Source: an uncultured Acidimicrobiia bacterium (GTDB lineage Bacteria; Acidobacteriota; Terriglobia; Versatilivoradales; Versatilivoraceae). From it: a stretch of 64,000 nucleotides of DNA. The notes beneath the pieces are model-generated. The model made no database searches. It saw only the letters and a program-made list of their open reading frames with translations, and was not told the origin of the DNA. This document shows, one piece after another, positions 1-64,000 of this stretch (positions are counted from its first letter, which is position 1; each line of letters begins with the position of its first letter). Both the position numbers and the translations under genes were made by a program. The stretch lies in the NCBI GenBank assembly GCA_963786955.1, contig CAWBAT010000005.1, positions 640,001-704,000 on the forward strand. Reading direction: 5' to 3'.

Positions 1-163
1 TTCTGGATTCCATGGATCTAAACATTTCTCTGAGCGCTGAATGATATCCGTGATTCAGGTTGGATTCACGAGACTGGTCGACATCCAGGTAGACAGTCAA
101 AACATGTCGACCCGCTGCACCACCAAACCTCGCGAGAAATTCCAAGTCCTTTGCCGTTATCAT
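1..163 (-). CDS. Bacterial archaeo-eukaryotic release factor (baeRF/eRF1-like) family protein, 5' part only (runs off the window)
   Basis: Not in the ORF track. Hand translation from ATG at 163 (RBS GAGGAGG just upstream) gives MITAKDLEFLARFGGAAGRHVLTVYLDVDQSRESNLNHGYHSALREM. The 'VL(S/T)VYLDVD' start resembles baeRF proteins, and the gene follows a YbaK-family gene. Confidence 0.6.
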   Translation of the reverse strand, partial: MITAKDLEFLARFGGAAGRHVLTVYLDVDQSRESNLNHGYHSALREMFRSMESR

Positions 164-459
164 GCGTGACCTCCTCGTGTCAGCCATAGGGTGATGGGTT
201 CCGTCTCCAGACGATAAATACTAAGTTCCTGTTGGCTTCCCAAGTGGCCCGATGTCACTAAGACATGACCCTTAATCCATCGATGATAGGCTCAATAGAC
301 TGCCCTCTTCAAGCTTTCGAAATCTCTTCCAACAATAGGCGTCAATAATTAATTGTTAAGAGCCGATTCTGCAGTGCCCAGCCAGAAATTTTCACAGCTC
401 TCCCTCATCTCGCGAAGCCAGACAACAAAACAAATGGCGGAAGGCTATACGGCCCTTGG

Positions 460-939
460 TCATCCCTTACTTGTAGAGAGGCACAAATCAACAACTTGTG
501 GTTTAACCAAGGCCTCAAAGTCCTCGTATTTCATGCGAATCGTGTTGGCATGAGTTCCGGCATTGAAGACGATCTCCTTGTCCTCGGACAGAGTCCGGTC
601 GACAAAGACAGGCAGATTATAGAGATTCCCAAAGGGCGGCATTGCCCCGACTTCGGAGTCTGGGAAAAGCCAGGCAAACTCGTATTCTGTGGCAAATGCA
701 ATTTCCTTATAGGGAAGCTCTTCTTTTAATACTTTGAGATCGATTCTCTGGGTCGCTGGAACTACGATCATTGCAAAATCTTGATCGACTCTGAGGATAA
801 TGGTCTTCGCCATTTCACGTCCAGGCACATGCTGGGCGGCAGCAATCTCTTGAGCAGTATAGGCCCTTGGATGGGTCATCGGGACAAACCAGACCTTATT
901 TTGTTCCAGATACTCGATCAAGCGGCTGGCAAATTTCAT
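460..939 (-). CDS. YbaK/EbsC (aminoacyl-tRNA deacylase) family protein
   Basis: Motifs 'HPRAYTAQEIA', 'MAKTIIL', 'GAMPPFG', 'IVFNAGTH'. GGAGG RBS precedes ATG at 939. Confidence 0.9.
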   Translation of the reverse strand: MKFASRLIEYLEQNKVWFVPMTHPRAYTAQEIAAAQHVPGREMAKTIILRVDQDFAMIVVPATQRIDLKVLKEELPYKEIAFATEYEFAWLFPDSEVGAMPPFGNLYNLPVFVDRTLSEDKEIVFNAGTHANTIRMKYEDFEALVKPQVVDLCLSTSKG

Positions 940-1010
940 AAGTGCACCTCCGTTCAGATCCCTCCGATGCAATTAAAGAATACTGTTCCCCCTGGAGGCT
1001 TCGACCCTGC

Positions 1011-1275
1011 CTCAAAGCGAACAGACTGAATTGGTTGAAGGAAATTTCTGAGGTGGGACTTTTAGTGGACCTTCTCGTTTGCGCGTCTTGAAGTATAAAA
1101 TAGGCGGGTAAGACTCTTACTTCGCCGTTCAGTCTGTTCGCTGAGCTTTTAAAAACCTTTGAGAAAATCTCCTGGGGTTACTTTAGGTTGATCAGGGAGG
1201 CCAGCACAGCCTTATGCGGAAGGCTTTGGACCTATTTGATGTCACGTGCTGGCCAAATCTTGTTCCCTGATCAAC
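1011..1275. other. Two consecutive strongly base-paired intergenic elements (candidate structured RNA or MITE)
   Basis: Perfect 15-bp IR AGCGAACAGACTGAA (1016-1030 / 1128-1142). Second element has stacked perfect stems 1187-1198/1264-1275 (12 bp), 1199-1207/1246-1254 (9 bp) and 1208-1213/1220-1225 (6 bp). Confidence 0.55.
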
Positions 1276-1552
1276 TTCTTAGCACCCACTTATTCTTGAG
1301 CAATTCTCTCACCAGCGCATTCCACATTACCGTTCAGGGTCGAGTTAGGAATTAAATATCTACAGAAGAATAACTTATACTTAAGTCGATGTTACCAAGT
1401 CGAAGCGCAGCACCCGCTGCCGAAGAGAAATTTACCGGTCATTGGGGGATAACTCCCAGAAGCGGCTCTCTTCGCCCAAGTAGATTTGACCGCTCGAAAA
1501 TAGTGGGGGGATGGAGCGCAATCCGGAAGGATTGCAACGCAGCGAAGCTTTA

Positions 1553-1687
1553 CTAAGTACTGCATTTTGTAAATACGGTAACGTTAACGCCGGGTCGGTG
1601 ACCCGGCCTACAACTTTGTAGGCCGCGTGACCCCACGCGGCGCCTATCCTAAGATACGTCACCGCAATTACGAAAAGCAGTATTTAG
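1553..1687. mobile_element. MITE-like element with ~32-bp imperfect TIRs enclosing two GTAG-type REP palindromes
   Basis: Left end CTAAGTACTGCATTTTGTAAATACGGTAACGT vs reverse complement of right end CTAAATACTGCTTTTCGTAATTGCGGTGACGT (26/32). Internal GTAGGCCGGGTCACCGACCCGGC (minus strand) and GTAGGCCGCGTGACCCCACGCGGC. An inverted copy lies at 13689-13815. Confidence 0.75.
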
Positions 1688-1747
1688 TAGAAAAACCTGC
1701 CTCGGGTTAACGTTTTCCAACAGCAGGCATTATGGTTGGAGTAAGGA

Positions 1748-2863
1748 CTACGGCACTAAGCGAGTCATAGTCAAGAAAGTGACCTGTTTCTGAGACTCAG
1801 CCCGTGCCATCGGGGAATAGTAATATTTCAATGTTGCCGTAATGCGAGTCTGAGCGCCCTGCGGGATGGGGAATGAGAAAGATTCAGTCCGTTTCTCATC
1901 CGGGGCTAGGCGAGTGTCTGTCAACACCTTGGCACCTTTAAGAAACGCCAGGTGCTCCACGGATACAGGATTACCTTGCTGATCGGCTACCGTCCGCCGA
2001 TAAATCCGCTCTTCCCGGAACTGCTTTCCTCCACCAGCATCAGCACGGACCTCCATGATGAGTTGGCGCAACGGGGATCCAGTCGGGACGTAATGTCCTG
2101 CTCCCTTATTGGAGATTTGAACGGTAACCTGCAATTGCCCATTCTTCCTGGACGTGTTCAGTGTCAGCAGCACCGTCTTGGTCAAGAGGTCCAAGGAATG
2201 GCTCCCTGGCATCTGGTGCAAGTTGATTTTTGCCAAATTCGTTCGCTGGATCCGTGGATCCACTACGTCCCCTGCCACCCGCGACATGTGACAGGATTGG
2301 CATTGGGTCCCTTCTTTTCCGTAGCGGCTGTTCTTCCATTCGGAGTAAGTGGTAAGAACGGAAAGCCCCTGCGCATTTTGATACTCGTGGCAGGGCGCAC
2401 AAATCAGAGCAGAAACGTGGACCTCGGAAAATTCTGTGCCGTGAGCCGTCGAGCTGGCATCTTTTAAGGGTCCGCTCTTAACCAACGTGTAGGTTACGGA
2501 CGCTTTGGGATTCGGTCCACTCAATGAGACTTGTCGAACGGAATGGCAATAATCGCAGGTCACTCCCTCCCAACTGATCTTTTTCTGCAAATTCCAATCT
2601 CCGACTGCCACTCCGACCGGTGAATGGCATTTAAGGCAAGTCTTGCGCCCGTTGGCGCCAAATTCCGTCTCTGCGAGCTCCATCGCATCCTGAAAAATTC
2701 GGCTTTCCATGGCCTGGGCGTGGGAAGAGGTTTTCCAGGCTTCAAAGATTGCTCGATGGCAACGGCCGCAGAGTTCAGCACTGGAAGGCGGATCGAGTTG
2801 CACGGCTTGGGCAGCGCCACAAAAGCTCAGGATGAAGAGAGATAACCCGGCCAATCGCTTCAT
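1748..2863 (-). CDS. Periplasmic pentaheme c-type cytochrome (c554-like heme domain plus C-terminal beta domain)
   Basis: Signal peptide; 5 CxxCH (CGRCH, CLKCH, CDYCH, CAPCH, CQSCH); 'GAGHYVPTG' and 'DTRLAP' motifs. Paralog at 20913-22079. Confidence 0.9.
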   Translation of the reverse strand: MKRLAGLSLFILSFCGAAQAVQLDPPSSAELCGRCHRAIFEAWKTSSHAQAMESRIFQDAMELAETEFGANGRKTCLKCHSPVGVAVGDWNLQKKISWEGVTCDYCHSVRQVSLSGPNPKASVTYTLVKSGPLKDASSTAHGTEFSEVHVSALICAPCHEYQNAQGLSVLTTYSEWKNSRYGKEGTQCQSCHMSRVAGDVVDPRIQRTNLAKINLHQMPGSHSLDLLTKTVLLTLNTSRKNGQLQVTVQISNKGAGHYVPTGSPLRQLIMEVRADAGGGKQFREERIYRRTVADQQGNPVSVEHLAFLKGAKVLTDTRLAPDEKRTESFSFPIPQGAQTRITATLKYYYSPMARAESQKQVTFLTMTRLVP

Positions 2864-4123
2864 GCCTTCCCTCCGCTTTGGTCGGAAGGCTTGGCCTCAA
2901 TGGAACGAATGGTTAACCAAAGACCACCCATCGTGACCAAAATCGTCAATAACGAAAATGCTAGTCCCACACGGCGGAATCTCCGTTCCTTTAGCGCGTC
3001 CGACCCCGGCCTGATGAGTTTCGGCAGAAATCTTCAGACCCTCATTCACAGGGAGTGCAATCTGAGAAACCTGAAAGGCATGGACCGCCACTCTCGCCTT
3101 GACCAGCGACTCCTTAGCTTCCTGTTGACGCAATAAGGCTTCCGAGACCTCCATACCGGAGCGTCTCGCGACAGTCAGAATCTCATCGGAGCGTTGCAGA
3201 GCAGACTCAAGGCTATGGATCTTTCCCGCCATTTCGACAGACGCTTTTCCTCCTGCCGAATCCCCATCGTGACATTGGCTGCAGACGGCATCAGGCCCAG
3301 CCAACATTTGCTCAGAGGGTTTGAGGACAGCGTGGTTACTATGACAAACAACGCAACCTCCCATTCCCATCTCCGCGAATACCGGCTGATGCGGGCTCTT
3401 ACGGTAAAGATCTTCGAACAACGCGTGGCATGTTCCGCACACGGCAGCCACCGAGCTGACTTGAGGCGGCGCAGCCCCGTGGTTCCCATGGCAGGATGCA
3501 CAACTGGGAGCCGAGATGTCGCCACGTTTGGCCAGTGCTTCCCAATGAACGCTCTTTCGATATTCTGCGAATTGGTTCGTGGGAATCTTGTACTTGCTCA
3601 TGTGGGAAGCGTCCGCATGGCAACGCGCACACGTTTCGGGTAGGCGCAGAGGATAAACCGGGGAGCGCGGATCCTTGACTTCGCGAATGTCGTGGACACT
3701 GTGACAATCGACACAATTAGCTGCCGCAGCATCTCCGGCGGCGATTCTCTTGCCATGGACACTGGTGAGATACTGAGCATATTGATCCACCCGCTGCTGC
3801 GGCTTGAACTTGTGAATGAGGTTCGCGTCACTATGGCAACGGGCGCAAAGCTTGGGGACATCCACACGCTTGATTTTTCCAACAAAACCACGCGCCCGGC
3901 TCATCGCCGCTTCCGGGTCGTCCTGATTCGAATCCCCTCCGTGGCAGTCCACACAACTGAAACCGCGATGCTGATGAATATCTGTCGGGAAAGCCAGCGC
4001 CGGCGCCTGCAGATTATCTTCGAGTGCCGCGTGGCACTCGATGCAAGAATCCTTTGCCCCAAGACTCTGACTAAACACTGCCATCCAAAATATAATGATC
4101 AGTGGGTATCGGTAAGTGATCAT
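2860..4123 (-). CDS. Nonaheme c-type cytochrome with C-terminal membrane anchor (frameshift near 3000)
   Basis: 9 CxxCH motifs and a signal peptide. The alternative frame gives ...KERRFRRVGLAFSLLTILVTMGGLWLTIRS (TM helix). ATGA overlaps with both neighbours. Confidence 0.88.
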
Positions 4124-5215
4124 CGATAGTATCCCAAAAGTGAGAAACTTATGAGGTAGACGAGCAATGCAAGACCTAAGGCAGTCACCCATCGTTTTCG
4201 ATCAACTCCTTCTCGATTGGTCCCCCAGAAAGGCAAAGTCACCCACCAAATCGCGAGAACGCCAAAACCGAAAAGACCTAGCAATTCACCTTCGAAAAAC
4301 CAAACATGACTGGGGATCAGCTTCAAGGTATAGAAAGGAGCTAGAAAATACCATTCAGGCCGGATGCCGGCAGGGGCTGAGGCGAAGGGGTCTGCTTTTT
4401 CTCCCAACTCCCAAGGAAACAATGCAGCCAGCGCAGCCTAGCACCCCCAGAGCACCGTACCAGGCCATCAATTCCCGAAGGAAAAAATTGGGGAAGAAGG
4501 GCATTTGCGGGATGGGGGTCCGCCTGCGCTGGTATTCCTTTTCTACCCGGGGAGGAGAACTCATCCCAAATTTTTGAATCAGAACCAAGTGCACAACCAG
4601 ACACAGAGTCGCTAATCCAGGAAGAACTGCAACATGAAAGCCGAAAAACCGCGTCAGGGTTGCGCCGCCTACCTCATCGCCGCCACGCAAAAACCTCGCC
4701 AGGTAAGGTCCAACCCACGGGACGCTGGCAGCCATGTCAGTTCCTACTTTGGTGGCAAAATAGGAGACCGTATTCCAAGGAAGCAGATATCCACTAAACC
4801 CGAACCCTAATGCCAAACCGAGTAATGCAATCCCGCTTAGCCAGGTAACTTCGCGAGGTCGGCGGTAGGCTCGCAGAAATACCACACTGAACATATGGAT
4901 GAACGCAGCCAGAATCATCAAATTGGCAGACCAACTATGGACGGATCGGACCAACCAGCCAAACTGCACCCTCGTCACAATGAATTGCACGCTCTCATAG
5001 GCTTCCGTCGGAGTGGGTCTATAGTAGAGGAGTAACAAAACGCCTGTGAGAACTTGAATGACAAACAAAAAAAGAGTGATCCCGCCGAAGTAATACCAGA
5101 TCGTCGAGGAGTGCACCGGCACGGTCTTATGGCTCATGAATTCTTGAACCGATTCAAGACCTAACCGCTCCTCAAACCATTCCTTTACACGTTGTGTCGT
5201 TGCCTTGGCAGTCAC
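4120..5215 (-). CDS. Cytochrome b of a Rieske/cyt b (bc-type) complex, unsplit (frameshift near 4435)
   Basis: 'YYFGGIT', 'RSVHSWSAN', 'FIHMF', 'SGYLLPW', 'TRFFGFHV', and Qo-site 'RPEWYFL' in the downstream frame. Confidence 0.92.
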
Positions 5216-5234
5216 AAGTACCCTTTCCTATAAA

Positions 5235-5666
5235 TTAGGCTCTCTTGGATATAACAATTTCATCACCCCGGACGTGGACGGCATATTCTTCCAGAGGTCT
5301 GGGCGGGGGGCCGGACACTACTTTTCCGTTCATGTCATAGAATCCATTGTGACAGGCACACCAGATTTGATGAGTAGACTCCTGAAATTGGACGGTGCAG
5401 TTCAAGTGGGTGCAGATGGCAGAGAAAGCACGCCATTCTGTATCGCTGGTCCGAATCAGTAAGGCAGGGCGGCTGCCGAACTTCACGATCTTGCCCGAAT
5501 TCGGTTTAAGATCCTGAACCTTTCCTGCAGCAACCTCATTCGTCGAGGCCTCTGGAACCGCGGGTGGGAGCATGAATTTGGACGCTGGATAAAGGAACGA
5601 AATGATTGAAGCCAGGAAGCCACCTCCCAGGATCCACCCGACAAAGTTCCGGCGGTATTCAGCCAT
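5235..5666 (-). CDS. Rieske [2Fe-2S] subunit
   Basis: Tat-like 'RRNF' plus TM helix; box I CTHLNC; box II CACHNGFY; 'GPPPRPL'. Confidence 0.93.
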   Translation of the reverse strand: MAEYRRNFVGWILGGGFLASIISFLYPASKFMLPPAVPEASTNEVAAGKVQDLKPNSGKIVKFGSRPALLIRTSDTEWRAFSAICTHLNCTVQFQESTHQIWCACHNGFYDMNGKVVSGPPPRPLEEYAVHVRGDEIVISKRA

Positions 5667-5813
5667 TGCCCCCTCCAGCGTCAGCCCCACCCACTCAGTG
5701 GGAACGGAAATGAGATAACTTCAAGAAATTACATCAAGAACAAATTATCCGAACAACCTCTTTTGAACAGCAGCCAGCACCCGCTTATTTTTACCTGGTC
5801 GAATGAGGAGAGT

Positions 5814-5829
5814 AGCACGATCAATACCA
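5814..5829 (-). promoter_or_regulatory. Putative sigma-54 (-24/-12) promoter for the Rieske/cyt b operon
   Basis: Minus strand TGGTATTGATCGTGCT, GG-N10-GC spacing, ~150 bp upstream of the Rieske start. Confidence 0.45.
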
Positions 5830-6129
5830 TAGTCCGAGGGAGCAGCAATTCCAAGGCTCTGGAAAACCAGAGCCAGTGTTCGAGAATTTAGTCTGGCTCC
5901 TTTAAAAACTCAGAAGTGCTGCTTAAATAGAGCGTAAGCGACTCACTTTAATGGTGCTTTGTTACCGCATCATTCAACACCGGAAATTTCAAACCGATGG
6001 AGGTTCCTTGAGGGCCGGACTCTGGGGGATGTCATCCAATGATTGTGGCAATTCACCCATATTGTTCATTTGGATGGAACTATTTTCCGCACCTCTGACG
6101 TCGGATTAAGCGGGTGAGATGCCAGCACT

Positions 6130-7554
6130 TTACATGACACAATAATTCCGGCCCATTTCGAGAGCTTCTCGATTCAACTGGCGGAGTCGATCGTTTGGCA
6201 GGTTTTCATCAATCGCCAGATGGATGGATTCCTGGCTCAGAAACGGAATCCTTGCCATCAGGGCACCTAACAGAACAATGTTGGCGACTTTGGTTTCCCC
6301 CAGATCATAGGCCAACTGACTGGCCGGGACTCCGACCGCTCCTGCCTTAAGGTCGCGTGGAGGCACCTTGATAAGTGAACTATCGTACAGGATCAGTCCC
6401 CCTGCTTTGACCTGACTATGAAAACGCACCAGGGAAGGGCTGTTCATGACTACCAGGATCTCAGGCGAGTCAGCCAGCGGACAACCTATTTCTTTGGGAG
6501 AAAGGATGACATTGCAGTAGGCGGTCCCTCCCCGCATCTCAGGGCCGTAAGAAGGGAGCCAACTGGTCCGGTAACCTTCTCTCATCGCCGCCGTGGCCAG
6601 GATCACGCCTAGGGATAGGACTCCCTGACCGCCAAATCCTGCAATTTTGATCGCATGAAACTGCAATTCGGTGGTTTTCTTCCCCTTTTCCAGAGAGCCG
6701 TTGTTCCCGTTCGACTTTAGATCCAGACACGATGGAATGTCAGGAGAAGGGACAACTATAGACCCCCCTAGCGGAATGGAGGGCTTCACATCCGTATCCT
6801 TGAAGACTGCGAGGGGAAAGACAGGCAACATCTTTTCTTCTATCCAGCGCCAAGCATCCGCCGGTTTAAGTTTCCATCCAGTCGGGCAGGCAGACAGAAC
6901 CTCAATGAGTGAAAACCCGCGCCCTTCTATTTGGTAACGAATTGCTTTTCGAACAGCCGCGCGCGCTTTCATGTGGTTCTTAGGCCCTGCGAGCGCAACA
7001 CGCTCCAGGTAGGTGGTTCCTTCAAGCGAGCTTAACATCTCACAAATCTTTAGGGGGAATCCTTGCTGCATCGCATTTCGGCCCAGCGGGGTCGTGGATG
7101 TTTTCTGTCCCAGCAGAGTCGTTGGGGCCATCTGGCCACCTGTCATCCCGTAGATGGCGTTATTCACAAAAAACACGGTGATATTCTCTCCCCGGTTGGC
7201 GGCATGGATAATTTCTGCGGTCCCGATGGAGGCTAGGTCTCCATCGCCTTGATAGCTGAGGACGATGCTTTCGGGCCGGCTACGCTTGATCCCGGTAGCA
7301 ACGGCAGGCGCCCGGCCATGAGCCGATTGAACGTTGCCAACGTCGAAATAATGGTAGGCGAAAACCGAGCAGCCCACCGGGCCGACCAGGATGGTGCGGT
7401 CTTGAATGCCCAGGTCGTCGATGGCTTCAGCGATAAATTTATGCAGAGCGCCATGTCCACAACCCGGACAGTAATGGGTAACGGACGGGTCGCCATCCTT
7501 CAATGCAAACAATGGGAAAAAACTCTCTGATTTTCGGTGAGCAACGGTATACAT
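6130..7554 (-). CDS. 2-oxoacid:ferredoxin oxidoreductase, fused beta+gamma subunits
   Basis: 'HYCPGCGH', 'HGRA', TPP-binding 'GDGD...NNAIYGMTGGQ', then gamma domain 'AGFGGQG', 'PSYGPEMRGG'. Confidence 0.92.
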   Translation of the reverse strand: MYTVAHRKSESFFPLFALKDGDPSVTHYCPGCGHGALHKFIAEAIDDLGIQDRTILVGPVGCSVFAYHYFDVGNVQSAHGRAPAVATGIKRSRPESIVLSYQGDGDLASIGTAEIIHAANRGENITVFFVNNAIYGMTGGQMAPTTLLGQKTSTTPLGRNAMQQGFPLKICEMLSSLEGTTYLERVALAGPKNHMKARAAVRKAIRYQIEGRGFSLIEVLSACPTGWKLKPADAWRWIEEKMLPVFPLAVFKDTDVKPSIPLGGSIVVPSPDIPSCLDLKSNGNNGSLEKGKKTTELQFHAIKIAGFGGQGVLSLGVILATAAMREGYRTSWLPSYGPEMRGGTAYCNVILSPKEIGCPLADSPEILVVMNSPSLVRFHSQVKAGGLILYDSSLIKVPPRDLKAGAVGVPASQLAYDLGETKVANIVLLGALMARIPFLSQESIHLAIDENLPNDRLRQLNREALEMGRNYCVM

Positions 7555-7555
7555 C

Positions 7556-8641
7556 TTAGCCTCTCATATTCATCATCAGGCTCGGTCGGACCGAAAATTC
7601 CGGCAGCCCCCAGACCTTATCCAAAATTTCTTCCGGACTCGGAACCATGCCACCCTTGCGTCCGTAGAAGTGGACCGGCACGCGATCCCCAACCACTAAC
7701 CGGACATCTTCCACCATTTGTCCCCAGCTCAATTCGCACACCAACACCGCTTTAAGCCTCGCAGTGAGTGCCTTGAGTTCCCTTTTCGGGAACGGCCACA
7801 GAGAAATCGGACGAAGAAGGCCGAGTTTGACACCATGAGCCCGGCCCAGTTCCACCACAGAATGAAGGATCCGCGAAACGATCCCATAACCCACCAACAA
7901 GATTTCAGCATCCTGGAGATGAAAGCCCTCGAATAGGACACAACAGTCTTCCGCCTTGGTATATTTTTCTTCCAGGTGATTCACATGGGTTTCGAGATCT
8001 TCATGTCGAAGGTAGATCGAACTGATCCAATGGCTTCGAGTCTGCGCATTGCCTTGAACGGCCCAGTCACTGACCGGAGGCTCCAAAGCAACATCCGGGA
8101 AGGTCACCGGCTCCATCATCTGTCCAATGAATCCGTCGGCCAGGATCACCACCGGATTGCGAAAACGATCGGCAATCTCAAAGCCTTGCATCGTAAGGTC
8201 GCACATTTCCTGAGCGGAATTCGGTGCCAGAACGATCGTTCGATAATTGCCATGTCCCCCACCTTTGACCATTTGAAAATAATCTCCCTGCTCGGGTCCA
8301 AGGTTTCCTAGTCCCGGTCCTCCTCGCATAATATCCACGATGACGCAGGGGAGTTCGGCCCCGGCCAGATAGGAAATGCCCTCTTGCATCAGGCTGAGTC
8401 CTGGGCCGGAAGAAGCGGTCATCACACGGGTCCCGGTCGCCGCTGCCCCATAGACCATATTAATGGCTGCAACTTCACTCTCGGCCTGAACAAAATTGCC
8501 CCCGATTCTGGGAAAGTAAAGGGCTGCGGCTTCTGCAATTTCACTGGCAGGGGTAATGGGGTAACCATAGTATGCCCGGCATCCCGCCAGGATTGCGCCT
8601 TTCACGGCTGCGGTATTACCTTTGATGAGTTGTTTTGCCAT
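7556..8641 (-). CDS. vorB: 2-oxoacid:ferredoxin oxidoreductase alpha subunit (VorB-like)
   Basis: 'GYPITPASE', 'QAESEVAA', 'SSGPGLSL', 'RGGPGLGN', 'KGGGHGNY'. Confidence 0.88.
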
Positions 8642-8669
8642 GGCTGTCTTTCTCAAGCATTCGTTTTCG

Positions 8670-9014
8670 TTAAGTCCTTTCATTAGCCAAAATCTCACTG
8701 ACTCCTCGCGCGGCCCCTTTGGAGATGACCACAGACCCCTCTTGGAACCCATCCTTGACTAAGGAGGGCCGAGGTGACGGGACAAGCGTATAGACTGTCA
8801 GAGCCCCTGGTTCAGGGCATACATAGAAGCAAATGCCGCAACCGGTGCAACCCTGCCCCGAATAATGAATCGGGTTATATCCCATGATGTTCAATGAGTC
8901 AGAAATCTCGAGACAGTGAACCGGACAGGTGATGACACAAAGCCCGCATCCTTTGCATTCATCAACTCGAATCTCGATTTGTCCACGATCCGGTTTCGAT
9001 TCCTTGGAATTCAT
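8670..9014 (-). CDS. 2[4Fe-4S] ferredoxin / oxidoreductase delta subunit
   Basis: [12 protein letters not shown] and [12 protein letters not shown]. Confidence 0.92.
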
Positions 9015-9026
9015 TGCTCTAGGGCC

Positions 9027-10349
9027 TCAACCCACATGAGAGATTTTCTTCGAACTAAGGAAATATTGCTGACAGGCAAACTCATGAAGCTCCTCGCGGA
9101 ATTGGGGGTGAGCGATTTCGATCAGGGCCTCCGCCCGTTCTCGAATGGTCTTACCATGGAGATACGCCACCCCAAACTCCGTCACAACATAATGCACGTC
9201 CCCTCGAGACGTCACGACTCCGGAGCCCGGATAAAGACTTGGGACAATTCTTGAAATGGCTCCTTCTTTGGCGGTGGAGGGAAGGGCGATGATCGGCTTT
9301 CCACCTCTGGAACGCGCGGCTCCCCGGATGAAATCCAGTTGCCCCCCAATACCGCTATAGAAGAAGTTCCCCATGGAATCGGAGCAGACCTGCCCGGTCA
9401 AATCAATCTGCAATGCCGAATTGATCGCCACCATCTTGGAGTTCTGGCTGATGATGAAAGGATCGTTGACATACTCTGAGGGATGGAATTCGATGGCTGG
9501 ATTATTGTGAATGAATCGGAATAAGCGATGGGACCCCAATACGAAGGAAGCAATCGTTTTCCCCCGGTGCAGTGTTTTGCGGTCCCCGGTAATCACACCC
9601 GATTCTATCAATGGGATCACACCATCGGAAAACATCTCGGTATGAATTCCCAAGTCCCGATGATTTCCTAAGAAAGAAAGGACAGAGTCCGGTATCCCAC
9701 CAATCCCCATCTGCAGGGTTGACCCGTCCTCGATCAACTCAGCGATGTGCTTGCCGATCTGCATTTGAACAGGAGAAACTGGATGTTGCGGAAGTTCCAG
9801 CAGAGGATGATCCGATTCGACCAGGATATCAATCTTGCTCAGGTGGATGAAGGCGTCTCCCAGGACGCGGGGCATTTGTGGATTCACTTCGGCAATGACG
9901 GTGCGCGCCACTTGAGACGCCGTCTTGGTACATTCTACTGCCACCCCAAAGGAACAATAGCCATGAAGGTCCGGCGGAGAAACTTGAATCAGACATACAT
10001 CGATGGGAAGTTGGCCGGTAACAAACAGGGACGACAACTCTGAAAGAAAGATGGGGGTATAGTCGGCGCGACCGGAGTTGATGGCGTCGCGCACATTGGA
10101 GCCGATAAAGAAAGCATTGTGACGGAAGTGCCCCTCCATCTCGGGCATGACATAGTCCGCGTTACCAAAAGTCATCAGGTGGAGAATTTCAACGTCTCTT
10201 AATTCCTGTCCCCGTTCGAGCAACGCCTTGACCAGGTGTTCGGGTTCGGCACAACCGGAGTGAATATAAACGCGATCCCCAGATTGAACGAGTGAGATCG
10301 CTTCCTTTGCGCTCATGAGTTTTTGATGATAAGAAGAAGAGTCTTCCAC
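9027..10349 (-). CDS. Acetyl-CoA hydrolase/transferase family (4-hydroxybutyrate CoA-transferase-like)
   Basis: 'TLQMGIGGIPD', 'HTEMFSDG', 'SGIGGQLDF', 'VVTEFG'. Confidence 0.92.
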   Translation of the reverse strand: MEDSSSYHQKLMSAKEAISLVQSGDRVYIHSGCAEPEHLVKALLERGQELRDVEILHLMTFGNADYVMPEMEGHFRHNAFFIGSNVRDAINSGRADYTPIFLSELSSLFVTGQLPIDVCLIQVSPPDLHGYCSFGVAVECTKTASQVARTVIAEVNPQMPRVLGDAFIHLSKIDILVESDHPLLELPQHPVSPVQMQIGKHIAELIEDGSTLQMGIGGIPDSVLSFLGNHRDLGIHTEMFSDGVIPLIESGVITGDRKTLHRGKTIASFVLGSHRLFRFIHNNPAIEFHPSEYVNDPFIISQNSKMVAINSALQIDLTGQVCSDSMGNFFYSGIGGQLDFIRGAARSRGGKPIIALPSTAKEGAISRIVPSLYPGSGVVTSRGDVHYVVTEFGVAYLHGKTIRERAEALIEIAHPQFREELHEFACQQYFLSSKKISHVG

Positions 10350-10359
10350 GGACCGATTC

Positions 10360-11136
10360 CTAATAATGGATTCGAAAATTGACCGTTATCGAGAGAATCA
10401 CGCTGACGGGTTCATTGTTTAGCCGTGTTGGTTCGTAAACCCACTGGCTTGCGGCTTCCATAGCGGCTTGAACGAGCATGGGATGGCCGCTAATGAGTCT
10501 TATGCTGGAGACCCTGCCTTCCTTCGTGAGGATGGCATCCAGGACGACGGTCCCTTCGATTCGCGCTTGTTTGGCAAAGCTCGGATAAACCGGTTCAACC
10601 CGGGTGATGATACGAGGCTCCCGAACCATTCCCCCCACGCGAAGCGGCGCGTCGACCGGGGGGGCCTGCACTTTAGGTGGAGGAGGAGGGGGCGGGGCAA
10701 CCGGAACTGTCGAGACGGCTCCCCCGATAACACCTCCAATCACGCCACCGAGTGTCCCTCCGGGGACACCGCCCGGGACACCACCCGGCACTCCGCCTGA
10801 GGCCGAGGCTTCCGCTATTGGCTCATCGACAACCATTGCAATCTCTCGAGGGATAGTTACGGGAGCCATAATCCTTCCGCTCACTGTGGGAATCGATTTG
10901 GCCATCTGGGCAGCTTTGGGAGTAGCTGCCGGCGGCGGAGGAGGAGGAGGAGGAGGGGGCGGGGGAGCCACAAGATAGGTAACGAACTTTTCCGGATTCA
11001 AAGTTTCCGTGAAAAACAGCGGAACTATGATCGCTACGATGAGAACCAAGGAATGGAGAATGGTCGAAACGATCAATGGAAATATTTTCTTTTGGATTCG
11101 AATGTTGGGATTACTCTCAATGAGAAGGTCAAACAT
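10360..11136 (-). CDS. TonB family energy transducer
   Basis: TM helix with 'STILHS' (SxxxH), polyproline tracts, GGVPGG repeats, C-terminal TonB domain 'PVYP..AKQARIEGTV'. Confidence 0.9.
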   Translation of the reverse strand: MFDLLIESNPNIRIQKKIFPLIVSTILHSLVLIVAIIVPLFFTETLNPEKFVTYLVAPPPPPPPPPPPPAATPKAAQMAKSIPTVSGRIMAPVTIPREIAMVVDEPIAEASASGGVPGGVPGGVPGGTLGGVIGGVIGGAVSTVPVAPPPPPPPKVQAPPVDAPLRVGGMVREPRIITRVEPVYPSFAKQARIEGTVVLDAILTKEGRVSSIRLISGHPMLVQAAMEAASQWVYEPTRLNNEPVSVILSITVNFRIHY

Positions 11137-11234
11137 TTCATCCTCCTTCTAGAAGGAGTTTGTTCGAGGCGGGCGATGCTGAGTCGAAACCGCTTCCTAT
11201 CCCATTCCTTCCCCCAGCCCACTTGACACAAATT

Positions 11235-11696
11235 TCAGGTCACGAAATCATGTTCTGGATGTTTCACTGTCAAAACTGGACAGGGCGCCAATCGAACAAC
11301 TTTTTCGGCGGTCGAGCCAAACACGAGATGGCTGATCCCCTTGTGCCCGTGAGTCGCAAGGGTAATCACATCGATATCCATTTCTTTAGCGCAATTGACA
11401 ATTTCCAGATACGCCTTCCCGGTCACAAAAAGAGGTTCAGCGTCAATGTTCTTGGCACGTAATTCTTCTGTAATCTGCTCAAGGGTCTTCTTTTCCTGTT
11501 CTTGTACCTCAGCACTAAACTCGGGCACCGCGAAATGGTAAGCCTCCATACCCGCCCCAACAAACGGATGCTCACAGGCATGCATGACATATAATTTCGC
11601 CTTGAAGCTTTCCGCAAGGGCGGCGGCATACCGAAGTGCATGTTGCGAGTATTCTGAAAAGTCCGTCGGAAACAAAATCTTTCGGATTTCAATCAT
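11235..11696 (-). CDS. Universal stress protein
   Basis: 'ILFPTDFSEYS', 'ATHGHKG...FGSTAEKVVRLAPCPVLTV'. Confidence 0.95.
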   Translation of the reverse strand: MIEIRKILFPTDFSEYSQHALRYAAALAESFKAKLYVMHACEHPFVGAGMEAYHFAVPEFSAEVQEQEKKTLEQITEELRAKNIDAEPLFVTGKAYLEIVNCAKEMDIDVITLATHGHKGISHLVFGSTAEKVVRLAPCPVLTVKHPEHDFVT

Positions 11697-11761
11697 AGGA
11701 GCCTCCTTGCGGGAGCGAGACTAACCTCATTCAATCGGCTCAGCGGCCTTATCAATAGGTG

Positions 11762-11777
11762 TGCATGATGGATACCA
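11762..11777 (-). promoter_or_regulatory. Putative sigma-54 promoter for the usp-tonB-CoA transferase-vor operon
   Basis: Minus strand TGGTATCCATCATGCA (GG-N10-GC), 65 bp upstream of usp. Confidence 0.45.
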
Positions 11778-12125
11778 AAACAAAACATGAAGGGACAGGT
11801 TCGAGATCGGAAGACAGATAAAGCTTTGGAGTAGGCAGCAGAAGAGCAGCTCTCTGCGGTAATTCACCCGCCTTGGGGCAAAAGAGCCGATGGTTTGATA
11901 AGCCGAATTGTGCTATGAAGATATGGAGCACGGAAGGAGTTCCCGCAAGAAGGAGGGTTGTTCACTGATAGCTCCTTGCCGCTTCACCGCCTGCCGGGGA
12001 ATAGAGCTAAGGACTTTGACACGAGGATTGGCGGATAGACAAGACCATCCCGCCAACTGGAAGTTTGCATGCCTAACCTGGCGAGTGTGAATCATTGGAG
12101 ACCCGCTCTTGGTTTGAAATTTAAT

Positions 12126-12139
12126 TTGAGGTTCATCAA
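12126..12139. promoter_or_regulatory. FNR/CRP-family-like box upstream of the ImcH-like gene
   Basis: TTGAG-GTTC-ATCAA, 9/10 match to TTGAT-N4-ATCAA, ~55 bp before the ATG. Confidence 0.4.
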
Positions 12140-12194
12140 ATGATATCGCTTTCGAAGCGCCTGAATAGAGGCCCGTCACCATCTTAATTTACTG

Positions 12195-13658
12195 ATGCGG
12201 CTGGCGAAAAATCCCATTTCGCTTCTCGGAATTATCATCACTACGGTCAGCGGCATCCTGATATTCATCCTGACCATCATGGGGTTTCTCGAGTACCTGG
12301 CTAACCCCTACGTCGGGATCATCACCTTCCTCATCCTGCCTGCCTTCTTCATTACAGGTTTACTTCTCATTCCGATAGGGATCTGGCGGATCAAGCGCCT
12401 CCGCCTCCGCCTGCTGGCCGCCGGGAGCACCGTTCCAGAACTTCAGTTTCCGATCTGGAATTTCAATGATGCACGGGTTCGAAGGATTGCAACATTTGTC
12501 ATCATCGCTTCCGTCGTGAATGTGCTCATCCTATCGACGGCTACCTATAAAGGGATTCACTACATGGAGGGTGTCGCTTTCTGTGGAACGGTCTGTCATG
12601 CCGTGATGAAGCCGGAGCACACAAGCCATGAAAACTCACCGCACTCCCGCGTAACCTGCGCCAGTTGCCATATCGGACCCGGGGCACCCTGGTTTGTAAA
12701 ATCAAAGCTTTCCGGAGTTCGTCAGGTTTTCGCGGTCGCACTCCATACCTATAGCACGCCTATCGAAACACCTGTCCGGAATCTGCGTCCTGCACGGGAT
12801 ACTTGCGAGCAGTGTCATTGGCCTGAAAAATTTCATGACGACCGAGTAAAAGTGATTCAAAAATATAAGGACGATGAAAAAAATACCCCCATCACAACGG
12901 CATTGTTGTTAAAGGTGGGAGGATCCCGGGACAATGCTCGGAAATGGCAGCGGAATTCACTGGTGGCATATGGCTCAAGTCAATAAAGTGACCTATATCG
13001 CCGACGAGAAGCGGGAAAAGATTTTCTGGGTTGAACACCAGAACATGAAAGGAGAGGACACTGTCTTTGAATTAGAAAACTCCGGCATCTCACCCCAGGA
13101 ACTCAGCAAATATGAAAAGAGGGTCATGGATTGTGTTGACTGTCATAACCGTCCGACGCATATTTACAAACTTCCCGAAGAGGCAGTTGACCAGGCGATC
13201 AGTGCTCATCAGATCGACGAAAGCCTCCCTTTTATCAAGAAGGAGGGGGTGGTTTTGCTCAGAGGCAAACTATCCGAGTGACGTGGAGGCGAAACGCCAA
13301 ATTGAGTCCGGAATGATGAGTTATTATCAAAAACTATACCCGCAGGTCTATGAGACCCAGAAAGTCCAAATTCAACAGGCAATCACGGCTTTGCAGAACA
13401 TATACTCCCGGAATGTGTTCCCTGAAATGAAAGTTGCATGGGGTACCTATCCAAACCATCTTGGGTCATGAGAACTTTCCGGGCTGTTTTAGGTGCCATG
13501 ACGACAGTCATAAGAGTAAGAGTGGCAAAACGATCACGCAAGATTGTAGTGCATGCCACGATCTCCTCGCGGTCGAGGAAGAGAAGCCACTCGCTATTTC
13601 TGAAATTTTGCAGGGTAAGAATCCCCGCAATAAATTCCTGGATGGCCCACGGACTTAG
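12195..13658 (+). CDS. imcH: Inner-membrane multiheme quinol dehydrogenase, NapC/NirT-related, ImcH-like (3 frameshifts, near 12930, 13265 and 13440)
   Basis: Three N-terminal TM helices; CGTVCH, CASCH, CEQCH, 'GIHWWH', CVDCHNRPTH, 'YPNHLGH..FPGCFRCH', CSACH across four consecutive ORF fragments. Confidence 0.75.
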
Positions 13659-13845
13659 TACTCCATTTCATAAATACGGTGATGTATCTTAGTACTGCTA
13701 TTCGTAATTGCGGTGACGTATCTTAAGAATAGGCGCCGCGTGGGGTTGAGGCTTTGAGAAAGCCTCAACGGCCTACAAAGTTGCAGGCCGGGTCACCGAC
13801 CCGGCGTTAACGTGATCGAATTTCTGAAAGCCAGACCAAAGTACA
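13655..13845. mobile_element. Nested MITE/REP element, inverted relative of 1553-1687
   Basis: Two tandem ends TTAGTACTCCATTTCATAAATACGGTGATGTATC (13655) and TTAGTACTGCTATTCGTAATTGCGGTGACGTATC (13689), followed by the same REP palindromes, with an extra TGAGGCTTT/AAAGCCTCA hairpin. Confidence 0.7.
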
Positions 13846-13950
13846 TCCAAAAATTTGCCAGACGACACTAAAGCCAGAGTTTACAGGTATGAGGGTCAAT
13901 TTTTGGTGCAAGTCACCGCTGGACAGAGAAGGCTTCTTGCGCTAAATTAA

Positions 13951-14179
13951 TCAACACAATCGGATTAATTTGCAGATTTTCTCAACACAATCCGATTCAA
14001 TCAGTTAATAATTGTTTACTTGCTCTGCATTCGTAACTGTGGGGGAAATAACCGGCTTTGGATTAAAACTCCCTCTCCAAGTTCTTTCACAGAAAAAATC
14101 TAGCAATCATTTAACCTATTCATAAATAACTATTTAATAGAAAATATTTATTTTTTTTACCTTTGGCAGGAAGCTTGCG
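13951..14179 (+). promoter_or_regulatory. Sigma-54-type promoter region: tandem direct repeat (candidate activator sites), AT-rich tract and -24/-12 element
   Basis: TCAACACAATC(G/C)GATT at 13951 and 13982 (31-bp spacing); AT-rich tract 14095-14160; TGGCAGGAAGCTTGCG at 14164-14179. Confidence 0.6.
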
Positions 14180-14223
14180 AAATTATTCACCAGACAAGTA
14201 GGGATAGAAGGGAGAAGGTTGAC

Positions 14224-15183
14224 TTGAAAAGGAATCGTGTAATTGTCATTTTTTTATTCGTTTTTGCGGCAACCTCGGGAACATGGCTGCTGTTTCATCG
14301 AGCTCCACGCCCAGGTTCTCTATCGGATGTCAAGAAACGCCCTGAACTCCGTCCGTATTTTTTGTCGGCCTTGAAACTAGACCAGCCCATAGCTAAGGTT
14401 GGGTCAAATGAACTCAAGACTGATGAATTACGCGATTACCTGCTGTTGACATTTCAGGGCCAGATGACCCAGGTTTCTATCCCCCAGCCCGATCTGGTGG
14501 CAAAAATTTCTGGGGCTCTAGACCGGTTGATTGACGAAGAACTGCTGGCGCAAGCCGCGCAAAAGGAAGGCCTGAAAAGCTCTTTAGAGGGAGTCGAGAG
14601 GAAGCAAGACTTGGCGAAGAAGTATCTTGAAAGCCAGCTCGCAAAAGAGCCGCCCGTAAGCGACGTTCAGATGCGCGACTTTTACAGAAACCATGGTGAG
14701 AAGTTTTTGATTCCAGCCGGGGTTCAACTCCGAGAATTTTTCATACCTTTCACAGGGGAGAAGAGCAAAACGGGTAAAAAAGATTCTGCTTTTGATCTGG
14801 CCAAGGATCTAGCCGATCGAGTCACTAAAGGTGATTCAATCGAAGAGCTCAGTAAGAAATATGTTTCAGAAGAGTATCGGGAGAGAACCCAAATTCACCT
14901 CTACAAAGGCGGCGTGACAGAACCAGTCGATGATCAGAAGGTGCTGGCGCTCCGACCGGGTCAAAGCGCCGGGCCTTTCCGTACCGAAGGCGGGTATTCC
15001 GTTTTTCAAGGGATCTCCCAGGAACGAAGTCGGTTTATTCCGTTTTACGAAGCCAAGGCTAAGATTCAATTATTTCTGGAAGCACGTCGGGTCGAGAATT
15101 TGAGGCAAAAGCTCGTGGATCAACTGAAGCAGCAGATTCCGATCGAGCGATACGAAATTGATAAACTGATCACAGTCAGTTGA
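14224..15183 (+). CDS. Membrane-anchored PpiC/parvulin-type peptidyl-prolyl isomerase (PrsA/SurA-like)
   Basis: N-terminal TM helix; 'LDRLIDEELLAQAA'; 'FYRNHGEKF'; degenerate rotamase domain 'GPFRTEGGY'. Confidence 0.75.
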   Translation: MKRNRVIVIFLFVFAATSGTWLLFHRAPRPGSLSDVKKRPELRPYFLSALKLDQPIAKVGSNELKTDELRDYLLLTFQGQMTQVSIPQPDLVAKISGALDRLIDEELLAQAAQKEGLKSSLEGVERKQDLAKKYLESQLAKEPPVSDVQMRDFYRNHGEKFLIPAGVQLREFFIPFTGEKSKTGKKDSAFDLAKDLADRVTKGDSIEELSKKYVSEEYRERTQIHLYKGGVTEPVDDQKVLALRPGQSAGPFRTEGGYSVFQGISQERSRFIPFYEAKAKIQLFLEARRVENLRQKLVDQLKQQIPIERYEIDKLITVS

Positions 15184-15376
15184 ATTATGCGAAAGAAAGA
15201 TCTCGATAAAACAGGTTCCAACGTCTGGGAAGGTTTAGAGTTGTCAGAGAGTAAGTGGGTCAGGGAGTAGGATGTGGAAACATATTGGGAAGTCGCAGAG
15301 AAGATTAAGATTCTTGGCCCAGCGAAGGAATGGTTGTACGAATTCTTAACATTTACGCCCTTTAACGGAGGATGTT

Positions 15377-17435
15377 ATGGTTAGATCCATATCAAGCCGG
15401 GTAGTCATCATATGCACGCTCCTCTTCCTGTTCCTAGTCTGGATATCCATCCCAGTCTGGGGAAGTACGGTAGGGGACACGAAGCAAGGAGTCCAATTTA
15501 ACAAGCATGAGCTGAGCTATTATCTCGACCAAAGCCAGGTCAATTTTGTCCGCCCTGGACTAAAATTCACGATTAAGGCGGTCACGATTAGCGGCGACTA
15601 ATAGGATTATCGTCACCTTCTTGATTACCGACAACAATGGCTTGCCTCTGGATCGATTAGGTGTCTCTACACCGGGGGTGGTCAGCACTAGTTTCATAGC
15701 CGCATATATTCCCAAGGATCAATCGCAATATACTGCTTACACAACTCGAATACAAACTAGTCCTATCAACGGAGTAAAGGCTGTGCAAGCCGGTACGGAT
15801 TCAGGTGGAACTTATGCACAATTGTCTGATGGCCTGTATACATACACTTTCAATACGGTGCTGCCCTCAAATTTTGATCGAAACATGACTCATACTGTGG
15901 CTCTCTATGGTTCACGCAACCTCAGCGAATTCGATCTTGGGATTCAATATGATAACAAAACAATTGACTGGGTCCCGAGCGGTGCTCCGGTCACTGTCGT
16001 ACGCGACGTTGTCGTCACAGCGACCTGTAACCAATGCCACGATCCTTTGGCACTTCATGGAGGATCACGACGGGAAATCAAGGTCTGCGTGACCTGTCAC
16101 ACCCCTCAAACTACCGATCCGGATACCGGGAACACAGTTGACATGAAGGTCATGGTCCACAAGATCCATGCCGGACCCAACTTGCCTAGTGTCAAGGCTG
16201 GGAAACCGTATATTATTATTGGCAATAGGCAATCGGTGAATGACTATTCTAATGTAACTTTTCCCCAAGAGCTCAACCACTGCGAGGGCTGCCATACTGG
16301 CAAAGGCACTCAAGTCAACAACTGGCTCTTGAAACCCTCTCGTGCGAGTTGCGGCTCCTGTCATGACGATGTGAATTTTGCAACAGGTGATAAACATGCC
16401 GGCGGCCCGCAGCCGTCGGACAACCTTTGCGCCAATTGTCATGTTCCTGAAGGAGAAGTGGATTTCGACGCGTCCATTAAAGGCGCTCATGTGATCCCAA
16501 CATTATCCAAGGATTTGCCTGGGGTCAATTTTGAAATTTTGAACGTCAAAGACACCAAGCCCGGCAACAAACCGACAGTTACACTGAAGATCACGGATGA
16601 CGACGGTTTCCCAATCGAAACCTCTCAGATGAACAGTTTAAGCTTAGTATTGGCCGGTCCGACTACTGACTACGCAGGCTTTGTGTCTGAAAATGCGCTT
16701 ACAACTAAAAGCCAGGGTGGCATCCTGAACTATACATTCCTGAAGGCTATCCCTGCGGACGCCAAAGGTAGCTATGCCATCTCTGTCCAGGGATACAGAA
16801 ACATAACGCTTCAACCGGGAACCACTAGTGAGGTCAAGGACGTTCGCGATGCAGGATTCAACCCAGTTGTCTATGTAGCGGTGACGGATAGCAAGCCTGT
16901 GCCCCGTCGCCAGGCTGTCTCTCAAGAGAACTGCAACAGTTGCCATGCTCACCTGGCGCTCCATGGAGGGTCCCGTCAAAATGTTATGTATTGTGTCATG
17001 TGCCACAATGCAAATTGGGATGACAAGGCGCGCCGGCCAGCCGACAAACTGCCAGTCGAATCCATCCACATGAAAACCATGATCCATAAGATCCACACTG
17101 GGGAAGAATTGGAGAATGATTTTACGATCTACGGATTCGGAAATGTTCCGGTCAACTTCAATGAAGTAACTTTCCCTGGAGATCGTCGCAATTGTGAGAA
17201 GTGCCATGTCAATGAATCTCAACAGCTACCGTTAGCGAAGGGAGTATTGCCTTCGGTGGCGCCGCGAGATTACATCAACCCGATGAAACCGGCGACAGCT
17301 GCTTGTCTCACTTGCCATACCTCTCAAGAAGCTGCTTCCCATGCGCTCTTGAATACCTCCACCCTTGGAGAATCCTGCAGTGTTTGTCACGGAACAACAT
17401 CCGAATTCTCCGTTGACAAGGTTCACGCGCGGTAA
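15377..17435 (+). CDS. mtrC: OmcA/MtrC-family decaheme c-type cytochrome (frameshift near 15600)
   Basis: 10 CxxCH in two pentaheme blocks separated by a beta domain; 'LALHGGSR' and 'M(V/I)HKIH' repeated twice; GGAGG RBS at 15368. Confidence 0.9.
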
Positions 17436-17454
17436 GTCGTTCGCTCGACCCTTA

Positions 17455-17489
17455 TCCAGCCGCTCTTCGCAGGGCGGCTGGAGTTTCTT
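17455..17489 (+). terminator. GC-rich hairpin after mtrC (terminator or mRNA stabiliser)
   Basis: TCCAGCCGC...GCGGCTGGA followed by GTTTCTT. Confidence 0.5.
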
Positions 17490-17527
17490 GTTGTGTGAAT
17501 GAAAGGTATCTTCTCACCCCGACCCCT

Positions 17528-17638
17528 GGAGGTGAGAAGAAATTGTAGCGGCGCTCTATGAGCGCCGACCAAGCCGTTGAGATGAAAAGAAGACGGCGGT
17601 CACAGACCGCCGCTACAACCAATTCTTTCACGCCTTCC
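17528..17638. repeat. REP doublet (REPIN) enclosed by IS-like inverted ends
   Basis: TGTAGCGGCGCTCTATGAGCGCCG ... CGGCGGTCACAGACCGCCGCTACA, flanked by GGAGGTGAGAAGAAATT / AATTCTTTCACGCCTTCC. Confidence 0.65.
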
Positions 17639-17783
17639 CTCTCCACTTGGTGAGGGGAACGAATTGAGGATGACCTGAAAGTGTAACTTTACTTCATGCG
17701 TTTGTACGAGACACAAGGACGGAAAGAAGAGGATGCAATCGCTTGCCAACCCATTGTCATCAACCGGAAAGGGTGTGAATGTT

Positions 17784-18737
17784 ATGCCCGTTCGTCTCTC
17801 TAGGAATGCCGCTTTCATCCTGGCGTTCATGTTGACTTTGGTTTTCCCCAGTTTTGCCAAAACGCCCAAAAGTCAGCAAGCCGCGCAAGAGCCGAGCCCC
17901 AAAGCCATCGTGGCTGAGGCAAAGAACGACTATGTCAGCTCAGCTACCTGCTCTTCCTGTCATGAGGCTCAAACGACGAAATTCGCAACCAACCCCCACC
18001 AAATCCTTGATATGAAGGCGGATAAGGGTTGGAAAGATCGTGCCTGTGAAGCCTGCCACGGTCCTGGACAAGCCCATGTCGATGCTGGAGATGGAAGTCA
18101 TGTCGTTCTTCTTAAAAGCAGCTCGACGAACGCCGAAATCAACAAGACCTGTCTCAGTTGCCACGCGGACAGCAACACGCAGGCAGGGGGGCCCAACAAC
18201 TTGCATCGAAAGGAAAACCTGGCCTGCACAGAATGCCACTCAATTCACGAACCCAAGCAGAAGCAGCATTTGCTGACAGCAAGCGTCGATCGAGTTTGCA
18301 CGGCCTGCCATAAGGATGTTTTAGCAGCGTTCTATATGCCCTTTCATCATCGATTACTCGAAGGGGCTATTCACTGTGTAGATTGTCACCAGCCGCACAG
18401 CGGCCTGATGCCCAAGATGGCCAGACTTTCTTTTGGAAATGAATCGCCCTGCGTCAAATGCCATTCCGACAAGCGGGGGCCCTTTGCCTTCGAGCATCCC
18501 GTGATGCGCCTCGAAGGATGTATGGCATGCCACGCACCTCATGGTTCCATTAACTCCAAGATGCTCATTCGGACGCAACTCAGCTTGATGTGTCTGGAAT
18601 GTCACACTTTTACCCCTGGAGTTTTGGCCAGTCAGCCTCCATCGTTCCATGATTTGCGTAGTGCCCGGTTTCGGAATTGTACGACTTGTCACGTCAAGAT
18701 CCATGGTTCCAATGTGGACCGATTCTTAAGGCACTAA
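17784..18737 (+). CDS. mtrA: DmsE/MtrA-family periplasmic decaheme cytochrome c
   Basis: Signal peptide; 10 CxxCH; 'CEACHGPG', 'KRGPFAFEHP', 'CTTCHVKIHGSN'. Confidence 0.92.
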   Translation: MPVRLSRNAAFILAFMLTLVFPSFAKTPKSQQAAQEPSPKAIVAEAKNDYVSSATCSSCHEAQTTKFATNPHQILDMKADKGWKDRACEACHGPGQAHVDAGDGSHVVLLKSSSTNAEINKTCLSCHADSNTQAGGPNNLHRKENLACTECHSIHEPKQKQHLLTASVDRVCTACHKDVLAAFYMPFHHRLLEGAIHCVDCHQPHSGLMPKMARLSFGNESPCVKCHSDKRGPFAFEHPVMRLEGCMACHAPHGSINSKMLIRTQLSLMCLECHTFTPGVLASQPPSFHDLRSARFRNCTTCHVKIHGSNVDRFLRH

Positions 18738-18749
18738 CAGAGCTAATCC

Positions 18750-20842
18750 ATGCGAAACCTGAGAAAAATGCGCCAGACGGTTCCTCAGTTCTTTACAGGT
18801 TGGGTTCCTCTACGTCTCCATACCCAGCGGCGACGGGGCCCAGGAATGTTTTTCTTCTTGCTCATACTGAGCTTCGGGGGGAGTTTTCTTCACGCGCAAG
18901 AGCGACCGTTTGAAAATCCCAAGTCGGCCCCGGACACTGGCAATCCGGTTCTGATTCGTGGGATGGAGGCTACCGGGGTCGTCGATGTGGGTTATCGCAG
19001 TATTGCCGGATTTAACGGGAGTCAAGACTACTATCGGAGTGTTGTCAACCTGGGTAATGGCCCACGCCTTCTCTTCGCGAATATGGATTTTCAGAGCCCA
19101 CTGGGGACCAAGAAATATTTCGACAAGCTTCATTTCGATGCGTCGGCTTGGGGTGGTGATCCTTACAACACCATTCGCGTCTATGCGCAAAAAGCCGGAG
19201 TTTATGAGTTCAATTTCAATTACCGGAACGTGGATTACTATAATTATATCCCCACTTTTGCCAACCCTCTGCTGCTCGAAGGAGTCCTGGTAGGTCAGCA
19301 TTCATATGATACGGCGATTCGCACTATGGATTTTGATTTGACCCTTCGTCCGGGAAAGAAAATCTCTCCATATTTTTGCCTACTCTCGATCTTCTGGTTT
19401 TGGCCCGGGAATCACCACATTCACCGGAGCCGGCAACGAATTCCCCGTTAACAACAATGTGAGCAACAGTAGTAACTATTATCGTGGTGGTGTGACACTG
19501 AATCTTCGCAAGACTAATCTGATCTTCGAACAGGGCGTCGTGTCGTTTAAAGACGATCAAACGGTTTACTGGCAGGGAGGAGTGAATAAGGGAAACCGTA
19601 AAACACCCCTGCTTGGTGAAACAACCTATCTGGATCAACTCGACGAGTACTATCATGTACGTGGGACAACTCCAGTCAGCCGATTTCAAATCGTATCGAC
19701 ACCATGGGAAAAATTGACTGTCACCGGCCGGTTCGTCTATACCCAGCCGAATTTAGAATTTTGATTATAACCAACGCTCTGCCGGGAATTTTGTTTCTTT
19801 TGAGGTGGCAAGGATTTTCACCGGCGATGTCTCTAATGCCGTTTCAGACGGAAAGTTGCCGCACATTCTGGGAAACGTATCCGTTGAATATCGACCTTGG
19901 GAAAGGGTTCGGATAATCGACAATCTGATCACGGACCGATTTCATACCGACCCCAGTTCTACTCTCGGGCGCACCTTGACTGGTACCGATCCTCTGTCTG
20001 GCTCTCCGGACCCTGACGGGACGTTTAGCTATACCACGACAGATTCGAATCGTCTGGCTGTGAATCTGAATCAAAATCAGTTGGAGGGAATCGTCGATCT
20101 CACCTCCAAACTCTCAGTACGAGGCGGTTATCGCTACGTGTGGTCTGATACCCAATTAGTCTCATTCAATCTGGAGGGCGAAAACCAGGCCATTAGCATC
20201 AACCGCAATGTGGCGATAGCAGGGTTTAATTACCGGCTGCAACGTAAGGCCAGCCTGGGGCTGGATTTAGAGATTGGCCAGGGGAACCGAGTCTTTTCTC
20301 GAACGGACATTCTCGATTACCAGAAAGTTCGCATCCGTGGGCGTTACAAGATCTGGAACCCCCTGGTGATTAGTGGATCCTATTTTCTGCTGAACTACCA
20401 AAACGGCCAGCGGGATATCGATTACAATTTCAATAGTTACGGTTACAGCCTTTCCGCCATTGTGGCTCCCAAAGGCGGGAAGCGATTCATGGCGACCTTG
20501 GACTATTCCAAAGGCGATCTTAATTCGGATATTCTAATCCTGATTCCTCAAACTCTGACGAGGAGTCAATCCATTTATATTGAAAACAGTAATTTCGGAA
20601 ACTTGAACCTTGATTTCGGGATCTACCGGGGTTTTCGATTTAATTTGGGCGGTTCGGTGATGACAACCTCCGGGAATCGTCCGCTGAATTATTATCAGCC
20701 CCACGCCGGTTTTCTCATTCCCCTGGGTAGCAAGTTGTATTGGACAACCGAATGGCGTTATTACGACTTCAATGATAAAGAATTTGCTTTCCAGGATTTT
20801 AGAGTTCACCTGATTACCGCCGGAATTCGATTCCGCTATTGA
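18750..20842 (+). CDS. mtrB: MtrB/PioB-like outer-membrane beta-barrel (frameshifts near 19375 and 19760)
   Basis: Directly after mtrA; 'YRSVVNLGNGPRL', 'WGGDPY'; amphipathic beta strands; C-terminal aromatic BAM-type end 'AGIRFRY'. About 690 aa when joined. Confidence 0.75.
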
Positions 20843-20912
20843 TTTTTCCGATATGACGCATGGTCCATTTGCCTGCATAGAGCGCATCCTGCACTCGAGG
20901 AGAGGTGCAAGT

Positions 20913-22079
20913 ATGAGAGTAGCTGCTGCCATACTGATTGGCCTGTTGGGGACGCTTTCGTCCCTGGGACAAACACCTCAGAAGGTGAAGCTTTCTGATT
21001 TCAAGCTCGCTTCGAGTTGCCAGCCCTGCCACGAGGAGATTTATGCTCAGTGGCAAACCTCGACCCATTCCAAGGCATTTGTCGATCCTTTATACCAAGC
21101 AGTTGTCCGTAAAGCCGTCGAGGAAAGCAAAGGGGGCTTAACCCAATTTTGTGTTTCCTGCCACGCACCCCTGGCGACCGTCACCAGTTCCATTCCACCC
21201 GATCTGTTTCAGAAAGAGCAGATAGACCCACGGATTGAGAACGGGGTAACCTGCGAGTTCTGCCACACGATCTCTGGTAACAGAAGTGAACCTTAACAAA
21301 CTCAGTCTCGGGGCTTTCCTTTTCCCAAGAGCTATCCAAACGAAAATTCTTTACGGACGGCATGCGGATGCTACCAACGATGCGCATCCGACCCAACCCT
21401 CGCCGTTTCTTGTTGTCCCGGAATTATGCGGGACCTGCCATCGATTTGGACACCCCGTTTCAGGGATGCCGGTTCAAGACACCTATCAGGAATGGAAGCA
21501 AAGTCCCTATGCCGCAAAAGGGACCCGATGTCAGGATTGCCATATGCCCTCGTATCAGGGGAAAGTGTCTGAGTCAGGCAAAGAACGTTCTGAAATTCAT
21601 GCCCACATTTTTAGGGGCGGACACACGGAAATGATACGACAGGCGGCCATCGTCAATATCACGGCTAATCGAGACTACATCGAACCCCTAGATGCGTCGG
21701 TGGTAGTCACTAATGTCGGAGCCGGCCATATGATCCCGACCGGACTCCCTGCTGTCCGTGAGATGTGGTTAGAGGTTACAGTCCAGAGCCAAGGGAAAAT
21801 CTTGAGTACTCAAAAGAGGGTTTTCGGCCTGGAAGTTCTCAATGCGGAAGGGAAGCCGGCTTTGCCGTGGGAAGCCACGAAGCTCGGGAAAGACACCCGG
21901 ATTGCCCCTAAGAAATCCCGTTTAGAGAAGTTTCGATTCGAGGTTTCCGGTTCGGAAAACATTCGCATTGAAGCCAAGCTCCAGGAACAATTATTGTCCG
22001 ACCAGGCCGCCAAATTTGCTGGCATTCCGCCCACTCCGCCTCAATCGATGGCAGAAACATCGATCTCCTGCCTCAATGA
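20913..22079 (+). CDS. Periplasmic pentaheme c-type cytochrome, paralog of 1748-2863 (frameshifts near 21285 and 22070)
   Basis: CQPCH, CVSCH, CEFCH, CGTCH, CQDCH; 'GAGHMIPTG', 'DTRIAP'. Confidence 0.85.
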
Positions 22080-23005
22080 GTTCAGCTCCGGGTACCGAGG
22101 AGAATTTCCCTCTCCAACAGTTCGCGATGCGGCTTTCTTTGGCCGTGGGCTTTTTCATGCTCGTGACCAAAACCTTCGCCTACTGGCTGACTGGGTCGGC
22201 CGCAATCCTCTCTGATGCTGCAGAATCCGTCGTCCATGTCGTTGCCGTTTCCTTTGCGGCTTACAGTCTTGGCTCAGTGTCAAACCGGCGGACCGCAGCC
22301 ATCTGTACGGACATGATAAGATCAGTTTCTTCTCGGCGGGGTTTGAAGGGGCGATGATCATCATCGCCGCTTTCTATATCATCTATGTTTCAATTGAAAA
22401 ATGGATTTCAGGGCTGAGGCTGGAGCACCTTGGCACGGGAACGGGCCTGACCTTATCTGGCCTCTGATCAACGGCGGCTTAGGTCTTTATCTGGTCACCA
22501 TTGGGAAGAAGAAACCACTCTCTAATTCTTGAGGCCAACGGGAAACATGTCCTCACGGATTGCTGGACAAGTCTGGGCGTTGTCGTCGGCCTGTTCCTGG
22601 CCATGATCACGGGCTGGTTGGTTCTGGATCCGATTATCGCGATCCTGGTAGCTTTAAATATCCTGTGGACCGGCGGTCAATTAATCCGCCGATCCATCGG
22701 TGGTTTAATGGATGAGGTGGATCCGGAAACAGAGGCAAGAATCAAGAGCATGCTTGACCCGATTACCAAACCCAAGGCATCGAATACCATAGTCTGCGAC
22801 ACCGGAACACGGGAAGTACGCTCTGGATCGAACTGCATATGCTTTTCCCCAAAGGGATCCTGCTGGAAAACGCTCACGCGATCGCCACCCAGATTGAAAA
22901 CCGTTTAAAGACAACCTTCCCACTAAGACCGAAGTAACCACCCATTTGGAAACCCTCGAAGACCATGCGGATATTCATACCGACCGGCACGACCAAGGAA
23001 CGTGA
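22076..23005 (+). CDS. Cation diffusion facilitator (CDF) transporter (several frameshifts)
   Basis: 'AILSDAAESVVH', 'HLYGHDK', 'ANGKHVLTD', 'LDPIIAILVA'; C-terminal 'THLETLEDH'. Confidence 0.85.
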
Positions 23006-23250
23006 GCACGAAATCGGAAGGTTAAGATGAGCGGTAAGAGAGTGACCTTTTAAAGTCACAGGATCTGCACCTCCATCTCCCCACTCGATACGATGACCCG
23101 TAAAAATCGGATGACTCACGAATTGTCCAGCTGGAATTACAGATAAGTCCAATCATGTCCGAGACCTCCTCCTTGATCTTCAGACCGTCCATTTGTGCAT
23201 CGACTATCATTTTGTGATCGTTTCATTTTACGAATGGCACTTCGCAGAAC

Positions 23251-23896
23251 ATGTCCTTCTCGAAAGAGCGCCCACAATCGCTGGGAGAGGAAATCGCAAA
23301 CAGCATAAGCCACGGAGTTGGCCTGCTGGCAGCAACTCTCGCGATCCCAGTGCTCGTGATTGGGGCTATCCGACGAGGAGGCATTGGCACCTTGATCGGC
23401 GCGAGTGTCTTCGGGGTCACCATGTTGCTACTGTACTCAGCCTCCACCCTTTACCACGCGTTGGCCCGTAACCGTGCCAAACGCGTGTTTCAGGTCCTCG
23501 ACCACAGCGCGATTTACTCTATTAATCGCCGGCACCTACACTCCATTTGCTCTCGGTGTGCTCCGGGGTGCTTGGGGGTAGACGCTGCTCGTTCTGGTTT
23601 GGAGCCTGGCACTTACAGGTGTCATGTTGAAAGCTACGGGTAACATGCGGCATCCGATCTATTCGACCTCCCTTTACCTGGGATGGGCTGGCTTGTCATT
23701 GTCGCGTTCAAGCCCCTCTACATCCATGTGCCAGCATGGGGTCTGTTCTGGCTCTTGGCAGGTGGCATTGGATACACAGCGGGGATTGGATTTTTCGCGG
23801 CCGCGACGGCTTCGCTATAGCCACTTCATTTGGCACCTTTTCGTCATGGCAGGTACAGCCTGTCATTTCATCGCAGTCTTGCGGTTTGCATTCTGA
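23251..23896 (+). CDS. Hemolysin III / PAQR family membrane protein (frameshifts and one in-frame TAG near 23579; possibly a pseudogene)
   Basis: 'EEIANSISHG', 'STLYH', 'LDHSAIY', 'HFIWHLFV...CHF'. Confidence 0.8.
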
Positions 23897-24299
23897 CAGC
23901 AGAGAGCATTTGCGGGCTTGGAAAAATCAAATCACTGTACTGAAGTCAGATTTGAAAGAACCGACCAACCCCTTTCTAATCCCCTCCAAAGGGCGGAGTG
24001 TCGAGAGCTTCTGGCAAAGGATAAATCCGGCCAAGGAGACAATTCCCAGCTTTCACCCCCTCTCTCATATCGCTTTTGTCTTGAAAAAGACTCCTTCCTT
24101 GCGTATTCTTTGGCATGCCAATGGCTTTTGCAGTCTCCGCGCAGGCCACGAGGGACCCCGAGGGGATGTCCCTTCTTGAAATTGTCACTCCCCGCTCGAA
24201 ATTTGCTTATCTTCTTGAAGAGTTCAGTCGTTTCGGGAAAATCGGACTCCAGGTGATTCCATTTTGAGTCGTCAAAGTCCACTCTCAAAACCTGACAAC

Positions 24300-26732
24300 A
24301 TGGATCCTAATCTGGTCTTTGTACGTGTTGAAGGTGATGTTTTGTCTCTGCGCCCATTCCGCATACTGGCTCACTATGCGCGGAATGCTCAGGCCTTTAC
24401 AGAGCGGGCCTTCCGACTCCCTGCCGTCGACTCTCATGACTCTCCTGCGGCCGGCCTTATCCGTTGAAAATCCTGTTCTGGGGACTCGACTGCTCTATCT
24501 GCCACTTCGCGGAATGAGCCGCGACAGACTCGATCTTCTGGGCGAAGAATATTTCAACTATGTTTTGTCTTCCCGATTAAGAAAGGAAGGGATTCGCCAT
24601 ATCGAAGAATTGCACGCGATGGGCAAAGAAGATCGTATTCGTGAGCGATCAATTGGATCATCTCATCCGACCTCTGGCACTCCACCTTAAAGCCCATTTT
24701 CTCGCTACGAATCGCCTCGAATTTCGGGATGATCTGGCAACAGGGAGGCTTCTTGAACCTGTCATCCCCGCTTTGGGGGTCACCGCCGGTTTAACCTCGA
24801 CGGAACGGAAAGAGTCCACCGGCTGGAAGGCCTTCGAAAAGGAGGTGGGGCCCCAAGAATTCTCGACGGTGAATCCTCTTTCGATTCTCCCCGTGCACCG
24901 CCGAATCCGGGCGATCCATCATCCTATGGTCCAGTTCGCAAGACGGGATTCCACACTGAAGCCGTTGTCGGTCCGTGGAAGTTTATCCGGCAAAAAGATT
25001 CTTTTAATCGGCTGCACCGGATTCATCGGGAAGGTATGGCTGACCATGCTGCTGAAGGATTTACCCGAAATCGGCCGCGTCTTCTTGCTGATCCGGCGTC
25101 ATGGAAAACGGTCGGCACTGCAACGATTTGAAAAAATTGTTGCACGAGTCTCCGACCTTCAAACCCTTTCATGAATCCTATGGCAATCAGCTGGGTGAGT
25201 TTCTCGCTGAACGGATTGAGGTTATCGAGGGAGACGTTTCAGAGCCCCACCTAGGCCTTAACCCACAAACCGCTCGGCGCCTGTATGGCGAGCTCGATCT
25301 CATTGTCAATTCAGCAGGTTTGACAGATTTCAATCCGGACCTCCGGCTGGCCCTTTCGACCAATGCGGACAGCGTGTTGCACCTGATCGAGTTTCTCAAC
25401 AATTCGCAGAAGGCAGGGCTAGTCCATATTTCCACGTGTTTTGTTAACGGTCGCACCGACGGCCGGGTCCCTGAAGAATTGCGGCGCAATTACACACCGA
25501 AAGGCAGAGTTGAATTTGACGCCATCTCAGAATGGAAGTTTCTGCACCAGGAAATCAAACGGGTCGAAGAAGAATCTGAAAGCCCTTCACTCAACGAACA
25601 ATTCCGAACCCAGGTGGTTTCCCGTTGGAAGGATGGGGAAGAAGCAGGTCCCGGACAGAAAGGTATTCAGAACCGGATCCGCAATTTGCGGACTCGCTGG
25701 GTGCGTGATCAGTTGATCGAAATGGGAGTGCAACGAGCTCAATATTGGGGATGGCCTAACATCTATACCTTTACCAAGAGCCTTGGAGAATCCCTCCTGG
25801 AAAACAAAGGAGCCAGGCTCCCCTTCAGTATCGCACGGCCCTCCATAGTGGAATCCTCGGTTTTTCAGCCGTTTCGAGGCTGGAATGAGGGAGTGAATAC
25901 GACAGCCCCGCTTTCCTATCTGCTCGGCACCTATTTTCGTCAGCTTCCGTCCAACAAGCGAAAGCGGCTCGATGTCATACCGGTCGACTTGGTCTGCAGA
26001 GGGATAACCCTGATTGCCGCCGCGCTAGTGCAACGAGGTCATGAAAAAGTTTATCAGCTTGCAACCTCTGCGACGAACCCGGCGAACATGCGACGGACGA
26101 TTGAGTTGACCGCGTTAGCCCATCGTAAGCATTATCGTTCTTTGGAGGGGCTAGAACATTGGCTTCGGGCCCGGTTCGACGCGATTGCCGTTTCGAAAAC
26201 CCGCTACAAATACGTGTCCCTGCCAAGATTAAAAGGATTGCTACAAAGCGCTGAGAGCGTCCTTTCGCTCTTGCCATTCAAAGGGGACACTCTGGTGCGA
26301 AAGCAAAGGGCCCTGGACCGAGTGCAAAAAGTCATCGGACTTTACGAGCCTTTCATCTTGGATAATGACTACTTCTTTGCCGCCGATCATATCAAGGCGC
26401 TGGCCGAGTCGCTGCCGGATGAGGAGGCTCAAACGTTTGGTTACGATGTCTCTTCGATCGATTGGTATGACTACTGGATCGATCTCCATGTCCCGGCCTT
26501 GAGACGATGGACTTATCCTTTAATCGAAGGGCGTCGCCCGGAAACAGGCTTGTTACCGCGAAATTTCAAGCTCCCGGTAAAAGAAGAAGGTCATACTTCC
26601 GAGCTTTCGGAATCACTCGACCCAGCCTCAGCTAAGCCAGCAACTTCTTTGCTTCCATCCGAAAATTTGGGCAATGCTGCCGGGGCACCGGCAGGAGATA
26701 ATTTTCAGGTGGCTGACCAGGATGGTAATTGA
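24300..26732 (+). CDS. Fusion of a degenerate HAD-like domain with a fatty acyl-CoA/ACP reductase (male-sterility/NAD_binding_4 type); 3 frameshifts
   Basis: N-terminal HAD-IB-like fold ('NRLEFRDDLATGRLLEPV'); Rossmann 'LLIGCTGFIGKV'; 'HISTCFV'; catalytic 'WPNIYTFTKSLGE'; 'RPSIVES'; 'DVIPVD'; C-terminal 'IDWYDYW...HVPALRR'. Confidence 0.8.
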
Positions 26733-26740
26733 GCATAACT

Positions 26741-27878
26741 ATGGCTACTTTTGTTACAGGCTCAACAGGATATCTTGGGGCCCATGTTGCTTCGGAGCTG
26801 CTCTCAAAACATAACTCTAAGTTAAGCCTCCTGGTGCGAGCCAAAGATCACCGGGGGGCTGAGTTGAAACTTTGGAAGGCCATGCAATTACACCTCGGAT
26901 TTTCCGAGTTTGTCCATTGGCTAGAAACAAACATCGAAATCTTTCTTGGCGACATTACTCTCCCCCGCTTTCGGGTTAGATGAAGAACAGTACGTCCAGC
27001 TGCTCAAGAAGACTGATTCGGTCCTTCATATCGCGGCATCGCTAAATCGTCGCTCCGAGAAATCCTGCCTGAACGTAAATCTTCGCGGCACGCTGGAAGT
27101 GCTTCAGTTCGCCCGGAGAGTTAGTTCCTATCATGGCCTTCGGCGTTTCAGCCACGTGAGCACAGTCGCCGTCGCGGGAGCACGAAGCAACGAAGTTGTC
27201 AAAGAGGACGAATCCATTGATTGGAACCGGTCGGATTTTGACCCGTATGCGAGAACCAAGAAGTTCAGCGAGCTGATGATTCGGGAATTGCTTCCTGATA
27301 TCCCCTTGACCATCTTCCGTCCTAGCATTGTTTTGGGGGATAGCCGCTATGGCGCGACAACCCAATTCGACATGGTGGAGGCATTCGTCTTCTTAGCGAA
27401 ATTAGGGTTGCTTCCACTGCGACCTCACGATCGTTTGGACATCGTGAACGTCGATTTTGTCGCCAATTCCATTGTCTCTCTCCATCAAAAGGAGAAAACC
27501 TTATACGATACCTACCATTTATCTTCTGGCGTTCATTCCCCTACCTGCCGGCAGATTACTGAGGCGCTCAGCGCCGCTCGACAGAGGAAGGGGCCCTTCT
27601 ACCTGCCATCTCTCGCAAATCCTTTTAAGGGAATCGTGAACTGGATGGCAAATCGTCGTGGAACTTCTGTGGGGCACCTGGGATCATTACTCAAGGTTTT
27701 CTTACCTTATCTCTTATGGAACACCGTATTCGACAATCAACGAGCGGTTCAAGAAGTCGGCCAGCATCCTGTACCTTTTCCTGAGTACTGCTACCCTTTG
27801 TACAATTTCTCGGTCAAGCACAATTTTGCTTATCCTTACCAGGACTGGCCGGCGCTTGAAGGGAGTTCCACCGCATGA
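26741..27878 (+). CDS. Extended SDR / thioester-reductase-like NAD(P)-dependent oxidoreductase (frameshift near 26965)
   Basis: '[10 protein letters not shown]', 'VNLRGT', 'HVSTVAVAG', 'YARTK' (YxxxK), '[10 protein letters not shown]'. Confidence 0.85.
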
Positions 27879-29284
27879 TGGATCCATTGCTGGAGCTTTG
27901 GGTTGCGGGACTGGTAGAGCTGGCAAAGACCCGATGGATCCTGGGCTTCGGTCAGGCTTGGACCCCAGGCTCTCCTCTCCGACTCCTCTTTGCAGGATAC
28001 AATGGAAACCGTAACACCGGCGCCGATGTCCGGGTCGAGGAAATGATCCGTCAAATTCGCCGAGTTCTGGGGGATGAGCATATTGACCTCAGTGTTCTCT
28101 CGCATAACCTAGAACTTTCGAAAGGTTATTTCCCCACCGTCCAACAGGTTAAGCTTCCGGATGTGTTTCCGCCCTTCTTATTTCGAGAAATACCCCGCTA
28201 TCACGGCGTCATCACCTGTGAGGGATCGATGTTTAAGAGCAAGTTTGCCAATGCCCTAACGACGATGATGATCGGGGCCCTGGGCATTGCCACGGCCGAA
28301 AATAAAGTCTCGATCGGGTACGGCGCAGAAGCCGGATCGATGGATCGCCTGCTGCAGAGCATGTGTCGCCGCTATTGCGCCAGTTCGCTGGTTGTGACAC
28401 GCAACGAAGAGTCTCAAAAAGTGTTGGGAGATTTAGGAATCCAAACGGAATTGGGAACGGATACGGCGTGGACATTTGAACCGCACGGGTTAGATTATGG
28501 GAGAAAAGTTTTACTCGATGCCGGCTGGGACGGTCGTACCCCCATCTTGGGTTTGTGTCCGATCAATCCTTTCTGGTGGCCGGTAAAACCATCAATTCTG
28601 AAACTGCTGATGAATAAGTCGGCAGGCTTTTATCGGGATAGCCATTATCGCTCGATTTATTTCCATAACGATGGAAAAGAAGTCAACGCAGCCTTCTTCC
28701 GTTATCTTGAAGCATTCGTCGCTGGGATCCAAGAGTTTCGAAAAGAGCACGCCGTCTTCCCCGTATTGATCGGGATGGAGGCATTAGATCGCCGTGCTTG
28801 CGAAATCATGGGACAGAAGCTTGATCGAGTCCCTCTATTCATTTCAGATCAATATGACATGTACCAATTGGTCAGTATTCTGCGCAATTGCCACCTTTTG
28901 CTCTCTTCCCGTTATCACGGTATCGTGACATGCATGCCCACACTGGTTGCATCAGCCGGAGTGACCATGGATGAGCGTATTCGCAACCTCATGCGTGAAA
29001 GAGGTCACACGGATCTGTTACTGGAGGTAGATGATCCGGACCTTTCATCAAAACTGGTGATCGTGTTGCGAAGACTCATCAAGAATTCTGAAGAAATCCG
29101 ACAGGGGATTGGAAAAACCGTGGTCAGGAATCTGAAGATGATGTCGAGGATGGGTATTTATCTTCAGCAAAACGTCCAAGAACGATATCCGGAATTCCCC
29201 GTCCGGACAGGACACTATTCCTGGGAAGACTATCTGCCATCCTTGAGCCCAACTCTGCAGAAACTGATAGAAGAGTTTGAGTAA
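27875..29284 (+). CDS. Polysaccharide pyruvyl transferase family protein (GT-B-like)
   Basis: '[11 protein letters not shown]', 'VVTRNEES', 'GTDTAW', 'SSRYHG' match the family's G-x-N-x-G-D, R-(D/N)-x-x-S and R-x-H motifs. ATGA overlap with the upstream SDR. Confidence 0.75.
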
Positions 29285-29381
29285 AGAACTGGCGTGAGCT
29301 GTAGCTGCGGTCCTCGAGCATCAGATAACTGACAAAGTCATGGGATCCGGCAGCCATAAACTGTCGCCTCCGTCGGTTTAT

Positions 29382-29595
29382 CCCGAATTCCGAAGTTGGG
29401 CGAGGGGGATTTCTATCTATTTACTGATTTACATGAGACTTGCAAGACGCTCAGGAAAGGGAAAATGTATACTGATGGCCTGCGGATTCAGGTGGAACGC
29501 GCGCTCCGCCGCGCGTTCATTGAGCGTGCCCGGGGGGACAGCGGTCCCACGCGCACGCTCCACCTTGCGACGCTCACGCACTTTCGGAATTCGAG
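29382..29595. mobile_element. 214-bp MITE with 5-bp target duplication, carrying a REP-like doublet
   Basis: TTTAT direct repeats at 29377-29381 and 29596-29600; TIRs CCCGAATTCCGAA / TTCGGAATTCGAG; internal GGTGGAACGCGCG...CGCGCGTTC ... GCACGCTCCACC. Confidence 0.75.
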
Positions 29596-29649
29596 TTTAT
29601 CCGAGCTTGAAAGGAACGATTAAAGATTGCAACAGGCAAAGACGCAGCG

Positions 29650-31353
29650 ATGAATTTCTTAGAGACTATTTTCGAGAACCTGTCCAGCGCTCCACAGAAG
29701 CCAATCTTGCAGGAAATACGCCGAGGCCACCTCGTTTCGTGCACGGGTGAAGAGTTGCTGGGCTACATTCAGCAGGCTCGCTACGCCTTGAGGGAAGCCG
29801 GATTACACGCAGGCGACCGATGTGCATTATTGGCACCCAATAGCATTCAGTGGGTTGCCGTTGATCTGGCCATCATGGCGGAGGGAGGAATCGTTGTTCC
29901 TCTCTATTCGAGGCAGTCCCCTTCCGAACTGGTTCAGATGATGAAAGATTCTTCTCCGCGTTTCCTTTGTTGCGCGAACGTGGAACTGCGAGACGCCATC
30001 TCTGCAGTCTGGGCCGAGGTCCCTGCCACTCTCTTGTTTGAAAAAATTTTCTCAACCGTTCTTTCCCCCTCCACTCCGGATCTAAAGAAAGACTCAACTG
30101 CTGAGACAAAATACCTGGCTGGCTTGACTGATTCGTCATGGGTAACGATCATCTATACTTCGGGAACTTCGGGAGATTCGAAGGGAGTTGTTCTGACGGC
30201 AGGAAACATCACGTTCATGCTGCAGCGCACCACGGGGCGACTTGTTGAACTCATGCAAAACGTCAAGAAGAGTAGTGATGACCGGGTCTTTCATTACCTT
30301 CCTTTCTGTTTTGCAGGATCCTGGATTCTTTTACTCTCAAACCTCTACCGAAACAACGCTCTGATCCTTTCCACGGATCTCAACAAGCTGACTGAAGAAC
30401 TTCAGATCGCCCAACCCCACTATTTTTTAAATGTTCCTGCGCTGTTAGAACGGATACGCAACGGCATACAAGATCAGCTTCGCAAGAGAGGGAAAGTGGT
30501 CCACCGTTTATTTGCGAGAGCACAAAAGGCCTGGCTCGCTCAGAACCACGGCGAGGCTGGAATCGTAGATTCGCTCGGACTCTCACTCACACGGTTCCTG
30601 ATTTTTCCCAAAATCAAACAAACGATCAGCCCAAACCTTCGAGCACTAATCTGTGGCTCTGCTTCCCTCTCTGAAGAGACTCAACTCTTTTTCCAGATGA
30701 TCGGTATTCCTGTTTTACAGGTTTATGGGCTCACAGAAACCACGGGAATCTGTACGATGGACGATGTTCATGAAGTCAGCGCAGGGCGAGTCGGCCCCGC
30801 CATTCCCGGGATTGAAATGAAGCTGGGCGCAAATGATGAGATTCTCGTACGGGGTCCCAACGTGTTTCCCGGCTATTGGAACCGACCTGAAGCAACCGCC
30901 GAAGTGATCAAAGATGGATGGTTTCATACAGGGGATCAGGGTGAGGTTGATGGGAACGGAAATTGGAAGATTGTTGGACGATTGAAAAATTTGATCATTC
31001 CGACTTCAGGTCACAATGTCAGCCCGGAACCTCTTGAACAAAAACTGCTCAGCTTCCTCCCGGAGGCCGAATATGCGATGGTCTGCGGGAACGGCCGGAA
31101 GTTTCTTTTGGCCATCATCAGTGGGAATGCAACGAGGGAAAGAGTTGAGGTAGCCCTTCAAGCCCTCAATCAAGAATTGCCGCATTACAAGCAAGTTCGG
31201 AAATTCTACCTGACCCCAGAACCTTTTAGCGCCGAAAACGGACTGTTGACCACGAACCGAAAGATCAAACGCGCAGCCATCGAATCACTCTACAGGAGCG
31301 CCATCGAAGAGCTATACCGGGATCCGGCAACACAGGTTAAGGACCGGCCCTAA
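29650..31353 (+). CDS. Long-chain fatty acid-CoA/ACP ligase (AMP-binding)
   Basis: 'IIYTSGTSGDSKG', 'YGLTET', 'GWFHTGDQG', 'GRLKNLI'. Confidence 0.92.
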   Translation: MNFLETIFENLSSAPQKPILQEIRRGHLVSCTGEELLGYIQQARYALREAGLHAGDRCALLAPNSIQWVAVDLAIMAEGGIVVPLYSRQSPSELVQMMKDSSPRFLCCANVELRDAISAVWAEVPATLLFEKIFSTVLSPSTPDLKKDSTAETKYLAGLTDSSWVTIIYTSGTSGDSKGVVLTAGNITFMLQRTTGRLVELMQNVKKSSDDRVFHYLPFCFAGSWILLLSNLYRNNALILSTDLNKLTEELQIAQPHYFLNVPALLERIRNGIQDQLRKRGKVVHRLFARAQKAWLAQNHGEAGIVDSLGLSLTRFLIFPKIKQTISPNLRALICGSASLSEETQLFFQMIGIPVLQVYGLTETTGICTMDDVHEVSAGRVGPAIPGIEMKLGANDEILVRGPNVFPGYWNRPEATAEVIKDGWFHTGDQGEVDGNGNWKIVGRLKNLIIPTSGHNVSPEPLEQKLLSFLPEAEYAMVCGNGRKFLLAIISGNATRERVEVALQALNQELPHYKQVRKFYLTPEPFSAENGLLTTNRKIKRAAIESLYRSAIEELYRDPATQVKDRP

Positions 31354-31358
31354 AGCCC

Positions 31359-32039
31359 ATGATTCCATTGCCCCTAGCCAGAAGACTTGTTCGAGCATTG
31401 ATGACCTGGGTGGTTTTGATGGCACTGATGCTTTCAGCCTGGGGATGGAATCGGCTCGCCGGATTCGGGGCGGAATGGCCAAGACTCCTCTTGCCTTTTG
31501 TATGGCTCATTTTCTCACTTTACGGAGCGTGGAGGGACACGCAAACCAGCAGTTCGGAGGGGAAGAATGAGGTGCGCAACCACCGGCGAATGCTCCTGTT
31601 TTTTCTACCGGTCTTTGTCTTGTGGTTTTTCTACCTTCCTTATTCGGATCAAAGAGATGGCCCCGCCTTTTCTTCCACTCCCTTACGCTGGGTTGGGCTG
31701 GTTTTTTTTGCAATCGCTCTGTTGCTCCGGATTGAAGCAATCCGAGCGCAAGGCAAGCAATTCAGTTATGCTGTGACGATTCAAGACGGCCACCAACTGG
31801 CACTTCAAGGCCCGTACCGATGGATCCGTCACCCGGCTTACCTGGGAGTTATCGGGATGTTTTGCGGACTCTCTTGGGTATTCGCAAGATTTGAGCTGGG
31901 GCTCCTGATGGCACTTTTGGTATGGTTGTGGATGGAATCGCGCATCCGGGATGAAGAGAAATTGTTGCTTGAGGAATTTGGAAGAGATTACGCTCATTAT
32001 CGCCAGAAAACGGCAAAGCTTGTACCCTTTGTCTACTGA
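31359..32039 (+). CDS. ICMT/PEMT-family membrane methyltransferase
   Basis: Multiple TM helices; 'GPYRWIRHPAYLG', 'RIRDEEKLL..FG.DY..Y'. Confidence 0.88.
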   Translation: MIPLPLARRLVRALMTWVVLMALMLSAWGWNRLAGFGAEWPRLLLPFVWLIFSLYGAWRDTQTSSSEGKNEVRNHRRMLLFFLPVFVLWFFYLPYSDQRDGPAFSSTPLRWVGLVFFAIALLLRIEAIRAQGKQFSYAVTIQDGHQLALQGPYRWIRHPAYLGVIGMFCGLSWVFARFELGLLMALLVWLWMESRIRDEEKLLLEEFGRDYAHYRQKTAKLVPFVY

Positions 32040-32140
32040 CGGGTAGTAGAATTCCTAGGACTAAGCATTTCGAGAAAGTCGGGTCAGGATTTTGCCCCAA
32101 CAGGCGTCAACAAAAATCTTGGGATAGAAATCACACTCAT

Positions 32141-32942
32141 ATGGATTCTTTCAAAGGCAATGCAATCTCATGGGGTTTGACAGAAGGCGTCGTGGAACTG
32201 GTCCTTCATCGCGAACCTTGTAATGAAATAGGCTCGGTGACACTGGCCGAGTTGGAACGTTTTGCCGATGCCCTCGAGAATTCTGGTCAGAAGCCCAGGC
32301 CCTGATTCTCTATAGCCGACTGGCTTCAGGGTTTTGCGCCGGAGCAGACTTGCGTGAGCTTTTCCGAGGAATTCAGCCGCTGAAAGCCGAGGATCGTTCA
32401 AACCGCGTGCGCGATTTTCTACTGCGGATTCATCGTGTTTTTAATGTGATCGACAGTGCGCCGATCACGACGATCGCGGCGGTTCACGGAGTGGTTTTTG
32501 GAGGCGGATTCGAGCTGGCCTTAACCTGCGATATGATCGTGGCAGACCGGACAGGCCGTTTTTGCTTCCCGGAGTTGCGATTGGGTCTCGTACCCGGATT
32601 TGGGGGGATTCCCCGAATGAAGCGGGATATTGGTAACGGCTTGGTGAGGGATCTTCTGCTGACGGGCCGGAGCATTAACGCGAATAAGGCATCCGCCGCA
32701 GGTTTGGTCAGTCAGGTCGTTGCTCCAGGAGAAGCCTTTCGGGTCGCGCGATCCGTCGCTTTGCAAGCAACCAAATTCGATCGCCGGGCAGCCCAAGTCG
32801 CTAAGGAATTCATCAAGCCGATTCCATACGCAGAGTTGCAGGAAGAAATCCGACTCTTTTGTGAACTGATGGGTCGGCCGGCCGTCGAAGAGGCATTCGC
32901 AAGTTTATTGAAAGCACTGACGCACAACCGTATCTCCCATAA
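32141..32942 (+). CDS. Enoyl-CoA hydratase/isomerase family protein (frameshifts near 32300 and 32900)
   Basis: Hand translation MDSFKGNAISW...HREPCNEIG; 'FCAGADL', 'GGGFELAL', 'FPELRLGLVPGFGG'. Confidence 0.85.
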
Positions 32943-32975
32943 ATATCGAAAATATTACAAGGATCGATTCCCTTT

Positions 32976-33219
32976 ATGCCTCATCTCGAGCAAACCCTTG
33001 CATGATTTGTTAAAGTTGGCCTCCGAGCATTTCCAGGTCCCCGTCAGCGAACTCAACCCCGACGAAGATTTTTTCAAGAAACTCAAGATCAATAGTCTCC
33101 AAGCCCTAGACCTATTGACCAAATTAGAACACCACTTTAACGTGGAACTCCCTGACTATGAATTGCAGGGCGTAACAGATTTCAGAACCCTGGCGGAAAA
33201 AATCCAAGCGCGACTGTGA
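32976..33219 (+). CDS. Acyl carrier protein
   Basis: ~80 aa, acidic, Ppant-site motif 'LKINSLQALDL..LE..F.VELPD'. The apparent fusion to the hydratase in the ORF track comes from frameshifts. Confidence 0.8.
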
Positions 33220-34942
33220 AACACACGGCCCCCGATTTATCTCCGTTCGCTTCTCTGGGCGAGGCCCTGCACATGGCTGCGCAGAAGTGGGACCACCACT
33301 TGGCTCTCATTGAAGCCGACCGTGAGCGCGAGAACTGCCGCCTGACCTACTCCCAATTTGAACAAGCCGCCCTTCCTATTGTTCAGGCCCTTCAAGAAGC
33401 CGGATTTGAATCCGAGCATCGAGCAGCGATAATCATGTCCAATCAGTCCAAATGGTTGATTGCCGCCTATAGCCTTTTTTATGCTGGGGGCGTGCTGGTC
33501 CCCCTGGATTTCAAGTTGACACCTGCGGAACATTTGCAACTTCTGGCCCACGCCTCGGTAAGGTATTGATCGTGGAATTTCCTTTCTGGCTGGCAATAAC
33601 TCAGACTCCGGCCTATAAGGAATTCGCCCTGTCCCCTAGTCCTCGTGACCGAGGCCCCCAAGACTGTGAAATTAGTGGGTGCACAGCGTTGGGAAGAGCG
33701 CACTCTTGCCGGAGCAAAGCCCCGCTTCGTACCAAGAACACGGCAAGACCTGGCCGGTATCGTCTACTCCTCGGGTACGGGTGGGCAACCCAAAGGATGC
33801 ATGTTGACTCACGACAATTATTTGGAGCAGTGCCAGTCATTGATGACCTGGTATCCGTTTTGGCCCGGAGTTCGTTATCTCAGCATCCTTCCAACAAACC
33901 ATGCCATTGATTTCATGGTCGGATTTCTTGGACCTTTTTTTTGCGGAGCCACGGTTGTTCATCTCCGAACATTACGTCCCGAGTATCTCAAGGAGGCATT
34001 CCCACGCTATCGAATCACTTACGCCAGTGTTGTCCCCATGGTGTTAAAAGCCTTCGAATCGGGTTTGAAGAACAAGTTCAAAGAATTCCCACCAAGCCGG
34101 CAATGGGTTCTCAGTTGTCTGATGCGCATCAACCGATGGTTAACGCGTAACCGCCCACGACCGTGGATCAGCCGGCGGTTACTGCCCAATATTCATCAAG
34201 CCTTCGGCGGTGAACTGTTAGCCCTGATTACTGGGGGCGCCTTCGCAGAGCCTTCGACTTTGCAGTTTTTTTATGATCTCGGCATTCCCGTCGCCAACGG
34301 ATACGGGTTGACGGAGGCCGGAACTGCTGTCACTGTCAACGATTTGAAACCCTTTCGAGCGGACACGGTGGGAAAGCCGTTGCCCGGGAGTTGAATTGAA
34401 GATTCTCGATGCGGATGCAGATGGGGTCGGACAAGTTGCGGTGCGAAGCAAGACTGTCATGAGAGGCTACTTGAATGATCCTGAAATGACTGCTGAAGTG
34501 CTTGTCAAGGGGTGGTTGTTGACCGGCGACCTCGGACGAGTGGATGCAACCGGCCATCTCCTGCTGTTTGGGCGTTTGAAGAATATGATTGTGACCGAAG
34601 GGAGGGAAAAACATATACCCCGAGGATATTGAGTCTGCGTTTCAAGGCTTACCCGTTAAAGAGTTTTGCGTCTTTGCGGTCAATTATGTCTGGAAAAAAC
34701 AGACCTTGGTCGGAGAACAGCTGATGCTCGTCGTTCAACTGGAACCAGGAGATGAGCTAACTCCAGCCTTGATCGAGGAGCTGCAGACTCGCAACCTTCG
34801 GCTGGCAGATTTCAAGCGGGTTTCAGGCTATCTTCTTTATGACGAAGATTTCCCGCGTACCGCTTCCCTGAAAATTAAGCGCAGGATTCTGGCTGAACGG
34901 ATAGCCACAAAGCTGAACCGGACTGATGTGAGAACGCTATGA
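33216..34942 (+). CDS. Second long-chain acyl-CoA/ACP ligase (AMP-binding; ~4 frameshifts)
   Basis: '[13 protein letters not shown]', 'GYGLTEAGT', 'GWLLTGDLG', 'GRLKNMIVT', '[11 protein letters not shown]'; GTGA overlap with the ACP. Confidence 0.85.
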
Positions 34943-34955
34943 TAATTCGTGCGTT

Positions 34956-35855
34956 ATGAAACGTTACCTGGCTATCGTGAACCCTGCCGCCGGAGGAGGA
35001 CGCTGCGGCAAGCTGGCATCCGAGACACTCGGGACAAATACGTGCGGGCGGGGTGGCGGTTGAAGTAGCTGGGACCCAACGCGCCGGAGATGCGACCGCC
35101 TTGGCAAGGGAAGGCTACGAACGGGGCTTCCGTCACTTCCTTGCCGTGGGAGGAGACGGGACAAGCTTCGAGATCGTGAACGGGTTGTTCCCGCGCGAGA
35201 ACCAGACGGACAGGGTCGCGTTGGGATTTCTCCCCTTGGGGACCGGAAATTCCTTTCTCCGCGACTTCGCCGAAGCGGGTTTACCACACGCTATAGAGGC
35301 CATAATCAAGCAAAAAATAGACCGTGCGATGTCCTTTGTCTCAAACACGGGGGAGGCCAATTGCATTACATCAATCTTGTGAGCTTCGGATTCACGGCTG
35401 AGGCAGGCACTTTGACAAACAGCCGGTTCAAGCCGTTGGGGGAGGTTGGCTACTTATTGGCCACTTTAATCTGCTGGATGAAACTCCATTACCCTACCTT
35501 TCCACTGCGCGTGGATGATGCCTCGGAGATTGATCACCGGCCTTGCACCTATTTAACCTTTTCAAATAGCCGCTATACCGGGGGGAAATTCATGATTGCT
35601 CCCTTCGCAAACACGGCAGACGGGTTGATTGAGCTGACACGAGTCGGAACCTTAAAGCGATTAGATTTTGCTCGGACTTTTCCCAAAATATTTTCCGGAA
35701 CTCACATGAGTCATCCGCTGATCTCACATGTGGGCGCCCACCGGGTCGATTTCCAAATTTCGCAGCCGATCGATGTCATGATTGACGGTGAAGTGGTGGC
35801 TTGCTTACCGGAGTCTATTGTCGTCTTGCCGCAAGCTCTCGATGTGATGGTATGA
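34956..35855 (+). CDS. Diacylglycerol/sphingosine kinase family lipid kinase (YegS/DgkB-like; 2 frameshifts)
   Basis: 'IVNPAAGGG', 'VGGDGT..EIVNG', 'LPLGTGNSF', 'IDGE'. Confidence 0.88.
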
Positions 35856-36649
35856 AGCAATTTTATCTGATCATCCGCAGTGTTTTTCTCTGGATTCTCA
35901 GTGCCATTCATTTTTTTACTGTTTGTACCGGCTTGGTCATTCTGGGTATTTTCTTCGACCCTCGCACCAATGATTGGCCTCAACGATGGTTCTTTCGGAA
36001 TATCCTCCGCGTGGCTGGCGTGGGATTTCAAGTGAAGCGCTCACCCGGTTTCGACCCTCAACGCACGAGCATTTTTGTTTGCAACCACATTAATATTTTT
36101 GACGCATTCGTAATCTATTCGGCGATTCCGCAATTCGTTCGAGGTCTAGAACTGGAGTCTCACTTCAAGATCCCGGCCTATGGATGGATGATGAAACGAT
36201 TTGGGAATATACCTGTAACGAAAGCTGGAGGGCCCTCACAATTCAAGAAAACTCTGGAACACGTTAGGTCTCATATTGCGAACGGCATCAGCGTCATTAT
36301 CTTTGCCGAAGGAACAAGAACACGGGATGGACGGGTTGGCCCGTTCCAGAAAGGTGGCTTTGTTATGGCCCACCACATTGGCGCGCCGATCGTTCCCATG
36401 AGCATCTGTGGGTCATTTGAATTCAACCGCAAGGGCAGCTGGATGCTACACCCCTCCACAATCAACGTCTATCTGCACGACACGATCGAGACAACAGGGA
36501 TCAAGAAAGAAGAATTAAACGAATTGGTAAAAGAGGTTCACCGAATTGTCTCTGAACCGGTCGATGCCTCTTTGAAAGTCCAGTCCGGCGCCCATCGATC
36601 AAACAAAGAGAACACGACAGGGGGACACAACTACAACTTAAGCGCTTGA
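35852..36649 (+). CDS. Lysophospholipid acyltransferase (PlsC-like)
   Basis: 'NHINIFD' (HX4D) and 'FAEGTRT'; ATGA overlap with the kinase. Confidence 0.92.
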   Translation: MKQFYLIIRSVFLWILSAIHFFTVCTGLVILGIFFDPRTNDWPQRWFFRNILRVAGVGFQVKRSPGFDPQRTSIFVCNHINIFDAFVIYSAIPQFVRGLELESHFKIPAYGWMMKRFGNIPVTKAGGPSQFKKTLEHVRSHIANGISVIIFAEGTRTRDGRVGPFQKGGFVMAHHIGAPIVPMSICGSFEFNRKGSWMLHPSTINVYLHDTIETTGIKKEELNELVKEVHRIVSEPVDASLKVQSGAHRSNKENTTGGHNYNLSA

Positions 36650-37070
36650 GACCGCTCAAGAGGGTTGGAATCGTTCTTCGAGCGGTAATTCACTGGTCAC
36701 AGTTCTTCTCTCCTCTAATCCGCATGTAGATTCAATTCACTCCGGCACTATCGTATTAGTCCCACGCGGCCTCCTTGTGATGCAGGCGTCCCACCTGCAG
36801 CTCGCGATTGGACATTTCGGGAGAGGATAGGGCGCGACCGCTGGGGCGGCGCGCCGCGGACGGCCTATGAGTTCAGCCCGCGGCCAGGAGGTTCTGTCGG
36901 CGCGCGGTCACTGTTGTGCTCCTCAGTTGTGGGTCGCGAATCTATCGGTCTCTTCACTTCGCCTGCTCAAAGTCTGTCTACTGCATAGTCTCGCCCACAA
37001 TACGGTCATCCGCGTGAGACAGTCAGGTGCATTGAAAATGCCGTCGTCGATCTTTGGCTCCACTCACCTG

Positions 37071-38261
37071 TCAGAAAAGAATCTTGATCACCCGCGTGAC
37101 CAACTCCTCAAGCGAAAAGACCGTCAGAGCCAACGGCAGAAGAGGCGCGGCGGTCACGGCGGCGAGTCTTGCGATGTCCTTAAGTCCGAAGGGCACGAGG
37201 CGCATCTCTTCAACAATCGAATAACTGTTTCCGAGATCGGCCAGCGACTGAATGTCGCCAGTGCCCAGAAGTTCATCGCCTTGTGCCGCGTTCCCCCGAA
37301 CCCACTTGTCCTCAAATCCCTGGACGTAGCGGTTAGCGAGCAGTCCGTATGCGTCCAATCCCCTCTGTTTCGCCCGCGCGAGCTGCGGCGTAAACATGAC
37401 GAGTGGGCCGAGAAGGAACAGAACGAAGAAACCCACCAAGCTCACGGCTTCCATCTTGAAGGACAGCAAGCTCTCACCCTCGTACAGGATCCGACTGGCG
37501 ATCATACCCGCCAGCAACAGGCCTTGGGCGAAAAGGATCGGTCCGAAGGCGTAGGTGCTCTTACCCAGGAAGGCTAGTCCGCCGGCTCGGTCCGGGTGGG
37601 TGGAGATGAGGCACAAGTTCAGCCTCGAGACCTGCCACAGGAACCGAAACCAGATAAGGAGCCGCAGATACCAGCGGAGCAAGATGAACTGAAAAATTGG
37701 AATACTGACGAAGGCATACCAGTACCCGGCAGGCGTGAGATGCAAATGGGTGCCTTGCGGCATCGCATACCAGGTTGCTGCACCGATGGCAATCTGGCTC
37801 CGCCAGAGCCATTGCCCGACCGTCCAGACTAGAATCACCAGCGCCACTTCCATGGGGGCCGAGTTGCGCACACGCTCGGCCGAGTGAATGGCGGCGTGGA
37901 ATTTCGGCAGATCTTCGGAGACGACAATGTCCCGCTCCACGAACCGTGACACCACGGGGCGGACGCGCAAATGGACGATCAGCTCGGCGGCAATCAGCAC
38001 CGGTAACGCGACCAGGAATCGAACCTGCACCTCGATGTCGTGTAAAAATGGGACCTTGATGGCTCCGCCCAGCGCATGCCCGCCAATCAGCGACAATACC
38101 AATAGCGGGAGCCACGCGAAAAGCGAGATAAACAGAATTCGGCGGTGGAGCAACTCCAGTGCGTCTCCGGACACATGTGTCCGCCGGAACAGTTGATACA
38201 GAGGACCGCCCAAGCATAGCGAAAAGTCAGGCGATTCTTGGAGAGGCGTGGTTTTGTTCAT
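37071..38261 (-). CDS. Hypothetical integral membrane protein
   Basis: 396-aa ORF with ~8 hydrophobic segments and high-GC codon usage like the adjacent sulfatases. Confidence 0.75.
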   Translation of the reverse strand: MNKTTPLQESPDFSLCLGGPLYQLFRRTHVSGDALELLHRRILFISLFAWLPLLVLSLIGGHALGGAIKVPFLHDIEVQVRFLVALPVLIAAELIVHLRVRPVVSRFVERDIVVSEDLPKFHAAIHSAERVRNSAPMEVALVILVWTVGQWLWRSQIAIGAATWYAMPQGTHLHLTPAGYWYAFVSIPIFQFILLRWYLRLLIWFRFLWQVSRLNLCLISTHPDRAGGLAFLGKSTYAFGPILFAQGLLLAGMIASRILYEGESLLSFKMEAVSLVGFFVLFLLGPLVMFTPQLARAKQRGLDAYGLLANRYVQGFEDKWVRGNAAQGDELLGTGDIQSLADLGNSYSIVEEMRLVPFGLKDIARLAAVTAAPLLPLALTVFSLEELVTRVIKILF

Positions 38262-38523
38262 GGTGCAGGATCCTTAGAACTCAAGCCCCGGCCGCAGCAG
38301 GGTGCCTTGCGCGGTGGTCTTCCCAGATAAAAATCATGTCATTCTTTGCTTGCTGAGCGGTACTGGTGTCCCAACACCCCACTGGCGGGCGGCCAACTTC
38401 AGCGCCAGTCCAGAGACCAGCGCGGCGGCGAGGTTGGTTTTCGTTTTCATGGTCGTGTCCTTTCTTTGTTTATCGGTTGCCGCGCCCGCCGCCTTGCGAC
38501 GGCGGGCGCAGTTCTTATTACAC

Positions 38524-40935
38524 TTACTGTGCGGCGGCGATGGTGGCTTTGCCTTCTTCAAGTTTCTGCTGGTCCTGCGCCGTCAATGGCACGGGTTTCA
38601 AGTAAACCGTCACCTTCTTGAGCTCGCCGGTGAACTTGAACGGGACGTGGTAATCCTCGGTGACGGGTGTGCCGGTGTCCTCGCCGCAATCGAGCGTCTC
38701 GTCGAGCGAGAGGCGGAAGGCCAGTGTACGTTCGATGCGGCCGGTGGCCACGGTCTTGCCGTCCACCTGGATCGTGCCGACGCCGCCTTTGCCGAGGCCA
38801 CCGCCATCGTATTTGAAGTCGTAAACGATGGTGTGCGCGCCTGGCGCAAGCTTGTCCTTACCGGTGACAAGGTAGTGGGCGACACCGGCGAGGTTGTAGC
38901 AGAAGACCGGCTTGCCTTTGAGCAGGTAAAGTCCCCACCCGGAGAAACGTCCACCATGCGTGAGCAACATGCCTTCCGCGCCGCCCTTGGGGATGTCCAC
39001 CTCGGCTTTGATCTGCCAGGACTTGTTCTTCGTGTCCGGCGCTGCGCCCTCGGGGATGCGCACGAGGCCGGGGTAGTAGGTGAACTCGTCCCGCCCGCGC
39101 GTCAGGCTGGGCCGGATGTTCACATCGAAGCGGTTAATCCTGCTGTTCTCGATCGGCAGCACATTGTATTTCTCGGCTTCCTTCCAGAAGAGGTCCTGCA
39201 GCTCCTTGAGCTTGGCGGGCTCTTTGGTCGCGAGGTTGTTCGCTTCGGAGAAATCCTCGCTGACGTTGTAGAGTTCCCACTTGTAGTCAAGGACGGAAGG
39301 CAATCGCCCTTCGATCTCGGCCGCCGAGTCCCACGGCGCAACCCCCGGCGTCGTGCAGGCGACCCAGCCATCGTGATAGATGCCCTGGTTGCCAAACATC
39401 TCGAAATACTGCGTCGTGTGTTTCGACGGCGCTTTTGCGTCATCGAACGTATAAACGAGGCTCGCGCCTTCAATGGGTTTCTGCGCCACACCGTTGATGC
39501 TCGTCGGCGCGGGCACACCGGCGGCTTCGAGCAACGTGGGCATGATGTCAATCACCGAGCAGAACTGCGAACGGATGCCGCCCACGTCCTTGATGCGCGC
39601 CGGCCAGGAGATGACCATGCCGTTGCGCGTGCCGCCGAAGTGCGAGGCGATCTGCTTGCACCATTGGAACGGCGTGTCCATCGCGTGCGCCCAACCGACC
39701 GGGTAGTGGTTGAAGGTGTTCGGCCCGCCGAGTTCGTTCATGCGGCGCAGGACTTCCTTCATGTCTTCGGGGATGCCGTTGAACACCGTCATCTCGTTGA
39801 GCAGGCCTTGCATACCGCCTTCGCCGCTCGCGCCGTTATCGCCCTGGATGTAGATGACGAGCGTGTTGTCCAGTTCACCCTGCGCTTCGATGGTATCGAG
39901 GATGCGGCCCATCTCGGTGTCGGCGTGTGAGAGCGCCGCGGCATAGACTTCCATCATGTGGGCAAAAACTTTCTTCTGGTCGGCGTTCAAGCTGTCCCAC
40001 GCAGGAATGCCAGCGGAACGCTCCGTCAACTTCGTATTCGCCGGGATGATGCCCGCCGCCTTCTGCCGCGCGAAAGTTTCCTCCCGCACCTTGTCCCAGC
40101 CTTGATCGAACTTTCCCTTGAACTTCGCGATCCAATCCGGCGGTGCGTGATGCGGCGCATGGGCCGTGCCCGTCGCGTAGTAGGCGAGGAAGGGCTTGCC
40201 CGGCGCGGTCGCGTGCTGCATCCGAATCCAGTCAATGCAATGGTCGGCCATGTCATTGTCGAAGAAGTAATTCTTCGCGTCATGCGGCGGCTCGATGGGT
40301 TTCGTGCCCTCGAAGAGCGCCGGATTCCACTGACTCGTGTCGCCGCCGATGAAGCCGTAGAAGTATTCAAACCCCAGCCCGGTGGGCCACAGGTCGAACG
40401 GCCCCGCCTGGCTGGTCATCCAGTCGGGGACGTTGTGGTTCTTGCCATACCAGGACGTGTTGTAGCCGTTCTGCTTCAGAATCTCGGCGAACGTCCCGTC
40501 GCTCTTCGACATCAGGGAGTTGTAGCCGGGGAAGCCAGTGGCCAGTTCCATGATGACGCCGGTGTTGGCGCTGTGATGATTGCGTCCGCTGAGCAGTGCG
40601 GCGCGCGTGGGCGAGCAAAGCGCCGTGGTGTGGAATTGATTGTAGCGAAGTCCGTTTTTGGCCAGGCGATCCATCGTCGGCGTGGGAATCGGCCCGCCAA
40701 ACGTGGATGACGCCCCGAAGCCCACATCATCGGTGAGGATGACGAGAATGTTCGGCGCGCCTTTCGGTGCTGCGACACCCTTGGGGAAATCCGGCGTGGA
40801 CTCCTTGGGCGTGCGGCCAATCTTGCCGCCGAAGGGTTGTTCGGGTCGGGGCAGGACTTGTTGCGCCCTTGCCGGTAGCGCATAGGCTGTGGCCAGCACA
40901 AGGATCAGAACGGCGAGCATGGTTTTGGTTTTCAT
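38524..40935 (-). CDS. Arylsulfatase (Cys-type, secreted)
   Basis: Signal peptide; '[12 protein letters not shown]'; FGly motif '[12 protein letters not shown]'; 'GKNH'; 'GDNG'. Confidence 0.95.
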
Positions 40936-41107
40936 GGTTGTTTTCCTTTCATTGGTTGCTTGGTTGACCCGCGGCAGCGTCAGCGAGCACGGCGGCGAGG
41001 AATTGGGGAGTTTTCATTTTCATAGTTTTGTTCTTTCTTTGGTTGATTGGTTCGCTGGTTAACGCGCGAGCCGTCCACTCGGACAGCCCGCGTGTTTCAC
41101 AATCGAA

Positions 41108-42742
41108 TCATTTCAGTTTCAGTTGCTGGAGCTTCTTCGCCGCCGTACCGAACTGACCAAGCTGATAGACCGCTGCGCCCGCCGGTGAAAAGGTGAACGC
41201 CACAAACGGTTCGGCCAGCATTCCATCCAAGTATTCTTTGCTGGCGACGCCAGTGCTGACATGCGGATTGAAATTCTCGCCGGTGCCCTTCGGCACAAAC
41301 ACGGAAACGTATTTGATCAGGAACGGATCAATGACCGGATCTTCGGGCGTAGTGACGAACGCGGACGAGTCGCCGGTTTCCACCGTGAACGGAGCAACGG
41401 CGGCGATGATGTCCGCCTGGAGTTTAAGTAATTCCGGGGTCGGCTTCGCGCAGATGCCCGCAAGGCCGATGGGACCGCTTGCGACGTAGTAGTATTTGAA
41501 GGCTTCCAGCTTCATCGCGGTCACGTTGGCTTTGGCGATGACTCTTCCAGCAGCGTCATAGACCTTGTCGAGGTCGGCGGTGCGGACGTAGCGCTGGATC
41601 AGCGTGATGTGCGGACGGTGCGTCGCATCCAGTGAAAAGCCTTTCGGGTAAACCTTCAGCAGGCGGGCGTTGTTCACTTCGCTTTCCTTGAGCATCGTGG
41701 CGTCCGGCTCCAGCAAGATGTCAATGGCCGTGCCAGCGGCTTCCTCGGCAGGGAAGACTGATTTCCAATCGTTCTTCATATTCACGACCACCCAGCCGTT
41801 CGCAGCGGCGGCCTTCAACGAGGCGTTGTCCGGCTCGGCGTAAGCGAACTCGCGCGCGGCATCGTCATGGTTGACCATCAGTTGGAGCGTCGCGCCGGGG
41901 CGGCTCTGACAGTAGCGCAGCATGGCGATGTCGCCGCCGGAGAAGACGTTCCCGGCCGACAGTATCGGCTTGCGACCGATGTGCTGATTGATGCCAACGG
42001 GCTTGCCCTCTTTGTCATCGATGAAATTCAGCTCCGGCAGACGCAAGAGCACCGGCTGGCCGTCGCGGATTTCAAACCTCGTTTTGATACTGCTGCCGAC
42101 GACCTGCTCGGGCGGGATCTCATAGACCTTTTCCGTCCACGGGCGCATGAACTCGATGCCACCGCCGGAGACGATGTAGTTCTTGAAACCGTTGGCGCGC
42201 AGGTAGGCGAGCACTTCGAGCATGGGCTGATAGACCATCTCAGTGTAAGGCCGCCCGGTCGTCGGATGCTTCGCCGTACCGATCCAATCCTTCACCATCT
42301 TCTCAAACTCCACGGTGGTCATGCCTGCATGCGTGGCCATGATGATTTCGAGCAAGGCGTGTTCTCCGCCCGCCATCGAGCCTTTCACGTCACCCTTGAG
42401 CAACGAGGCGAACGGTTCCGTCGTCTTCCATTCCGGGTGCTGCGGCGCGAGCGCCTTCACGCCGTCAAGCGCGAAGTATAATTGGACGGGCACCGGCTTC
42501 TCACACCAGAGCGTGCCGTCGTTGTCGAACGTGGCGATGCGTTCCGGTACCGGCACGAAATCCGGCGAACCGGGTTTGGTGACCTTGGCGACAAATGCGA
42601 CGATGGATTTCTTGGCCGCGCCGTCGTTCCACGAGGGAAGCGGGTCGCTTTGCGCTCGTGCTGTACCAACTGCGCCGCCGACAAGTAACGTCGCGAAGGC
42701 AACAGCAAGTATGAAGCTGAAGGCAGCTTTGTTCGTTCTCAT
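41108..42742 (-). CDS. Secreted HAD-family phosphatase fused to a C-terminal 2H-phosphoesterase-like domain
   Basis: Signal peptide; HAD motif I 'FDNDGTLW', 'IVSGGG', 'GKP'. The C-terminal ~200 aa carry two Hx(T/S) motifs, 'RPHITL' and 'NPHVSTG'. Confidence 0.8.
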   Translation of the reverse strand: MRTNKAAFSFILAVAFATLLVGGAVGTARAQSDPLPSWNDGAAKKSIVAFVAKVTKPGSPDFVPVPERIATFDNDGTLWCEKPVPVQLYFALDGVKALAPQHPEWKTTEPFASLLKGDVKGSMAGGEHALLEIIMATHAGMTTVEFEKMVKDWIGTAKHPTTGRPYTEMVYQPMLEVLAYLRANGFKNYIVSGGGIEFMRPWTEKVYEIPPEQVVGSSIKTRFEIRDGQPVLLRLPELNFIDDKEGKPVGINQHIGRKPILSAGNVFSGGDIAMLRYCQSRPGATLQLMVNHDDAAREFAYAEPDNASLKAAAANGWVVVNMKNDWKSVFPAEEAAGTAIDILLEPDATMLKESEVNNARLLKVYPKGFSLDATHRPHITLIQRYVRTADLDKVYDAAGRVIAKANVTAMKLEAFKYYYVASGPIGLAGICAKPTPELLKLQADIIAAVAPFTVETGDSSAFVTTPEDPVIDPFLIKYVSVFVPKGTGENFNPHVSTGVASKEYLDGMLAEPFVAFTFSPAGAAVYQLGQFGTAAKKLQQLKLK

Positions 42743-42878
42743 GTTGCTTCCTCCTGATCATATGAACCGCAGGGCATAGTCCTTGCTGCGCCGTATGCCT
42801 TACCGTCACCCACTACCATGAGGTGGTTTTTTCGCCGCGGGCAGCCCTTGCGGACCGCCCGCCATGTATGCGTCCGTG

Positions 42879-44480
42879 CTACTTCGAACCGCCGCCTTCC
42901 TTCAGCTGCTGAAATACTTCATCCATGTTGAAGCTGGCCGCCTTCTGCCGCTGCGGGTAGTCCTTGAATGTCATCAGAAACTGGCCCACATACGCCTGCG
43001 CAGGGACCAACAAGAAGGCGTGATCCAGCAGCCAGTCGTAGTAGGTGTTCGACGTGATGTCCGCCCGTTCATACGGATCCGTCCGGAGATTGAAGATCTT
43101 CGGGACCCGCAAGCTGGTGAACGGGTTCGCCCAGATCAACATCGTTCCAGGGGCCCGCTGCTCCATGAATGCAAGCTTCCAATTGTCGTAGCGCAACCCG
43201 GTCAATTGCTGGTCGTCGTTGATGTACAGGAACGATTCCCGCGGGCTCTTCGCGGCTTGCCCGGTCAGGTAAGGGACGAGGTTGTCGCCGTCAAGGTGAA
43301 CCTTGTACGTCCTGTCTCCAACCTTGTAGCCCTTGAGCAGCTCGTCCTTAATCTGCGTGTCGCCGGCCATGGCCACAAAGGTCGGCAGCCAATCGAGGTG
43401 GGCGACGATGTCGTTGGACACACTGCCTGGCTTGATCTTGCCCGGCCATCGGACCATGGCGGGCACCCGGTAGGCCCCTTCCCAGTTCGAGTTCTTCTCG
43501 CTGCGAAACGGCGTCATGGCTCCGTCTGGCCAGCTGTTCATGTGCGGACCGTTGTCGGTTGAGTACATGACGAACGTATTGTCCGCAATGCCCAGGTCAT
43601 CCAGCACCTTGAGGACCGTGCCGACATTCTTGTCGTGGTCGATCATGGTGTCGTGGTACGGGCTCTGCCAGCGCCCCGACTGGCCGATGCTCTCCGGCTT
43701 GGTGTGGGTGCGAAAGTGCATGTGGGAGAAGTTCACCCAAACAAAAGCCGGCTTGCCGGCCTTGTTCTGCCGCTGGATGAAGTCCACGGCCCGGTTGGCA
43801 ACGTCATCGTCAATCGTTTCCATCCGCTTCTTGGTCAAGGGACCAGTGTCAGTGCACACCTGCTTGCCGACCTTGCCGAAGCGCGGGTCGACGGTCGTGT
43901 CGTCCTTGTCCGAGGCCTTGCAGTCCAGCACGCCGCGCGGGCCAAACTTGGCATGGAATGCCGGGTCTTTCGGATAGTCCGGCAGTTCCGGCTCTTCCTC
44001 GGCGTTGAGGTGATACAGGTTGCCGTAGAACTCGTCAAAGCCGTGGACGGTAGGCAGATACTCGTTGCGGTCGCCCAGGTGATTCTTGCCGAACTGGCCA
44101 GTGGCATAGCCTTGTGCCTTCAACAGCTCGGCAATCGTCGGGTCTTCCTTTTGCAACCCTACCGTAGCGCCCGGCAGGCCGACCTTCGTCAGACCAGTGC
44201 GCAAGCCGGACTGGCCGGTGATGAACGAAGCGCGACCGGCGGTGCAACTCTGCTCGGCATAGTAGTCGGTGAAGATCATGCCTTCTTTCGCAACACGGTC
44301 AATGTTAGGTGTGTGAAAGCCCATCAGTCCCATCGAGTAGGCACTGATATCAGATTGGCCGATGTCATCACCCCAGATGATGAGGATGTTGGGTTTTTTG
44401 TCAGCGGCCTGCGCCGAAGCGAGGACGCCCCATGTCAGCCCGAAGGCCAGTAAGAGGTTCTTGAAGATAGTTTGTTTCAT
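42879..44480 (-). CDS. Arylsulfatase (Cys-type, secreted)
   Basis: Signal peptide; 'KPNILIIWGDDIG'; 'SCTAGRASFITG'; 'GKNHLGD'; 'TDNG'. Confidence 0.95.
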   Translation of the reverse strand: MKQTIFKNLLLAFGLTWGVLASAQAADKKPNILIIWGDDIGQSDISAYSMGLMGFHTPNIDRVAKEGMIFTDYYAEQSCTAGRASFITGQSGLRTGLTKVGLPGATVGLQKEDPTIAELLKAQGYATGQFGKNHLGDRNEYLPTVHGFDEFYGNLYHLNAEEEPELPDYPKDPAFHAKFGPRGVLDCKASDKDDTTVDPRFGKVGKQVCTDTGPLTKKRMETIDDDVANRAVDFIQRQNKAGKPAFVWVNFSHMHFRTHTKPESIGQSGRWQSPYHDTMIDHDKNVGTVLKVLDDLGIADNTFVMYSTDNGPHMNSWPDGAMTPFRSEKNSNWEGAYRVPAMVRWPGKIKPGSVSNDIVAHLDWLPTFVAMAGDTQIKDELLKGYKVGDRTYKVHLDGDNLVPYLTGQAAKSPRESFLYINDDQQLTGLRYDNWKLAFMEQRAPGTMLIWANPFTSLRVPKIFNLRTDPYERADITSNTYYDWLLDHAFLLVPAQAYVGQFLMTFKDYPQRQKAASFNMDEVFQQLKEGGGSK

Positions 44481-44513
44481 GGATGTTTCCTTTCGTTTTG
44501 GATTGGCCTTCAA

Positions 44514-44951
44514 CCGGAATTTCCATTTTGAGTTTTCTGACGGGAACTAGTGGACGATATCAGAAGGAATGGAACAACTGTGAGTACACTGAAGCACATA
44601 CTCAGCGTGGGGAAGACAAATTTAATCATAGCAGATCAACCCTTAGAATCACTTACATCTATCAATCCACGGTGCGAAGGGCTAGCTGAGGTAGACTTTC
44701 GTTTCAGGTCGAAGCCCAAACTTTCGTCCAACTCGCGCACGAGAACCAAGCCACCGTCGGAGGTGATTTGTGATCCCTGAATACCGATCTTCAGGAAAGC
44801 TATTGAAGGAGAGCTGAAAGGGTTGGTTTTGTTTCTCAGCCATTAGTTGTGGGCCTCCAGAGCGTGTTCTTTGCGTCGCAATCCGCAAAAATTAAAGACG
44901 TTCGAAGGCCCCATAAGGTTGTCAATAGCTACTTCACAATGAAAATCTGGG
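44514..44951 (-). mobile_element. Internally deleted IS1380-family element (both IRs plus a transposase N-terminal remnant)
   Basis: IRs CCCAGATTTTCATT (minus strand from 44951) and CCGGAATTTCCATT (44514). Remnant reads MAEKQNQPFQLSFNS / LKIGIQGSQITSDGGLVLVRELDE, with the IS1380 'TSDGG' motif. Confidence 0.8.
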
Positions 44952-44994
44952 CTTATGCATCACCGCTGAGGCAGGCAGTTGCGGGAAAAACGCC

Positions 44995-46731
44995 TCACCC
45001 CTGCGTGGTTTTTGGAACACGCTTCCGGTCTCCCATTCTCGACTGAACTTCTCTATGGAAGAGGGCCCGAAACAAGTCAAATTGAGCTCTGTAGAGCTTC
45101 CACTTCTTCCGCTGAAAGAAAGCCAGGCTGGAGCATACCAGCGCCCTGGCTAATCGGAATGAGATCTCTCCATTGACATTCAGCAACCAGGGATCCTCCC
45201 ACTTCAGAGGTCCCACCCCCTTCTTACCCAGAGGGGTGAGTAATACAACCTTCCGGATGGTCTTTTCCGGAAGAAATCGATAATTGTGGTTCCACCCTTG
45301 CCCACTCAGCCCCAAGGGCCCGGCACCCCATGGCAACGACGTTGCGAAGGCAACACCCGGGTAAATATTGATGCCGACAACTCCATGTCGGAGTTCTGTG
45401 GCAAATCGTTTCACTTCCGGATTAGAGGGATCAGAGGTGAAGACGGAGATGCCTAAATCACCGGCCAATGCAGAGGAATTGGCAAACTCTAAGGCCTTCT
45501 CGAGGAAGGAATCATCAGGCAGAGTCAACAGAGCTGCCACCGGACCGAAGGCCTCTTCGCGAAGAAAAAGAGCATCCCTGTCAATACCTGCAATCAGTGT
45601 CACTGGGAATCCTCTGTCTTTAGCTTTCGGGTGAATTGGGATGACCTCGGCTCCTGCCAGATGCAGTTCTTCAAGCTTCGCCTGCAGACGATCGGCTGAC
45701 GGATGATCAATAAGTAAACGGTCTCCGTGATGTTCTCCTTCCCGGCGGGCGGCCAAAGAAATCTCTTCACAAAGCACTGCCTTAAAAGATTGGCAGTAAG
45801 AGTCGGGTATGACGATGAGCTGAAAACTGACACAATGTTGACCGTTGTTTGCCAGCATTCCATAAGCTGCTTGGCGTGCCACCTGCCGCATTCCCTCCCG
45901 CTGCGAAAAGACGTCTGGAAGAACGAGAGCTGCGGTAACGCCTCCCAATTCCGATGTGACCCTTTTGGAGCCAGCAGCTCGCGTGATAGCACTTCCAGTC
46001 TGAACGCTCCCCGTGACGTGGATATGATCAAACTCAGGCTGTTCCACGAGCCAGGCGCCCACCTCGGGTCCGCCATATACAAAACTCAAGGCATTCGAGT
46101 CAACAAATGGGGCAAAAATTTTCTCCAGGTAAGGCCCACTAAAGCCAACCTTCTCAGAAACCTTGGCAATAACTCGAAGTCCCCTATAGCAGAGCAAGTG
46201 GACTATATCCAGCGCCCCGATGCTGACCAGATTAAAAGGAAGGAGGCAGAGTGCAATACCCTTACTTGGCTTTGCTTCATCTGTCGGAGCCTCTTTAGGC
46301 TGCAACGTGAGGTGATCCTCGGGTCGATTAAACACGACATATCCGGTGACACCCGGAAGCAGCATCTTCTCCAGTCGATTTGCGGGAAGAATGCGAGAAG
46401 CAGGAAAGCCGCCAAAGTCGGTCAGCGAGGGAGAGACCGCCTGCTTCAAATATTGTTCCAAGGTTTGAGCTGGATTGGCACTCTTCAGAGATTCAGAAAT
46501 GGAGAGAATTCCCCAGACAGACGGAAACACAGTCTCAAAATAGACCTCCGCAGGAGTGATCCCCATTCGTTCGGCCGTCTCATATGCTAAAGGGTCACCG
46601 TAAAAAAGGAATAGTTCGGCGACTCTCTCAAGCAAAGAGGAAATCTCACCAACGGACTTGAGACGCCAGGCAGATGAAGCTTCCGCGTCTACTAGAATTT
46701 TGAGGGTGTTATTCAGAGAAGAATGGCTCAT
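44995..46731 (-). CDS. Aldehyde dehydrogenase family protein (divergent)
   Basis: 'PFN', 'HVTGS..TG', 'SELGG', catalytic Cys in 'NGQHCV', 'EEAFGPV'. Confidence 0.8.
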   Translation of the reverse strand: MSHSSLNNTLKILVDAEASSAWRLKSVGEISSLLERVAELFLFYGDPLAYETAERMGITPAEVYFETVFPSVWGILSISESLKSANPAQTLEQYLKQAVSPSLTDFGGFPASRILPANRLEKMLLPGVTGYVVFNRPEDHLTLQPKEAPTDEAKPSKGIALCLLPFNLVSIGALDIVHLLCYRGLRVIAKVSEKVGFSGPYLEKIFAPFVDSNALSFVYGGPEVGAWLVEQPEFDHIHVTGSVQTGSAITRAAGSKRVTSELGGVTAALVLPDVFSQREGMRQVARQAAYGMLANNGQHCVSFQLIVIPDSYCQSFKAVLCEEISLAARREGEHHGDRLLIDHPSADRLQAKLEELHLAGAEVIPIHPKAKDRGFPVTLIAGIDRDALFLREEAFGPVAALLTLPDDSFLEKALEFANSSALAGDLGISVFTSDPSNPEVKRFATELRHGVVGINIYPGVAFATSLPWGAGPLGLSGQGWNHNYRFLPEKTIRKVVLLTPLGKKGVGPLKWEDPWLLNVNGEISFRLARALVCSSLAFFQRKKWKLYRAQFDLFRALFHREVQSRMGDRKRVPKTTQG

Positions 46732-46736
46732 TGGGT

Positions 46737-46833
46737 TGGCGGAGGCGAATGGGAATCGAACCCACCTATCGCAACAAAGTTACGACACGCTGGTTTTGAA
46801 GACCAGGAGAGTCACCAGGCCCTCTGCACCTCC
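46737..46833 (-). tRNA. selC: tRNA-Sec (anticodon TCA)
   Basis: GGAGGTGC...CTGGT-CTTCAAA-ACCAG...GTGGG-TTCGATT-CCCAT-TCGCCTCC-GCCA; 97 nt; long D-stem with 4-nt loop; 9-bp variable arm; encoded CCA. Confidence 0.93.
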
Positions 46834-46951
46834 GGGTTGACTATAGCATATCGAAAGGCAACGCCGGGATCATCTTGTGGTCTTCACTTAGAGGTTGTTT
46901 TTGTCCTGAATCCTGCCTACCCTAAGAATGTTTACTCTGGGGAGGAGGATT

Positions 46952-47563
46952 ATGGTAGAGGAGCTTGTATTAGCGTTCCCGCGTAAAATATTGGATGAGA
47001 TCGGGGATTTCCAGGGGATTGAATTCAATGTCGCACGCTACATTCCCGCCATCCTTGACAAGACTAACTGCCGTTTCCTACCTCGCGCCGCGGCGGAAAG
47101 TGACCCGAGCTACAAACAAATTATTTCCTACGTGTTGATTCGAAAGGGAAATGCCTGGTTGCATTATGTAAGGGGTAAAGCTTCAGGGGAAAAGCGCTTG
47201 GTCGCTAAGAGCTCGATCGGGATTGGAGGCCATATCAATCCACATGACCAGAGCCTCTTTGATAGCGGGTTGGATTTTTATGAAACAGCCGTCCAGCGGG
47301 AACTCCGGGAAGAACTGCGAATGGATGGAGTTTTTAAAACCCAGGTCGTTGCCCTGCTCAATGACGATTCCAGTGCGGTGGGGCAGGTTCATTTGGGGAT
47401 AGTCCATCTTTGCACATTAACCGATGAAATCGTGTCAAAAGGCGAAGCCAGCCTCACGGGATTAGCATTTTTGACTCAGGAAGAGTTATTGAAACGTAAG
47501 GAACAAATGGAGACGTGGTCTCAGTTTTGCTTGGATCACCTGGAGAAAATTGGGGGAGCCTGA
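46952..47563 (+). CDS. Predicted NUDIX-family phosphoesterase
   Basis: 'AESDPSYKQII.Y', 'GEKRL..K.SIGIGGHIN', 'RELREEL', 'NDD...VGQVHLG'. Confidence 0.8.
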   Translation: MVEELVLAFPRKILDEIGDFQGIEFNVARYIPAILDKTNCRFLPRAAAESDPSYKQIISYVLIRKGNAWLHYVRGKASGEKRLVAKSSIGIGGHINPHDQSLFDSGLDFYETAVQRELREELRMDGVFKTQVVALLNDDSSAVGQVHLGIVHLCTLTDEIVSKGEASLTGLAFLTQEELLKRKEQMETWSQFCLDHLEKIGGA

Positions 47564-47569
47564 GTAAGT

Positions 47570-47709
47570 CGCGCTCGGCGAGCGCGCCCTACCAATAGCG
47601 TCAACCAATAGCAGTTGAGGCATGGGCACGATCAAGGTAGGGCGGTCTCGCTGAGACCGCCATTTCAATTTATAGATTCCTTCGGCGCGCTCGGCGAGCG
47701 CGCCCTACC
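47570..47709. repeat. Cluster of three GGTAG-type REP palindromes (BIME-like)
   Basis: CGCGCTCGGCGAGCGCGCCCTACC twice and an inverted GGTAGGGCGGTCTCGCTGAGACCGCC between them. Confidence 0.75.
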
Positions 47710-47745
47710 AAAGGGCCGTCACCTCTTTTCACAAAGGAAAACACC

Positions 47746-48519
47746 ATGCACTTTGAAAACATCATCATCCGCCGCGAAAGTGCTGTCGCCATCCTCCAAC
47801 TGAACCGGCCCAAAGTCCTTAATGCCCTGAATGCCTTGATGATGGCTGAACTGTGCGAAGCTTTAGAAAGCCTCGACCGGGATGAGACCGTTCGCTGCCT
47901 GATTCTCACCGGCGATGAGAAGTCCTTTGCTGCAGGAGCCGATATCCGGGAATTAGTGGGTGCCGGCTCAATCGAGATCATGCAAAAAAACACGGTCGCC
48001 CTATGGACAAGGGTTCAAGCCATTGGCAAACCCCTCATTGCCGCTGTTAGCGGGTATGCGTTGGGGGGGGGATGCGAATTGGCGCTTGCTTGTGACATGA
48101 TCGTTGCTTCGGAAGACGCTCGATTTGGGCAGCCGGAAATTAACATCGGGGTTATTCCTGGGGCAGGCGGAACCCAGAGGTTAGCGAGAATTCTGGGGAA
48201 ACATAAGGCCATGGAATTGGTCCTGACGGGACGGACCCTCACAGCTCGAGAGGCCCTACAAATGGGGTTGGTAAACAGAGTAGTTTCCGATGGATCCTGC
48301 CTGGAAGAGGCCAGGAAACTGGCGATCGAGATCAGTGAAAAGTCACCATTAGCCGTCAAGCTGGCCAAGGAAGCGATTCTCAAAGCTCAAGAATGCAGCT
48401 TGAGAGAAGGTATCGAATTTGAACGAAAATGTTTTTTCCTTTTGTTCAGCTCGGAGGATCAGAAGGAGGGAATGAATGCTTTTTTGGAAAAAAGAAAGCC
48501 AGATTTCAAGGGAAGATGA
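47746..48519 (+). CDS. Enoyl-CoA hydratase (PaaF/crotonase-like)
   Basis: 'LNRPKVLNALN', 'FAAGADI', 'GYALGGGCELA', 'FGQPEI.IG.IPGAGGTQRL'. Confidence 0.95.
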   Translation: MHFENIIIRRESAVAILQLNRPKVLNALNALMMAELCEALESLDRDETVRCLILTGDEKSFAAGADIRELVGAGSIEIMQKNTVALWTRVQAIGKPLIAAVSGYALGGGCELALACDMIVASEDARFGQPEINIGVIPGAGGTQRLARILGKHKAMELVLTGRTLTAREALQMGLVNRVVSDGSCLEEARKLAIEISEKSPLAVKLAKEAILKAQECSLREGIEFERKCFFLLFSSEDQKEGMNAFLEKRKPDFKGR

Positions 48520-49518
48520 ATGGATTGCCAAATGCCAAATGCCGATTGTCGATTGTCAATCACCCATCTGACTGCTTATTCCAAATGCCTCTTGATTGTG
48601 ATGCTTTGTTCCTTCATTTCCGGGTGTGGTCATCCCGAGAAGCAAGCCCCTGCCGAGACAATTGCAAAGATCCGTTTTTCTGCATTTCAAGACGGCGAGA
48701 TCTGGATTCGCCATTCCGTTATTCAGCTTCGCTTCGATCCAGACATGTATTGCAAAATCTTCCTGAATGAAAAAGGTGGATTACAATCCTTCGTGGACAT
48801 TCCCCCCGACAAGGAGAAGGCTAGGCCGGCACAATTCGTCTCGGTCAATGGAAAAGAATTAAGAGATTTTCATATTGACTATGCCAATATTGGAGTCTCG
48901 GACATTGGAACTCAGTATGGGATTGGGAGGCGTTTGCACTTGACTGGGCTTGCAAGAACGACGGACGGGATCATTATCAGAAAGGAGTTGAAGATTGACC
49001 TCTACAATGACTTCCCCGAATTGGCTTTCGTATCCTGCCTGTTTCGCAATATCGACAAATCAAGGCCTGTTCAGCTCACCACAATTGTTGACAATTTTTT
49101 CCGTCTCAACGCAAATCGCGTCAATTCTAGCCTCCGACCTTATGATTTCATTTTTTTTCATGGAGGAATGGAAAGGCAAAGCAGCGGCTCAAAACTGATT
49201 GAAAATTTTACGCAAACCGTCCTCTATGAATTCAAACGGGAGCCCCATGCAGACTCCTTCCCGTTTTTCGATTTCTGGAATGAGCAAATGGGGATGGCGG
49301 TTGGGTCTCTCACGGCGGAACTGACTGGGGGTGAGCTTCGAGTCATGATCGATTCAGATAAACGTGTCGAAGCAGGCGTTTACTACGAAACAGCCCGAAC
49401 TCTCGGCCCGGAAGAAGGCATTTCGACTCCGAAGTGCATTTGGATGGTTCATCGTGGAGACTTCTTATCTCCTTTCAAGAGATACCAAGAACTGGCACTT
49501 CGAGCTGAGCGAAAATAA
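48520..49518 (+). CDS. Putative lipoprotein resembling the N-terminal beta domain of GH36 alpha-galactosidases, without a catalytic domain
   Basis: Lipobox-like 'FISGC'; 'G.GRRLHLTG', 'LY.DFP', 'VHRGDF'; stop follows immediately. Confidence 0.5.
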   Translation: MDCQMPNADCRLSITHLTAYSKCLLIVMLCSFISGCGHPEKQAPAETIAKIRFSAFQDGEIWIRHSVIQLRFDPDMYCKIFLNEKGGLQSFVDIPPDKEKARPAQFVSVNGKELRDFHIDYANIGVSDIGTQYGIGRRLHLTGLARTTDGIIIRKELKIDLYNDFPELAFVSCLFRNIDKSRPVQLTTIVDNFFRLNANRVNSSLRPYDFIFFHGGMERQSSGSKLIENFTQTVLYEFKREPHADSFPFFDFWNEQMGMAVGSLTAELTGGELRVMIDSDKRVEAGVYYETARTLGPEEGISTPKCIWMVHRGDFLSPFKRYQELALRAERK

Positions 49519-49868
49519 CAATATTTTCTTCCTCAGCCTTTATGGAATGCCATTACTGGGTTCGTCCTGAAATGGTAAGGGATCCAGCCAGTTCCATCTT
49601 AAGCGATCTCGCAACCCCCCCCAGAATCTACAGCTCCCTCAGCAAACAAGATCCTCCTTACAAACCTGAAAGGGCTCAGGATGACTGGTTCGAAGGCCCG
49701 GTCGTATCTTTTTAACCTTCGATAAAGAAACCGCATAGATTGTGGCTCTCATTCACAGGGTGTAGAGCCTATTCCATAAGGGTGACCTAGGTTGCCAGGG
49801 AAATGGGCCAAGAGTGTCTGCAAGGCGTATTGGGGAATAGAATTGAGGGATATGGCTATGCTAATCGT

Positions 49869-50354
49869 CTAGTTTGAGGCGGATTTGCGTTTATATTGAC
49901 TCTTATTTCCCGGATCGACAGAAGCCTTGGGTCGGTCTTCATGAATATTTGATTCGGTCTGATTGCCTAGCTTTTCAGTGGCGTTCGGGTCTTGGATTAA
50001 ATTCAAATCTGCTAAGTCCGCCGATGTCAAATAGGGACTGATAGACAAAGACCCATGCTTTTCAGGCGATGTCTTCCTTCTTCTTCTTTCCTTAATCAGA
50101 TTTTTATCAATGAGTGCATCGATCACCTGGTGCTTGCTGGCATCGAGAACAATGCAGATATCTTTGATAGTGAGGTTCTGATTGGCGAAAAGATTACAGA
50201 TTGTCAACTTGCGCTTGGTGACCGGGTCCATATGCATGAGGTTATCAGGCAAATCAAACTTCTCATTGGTTTTCTTAAAACCTTCGATCGTATAATTGTC
50301 TAAGAAGGCAATCAGCACATGCATCCAAAGCCTTCTGAACGTCCTTGCGAACAT
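49869..50354 (-). CDS. Hypothetical protein, possible helix-turn-helix
   Basis: 161-aa ORF with RBS (GGGAGAGG); HTH-like 'LTIKDICIVLDASKHQVIDAL' followed by basic 'ERRRRK'. Confidence 0.55.
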   Translation of the reverse strand: MFARTFRRLWMHVLIAFLDNYTIEGFKKTNEKFDLPDNLMHMDPVTKRKLTICNLFANQNLTIKDICIVLDASKHQVIDALIDKNLIKERRRRKTSPEKHGSLSISPYLTSADLADLNLIQDPNATEKLGNQTESNIHEDRPKASVDPGNKSQYKRKSASN

Positions 50355-50980
50355 CTTACCTCTCCCGTCTTTCTATCTCAATGATTCTCACCCATTCGTA
50401 TGGAAAATTAATGGCAAGCGGAGCTATGTTATTAACTCAAATGAACGGACAACCTCTACGAATTATTCTAGCAACCCAATAACTAAATATTCTACATGGA
50501 AAACAATAACCCAGATTGGCATAGTGTAACACACTATGTGCTTCCTGTGAATTTTGAAAAATTTCGTATATCTAAGATTCTAAATCTATTATCAAATTCC
50601 AGCTCATCCGTTTGCCAAAGATTTCACTAAGAATGGAAAAACTTTCCTAGGTTTGACAGAGGGTAAATACCAACCCAGTAATGACATCAAAATGAAGAAC
50701 AAGGAAAATCAGAGGGGAGAAACTTCCGTATCGCGGTCTAGACCCAAGAACCACGAGGTTGAGAGAATATCCTGCAATATCAATCAATCAATGAGATTTT
50801 GGGAATCTGTCGACCTAATCGCAGGTTCGCTCCAATATTCTTCCTGGCAATATTCTGAAACGCATTATTAAAGCTTTCAAGGAGAAGATCGGTGCATCCT
50901 TCTTCGACGCATCAATTTCCTTTTCAATTGCCTCTTTGTTCTCCCTTTGTATAATGGCTCTTGAAACTGGAGAGAAGTCT

Positions 50981-52033
50981 ATGGCAAAGCGCGCTTTGAT
51001 CACGGGGGTTACGGGCCAAGATGGGTCTTATCTGACAGAATTCCTATTGTCCAAAGGTTACGAGGTTCACGGAATAAAGCGCCGCTCGAGCAGTTTCAAC
51101 ACGGAGCGGATTGATCATCTTTATCATGATTGGCACGAAGCCAACATTTGCCTCGTTCTTCACTATGGAGACTTAACGGATGGCTCTAGTTTGCGATCTG
51201 TAATTTCACAGGTTCAACCTGACGAAATTTACAACTTAGGGGCACAATCCCATGTTCGTATCAGTTTTGACCAGCCGGTATACACAGTCGAGACCGATGC
51301 CTTAGGGACGCTGATATTGCTGGAAGCAATCCGGGATGCCTGCCCGAAAGCACGCTATTACCAGGCTGGGAGCAGTGAAATGTTCGGGAACATCCAAGAA
51401 ATTCCACAAAGAGAAACGACTCCTTTTTATCCGCGAAGTCCCTATGGTTGTGCCAAGGTCTTCGCCCATTGGCAGACCGTGAATTATCGGGAAGCTTACG
51501 GCCTGTTTGCCTGTAACGGAATCTTGTTTAACCACGAATCCCCACGCCGTGGAGAGACGTTTGTGACCCGTAAAATCACTCGTGCTGCCACCCGAATCAA
51601 AGAGGGCTTGCAGGAGACCCTCTATCTGGGAAATCTCGAGGCCAAAAGAGACTGGGGTTTTGCGGGGGATTACGTCGAAGCCATGTGGCAGATGCTTCAA
51701 CAGGAGCAACCGGGTGATTTCGTGATTGCCACGGGAGAAACCCATACTGTCCGCGAGTTCGTCGAAGTTACTTTTTCGCTCCTTAGCTTAGATTGGGAAA
51801 ATCACGTTCGAATTGATCCTCTGTACTTTAGGCCAACTGAGGTAGACATCTTGCAAGGAGACAGCCGGAAAGCCCGTGAAAAATTCAACTGGCGCCCTCG
51901 GATCAACTTTCGCCAGTTGATAGAAATGATGGTCGAATCCGACTGGAAGCTGGCGAGAAAAGAAAAACTCATCCGAGAAAACAGGGGGGCCATTTCCGAG
52001 GGTACCATTAGCCCAGCAGCTGATTTGCAGTAA
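50981..52033 (+). CDS. gmd: GDP-mannose 4,6-dehydratase
   Basis: '[14 protein letters not shown]', 'YNLGAQSHV', '[10 protein letters not shown]', '[19 protein letters not shown]'. Confidence 0.97.
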
Positions 52034-52288
52034 TTACCGAATCCCTTCCGCACTATGACAAACTTCAAGTCGGAATGATTTGTTTAGAGGCAATCTGAAA
52101 TATTGCCCCATCTTAGTAACCCATCACGTGGGCCGGAGCATTGAGAAACCCCAAACCGACAATGAACTCATACCTGTTTGGAACCGGTCGAGTATTTTCA
52201 CAGGAACGGCCGACGCTTCGCCACCAAACTGCAGAACGCGTGTCTAGCTCAGTTCTATGGATGTTGGAAGGAGATAGAGGAATAAAGC

Positions 52289-52855
52289 ATGCCATTTAAG
52301 ATTGAGTCCCGTCACTTGGGCGAGATAGTGGTCATCGTTCCGGATGTATTCGAAGATCAGCGTGGTTTCTTCATGGAAACGTTTCGTGAGGATCATTTCG
52401 CCCAGTCAGGGTTGCCTACCCGTTTCTCCCAGGACAATCATTCACGGTCGACACATGGAGTCCTGCGCGGACTTCACTTCCAATGGGATCCCCCCATGGG
52501 GAAGTTGATGCGGGTTACCTATGGTGAGGCTTATCTGGTTGCAGTCGATATCCGGAAGGGTTCTCCTTCGCTCGGCCAATGGTTCGGCATTGAGGCCTCT
52601 GCTCAGAACCGACGGCAGGTCTGGGCCCCGCCAGGATTTGCGAGAGGTTTTTGCGTACTCTCTGATTCCGCCGAGATCCAATACAAATGTACTGGAATTT
52701 ACAACAGCAATGCGGAATCGGGAATTCGTTGGGATGATCCCGCGATTGCAATAAAATGGCCGGTCAAGGACCCTATCCTGTCAGGAAAAGATGCTGTCGC
52801 GAGGACCCTTTCAGAATGGCTGGCTTCAAAGGAATCGGATCATTTCCGCTTCTGA
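52289..52855 (+). CDS. rfbC: dTDP-4-dehydrorhamnose 3,5-epimerase
   Basis: 'DQRGFFMETF', 'QDNHSRS..GVLRGLHFQ', 'AVDIRKGSP', 'GIRWDDP'. Confidence 0.93.
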   Translation: MPFKIESRHLGEIVVIVPDVFEDQRGFFMETFREDHFAQSGLPTRFSQDNHSRSTHGVLRGLHFQWDPPMGKLMRVTYGEAYLVAVDIRKGSPSLGQWFGIEASAQNRRQVWAPPGFARGFCVLSDSAEIQYKCTGIYNSNAESGIRWDDPAIAIKWPVKDPILSGKDAVARTLSEWLASKESDHFRF

Positions 52856-53065
52856 GTTCCAACCCTAAAATCCCTTGACGCTGGGTCGCGATTGGGATAG
52901 CTTTTACAAGGCTTGATTGCCGTAAGTTATTGTTTTTCAAGTCTAGTGAATTTTTGGACTAGCAGAAAATGGATTGTAACGTACACAGAATTAAAGGCCT
53001 AGCCCCAAGAGAAAATTGCAGGTTGGATTTAGCTTTGGGGAGCTTTGAAAACGGAGGATGTGTTG

Positions 53066-53324
53066 ATGAAAGACTCCGAATTTGTCAAAGCTCTCAAGGA
53101 AATGAAACTTCGGTATCCTGAAGGAGAGATAACGAACTACAACCCGGAAAAGGGTTATGGGTTCATTACCAGTGAGAAAGGAGAAAAGATATTTTTCTTT
53201 CTTCCTGAAGTCGACACGATAGGATGTCGTGCCAGATGATATTCGCAAGGGGGTTCGAGTCGGATTTGACGTTTCCCTGACGTCCAAAGGCAGAAGAATC
53301 TCCAGAATTAAGGTACTTGACTAA
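53066..53324 (+). CDS. Cold-shock-domain (OB-fold) protein (frameshift near 53220)
   Basis: 'G.ITNYNPEKGYGFI' (RNP-1-like), continuing in another frame as 'IRKGVRVGFDVSLTSKGRRISRIKVLD'. Confidence 0.7.
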
Positions 53325-53426
53325 CAGGAGATTCTCAAGAATCTTATCCTTAAAGAGTATTATTGACCTTCAGGTAATTTCCTTGAAGAGTTGAAGTGTA
53401 TATCTAAAATACAGAAATTGTTTTGG

Positions 53427-53470
53427 AAACCACCATCTTTTCTCCATCAAGAATACGATGGTGGTTTTTT
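53427..53470 (+). terminator. Intrinsic terminator-like hairpin between the CSD gene and nuoA
   Basis: AAACCACCATC...GATGGTGGTTT followed by a T run. Confidence 0.55.
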
Positions 53471-53549
53471 ATTCCCAAGTTAAAAAAAGGAGATTGTTTC
53501 GCCCCCTTCGATAGAATTCTCTTGGGCCCCCGATGAAACACAAAGATCC

Positions 53550-53903
53550 ATGCAAGATTATTTCCCGTTAATTCTGATGTTCGTGGTGACAGGCTTACTC
53601 GTTGGAGTCATCCTTTTCTTAGCCAGCCTCCTCGGACCGAAGAAACCGAGCCTGATGAAGAATTCTCCTTTTGAGTGTGGCTATCAGCCATTTCAGTTGC
53701 CCACCGACCGTTTCTTCATTCGCTTCTACCTCATTGCGATGCTTTTCATCTTGTTTGACATTGAAGTGATCTTTCTCTATCCCTGGGCGGTCGTTTTCAA
53801 GTCCCTTGGATTGAGAGGCTTTATGGGGATTGTAGTCTTTATTCTGGTTCTCGGGGCTGGTTACATTTACGCATGGAAGAAGGGTGCGTTCCAATGGGAG
53901 TAG
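53550..53903 (+). CDS. nuoA: NADH-quinone oxidoreductase subunit A
   Basis: 'PFECG', 'FYLIAMLFILFDIEVIFLYPWA', 'YAWKKGA'. Confidence 0.95.
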   Translation: MQDYFPLILMFVVTGLLVGVILFLASLLGPKKPSLMKNSPFECGYQPFQLPTDRFFIRFYLIAMLFILFDIEVIFLYPWAVVFKSLGLRGFMGIVVFILVLGAGYIYAWKKGAFQWE

Positions 53904-53937
53904 CTTCACGTCTGATGGAGGCTGCTTTCACCGTTTT

Positions 53938-54966
53938 ATGTCGATTCAAGAGATAAAACGAAGGCTACATTCACTTAGCGGTGTTGTAAAGGATGAGGCT
54001 CAGATCCTCATTCTGATGCATGACAACCCAGATCCTGACTCCCTAGCCAGTGCTTTTGGGCTTCAATATCTACTCAACAGTCTCGCTGGGAAGCCTTCGT
54101 TAATTGGTTATTCGGGAATTGTAGGGCGGGCTGAGAATCGGGCAATGATCAAGCATCTGGACATCAGGCTTTGTCCGTTATCAAGAATTCCCATCAAAGA
54201 ATATCCCTGTATCGCCATGGTGGACACCCAACCTTCGACTGGAAACAATTCGCTGCCGACCAGACTCTTGCCTAAGATTGTCTTCGACCATCATCCGTTC
54301 CGGTCGGCCAGCCGGAGAGTCGCCTATCGAGAAATTAAGACGAAGTACAACGTCACTGCTTCGATCATCACCGAGTATTTGATCGCCTCGAAGCTTGAGT
54401 TCGATTTCAAACTCGCAACGGCACTTTTTTATGCCATCAAAAGTGAGACCGAGGGGCTCTCCAGAGAAGTCGGCAAGATCGAAGCCCGCTTGAGACATTA
54501 TCTCTATCCCCATGTAGATCAGAAGCTCTTAGCGAACATCGAGAATGCCCGCGTGAGCAAAGAGTACTTCCAGACGATACACTCCGCACTGGAAAACAGT
54601 ATGATTTACGGGGACGCCGTAGTCGCTAAGATTGAAAATGTTCAAAATCCGCACATCGTTGCCGAAGTTGCCGATTTTTTGATGAGGCTAGAAAAAATCA
54701 AATGGGGCTTTTGTTTCGGGACCTACAACGGAGATGTTCTGATTTCGGCACGGACTATCGAGCGCAGTAACGACGCGGGGAGCCTGATGCGAGAAGCCTT
54801 TGGGGATTTGGGGGCTGCCGGGGGACATGAAATGATGGCAGGGGCCAAGATTAGCCTCAAAACTACGTCTCTCCAGGGTAAGAGATCCTTCGTACGTCAA
54901 TTAATTTTCAAAGCGCTGGAGCTGACGGGAAATGACCCGAAAGATGGGGAAAGGCTGGTCGAATAA
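53938..54966 (+). CDS. DHH/DHHA1 family phosphoesterase (NrnA-like)
   Basis: 'HDNPDPDSLAS', 'VDT', 'FDHH', 'GGHEMMAGA'. Confidence 0.9.
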   Translation: MSIQEIKRRLHSLSGVVKDEAQILILMHDNPDPDSLASAFGLQYLLNSLAGKPSLIGYSGIVGRAENRAMIKHLDIRLCPLSRIPIKEYPCIAMVDTQPSTGNNSLPTRLLPKIVFDHHPFRSASRRVAYREIKTKYNVTASIITEYLIASKLEFDFKLATALFYAIKSETEGLSREVGKIEARLRHYLYPHVDQKLLANIENARVSKEYFQTIHSALENSMIYGDAVVAKIENVQNPHIVAEVADFLMRLEKIKWGFCFGTYNGDVLISARTIERSNDAGSLMREAFGDLGAAGGHEMMAGAKISLKTTSLQGKRSFVRQLIFKALELTGNDPKDGERLVE

Positions 54967-54975
54967 TATAGCCCT

Positions 54976-56330
54976 ATGACAACTCCATCCGTCGATGTTC
55001 AGCAATCGAGCTGACAACCCATAGTACCCTGCTGAATATCGGTCCTTCTCATCCGGCCATGCATGGTGTGATTCGAATCATCACCCAGCTGGAAGGTGAG
55101 ACGATTGTTAAGGCTGATATTGAAATTGGTTATCTACACCGTGGGTTTGAAAAAAGTTGTGAACAGGGAGGTTACAACCACCCTATCCCTTATACCGACC
55201 GGCTGAACTATGTTTCCCCGCTCATCAACAATTTTGGCTACTGCATGGCGGTGGAAAAGCTCATGGGAATCCAGGTCACGGAAAGATGCCAGTATATTCG
55301 GGTACTCATGAGCGAGATTTCTAGGGTTTGTGACCACCTCACTTGTATCGGGGCCTCGGCCATGGAACTCGGGGCCATGACTGTTTTCTTGTATATGATC
55401 AAGGCGCGTGAATTTCTGTGGGAGCTAGTAGAGTCTGTGACTGGTGCGCGCTTGACGATATCTTATGGGCGAGTCGGAGGCGTGAGCGGGGATCTCCCAG
55501 CGGACTTCGGCGCAAACGCCGCTGGCACGTTCAAGAAAGTGCGCGAAGTGCTTATCGAAGTGGACCGTTTACTCTCGCGCAACCGAATTTTCGTCGACCG
55601 CATGCAAGGCACCGGTTTAATCAAGCGGGAAGATGCCATCGCTTACAGTTTCACCGGACCGGTAGCACGGTCTGTCGGGATTGACTATGACGTTCGACGG
55701 GATCAGCCCTACATGGTCTATGATCAACTGCAGTTTGATGTCCCCCTCGGGTCCATGGGTGACAATCTGGACCGTTACCATGTACGGATGGAGGAGATGC
55801 AACAGAGTCTACGCATCGCAGAACAAGCATTGAATAAAATGCCCAAAGGACCTGTTCAGGTGGATTCCGAAGGGAAAGTCGTTGAAGCGCATGAAATGGT
55901 GGATCGCGCAAAAATGGGCCGAACCCGAGGGATCCGAGATACTTTGGTCCAGCTATCTCCGAATCTGGAAGGGTTGGAAGGCCCCGCGTATGACGAGGTC
56001 ACTGCCAAGGAAAAACGGGCCGTACTTCCTGCCAAGAGCGACACATACGGAAACATTGAAGGGCTCATGAACCATTTCATGCTGATCATGCACGGTCATG
56101 GAATCCATCCGCCAAAAGGTGAAGCTTATGCTGCGGTTGAAGCCGCCAACGGTGAGCTGGGCTTTTATGTTGTCAGTGATGGCTCCGATCGACCGTATCG
56201 GGTTCGAGTACGTCCCCCCTGCTTCACTCTGATGGCAGGCCTTCACAAAATGATTGAAGGGTCTATGATGGCGGACCTCATTCCTACTTTCGGCTCGATC
56301 AATATGATTGCCGGAGAACTGGACCGATGA
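54976..56330 (+). CDS. nuoD: NADH-quinone oxidoreductase subunit D (frameshift near 54995; ~50-aa insertion)
   Basis: 'LNIGPSHPAMHGV', 'GYLHRGFEK', 'YTDRLNY', 'GELGFY', C-terminal 'AGELDR'. Confidence 0.93.
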
Positions 56331-56502
56331 ATCTCGAAGCACATCGTTCTCGATTAGGGAATTCTTAGGCTTATTTCAGCAGGGGGAAGTTGACACAGGG
56401 TCTCCCGTTTGTCAGCCGAAGCTTGGCCGCCCTTAAGGCTTATGGTTTGATTTTAGAAGTTGAAGGCTGCGCTTAATCTTCAATTCAGAGAATCTCGGAA
56501 AC

Positions 56503-57780
56503 ATGGCAGAACTCGCACTTTTAAGAGACGTGCAGGAAAGAAATCTGATGACGGTCGAAGACTACCGTCAGGTGAATGGTTTCGAGACGCTTCGCAAATC
56601 TCTTTTTGAGATGAAACCCGAACAGGTCACCGAGGAAGTCAAGAAGTCGGGATTGAGAGGCCGCGGAGGTGCAGGTTTTCCAACTGGAATGAAATGGAGC
56701 TTTATTCCGAAAAACTTGGATAAGCCTCACTATCTGGTGATTAATGCCGACGAAAGCGAGCCTGGAACCTGCAAGGACCGCGTGATTATTGAAAAAAACC
56801 CTTTCCTGCTGATGGAAGGGATCGCTATCGCGAGCTACGCAATCGGGGCGCACACCTGTTATCTCTACATCCGGGGAGAATATTACGAACAGGCCATGAT
56901 CCTCAAAAAGGCCATCGAGGATGCTTATCACTACGGTTACTTCGGAAAGAATATCATGGGTTCCGGCTTCGATCTGGATGTTTATCTCCATCGCGGTGCG
57001 GGGGCCTATATCTGTGGTGAAGAAACCGGCTTGCTGCAATCACTGGAGGGTAAGAAAGGTTGGCCCCGTTTAAAACCTCCCTTCCCTGCTACCTATGGTC
57101 TTTATGGCTGCCCTACAGTCATTAACAATGTAGAAACCATTTCCGCAGTCGTCCCCATTTTACAACGAGGAGGAGACTGGTACGCCAGCCTTGGTACTCC
57201 CAAGAATGGGGGAACGCGACTCTTTTCGGTAAGCGGTCATGTCAAGAAGCCAGGAAATTACGAACTGCCCATGGGGACTTCGCTGCGAACCATCATTTAC
57301 GATATTGCGGGGGGCATTAAAGGCGACAAGAAGTTAAAAGCGGTCATTCCTGGGGGCAGTTCAGTGCCGGTGCTGACAGCCGAAGAAATTGACGTTAAGA
57401 TGGATTTCGATTCCGTGGCGGCGATTGGTTCCCTGTTGGGTTCCGGGGGAGTAATCGTCATGGACGAAAGCACGTGTATGGTGAAAGCGCTATTGCGGAT
57501 TTCGAAGTTTTATGACCATGAGTCCTGCGGACAGTGCACACCTTGCCGGGAAGGGACCGCCTGGTTGAGAAAAACCCTCCAGCGCGTCTTTGACGGGCAG
57601 GCTCAGCCTAGGGATCTGGATCAATTGATGGATGTTGCTTTTAATATGATGGGGACAACGATCTGCGCGCTTTCAGATGCAGCCGCGATGCCGGTGCGCA
57701 GTTTTCTTCAAAAATTTCGCCAAGAATTCGAATATCACGTCCACGAAAAGCATTGTGATGTCGCGCGGCGCAAGAGTTAA
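56503..57780 (+). CDS. nuoF: NADH-quinone oxidoreductase subunit F
   Basis: 'GLRGRGGAGFPTG', 'NADESEPG', 'GAGAYICGEET', 'ESCGQCTPCREG'. Confidence 0.97.
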   Translation: MAELALLRDVQERNLMTVEDYRQVNGFETLRKSLFEMKPEQVTEEVKKSGLRGRGGAGFPTGMKWSFIPKNLDKPHYLVINADESEPGTCKDRVIIEKNPFLLMEGIAIASYAIGAHTCYLYIRGEYYEQAMILKKAIEDAYHYGYFGKNIMGSGFDLDVYLHRGAGAYICGEETGLLQSLEGKKGWPRLKPPFPATYGLYGCPTVINNVETISAVVPILQRGGDWYASLGTPKNGGTRLFSVSGHVKKPGNYELPMGTSLRTIIYDIAGGIKGDKKLKAVIPGGSSVPVLTAEEIDVKMDFDSVAAIGSLLGSGGVIVMDESTCMVKALLRISKFYDHESCGQCTPCREGTAWLRKTLQRVFDGQAQPRDLDQLMDVAFNMMGTTICALSDAAAMPVRSFLQKFRQEFEYHVHEKHCDVARRKS

Positions 57781-57820
57781 CAGCGGTCCACGGATCGCGG
57801 CAGAGTAATATCGAGTTCCT

Positions 57821-59446
57821 ATGCCAACGGTTACAATAAATCAACAGTCCATCGTTATTCCCGAAGGGACCACGATTATTCAAGCAGCCCAACAGTTGGG
57901 GATCGAGATCCCTCATTACTGTTATCACCCCGGGCTCAGCACCGCCGGTTCCTGCCGCATGTGTCTGGTGGAAATAGAGAAAAATCCCAAGTTACAACCT
58001 GCTTGCTATACCCGAATATCGGATGGGATGGTGATTTACACCAATACCGAGAAAGTGAAGCAGATGGTGAGCGGCGTTCTGGAATTCCTGCTCATTAACC
58101 ATCCGCTGGACTGTCCTGTGTGCGACCAGGCCGGTGAGTGCTTTTTGCAGGAATATTATATGAAGTTCGGGCTTTACGACAGCCGGATGAACGAAGACAA
58201 GATCAAACGGCATAAGGCCCAGGCGATTGGCCCGCATGTCATGCTGGACACCGAGCGGTGCATTCTATGTTCACGTTGCGTCCGCTTCGTCGAAGAGGTC
58301 TCGGATAGCCATGAGATTGGCATATTGAACCGCGGAGGTCGATCAGAAATTCGATTGCTTCCTGACAAGGCCCTGGACAATAACTATTCCGGAAATGTAG
58401 TCGATATTTGCCCGGTAGGGGCGTTGACGGATCGCAATTTCCGCTTCCAATGCAGGGTGTGGTATCTGGACAAGACCAATTCTGTCTGCAACGGTTGTAG
58501 CCGCGGCTGCAATATAACCGTGGAAGCCAATACCGAGCGGCCTCATCATGCTGAGGGCCGGCGCATTATGCGCTTAAAACCCCGCTACAACCCAGAAGTC
58601 AACCAGTGGTGGATCTGCGATATCGGTCGCTATGGTTTCGAATTCATCGACGACCCTTCACGCCTGGCAAGTTGTTTGGAGAGGCGAGAGGGTCAGCAAG
58701 AATCGATTGAATGGCATGAAGCACTCGGGAAAGCTTCTCAGCGGTTGTCTGATGCATTGCATCATCAGGGCGACGAATCGGCGGTCGTGATTGCCTCTCC
58801 ACAATTGACCAATGAAGATTTGTTCCTCATTCGAAGGTTCTTCGGGGAAGACCTGGGACTATCGAAGATTGATTATCGCGTACCAGAGCGAAGCTTGTCG
58901 GCAGGAGATAACGTTCTCCTTCTCGCGGATCGAAACCCGAATACGCGGGGAGCAGATGCCATCTTAAAGAGCGGTGGCGGGTTTAGTTTGCACCAGTTGC
59001 TACAATCCCCAACGACCCAAAGCTTCAAACTGCTCTATCTCTTCGAACAGGATCTTGTAAAGAAGCTTGGCGAAGAAGACGCAAAGTCCTTTCTTTCTAG
59101 CTTTGAATATGTGATCTATCAGGGGACCAACGAGAATGAGACCTCTCGCCTGGCCGATTTAGTTTTACCGAGCGCTACGTATGCTGAAGTTGAGGGAACC
59201 TTTACCAATTTTGAAGGAAGAGTCCAGAAAATTAACCGAGCCGTGGCACCATGGGGAGATTCCCTCCCCACTTGGCAGATAATGGCCAAGCTGGCAGAAA
59301 CGCATGGAAAAACATACCCTTATGATTGTTCTGAAGACGTATTTGCGGAACTAGCTGACCGAGTGCCCGAATTTGAAAATTTGAGCTATTCCAAGATGGG
59401 TGATCGAGGGACAAAAACGATCACAACCGGCCAGATGAAAGCGTAG
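57821..59446 (+). CDS. nuoG: NADH-quinone oxidoreductase subunit G (short form)
   Basis: 'CYHP...GSCRMC', 'HPLDCPVCDQAGEC', 'RCILCSRC', 'CNGCSRGC'. Confidence 0.92.
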   Translation: MPTVTINQQSIVIPEGTTIIQAAQQLGIEIPHYCYHPGLSTAGSCRMCLVEIEKNPKLQPACYTRISDGMVIYTNTEKVKQMVSGVLEFLLINHPLDCPVCDQAGECFLQEYYMKFGLYDSRMNEDKIKRHKAQAIGPHVMLDTERCILCSRCVRFVEEVSDSHEIGILNRGGRSEIRLLPDKALDNNYSGNVVDICPVGALTDRNFRFQCRVWYLDKTNSVCNGCSRGCNITVEANTERPHHAEGRRIMRLKPRYNPEVNQWWICDIGRYGFEFIDDPSRLASCLERREGQQESIEWHEALGKASQRLSDALHHQGDESAVVIASPQLTNEDLFLIRRFFGEDLGLSKIDYRVPERSLSAGDNVLLLADRNPNTRGADAILKSGGGFSLHQLLQSPTTQSFKLLYLFEQDLVKKLGEEDAKSFLSSFEYVIYQGTNENETSRLADLVLPSATYAEVEGTFTNFEGRVQKINRAVAPWGDSLPTWQIMAKLAETHGKTYPYDCSEDVFAELADRVPEFENLSYSKMGDRGTKTITTGQMKA

Positions 59447-59559
59447 AGATGACTACGAGGAACCTCTTCTTTTCTGACTTTTCGTTGACAGATTTTGCTC
59501 CGAACCTTTTTCCCCACCCGAGATAGACGGCCTTTTTTGACGGAGACTGCTAAATAATT

Positions 59560-60642
59560 ATGCTGGCAACTCTTGGAATCGAACTCGCAAAGGTTTTGGT
59601 CGTATTAATTGGCGTCCTAAATCTGGCGGCTATTTTGACCTGGATGGAGCGAAAGCAAAGTGCCGTCATGCAAGACCGCATTGGGGCAAACCGGGCCTCG
59701 ATTTTTGGCTTTCGCTTGTTTGGACTTTTTCAAGTTCTCGCAGACGGATTAAAGATGTTTACCAAAGAAGAATTTGTTCCCGAAAAAGCCCATCGTTTCA
59801 TTCACACCCTGGCACCCTTTCTGGCTGCCTTCTTTGCGCTGATAGGCTTTGCCGTCATCCCGTTCGGAAATGTGGTCACGTTGTTTGGCCGCGAGATCAA
59901 TCTTCAGATCATTGATTTGAATGTAGGCGTTTTATTTATCTTTGCTGCCATGTCTCTCGGGATTTATGGGGTTGTGTTGGCTGGATGGTCCTCCAACAAT
60001 AATTATGCGTTTCTTGGCGGAATGCGCGGTAGTTCCCAAATGTTTTCTTACGAGATAACCATTGGGGCAACGATTCTGGGAGTACTCATGATCTTCGAGT
60101 CCATGAGCTTGCAAGATATTGTGAGAGGCCAGGGGCAGTTGCTCTGGGGATTTCTCCCTAAGTGGGGATTTGTTGTTCAGCCCATTGGATGCATTTTGTT
60201 TCTAGTTGCCGGAATAGCCGAAACCAAGCGTGTCCCTTTTGATCTGCCCGAAGGTGAATCTGAAATTATCGGTTATTTCGTCGAATACAGTAGCATGAAG
60301 TTTGGTCTGTTCATGCTTACTGACTTCGTTGAAACGGTTCTTATTGCTGCCTTGGTCACCACCCTATTCTTTGGTGGCTGGCAAGTGCCGTATTTGTACC
60401 AGAACGGCTTTTCTTTCCCCGGCGGGATGACGGTTGAAATTTCGCAAATCTGGGTCGCTCTCTTCCAGGTTCTGTCTTACGGAATTAAGGTCTTTTTCTT
60501 TTGTTGGCTTCTCTTATTAATCCGGTGGACCTTGCCGCGCTTTCGTTATGACCAGCTCATGCGGCTTGGCTGGCAGATGATTTTTCCGCTCTCGATTCTG
60601 AACCTGCTGGTCACGGGCGCGGTAATCCTCCTCCTTCAATAA
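59560..60642 (+). CDS. nuoH: NADH-quinone oxidoreductase subunit H
   Basis: 'ERK....QDRIG.N', 'ADGLKMFTKE', 'AETKRVPFDLPEGESE', 'RWTLPRFRYDQLM'. Confidence 0.96.
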   Translation: MLATLGIELAKVLVVLIGVLNLAAILTWMERKQSAVMQDRIGANRASIFGFRLFGLFQVLADGLKMFTKEEFVPEKAHRFIHTLAPFLAAFFALIGFAVIPFGNVVTLFGREINLQIIDLNVGVLFIFAAMSLGIYGVVLAGWSSNNNYAFLGGMRGSSQMFSYEITIGATILGVLMIFESMSLQDIVRGQGQLLWGFLPKWGFVVQPIGCILFLVAGIAETKRVPFDLPEGESEIIGYFVEYSSMKFGLFMLTDFVETVLIAALVTTLFFGGWQVPYLYQNGFSFPGGMTVEISQIWVALFQVLSYGIKVFFFCWLLLLIRWTLPRFRYDQLMRLGWQMIFPLSILNLLVTGAVILLLQ

Positions 60643-60659
60643 TTTCAAAGAATGGACTT

Positions 60660-61151
60660 ATGGAACGACGCGAATTGACTTTTGTCGAACGATTCTACCT
60701 GGTAGAAGTTTTCAAGGGGCTTTGGCTCACCGGACGGCACTTCTTCTTGAATTTGAGCAAACATATCAAGACACAACTCGGGCTCAATACTCTGGAAAAA
60801 GGCGCGGTGACTTTTCAGTACCCTGAAGAGCGGCGCCCCTTTTCCCCGCGCTATCGGAGCCGTCATCGGTTAACCCAGCGTGAAAACGGGAGTCCCCGTT
60901 GTGTTGCCTGCATGATGTGTGAAACAGCATGCCCAGCCCGTTGTATCTACATCGTGGCCGGCGAGCATCCAGATCCCAACGTCGAGAAATATCCCATCCG
61001 TTTTGATATCGACCTTGGCGTCTGCATTTTTTGCGGTTTTTGCGTAGAGGCTTGCCCGGAGGACGCGATTCGTATGGATACTGGAATCGTCGAGATTGCC
61101 GCCTACAGCCGAAAAGAAATGATTTATCATATTGAAGACCTACTGCAGTAG
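60660..61151 (+). CDS. nuoI: NADH-quinone oxidoreductase subunit I
   Basis: 'T.QYPEE', CVACMMCETACP, CIFCGFCVEACP. Confidence 0.95.
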   Translation: MERRELTFVERFYLVEVFKGLWLTGRHFFLNLSKHIKTQLGLNTLEKGAVTFQYPEERRPFSPRYRSRHRLTQRENGSPRCVACMMCETACPARCIYIVAGEHPDPNVEKYPIRFDIDLGVCIFCGFCVEACPEDAIRMDTGIVEIAAYSRKEMIYHIEDLLQ

Positions 61152-61305
61152 ATCATCCGATCGTCCTTTCCATTTTCCAGGCGTATCCGCCTCTAGCCTT
61201 CGCGGGTGGCGAAGACATGGGGCTTCAGTGGCAACGTGGCACATTCATAATTCCGATTGGAAATATTCATCAGACGTACAACATCTTCGTTCCATGCAAA
61301 ACACC

Positions 61306-61674
61306 ATGAGACTCCAGTTCGGATTAGCAATGCTGGCTTGTTGTGTTCTAGACGGGTGTCATACAACCCAGCCACCGGTCACGAGAGAAGCCCTTGTAGG
61401 AAGCTATGTCTACAAATCTGAAGACCCTGAAGGCAAGGCGACAGATCACGAGTGGGACCGTCTGACTTTACAAGCAGATGGGAAGTATGACCTCGTGGAA
61501 GAAGGACCAACTAAGCCCAGATCTGAAACTATAGGAAGGTGGACAAGTTGGGCCGGAGTCAAAGGCACAGAAGTCGTACTGGATAATGCGGGCTATCCGA
61601 TTCAGATAAAGGGAAATGAAATTAGGCTCTTGATCGATAACGATGTTGGGATATGGTACGCGAAATCAAAATGA
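61306..61674 (+). CDS. Small lipoprotein, possible orphan immunity protein
   Basis: Lipobox 'VLDGC'; lower GC; sits upstream of an orphan Rhs; bracketed by two copies of GGTGGCGAAGACATG (61205, 61743). Confidence 0.6.
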   Translation: MRLQFGLAMLACCVLDGCHTTQPPVTREALVGSYVYKSEDPEGKATDHEWDRLTLQADGKYDLVEEGPTKPRSETIGRWTSWAGVKGTEVVLDNAGYPIQIKGNEIRLLIDNDVGIWYAKSK

Positions 61675-61684
61675 AGCCCGCCGC

Positions 61685-61738
61685 TGTCAACGCTCATTTA
61701 GAATTGACCCCTTTTTAATCATCAGAATTGACCACCCT
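61685..61738. mobile_element. Isolated IS21-family-like terminal repeat
   Basis: TGTCAACG end with tandem internal repeats AGAATTGACC at 61700 and 61724; no transposase nearby. Confidence 0.6.
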
Positions 61739-61859
61739 GGCTGGTGGCGAAGACATGCGCCCTTTGCATGTCTTCGAAGAAGCTGACTCATTAAAGAGAA
61801 ATGAGAAAAACAAAACAGTGCCGCACTCAAGAGATTGAATTCTCGCCTTTCCTTAAAGC

Positions 61860-63407
61860 TTGGCATCTATCCTACTAAATAGAATAGTCTGTCATTCATT
61901 CCAATTCGCTCTTCCTTTTTCTTGTCGCAGAGAAAGGCGTAACCGGGCATCAGTCGCTGCCACTCGGAACAATGGGCAGATTACCGAATTTATCGATTCG
62001 GTTGCCGGGCAGACAGTCGATTACACCTACGACAGTTTGAATCGTTTGATAGCAGCCAGCACGACCGGGTCCCAGTGGGGTTTGAGCTTCAGCTATGATG
62101 GTTTTGGAAACCGTTTGAGCCAAACGGTAACGAAGGGATCTGCTCCGGCTAGCTCGCTCGCGATTAATCCAGCCACCAACCGGATCAGCTCGACCGGCTA
62201 CGTTTACGATGCGAATGGCAACTTGACGACCATGCCGAGTGGCACTTCAAGTCTCACGCTCAGTTATGATGTGGAGAATCGGCTGGCACAAGCCAGTACC
62301 ACATCAATGACCAATCGTTTCGGATATGATCTGGACAATCGTCAGGTCTATACAAACACACTTGGTTCGACAGTTGAATCCATTATCTTTTACGGAGCCT
62401 TTGGGGAACGATTGAAGGAGTACACTTTGCAATGGGGCAACTATCAAGCGATCCATTGGAATTTATACTTTGATGGGAAGCTGATTTGGCAGGATTACAA
62501 AATCACACCCCCTGCGAACGGCGGCATCCCAGGTTTTCAGGACCGACTGGGCTCGCGAATGGCTTATTTTCTGGCGTATTATCCCTTCGGCGAGGGGCAG
62601 GTCCCAGGCCGGGATTTTGCCACTTATTTGAGCACACCCTTTGGTATCGATTATGCGCACAACCGCTACTATGCTAGCAACTTGGGACGGTTCACCACGC
62701 CCGATCCGTATGGAGGAAGCGCCAATCTAGGAGATTCACAAAGCTGGAACCGGTATGCGTATGTAAACAACGATCCTGTGAACAGGAATGATCCATCGGG
62801 GCTCGATTATTATTACTATGGTCCCAGAGCAGGAAATGATTTCTTTGACTGGGAGTGGCTCTGCAGGTTCTTTGGCAACTGTTCGGGTGGGAATCCAGGT
62901 GGCCGAGGCGAAGGTCCGACTGTTGGTCCAGGAGGCCCTCGAGGTGTAGATCCTTACACAGAACCGTCACAGACAGTACCCGCAAACAACACGGTCTCGT
63001 CATCCCCTTGTAACTCGGCTGGAAACGCGCTAAGTCCACAGCAATATCAGGCGGTGGGATACGCTGCGCGAGCCTCGTGGCTGTACGGTCCGGAAGTCGG
63101 AGTTTGGTCGAATGCGGGTGCGTTGGCGATGTTCAAGCGTGGGCTGCCGCTAGATGCGCAGGTACTCTATGGCGGGTCACCAGCTTACGCGAATTACGCG
63201 TACGGGGTTTACGCGGCTGCAGCAGGGTTACCATTGAGCGTTGCATTTGCGGGTGCAAATGCTTATGCAAGTGTTTTTAGCTCTTACGAAAGAAAACCTC
63301 CGTATGACGAGAATTATAAATCGACGCCTGCCGAGAATATCCAAAATATTACCAAAGGGTACAACGACCAGAAAAACGGAACTCTATGCTCAATACCAAA
63401 TCAATGA
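61860..63407 (+). CDS. Orphan (N-terminally truncated) Rhs/YD-repeat protein with a C-terminal toxin domain
   Basis: YD repeats ('YTYDSLNRL', 'YDGFGNRL', 'YDANGN'); core 'RYY....GRF.TPDP', 'NRYAYV.NDPVN..DPSGL'; C-terminal 'YANYAYGVYAAAAG' resembles Ntox44-type RNase toxins. No convincing start or RBS. Confidence 0.85.
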   Translation: MASILLNRIVCHSFQFALPFSCRRERRNRASVAATRNNGQITEFIDSVAGQTVDYTYDSLNRLIAASTTGSQWGLSFSYDGFGNRLSQTVTKGSAPASSLAINPATNRISSTGYVYDANGNLTTMPSGTSSLTLSYDVENRLAQASTTSMTNRFGYDLDNRQVYTNTLGSTVESIIFYGAFGERLKEYTLQWGNYQAIHWNLYFDGKLIWQDYKITPPANGGIPGFQDRLGSRMAYFLAYYPFGEGQVPGRDFATYLSTPFGIDYAHNRYYASNLGRFTTPDPYGGSANLGDSQSWNRYAYVNNDPVNRNDPSGLDYYYYGPRAGNDFFDWEWLCRFFGNCSGGNPGGRGEGPTVGPGGPRGVDPYTEPSQTVPANNTVSSSPCNSAGNALSPQQYQAVGYAARASWLYGPEVGVWSNAGALAMFKRGLPLDAQVLYGGSPAYANYAYGVYAAAAGLPLSVAFAGANAYASVFSSYERKPPYDENYKSTPAENIQNITKGYNDQKNGTLCSIPNQ

Positions 63408-63886
63408 TCGAGATTGCTTCAGAAGATGCAATTGTAAACATTTCAAGGCAGGGTCGCCTTGTTCAAGTTATGGTGAATCTGATTGTTATCGTGGGGCTGT
63501 GTATTTTTGGACTAGGCTGTAATGAGGGCAGTATAACTTGGTCGACTGAAGCATATTCTCCTGATGGGGTCTGGCATGCGACTGCCCATACTCGCCAATG
63601 GGGAGGCCCCGGGACAGCTTTTGTAGAGACGACCGTGTACCTTGATCAAAGCAGGGTGAAAGGGCCTCCGACCCTTATACTAGCCTTTACTCATCAGTAT
63701 TCTAGTAGAATGTATCTGAAATTGGAATGGATCACAGCAAAGCACTTGGACGTCACTTATGGTTATGGTGAGAGCGGAAGACCTGGCGATCATGTTGATC
63801 TAATCTTCCAAGCAGTCAAGAACAATGGTGTTGAAATTACGGCGAGAGAGATTCCGAGTGGAACAAAAAAGGCCACAACTCAATAA
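63404..63886 (+). CDS. Putative cognate immunity protein (lipoprotein-like)
   Basis: ATGA overlap with the Rhs stop; hydrophobic stretch plus 'GLGC' lipobox. Confidence 0.6.
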   Translation: MIEIASEDAIVNISRQGRLVQVMVNLIVIVGLCIFGLGCNEGSITWSTEAYSPDGVWHATAHTRQWGGPGTAFVETTVYLDQSRVKGPPTLILAFTHQYSSRMYLKLEWITAKHLDVTYGYGESGRPGDHVDLIFQAVKNNGVEITAREIPSGTKKATTQ

Positions 63887-64000
63887 CGCCATTGCCAAAA
63901 ACTCTAGTCACACCCAACGACAAGGCCGTGGGGGTGTTGGGGCCAGCCCTCAAAAATCAAATTAGTTCAGTACACCCGGAAAAAGATCGGTGACCAGACC

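Follow-up and report, generated by a model that had tools for sequence, protein, structure and literature searches.

Gene content of the locus

The window, a stretch of 64,000 nucleotides of acidobacterial DNA, contains ten co-directional genes on the + strand (g1 to g10, positions 24300-36649). A Pfam search was run on 17 reading-frame pieces, 13 of which gave matches, and the resulting domain order confirms the ten co-oriented genes of the original prediction. The first gene, g1 (24300-26732), encodes a degenerate HAD-IB-like domain fused to a fatty acyl reductase (FAR) of the alcohol-forming type (NAD_binding_4 and Sterile). It is followed by g2 (26741-27878), coding for a stand-alone SDR with a second NAD_binding_4 domain; g3 (27875-29284), coding for a GT-B-fold protein distantly related to polysaccharide pyruvyl transferases (PS_pyruv_trans, PF04230); g4 (29650-31353), coding for acyl-activating enzyme 1 (ligase 1; AMP-binding and AMP-binding_C_3); and g5 (31359-32039), coding for a membrane methyltransferase of the ICMT/PEMT family. 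Further downstream are the genes for a crotonase-fold enoyl-thioester hydratase (g6, 32141-32942; ECH_1), an acyl carrier protein (ACP; g7, 32975-33219; PP-binding), acyl-activating enzyme 2 (ligase 2; g8, 33216-34942; AMP-binding), a lipid kinase of the YegS/Rv2252/BmrU type (g9, 34956-35855; DAGK_cat and YegS_C) and a PlsC-type acyltransferase with an HX4D motif (g10, 35852-36649; Acyltransferase). The three predicted junctions with overlapping start and stop codons are all present, with 4 nt each: ATGA at 27875-27878 (g2/g3), GTGA at 33216-33219 (g7/g8) and ATGA at 35852-35855 (g9/g10). The start of ligase 2 thus overlaps the stop of the ACP gene, to which it is translationally coupled.

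The HAD part of g1 has no Pfam match in the window's own fragments; it was recognized through the intact g1 orthologue of locus L003 (PF12710, E 1.1e-11) and by tblastn with that orthologue. It aligns with solved HAD-IB proteins over residues ~97-177 only. The nucleophile of HAD motif I is an Arg in 62 of 67 g1 orthologues, and the domain lacks the catalytic Asp nucleophile. The FAR part has conserved YxxxK and GxxGxxG motifs across 67 orthologues. g2, previously taken for an extended SDR, is instead a protein of the thioester reductase (TR) type according to Pfam and NCBIfam, with 146.8 bits for TIGR01746 (under the cut-off of 213) and a YxxxK motif conserved in 60 orthologues. Scores reached no other NCBIfam equivalog or subfamily cut-off than that of a generic lipid-kinase subfamily: the L003 orthologue of g9 scores 130.9 bits with TIGR00147 (cut-off 118.65). 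The best NCBIfam model for g4 is FadD11-like, and all matches of g5 are under the cut-off. Catalytic motifs are intact in the FAR, the TR-type SDR, the hydratase (both catalytic Glu positions conserved in orthologues), the kinase (GGDGT conserved) and PlsC.

Reading frames of the window copy

Genes g3, g4, g5 and g10 are intact, and at least 13 frameshifts are found across the other six: three in g1 (frame path 3>1>2>3), one in g2 (near 26955), two in g6 (with its true stop, TAA, at 32940-32942), one in g7 (about 20 nt downstream of the start ATG at 32975), about four in g8 and two in g9, which compensate each other. Most of them coincide with or adjoin short homopolymers, which makes an assembly error more probable than decay, and the 13 frameshifts are most likely long-read assembly errors. 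The frameshifts seem to be concentrated at 22-36.6 kb and not spread over the window, which could therefore also reflect real decay. The operon in this genome would then be a decaying pseudogene cluster without a functional pathway, whatever function is proposed for it. Such a state would agree with the number of shifted genes, with the two genes directly upstream (cation efflux and HlyIII), which also match their profiles only in part, and with ORFs sampled elsewhere in the window, which are mostly whole. However, in the aligned genes stop codons were seen only within shifted segments, the broken genes keep 50-70% amino-acid identity to their orthologues, and the closest locus, L001 from another MAG, likewise has a split ligase 2. 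Together with the position of the shifts, these features are what consensus errors of long reads would be expected to leave, and we regard decay as unlikely.

Conservation in Acidobacteriota

At least 594 genomes matched, and synteny was counted in the best 80 loci. The order g1-g2-g3 is kept in all 65 testable loci among these. Downstream of g3, 51 loci contain g4 (51/51), the hydratase gene (51/51), the ACP (48/51), ligase 2 (48/51), the kinase (47/51) and PlsC (43/51), and all six are in order in 43 of the 51; the ACP gene is present in 59 of the best 80 loci, and the protein is 70-87% identical among the matches listed. Flanking genes are unconserved outside close relatives. The predicted gene order therefore recurs across Acidobacteriota loci, and nine of the ten genes are a conserved unit in this phylum, including soil members, and not a chance order. 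The methyltransferase, predicted as an addition to the pathway, is present here but lineage-specific, since g5 was found in only one of the 80 best loci (L001). The operon is a local copy of a conserved acidobacterial nine-gene operon plus one lineage-specific methyltransferase.

The operon is present in Terriglobia and in Blastocatellia. In all five Blastocatellia-type loci whose insertions were scanned by Pfam, a KAS III gene is located between the hydratase and ACP genes. The claim that ketosynthase, Spt and wax synthase are missing holds for the window's cluster (Pfam), but for the ketosynthase it does not extend to such Blastocatellia versions. A literature search did not find a paper on such an operon.

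Relationship to ElbD

The operon had been interpreted as a split ElbD with additions. A search for longer proteins with the FAR as query gave 120 matches listed, the large majority of which carry NAD_binding_4, AMP-binding, PP-binding and Acyltransferase domains. Relatedness to the ElbD domains is specific for the FAR, which shares 36-40% identity with its counterpart in ~1470-aa proteins of ElbD architecture (E about 1e-100), and moderate for ligase 2, which matches the ElbD-like ACS domain (28-30%, E 1e-64 to 1e-73) better than ligase 1 does (26-28%). It is at family level only for PlsC (22-31%, E 1e-4 to 1e-10), and the ACP has no BLASTP match to ElbD-like proteins at E ≤ 1e-3. In the FAR tree, the cluster FARs (22 rows) and the ElbD-like FARs (17 rows) form one 39-row clade against the outgroup (SH-aLRT 97). 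The two groups are sister clades and not nested (branch support 97 for the g1 FARs and 83 for the ElbD-like FARs), and the class Blastocatellia occurs in both.

The operon is thus not simply a split ElbD. An unfused orthologous form of Elb, making the same 1-O-alkyl glycerolipids by Elb chemistry with the extra genes as accessories, would explain why the HAD-IB, FAR, ACS, ACP, acyltransferase and NAD-SDR functions of elbB-elbE are all present and why ElbD-type FARs have their closest relative in the g1 FAR. The available part of a preprint (10.64898/2026.06.23.733905) also describes elbD variants with a split that separates the reductase from the A domain. The HAD and SDR genes are no additions to Elb, since the Myxococcus elb operon also contains a HAD-IB gene and NAD-epimerase genes, as far as the accessible sections of the sources go (PMC9131029; PMC11980068, supplement file 9). 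MXAN_1529, located between elbD and the HAD gene, is annotated there as DUF2088 and is not pyruvyl-transferase-like (PMC11980068), and Pfam found no counterpart of it in the operon. This difference, the sister position of the FARs with Blastocatellia on both sides, the missing specific similarity of PlsC and ACP, the HAD-like domain without nucleophile, and the fact that conservation of g3, ligase 1, the hydratase and the kinase equals that of the genes common to Elb make a literal split ElbD improbable.

The pyruvyl-transferase-like protein

g3 scores 35.2 bits with PF04230 (cut-off 25.3) and is 64-89% identical across relatives among the matches listed, and it is far under the cut-offs of the CsaB and WcaK NCBIfam equivalogs. 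A PDB sequence search gave no significant match (none with profile A1; only 5ax7 at E 1.2 with profile A2). With the AF2 model (pLDDT 81.8), Foldseek found only generic GT-B matches at a TM of about 0.5, with glycosyltransferases and UDP-sugar epimerases as the nearest structures. Kinship to pyruvyl transferases is therefore weakly suggested, and g3 might instead transfer a glycosyl or another group. Its residues R346 and H348 do not vary among 24 relatives with identities as low as 25%, and this Arg-x-His pair presumably resembles the PEP-binding motif of Pvg1p.

Fusions of g3 were found in other organisms: FAR-g3 (P0242, 43% identical to g3, five member sequences), ligase(+PilZ)-ACP-g3 (P0241, 52% identical), g3-ligase with AMP-binding_C_3 (P0295), g2-g3 (P0243) and Sterile-g3 (P0251). 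For those that follow the operon order (g2-g3 and g3-ligase), read-through or a faulty assembly could be the cause. The FAR-g3 fusion P0242 points to g3 acting on the product of the FAR.

Proposed pathway

We interpret the operon as encoding a reductive lipid pathway with dissociated enzymes, which is a sister and not a fragment of the Elb ether-lipid system of myxobacteria and SD4. From the domains and their relatives we tentatively propose, at somewhat less than even confidence, an Elb-related pathway in which a fatty alcohol gives rise to a membrane lipid that is phosphorylated and acylated; that this lipid is an ether is what we infer. Ligase 1 would yield an acyl-CoA, which the g1 FAR would reduce to a fatty alcohol. 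g3 would couple the alcohol with a small polar unit, for which an enolpyruvyl group (C3) derived from PEP is our favoured guess, giving an ether. Ligase 2 would put the resulting acid on the ACP, the hydratase would add water across the activated double bond, and reductive release by the TR-type SDR would give an O-alkyl glycerol-like alcohol. Phosphorylation by the YegS-type kinase and acylation by PlsC would lead to an alkyl-acyl phospholipid precursor, and in this lineage the ICMT-type enzyme might methylate a phosphate or carboxyl group. We regard the specific PEP and enol-ether steps as improbable. The route would yield an sn-2-type ether, whereas the known acidobacterial ethers are of the 1-O-alkyl type, and this counts against it. 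KAS III of the Blastocatellia versions has no place in the route, which also counts against it. In addition, loci with the operon include MAGs labelled as Terriglobales, a group with few reports of ether lipids from its cultured members, which would argue against an ether-lipid route.

The same enzymes might instead make a sphingolipid-like diol phospholipid without glycerol. Its precursor, a 3-hydroxyacyl thioester formed by the hydratase or, in Blastocatellia, by KAS III and a reduction, would undergo reductive release as an alkane-1,3-diol. The DAGK-family kinase would phosphorylate this diol at C1, PlsC would acylate it, and g3 would add or cap a head group, e.g., with a pyruvate ketal across a diol. 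Sphingosine and ceramide kinases belong to the DAGK family, and pyruvyl transferases normally ketalise diols, which would both fit. The catalytic Glu residues kept in the hydratase, the KAS III gene of the five scanned loci, whose product could converge with the hydratase on a 3-hydroxyacyl thioester, and the likeness of ligase, ACP and TR to a dissociated carboxylic-acid-reductase module are consistent with this product. But it leaves no obvious role for ligase 1 or for the second reductase, the alcohol-forming FAR, it disagrees with the fusion P0242, and we know of no report of 1,3-diol lipids from Acidobacteria. We consider it quite unlikely.

The GT-B fold of g3, its nearest structures and the FAR-g3 fusions would also suit an envelope glycolipid or wax-like compound, in which g3 decorates the FAR alcohol as a glycosyl- or pyruvyl-transferase and a separate glycerolipid is the substrate of the kinase and PlsC. 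Since the conserved unit contains no nucleotide-sugar gene, wax synthase or transporter (Pfam), and the hydratase, ACP, ligase 2 and TR would be left without a role, this product is highly doubtful.

Under the favoured Elb-related pathway, the operon may bear on how Acidobacteriota make ether lipids. In the accessible parts of the literature, acidobacterial ether-lipid producers are an exception without Ger, with elb reported for SD4 only (PMC13159169), and S. usitatus is listed without ElbD (PMC10087280). For M. xanthus Elb, the available text describes the chemistry from fatty acid to ether lipid as not established (PMC9131029).

Comparison with known systems

The bacterial ceramide pathway of Caulobacter comprises Spt, ACP, an ACP-synthetase, CerR, bCerS and CerK. 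The operon likewise clusters an ACP, an acyl-ACP-synthetase-like ligase, an epimerase-type SDR and a DAGK-family lipid kinase, but has no serine palmitoyltransferase or ceramide synthase (Pfam). With the peroxisomal and myxobacterial AGPS route (FAR1, GNPAT, AGPS, acyl/alkyl-DHAP reductase) it shares the FAR and a PlsC/GNPAT-like acyltransferase, and its SDR could reduce a carbonyl intermediate as in that route. An AGPS-type flavoenzyme was not found in the operon by Pfam, and the AGPS route has no counterpart of the kinase, ACP, hydratase and GT-B enzyme.

Like the polysaccharide pyruvyl transferases (CsaB, WcaK and Pvg1p; PF04230), whose Pfam gathering score it passes, g3 has a GT-B-type two-Rossmann fold; unlike them, it is encoded in a lipid operon without polysaccharide genes, and other organisms have it in fusions with FAR, ligase or ACP. 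Ligase 2, ACP and the TR-type SDR correspond to the three parts of carboxylic acid reductases and NRPS-like A-T-R modules, with partial carboxyl_red matches (NCBIfam), but here they are three separate proteins and the operon also has an enoyl-thioester hydratase.

The M. xanthus elb operon consists of elbA-E, with ElbD being a FAR-ACS-ACP-AGPAT protein and homologues in Acidobacteria SD4/SD6 and Poribacteria. Common to both systems are HAD-IB, a FAR with Sterile domain, an acyl-activating enzyme, an ACP, a PlsC-type acyltransferase and a NAD-dependent SDR. In contrast to ElbD, the activities are encoded by separate genes, with the HAD fused to the FAR and its nucleophile lost, and the DUF2088/LarA-like gene of Elb is absent. 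Beyond Elb, the operon conserves four more genes: those for the pyruvyl-transferase-like GT-B protein, the second ligase, the hydratase and the YegS-type kinase.

Gene Content and Reading Frames of the Operon

The ten co-oriented genes predicted at 24300-36649 were borne out by stop-to-stop ORFs and a Pfam analysis of the 17 frame pieces, 13 of which gave hits. The first gene (g1) codes for a HAD-like domain joined to a fatty acyl reductase (FAR; NAD_binding_4 and Sterile), and g2 for a second NAD_binding_4 protein, which is of the thioester-reductase type. They are followed by the genes for a pyruvyl-transferase-like protein (g3; PS_pyruv_trans, 35.2 bits with a cut-off of 25.3), acyl ligase 1 (g4; AMP-binding and AMP-binding_C_3), an ICMT/PEMT methyltransferase (g5), a hydratase (g6; ECH), an acyl carrier protein (g7; ACP), acyl ligase 2 (g8; AMP-binding), a lipid kinase (g9; DAGK_cat and YegS_C) and a PlsC-type acyltransferase (g10; PF01553). 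The three overlapping start/stop junctions are located at 27875 (ATGA), 33216 (GTGA) and 35852 (ATGA). Rfam gave no match inside the operon, and promoter- and terminator-like sites occur there at background level only.

Nine intact orthologues from L003, a related locus found by genome scan, were aligned to the window. Together with frame reading this revealed at least 13 frameshifts in six of the ten genes: three in g1, one in g2, two in g6, one in g7, approximately four in g8 and two in g9, where DAGK_cat and YegS_C are spread over two frames. The ECH and ACP genes seem to be fused in one frame because of frameshifts only; the frame of the apparent fusion contains neither the ECH stop codon (TAA at 32940) nor the start codon of ACP (ATG at 32975). 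Since the shifts are found at or beside short homopolymers and stop codons in the aligned genes are confined to shifted segments, we favour long-read consensus error as their cause. The closest related locus, L001 from another metagenome-assembled genome, has its ligase 2 in two ORFs (15259-17347), as would be expected if assemblies of this kind often contain frame errors. Real decay of this operon copy seems rather unlikely to us; it would agree with the apparent clustering of broken frames at 22-36.6 kb (22215-36649), which includes fragments of a cation-efflux gene (22483-22908, its match confined to positions 128-198 of a 198-position profile) and of an HlyIII gene (23218-23643, covering only positions 4-86 of 224), while the ORFs that were sampled in other parts of the window (1-12 kb and 44-64 kb) look mostly whole.

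Elsewhere in the window, multihaem c-type cytochrome genes are located at 1748-4201 (minus strand) and 12165-21296 (plus strand); they include MtrC/MtrF-like domains and a NapC/NirT-type protein, which suggests extracellular or metal-linked electron transfer. The block at 38000-44500 has a G+C content of 0.60, compared with about 0.50 elsewhere, contains two sulfatase genes and a HAD-like ORF on the minus strand, and may be acquired DNA. A tRNA-Sec gene (46741-46833, minus strand; Rfam RF01852, 68.7 bits) lies directly upstream of an ORF of the aldehyde dehydrogenase family (44995-46731, minus strand). The nuo gene set for NADH dehydrogenase (53484-61674) is broken after nuoA by a DHH-family gene and is followed by the gene for an RHS-repeat protein (61857-63407).

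Conservation Across Acidobacteriota

Close relatives of g3 number in the thousands, with 7903 of 8000 scored candidates passing. Apart from the window's own protein (100%), the best 120 are 64-89% identical, and those with a taxon name belong to Acidobacteria, Terriglobia or Blastocatellia. A genome scan revealed at least 594 genomes with a g3 relative, and the best 80 loci were kept for synteny analysis. Seventy-six of these are labelled Acidobacteriota (40 Terriglobia, nine Blastocatellia and 27 unclassed); two oddly labelled loci that were included in a FAR tree nest among acidobacterial rows.

Gene order is kept in these loci. The arrangement g1-g2-g3 is present in all 65 of the best 80 that have enough upstream DNA. 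Downstream of g3, 51 of the best 80 have enough DNA: g4 and ECH are found in all 51, ACP and ligase 2 in 48 each, the kinase in 47 and PlsC in 43, and all six genes are in order in 43 of the 51 (best 80 of at least 594). Among the eight misses, L009, L048 and L057 do not have the ACP-to-PlsC half beside ECH, L018, L022 and L047 have an insertion-expanded cluster, and L069 and L075 have no PlsC inside the locus. Flanks are not conserved beyond near relatives and the ICMT gene (g5) is found in L001 only, both among the best 80 loci, thus the conserved unit comprises nine genes. It looks like two modules, g1-g4 with ECH and ACP-ligase 2-kinase-PlsC.

Additional genes are found between ECH and ACP in some loci. 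A Pfam scan identified a FabH-type KAS III at this place in five Blastocatellia-type loci (L018, 14791-15795; L022, 16703-17704; L047, 14174-15172; L055, 15269-16270; L060, 14110-15141). L057 has an ORF of KAS III-like size at the same place (14176-15165), the Pfam scans covering the other five loci. Two Acidiferrales loci carry an S9 (prolyl-oligopeptidase) gene there (L023, 8451-10559; L064, 13912-15981).

The Pyruvyl-Transferase-Like Protein

With the NCBIfam models, g3 reached 52 bits for CsaB (cut-off 213) and 18-19 bits for WcaK (cut-offs 399 and 727). PDB sequence searches with two g3 profiles (A1 and A2) returned either no hits or chance-level E values of at least 0.5, including 5ax7 with E 1.2. 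The AF2 model has a GT-B fold (pLDDT 81.8), for which Foldseek found generic GT-B proteins only, at a TM of about 0.5. Naming g3 by structure was therefore rejected. The subfamily is small, with 292 representatives at E <= 1e-30 among 1.84 billion, and ten positions, R346 and H348 included, are invariant down to 25% identity.

Natural fusions appear to link g3 to lipid activation and reduction. P0242 is a FAR-g3 fusion, of which P0251 (Sterile-g3) may be a partial form, and P0241 (1348 aa) is a ligase-ACP-g3 fusion that carries a PilZ domain within its adenylation domain (residues 376-469); the PilZ domain may indicate that a related pathway is regulated by c-di-GMP. The FAR-g3 and ligase-ACP-g3 fusions depart from operon order. 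The g3-ligase (P0295) and g2-g3 (P0243) fusions both follow it and could thus be read-through artefacts. Because no glycan genes are present and g3 is fused to FAR or ACP elsewhere, the context argues against a polysaccharide as the likely g3 acceptor.

Catalytic Motifs and the HAD-Like Domain

The YxxxK motifs of g1 and g2, GGDGT of the kinase and HX4D of PlsC are all kept across orthologues. The same is true for both crotonase catalytic Glu residues of g6, which were assigned from an alignment with the canonical ECH of the window and by reference to rat ECH. None of the operon proteins reached an NCBIfam equivalog or subfamily cut-off except in a generic lipid-kinase subfamily, YegS/Rv2252/BmrU (TIGR00147), to which the L003 orthologue of g9 belongs with 130.9 bits (cut-off 118.65).

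The HAD domain (PF12710) is joined to FAR in the L003 orthologue as well. Taking the HAD nucleophile motif to be DxDxT, the nucleophile position of motif I is Arg in 62 of 67 g1 orthologues and the next Asp position is Glu in 61 of 67. The domain can be aligned to solved HAD-IB proteins over residues ~97-177 only; this stretch ends before the last motifs, and no alignment could be obtained for the motif III/IV region. An Atlas search gave sub-threshold leads only (0.84), to HAD-IB families and the HAD-like domain of plant GPAT. Judged by its sequence, the domain is unlikely to be a phosphatase.

Proposed Pathway

The enzyme set comprises two acyl-activating enzymes, one carrier, reductases of the alcohol-forming and TR types, a kinase, PlsC and a lipid-linked GT-B enzyme; the hydratase appears competent. 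An AGPS-type FAD enzyme (alkylglycerone-phosphate synthase) was not detected by Pfam in the operon. The predicted absence of ketosynthase, serine palmitoyltransferase and wax synthase holds for the window operon: Pfam found neither a ketosynthase (FAS/PKS) nor a domain of the aminotransferase class, and the sole acyltransferase is of the PlsC type (PF01553) and not a WS/DGAT. It does not hold for the five Blastocatellia-type loci with KAS III.

In our preferred route, g3 itself would form the ether bond by transferring an enolpyruvyl unit from PEP to the fatty alcohol that FAR supplies. The PEP-derived C3 unit would then be turned into a glycerol backbone by the joint action of ligase 2/ACP, the hydratase and the thioester reductase, and this backbone would be phosphorylated by the kinase and acylated by PlsC. 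We infer every chemical step of this route, and we give it a slim chance of being correct as a whole. It assigns one job to each conserved gene, and the observed fusions would join consecutive steps; its weak points are that the evidence for PEP as a g3 substrate is thin, that it predicts an sn-2 ether and that it leaves KAS III unexplained. A diol-lipid pathway would account better for ECH and KAS III, but worse for FAR and g3.

If the PEP-derived ether route is true, it would give bacteria an oxygen-tolerant way of making alkyl glycerol ethers for which neither Ger nor PlsA nor AGPS is needed; the ether-lipid backbone would be built from PEP instead of glycerol phosphate, and the route would be spread across Acidobacteriota. 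Acidobacteriota are the long-suspected source of the brGDGT palaeoclimate markers, which serve as proxies for soil temperature and pH. The operon may bear on the synthesis of ether-bound lipids in aerobic Acidobacteria, brGDGT precursors included. Acidobacterial ether-lipid producers are described as the exception without Ger in the accessible part of PMC13159169. The accessible parts of two papers report no mss homologues in selected acidobacterial genomes, Tes homologues in only three of 14, and an elb cluster within Acidobacteria for subdivision 4 only (PMC13159169; PMC10087280). An Elb-related operon whose order is kept in Terriglobia and Blastocatellia is a concrete, testable candidate for ether-lipid synthesis, and the highly conserved g3 is a second one. 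Should the product not be an ether lipid, the operon would still define a membrane-lipid pathway of the whole phylum. The literature searched contained no description of it; a sponge preprint, in its accessible part, describes a variant with a split elbD as well as elb-like clusters matched by cblaster in Acidobacteriota, and its cblaster figures may already show the operon (10.64898/2026.06.23.733905).

Relation to the Elb System

Myxococcus ElbD, encoded in the ether-lipid (Elb) operon, unites FAR-ACS-ACP-AGPAT in one polypeptide, whereas the operon described here has no such fusion. As anticipated, the four activities are encoded by separate genes (g1, g8 or g4, g7 and g10), likewise in all loci examined. 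When the window FAR was used to look for longer proteins, 342 matches were obtained. The large majority of the 120 matches listed are ~1470 aa long, have the ElbD architecture (NAD_binding_4, Sterile, AMP-binding, PP-binding, Acyltransferase) and are 33-38% identical; eleven of the 120 are named Pyrinomonadaceae. Comparison with six ElbD-like proteins showed 36-40% identity for the g1 FAR (E 1e-101 to 1e-110), 28-30% for ligase 2 (E 1e-64 to 1e-73), 26-28% for ligase 1 (E 1e-36 to 1e-44) and 22-31% for PlsC (E 1e-4 to 1e-10); ACP gave nothing at E <= 1e-3. The expected relationship to the ElbD domains is supported for FAR, moderate for ligase 2, limited to the family level for PlsC and not seen for ACP.

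In the accessible part of PMC9131029, elbA and elbE are NAD-epimerase genes, elbB is a HAD gene and elbC is described as unknown. A transcriptome supplement (PMC11980068) lists MXAN_1530 as HAD-IB, MXAN_1529 as lactate racemase/DUF2088, MXAN_1528, which is elbD, as AMP-binding and MXAN_1527 as NAD epimerase; from its position beside elbD, MXAN_1529 is presumably elbC. The idea that g3 might be the ElbC counterpart came from a cluster of 52 look-alikes in the Atlas, most of all in Myxococcota; it was rejected because the gene between the Myxococcus HAD gene and elbD is annotated as DUF2088. The window cluster and L003 have, by Pfam, no counterpart of this DUF2088 gene, whereas HAD-type and SDR genes appear to be common to both systems and are not additions to Elb. 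Of the four additions to the ElbD set in the original prediction, the methyltransferase is restricted to L001 among the best 80 loci.

For the FAR tree, 22 g1 FARs and 17 ElbD-like FARs were chosen by hand from 67 g1 and 120 ElbD-like sequences, with no Myxococcus sequence among them, and combined with four g2 outgroup rows and the FAR-g3 fusion P0242, which was left ungrouped. The g1 and ElbD-like FARs form two sister clades (SH-aLRT 97 and 83, respectively), neither of them nested in the other. Blastocatellia are present in both clades. This argues against the operon being simply a split ElbD; sister clades that both contain Blastocatellia suggest that it is a paralogous sister system of Elb and not the product of a recent ElbD fission.
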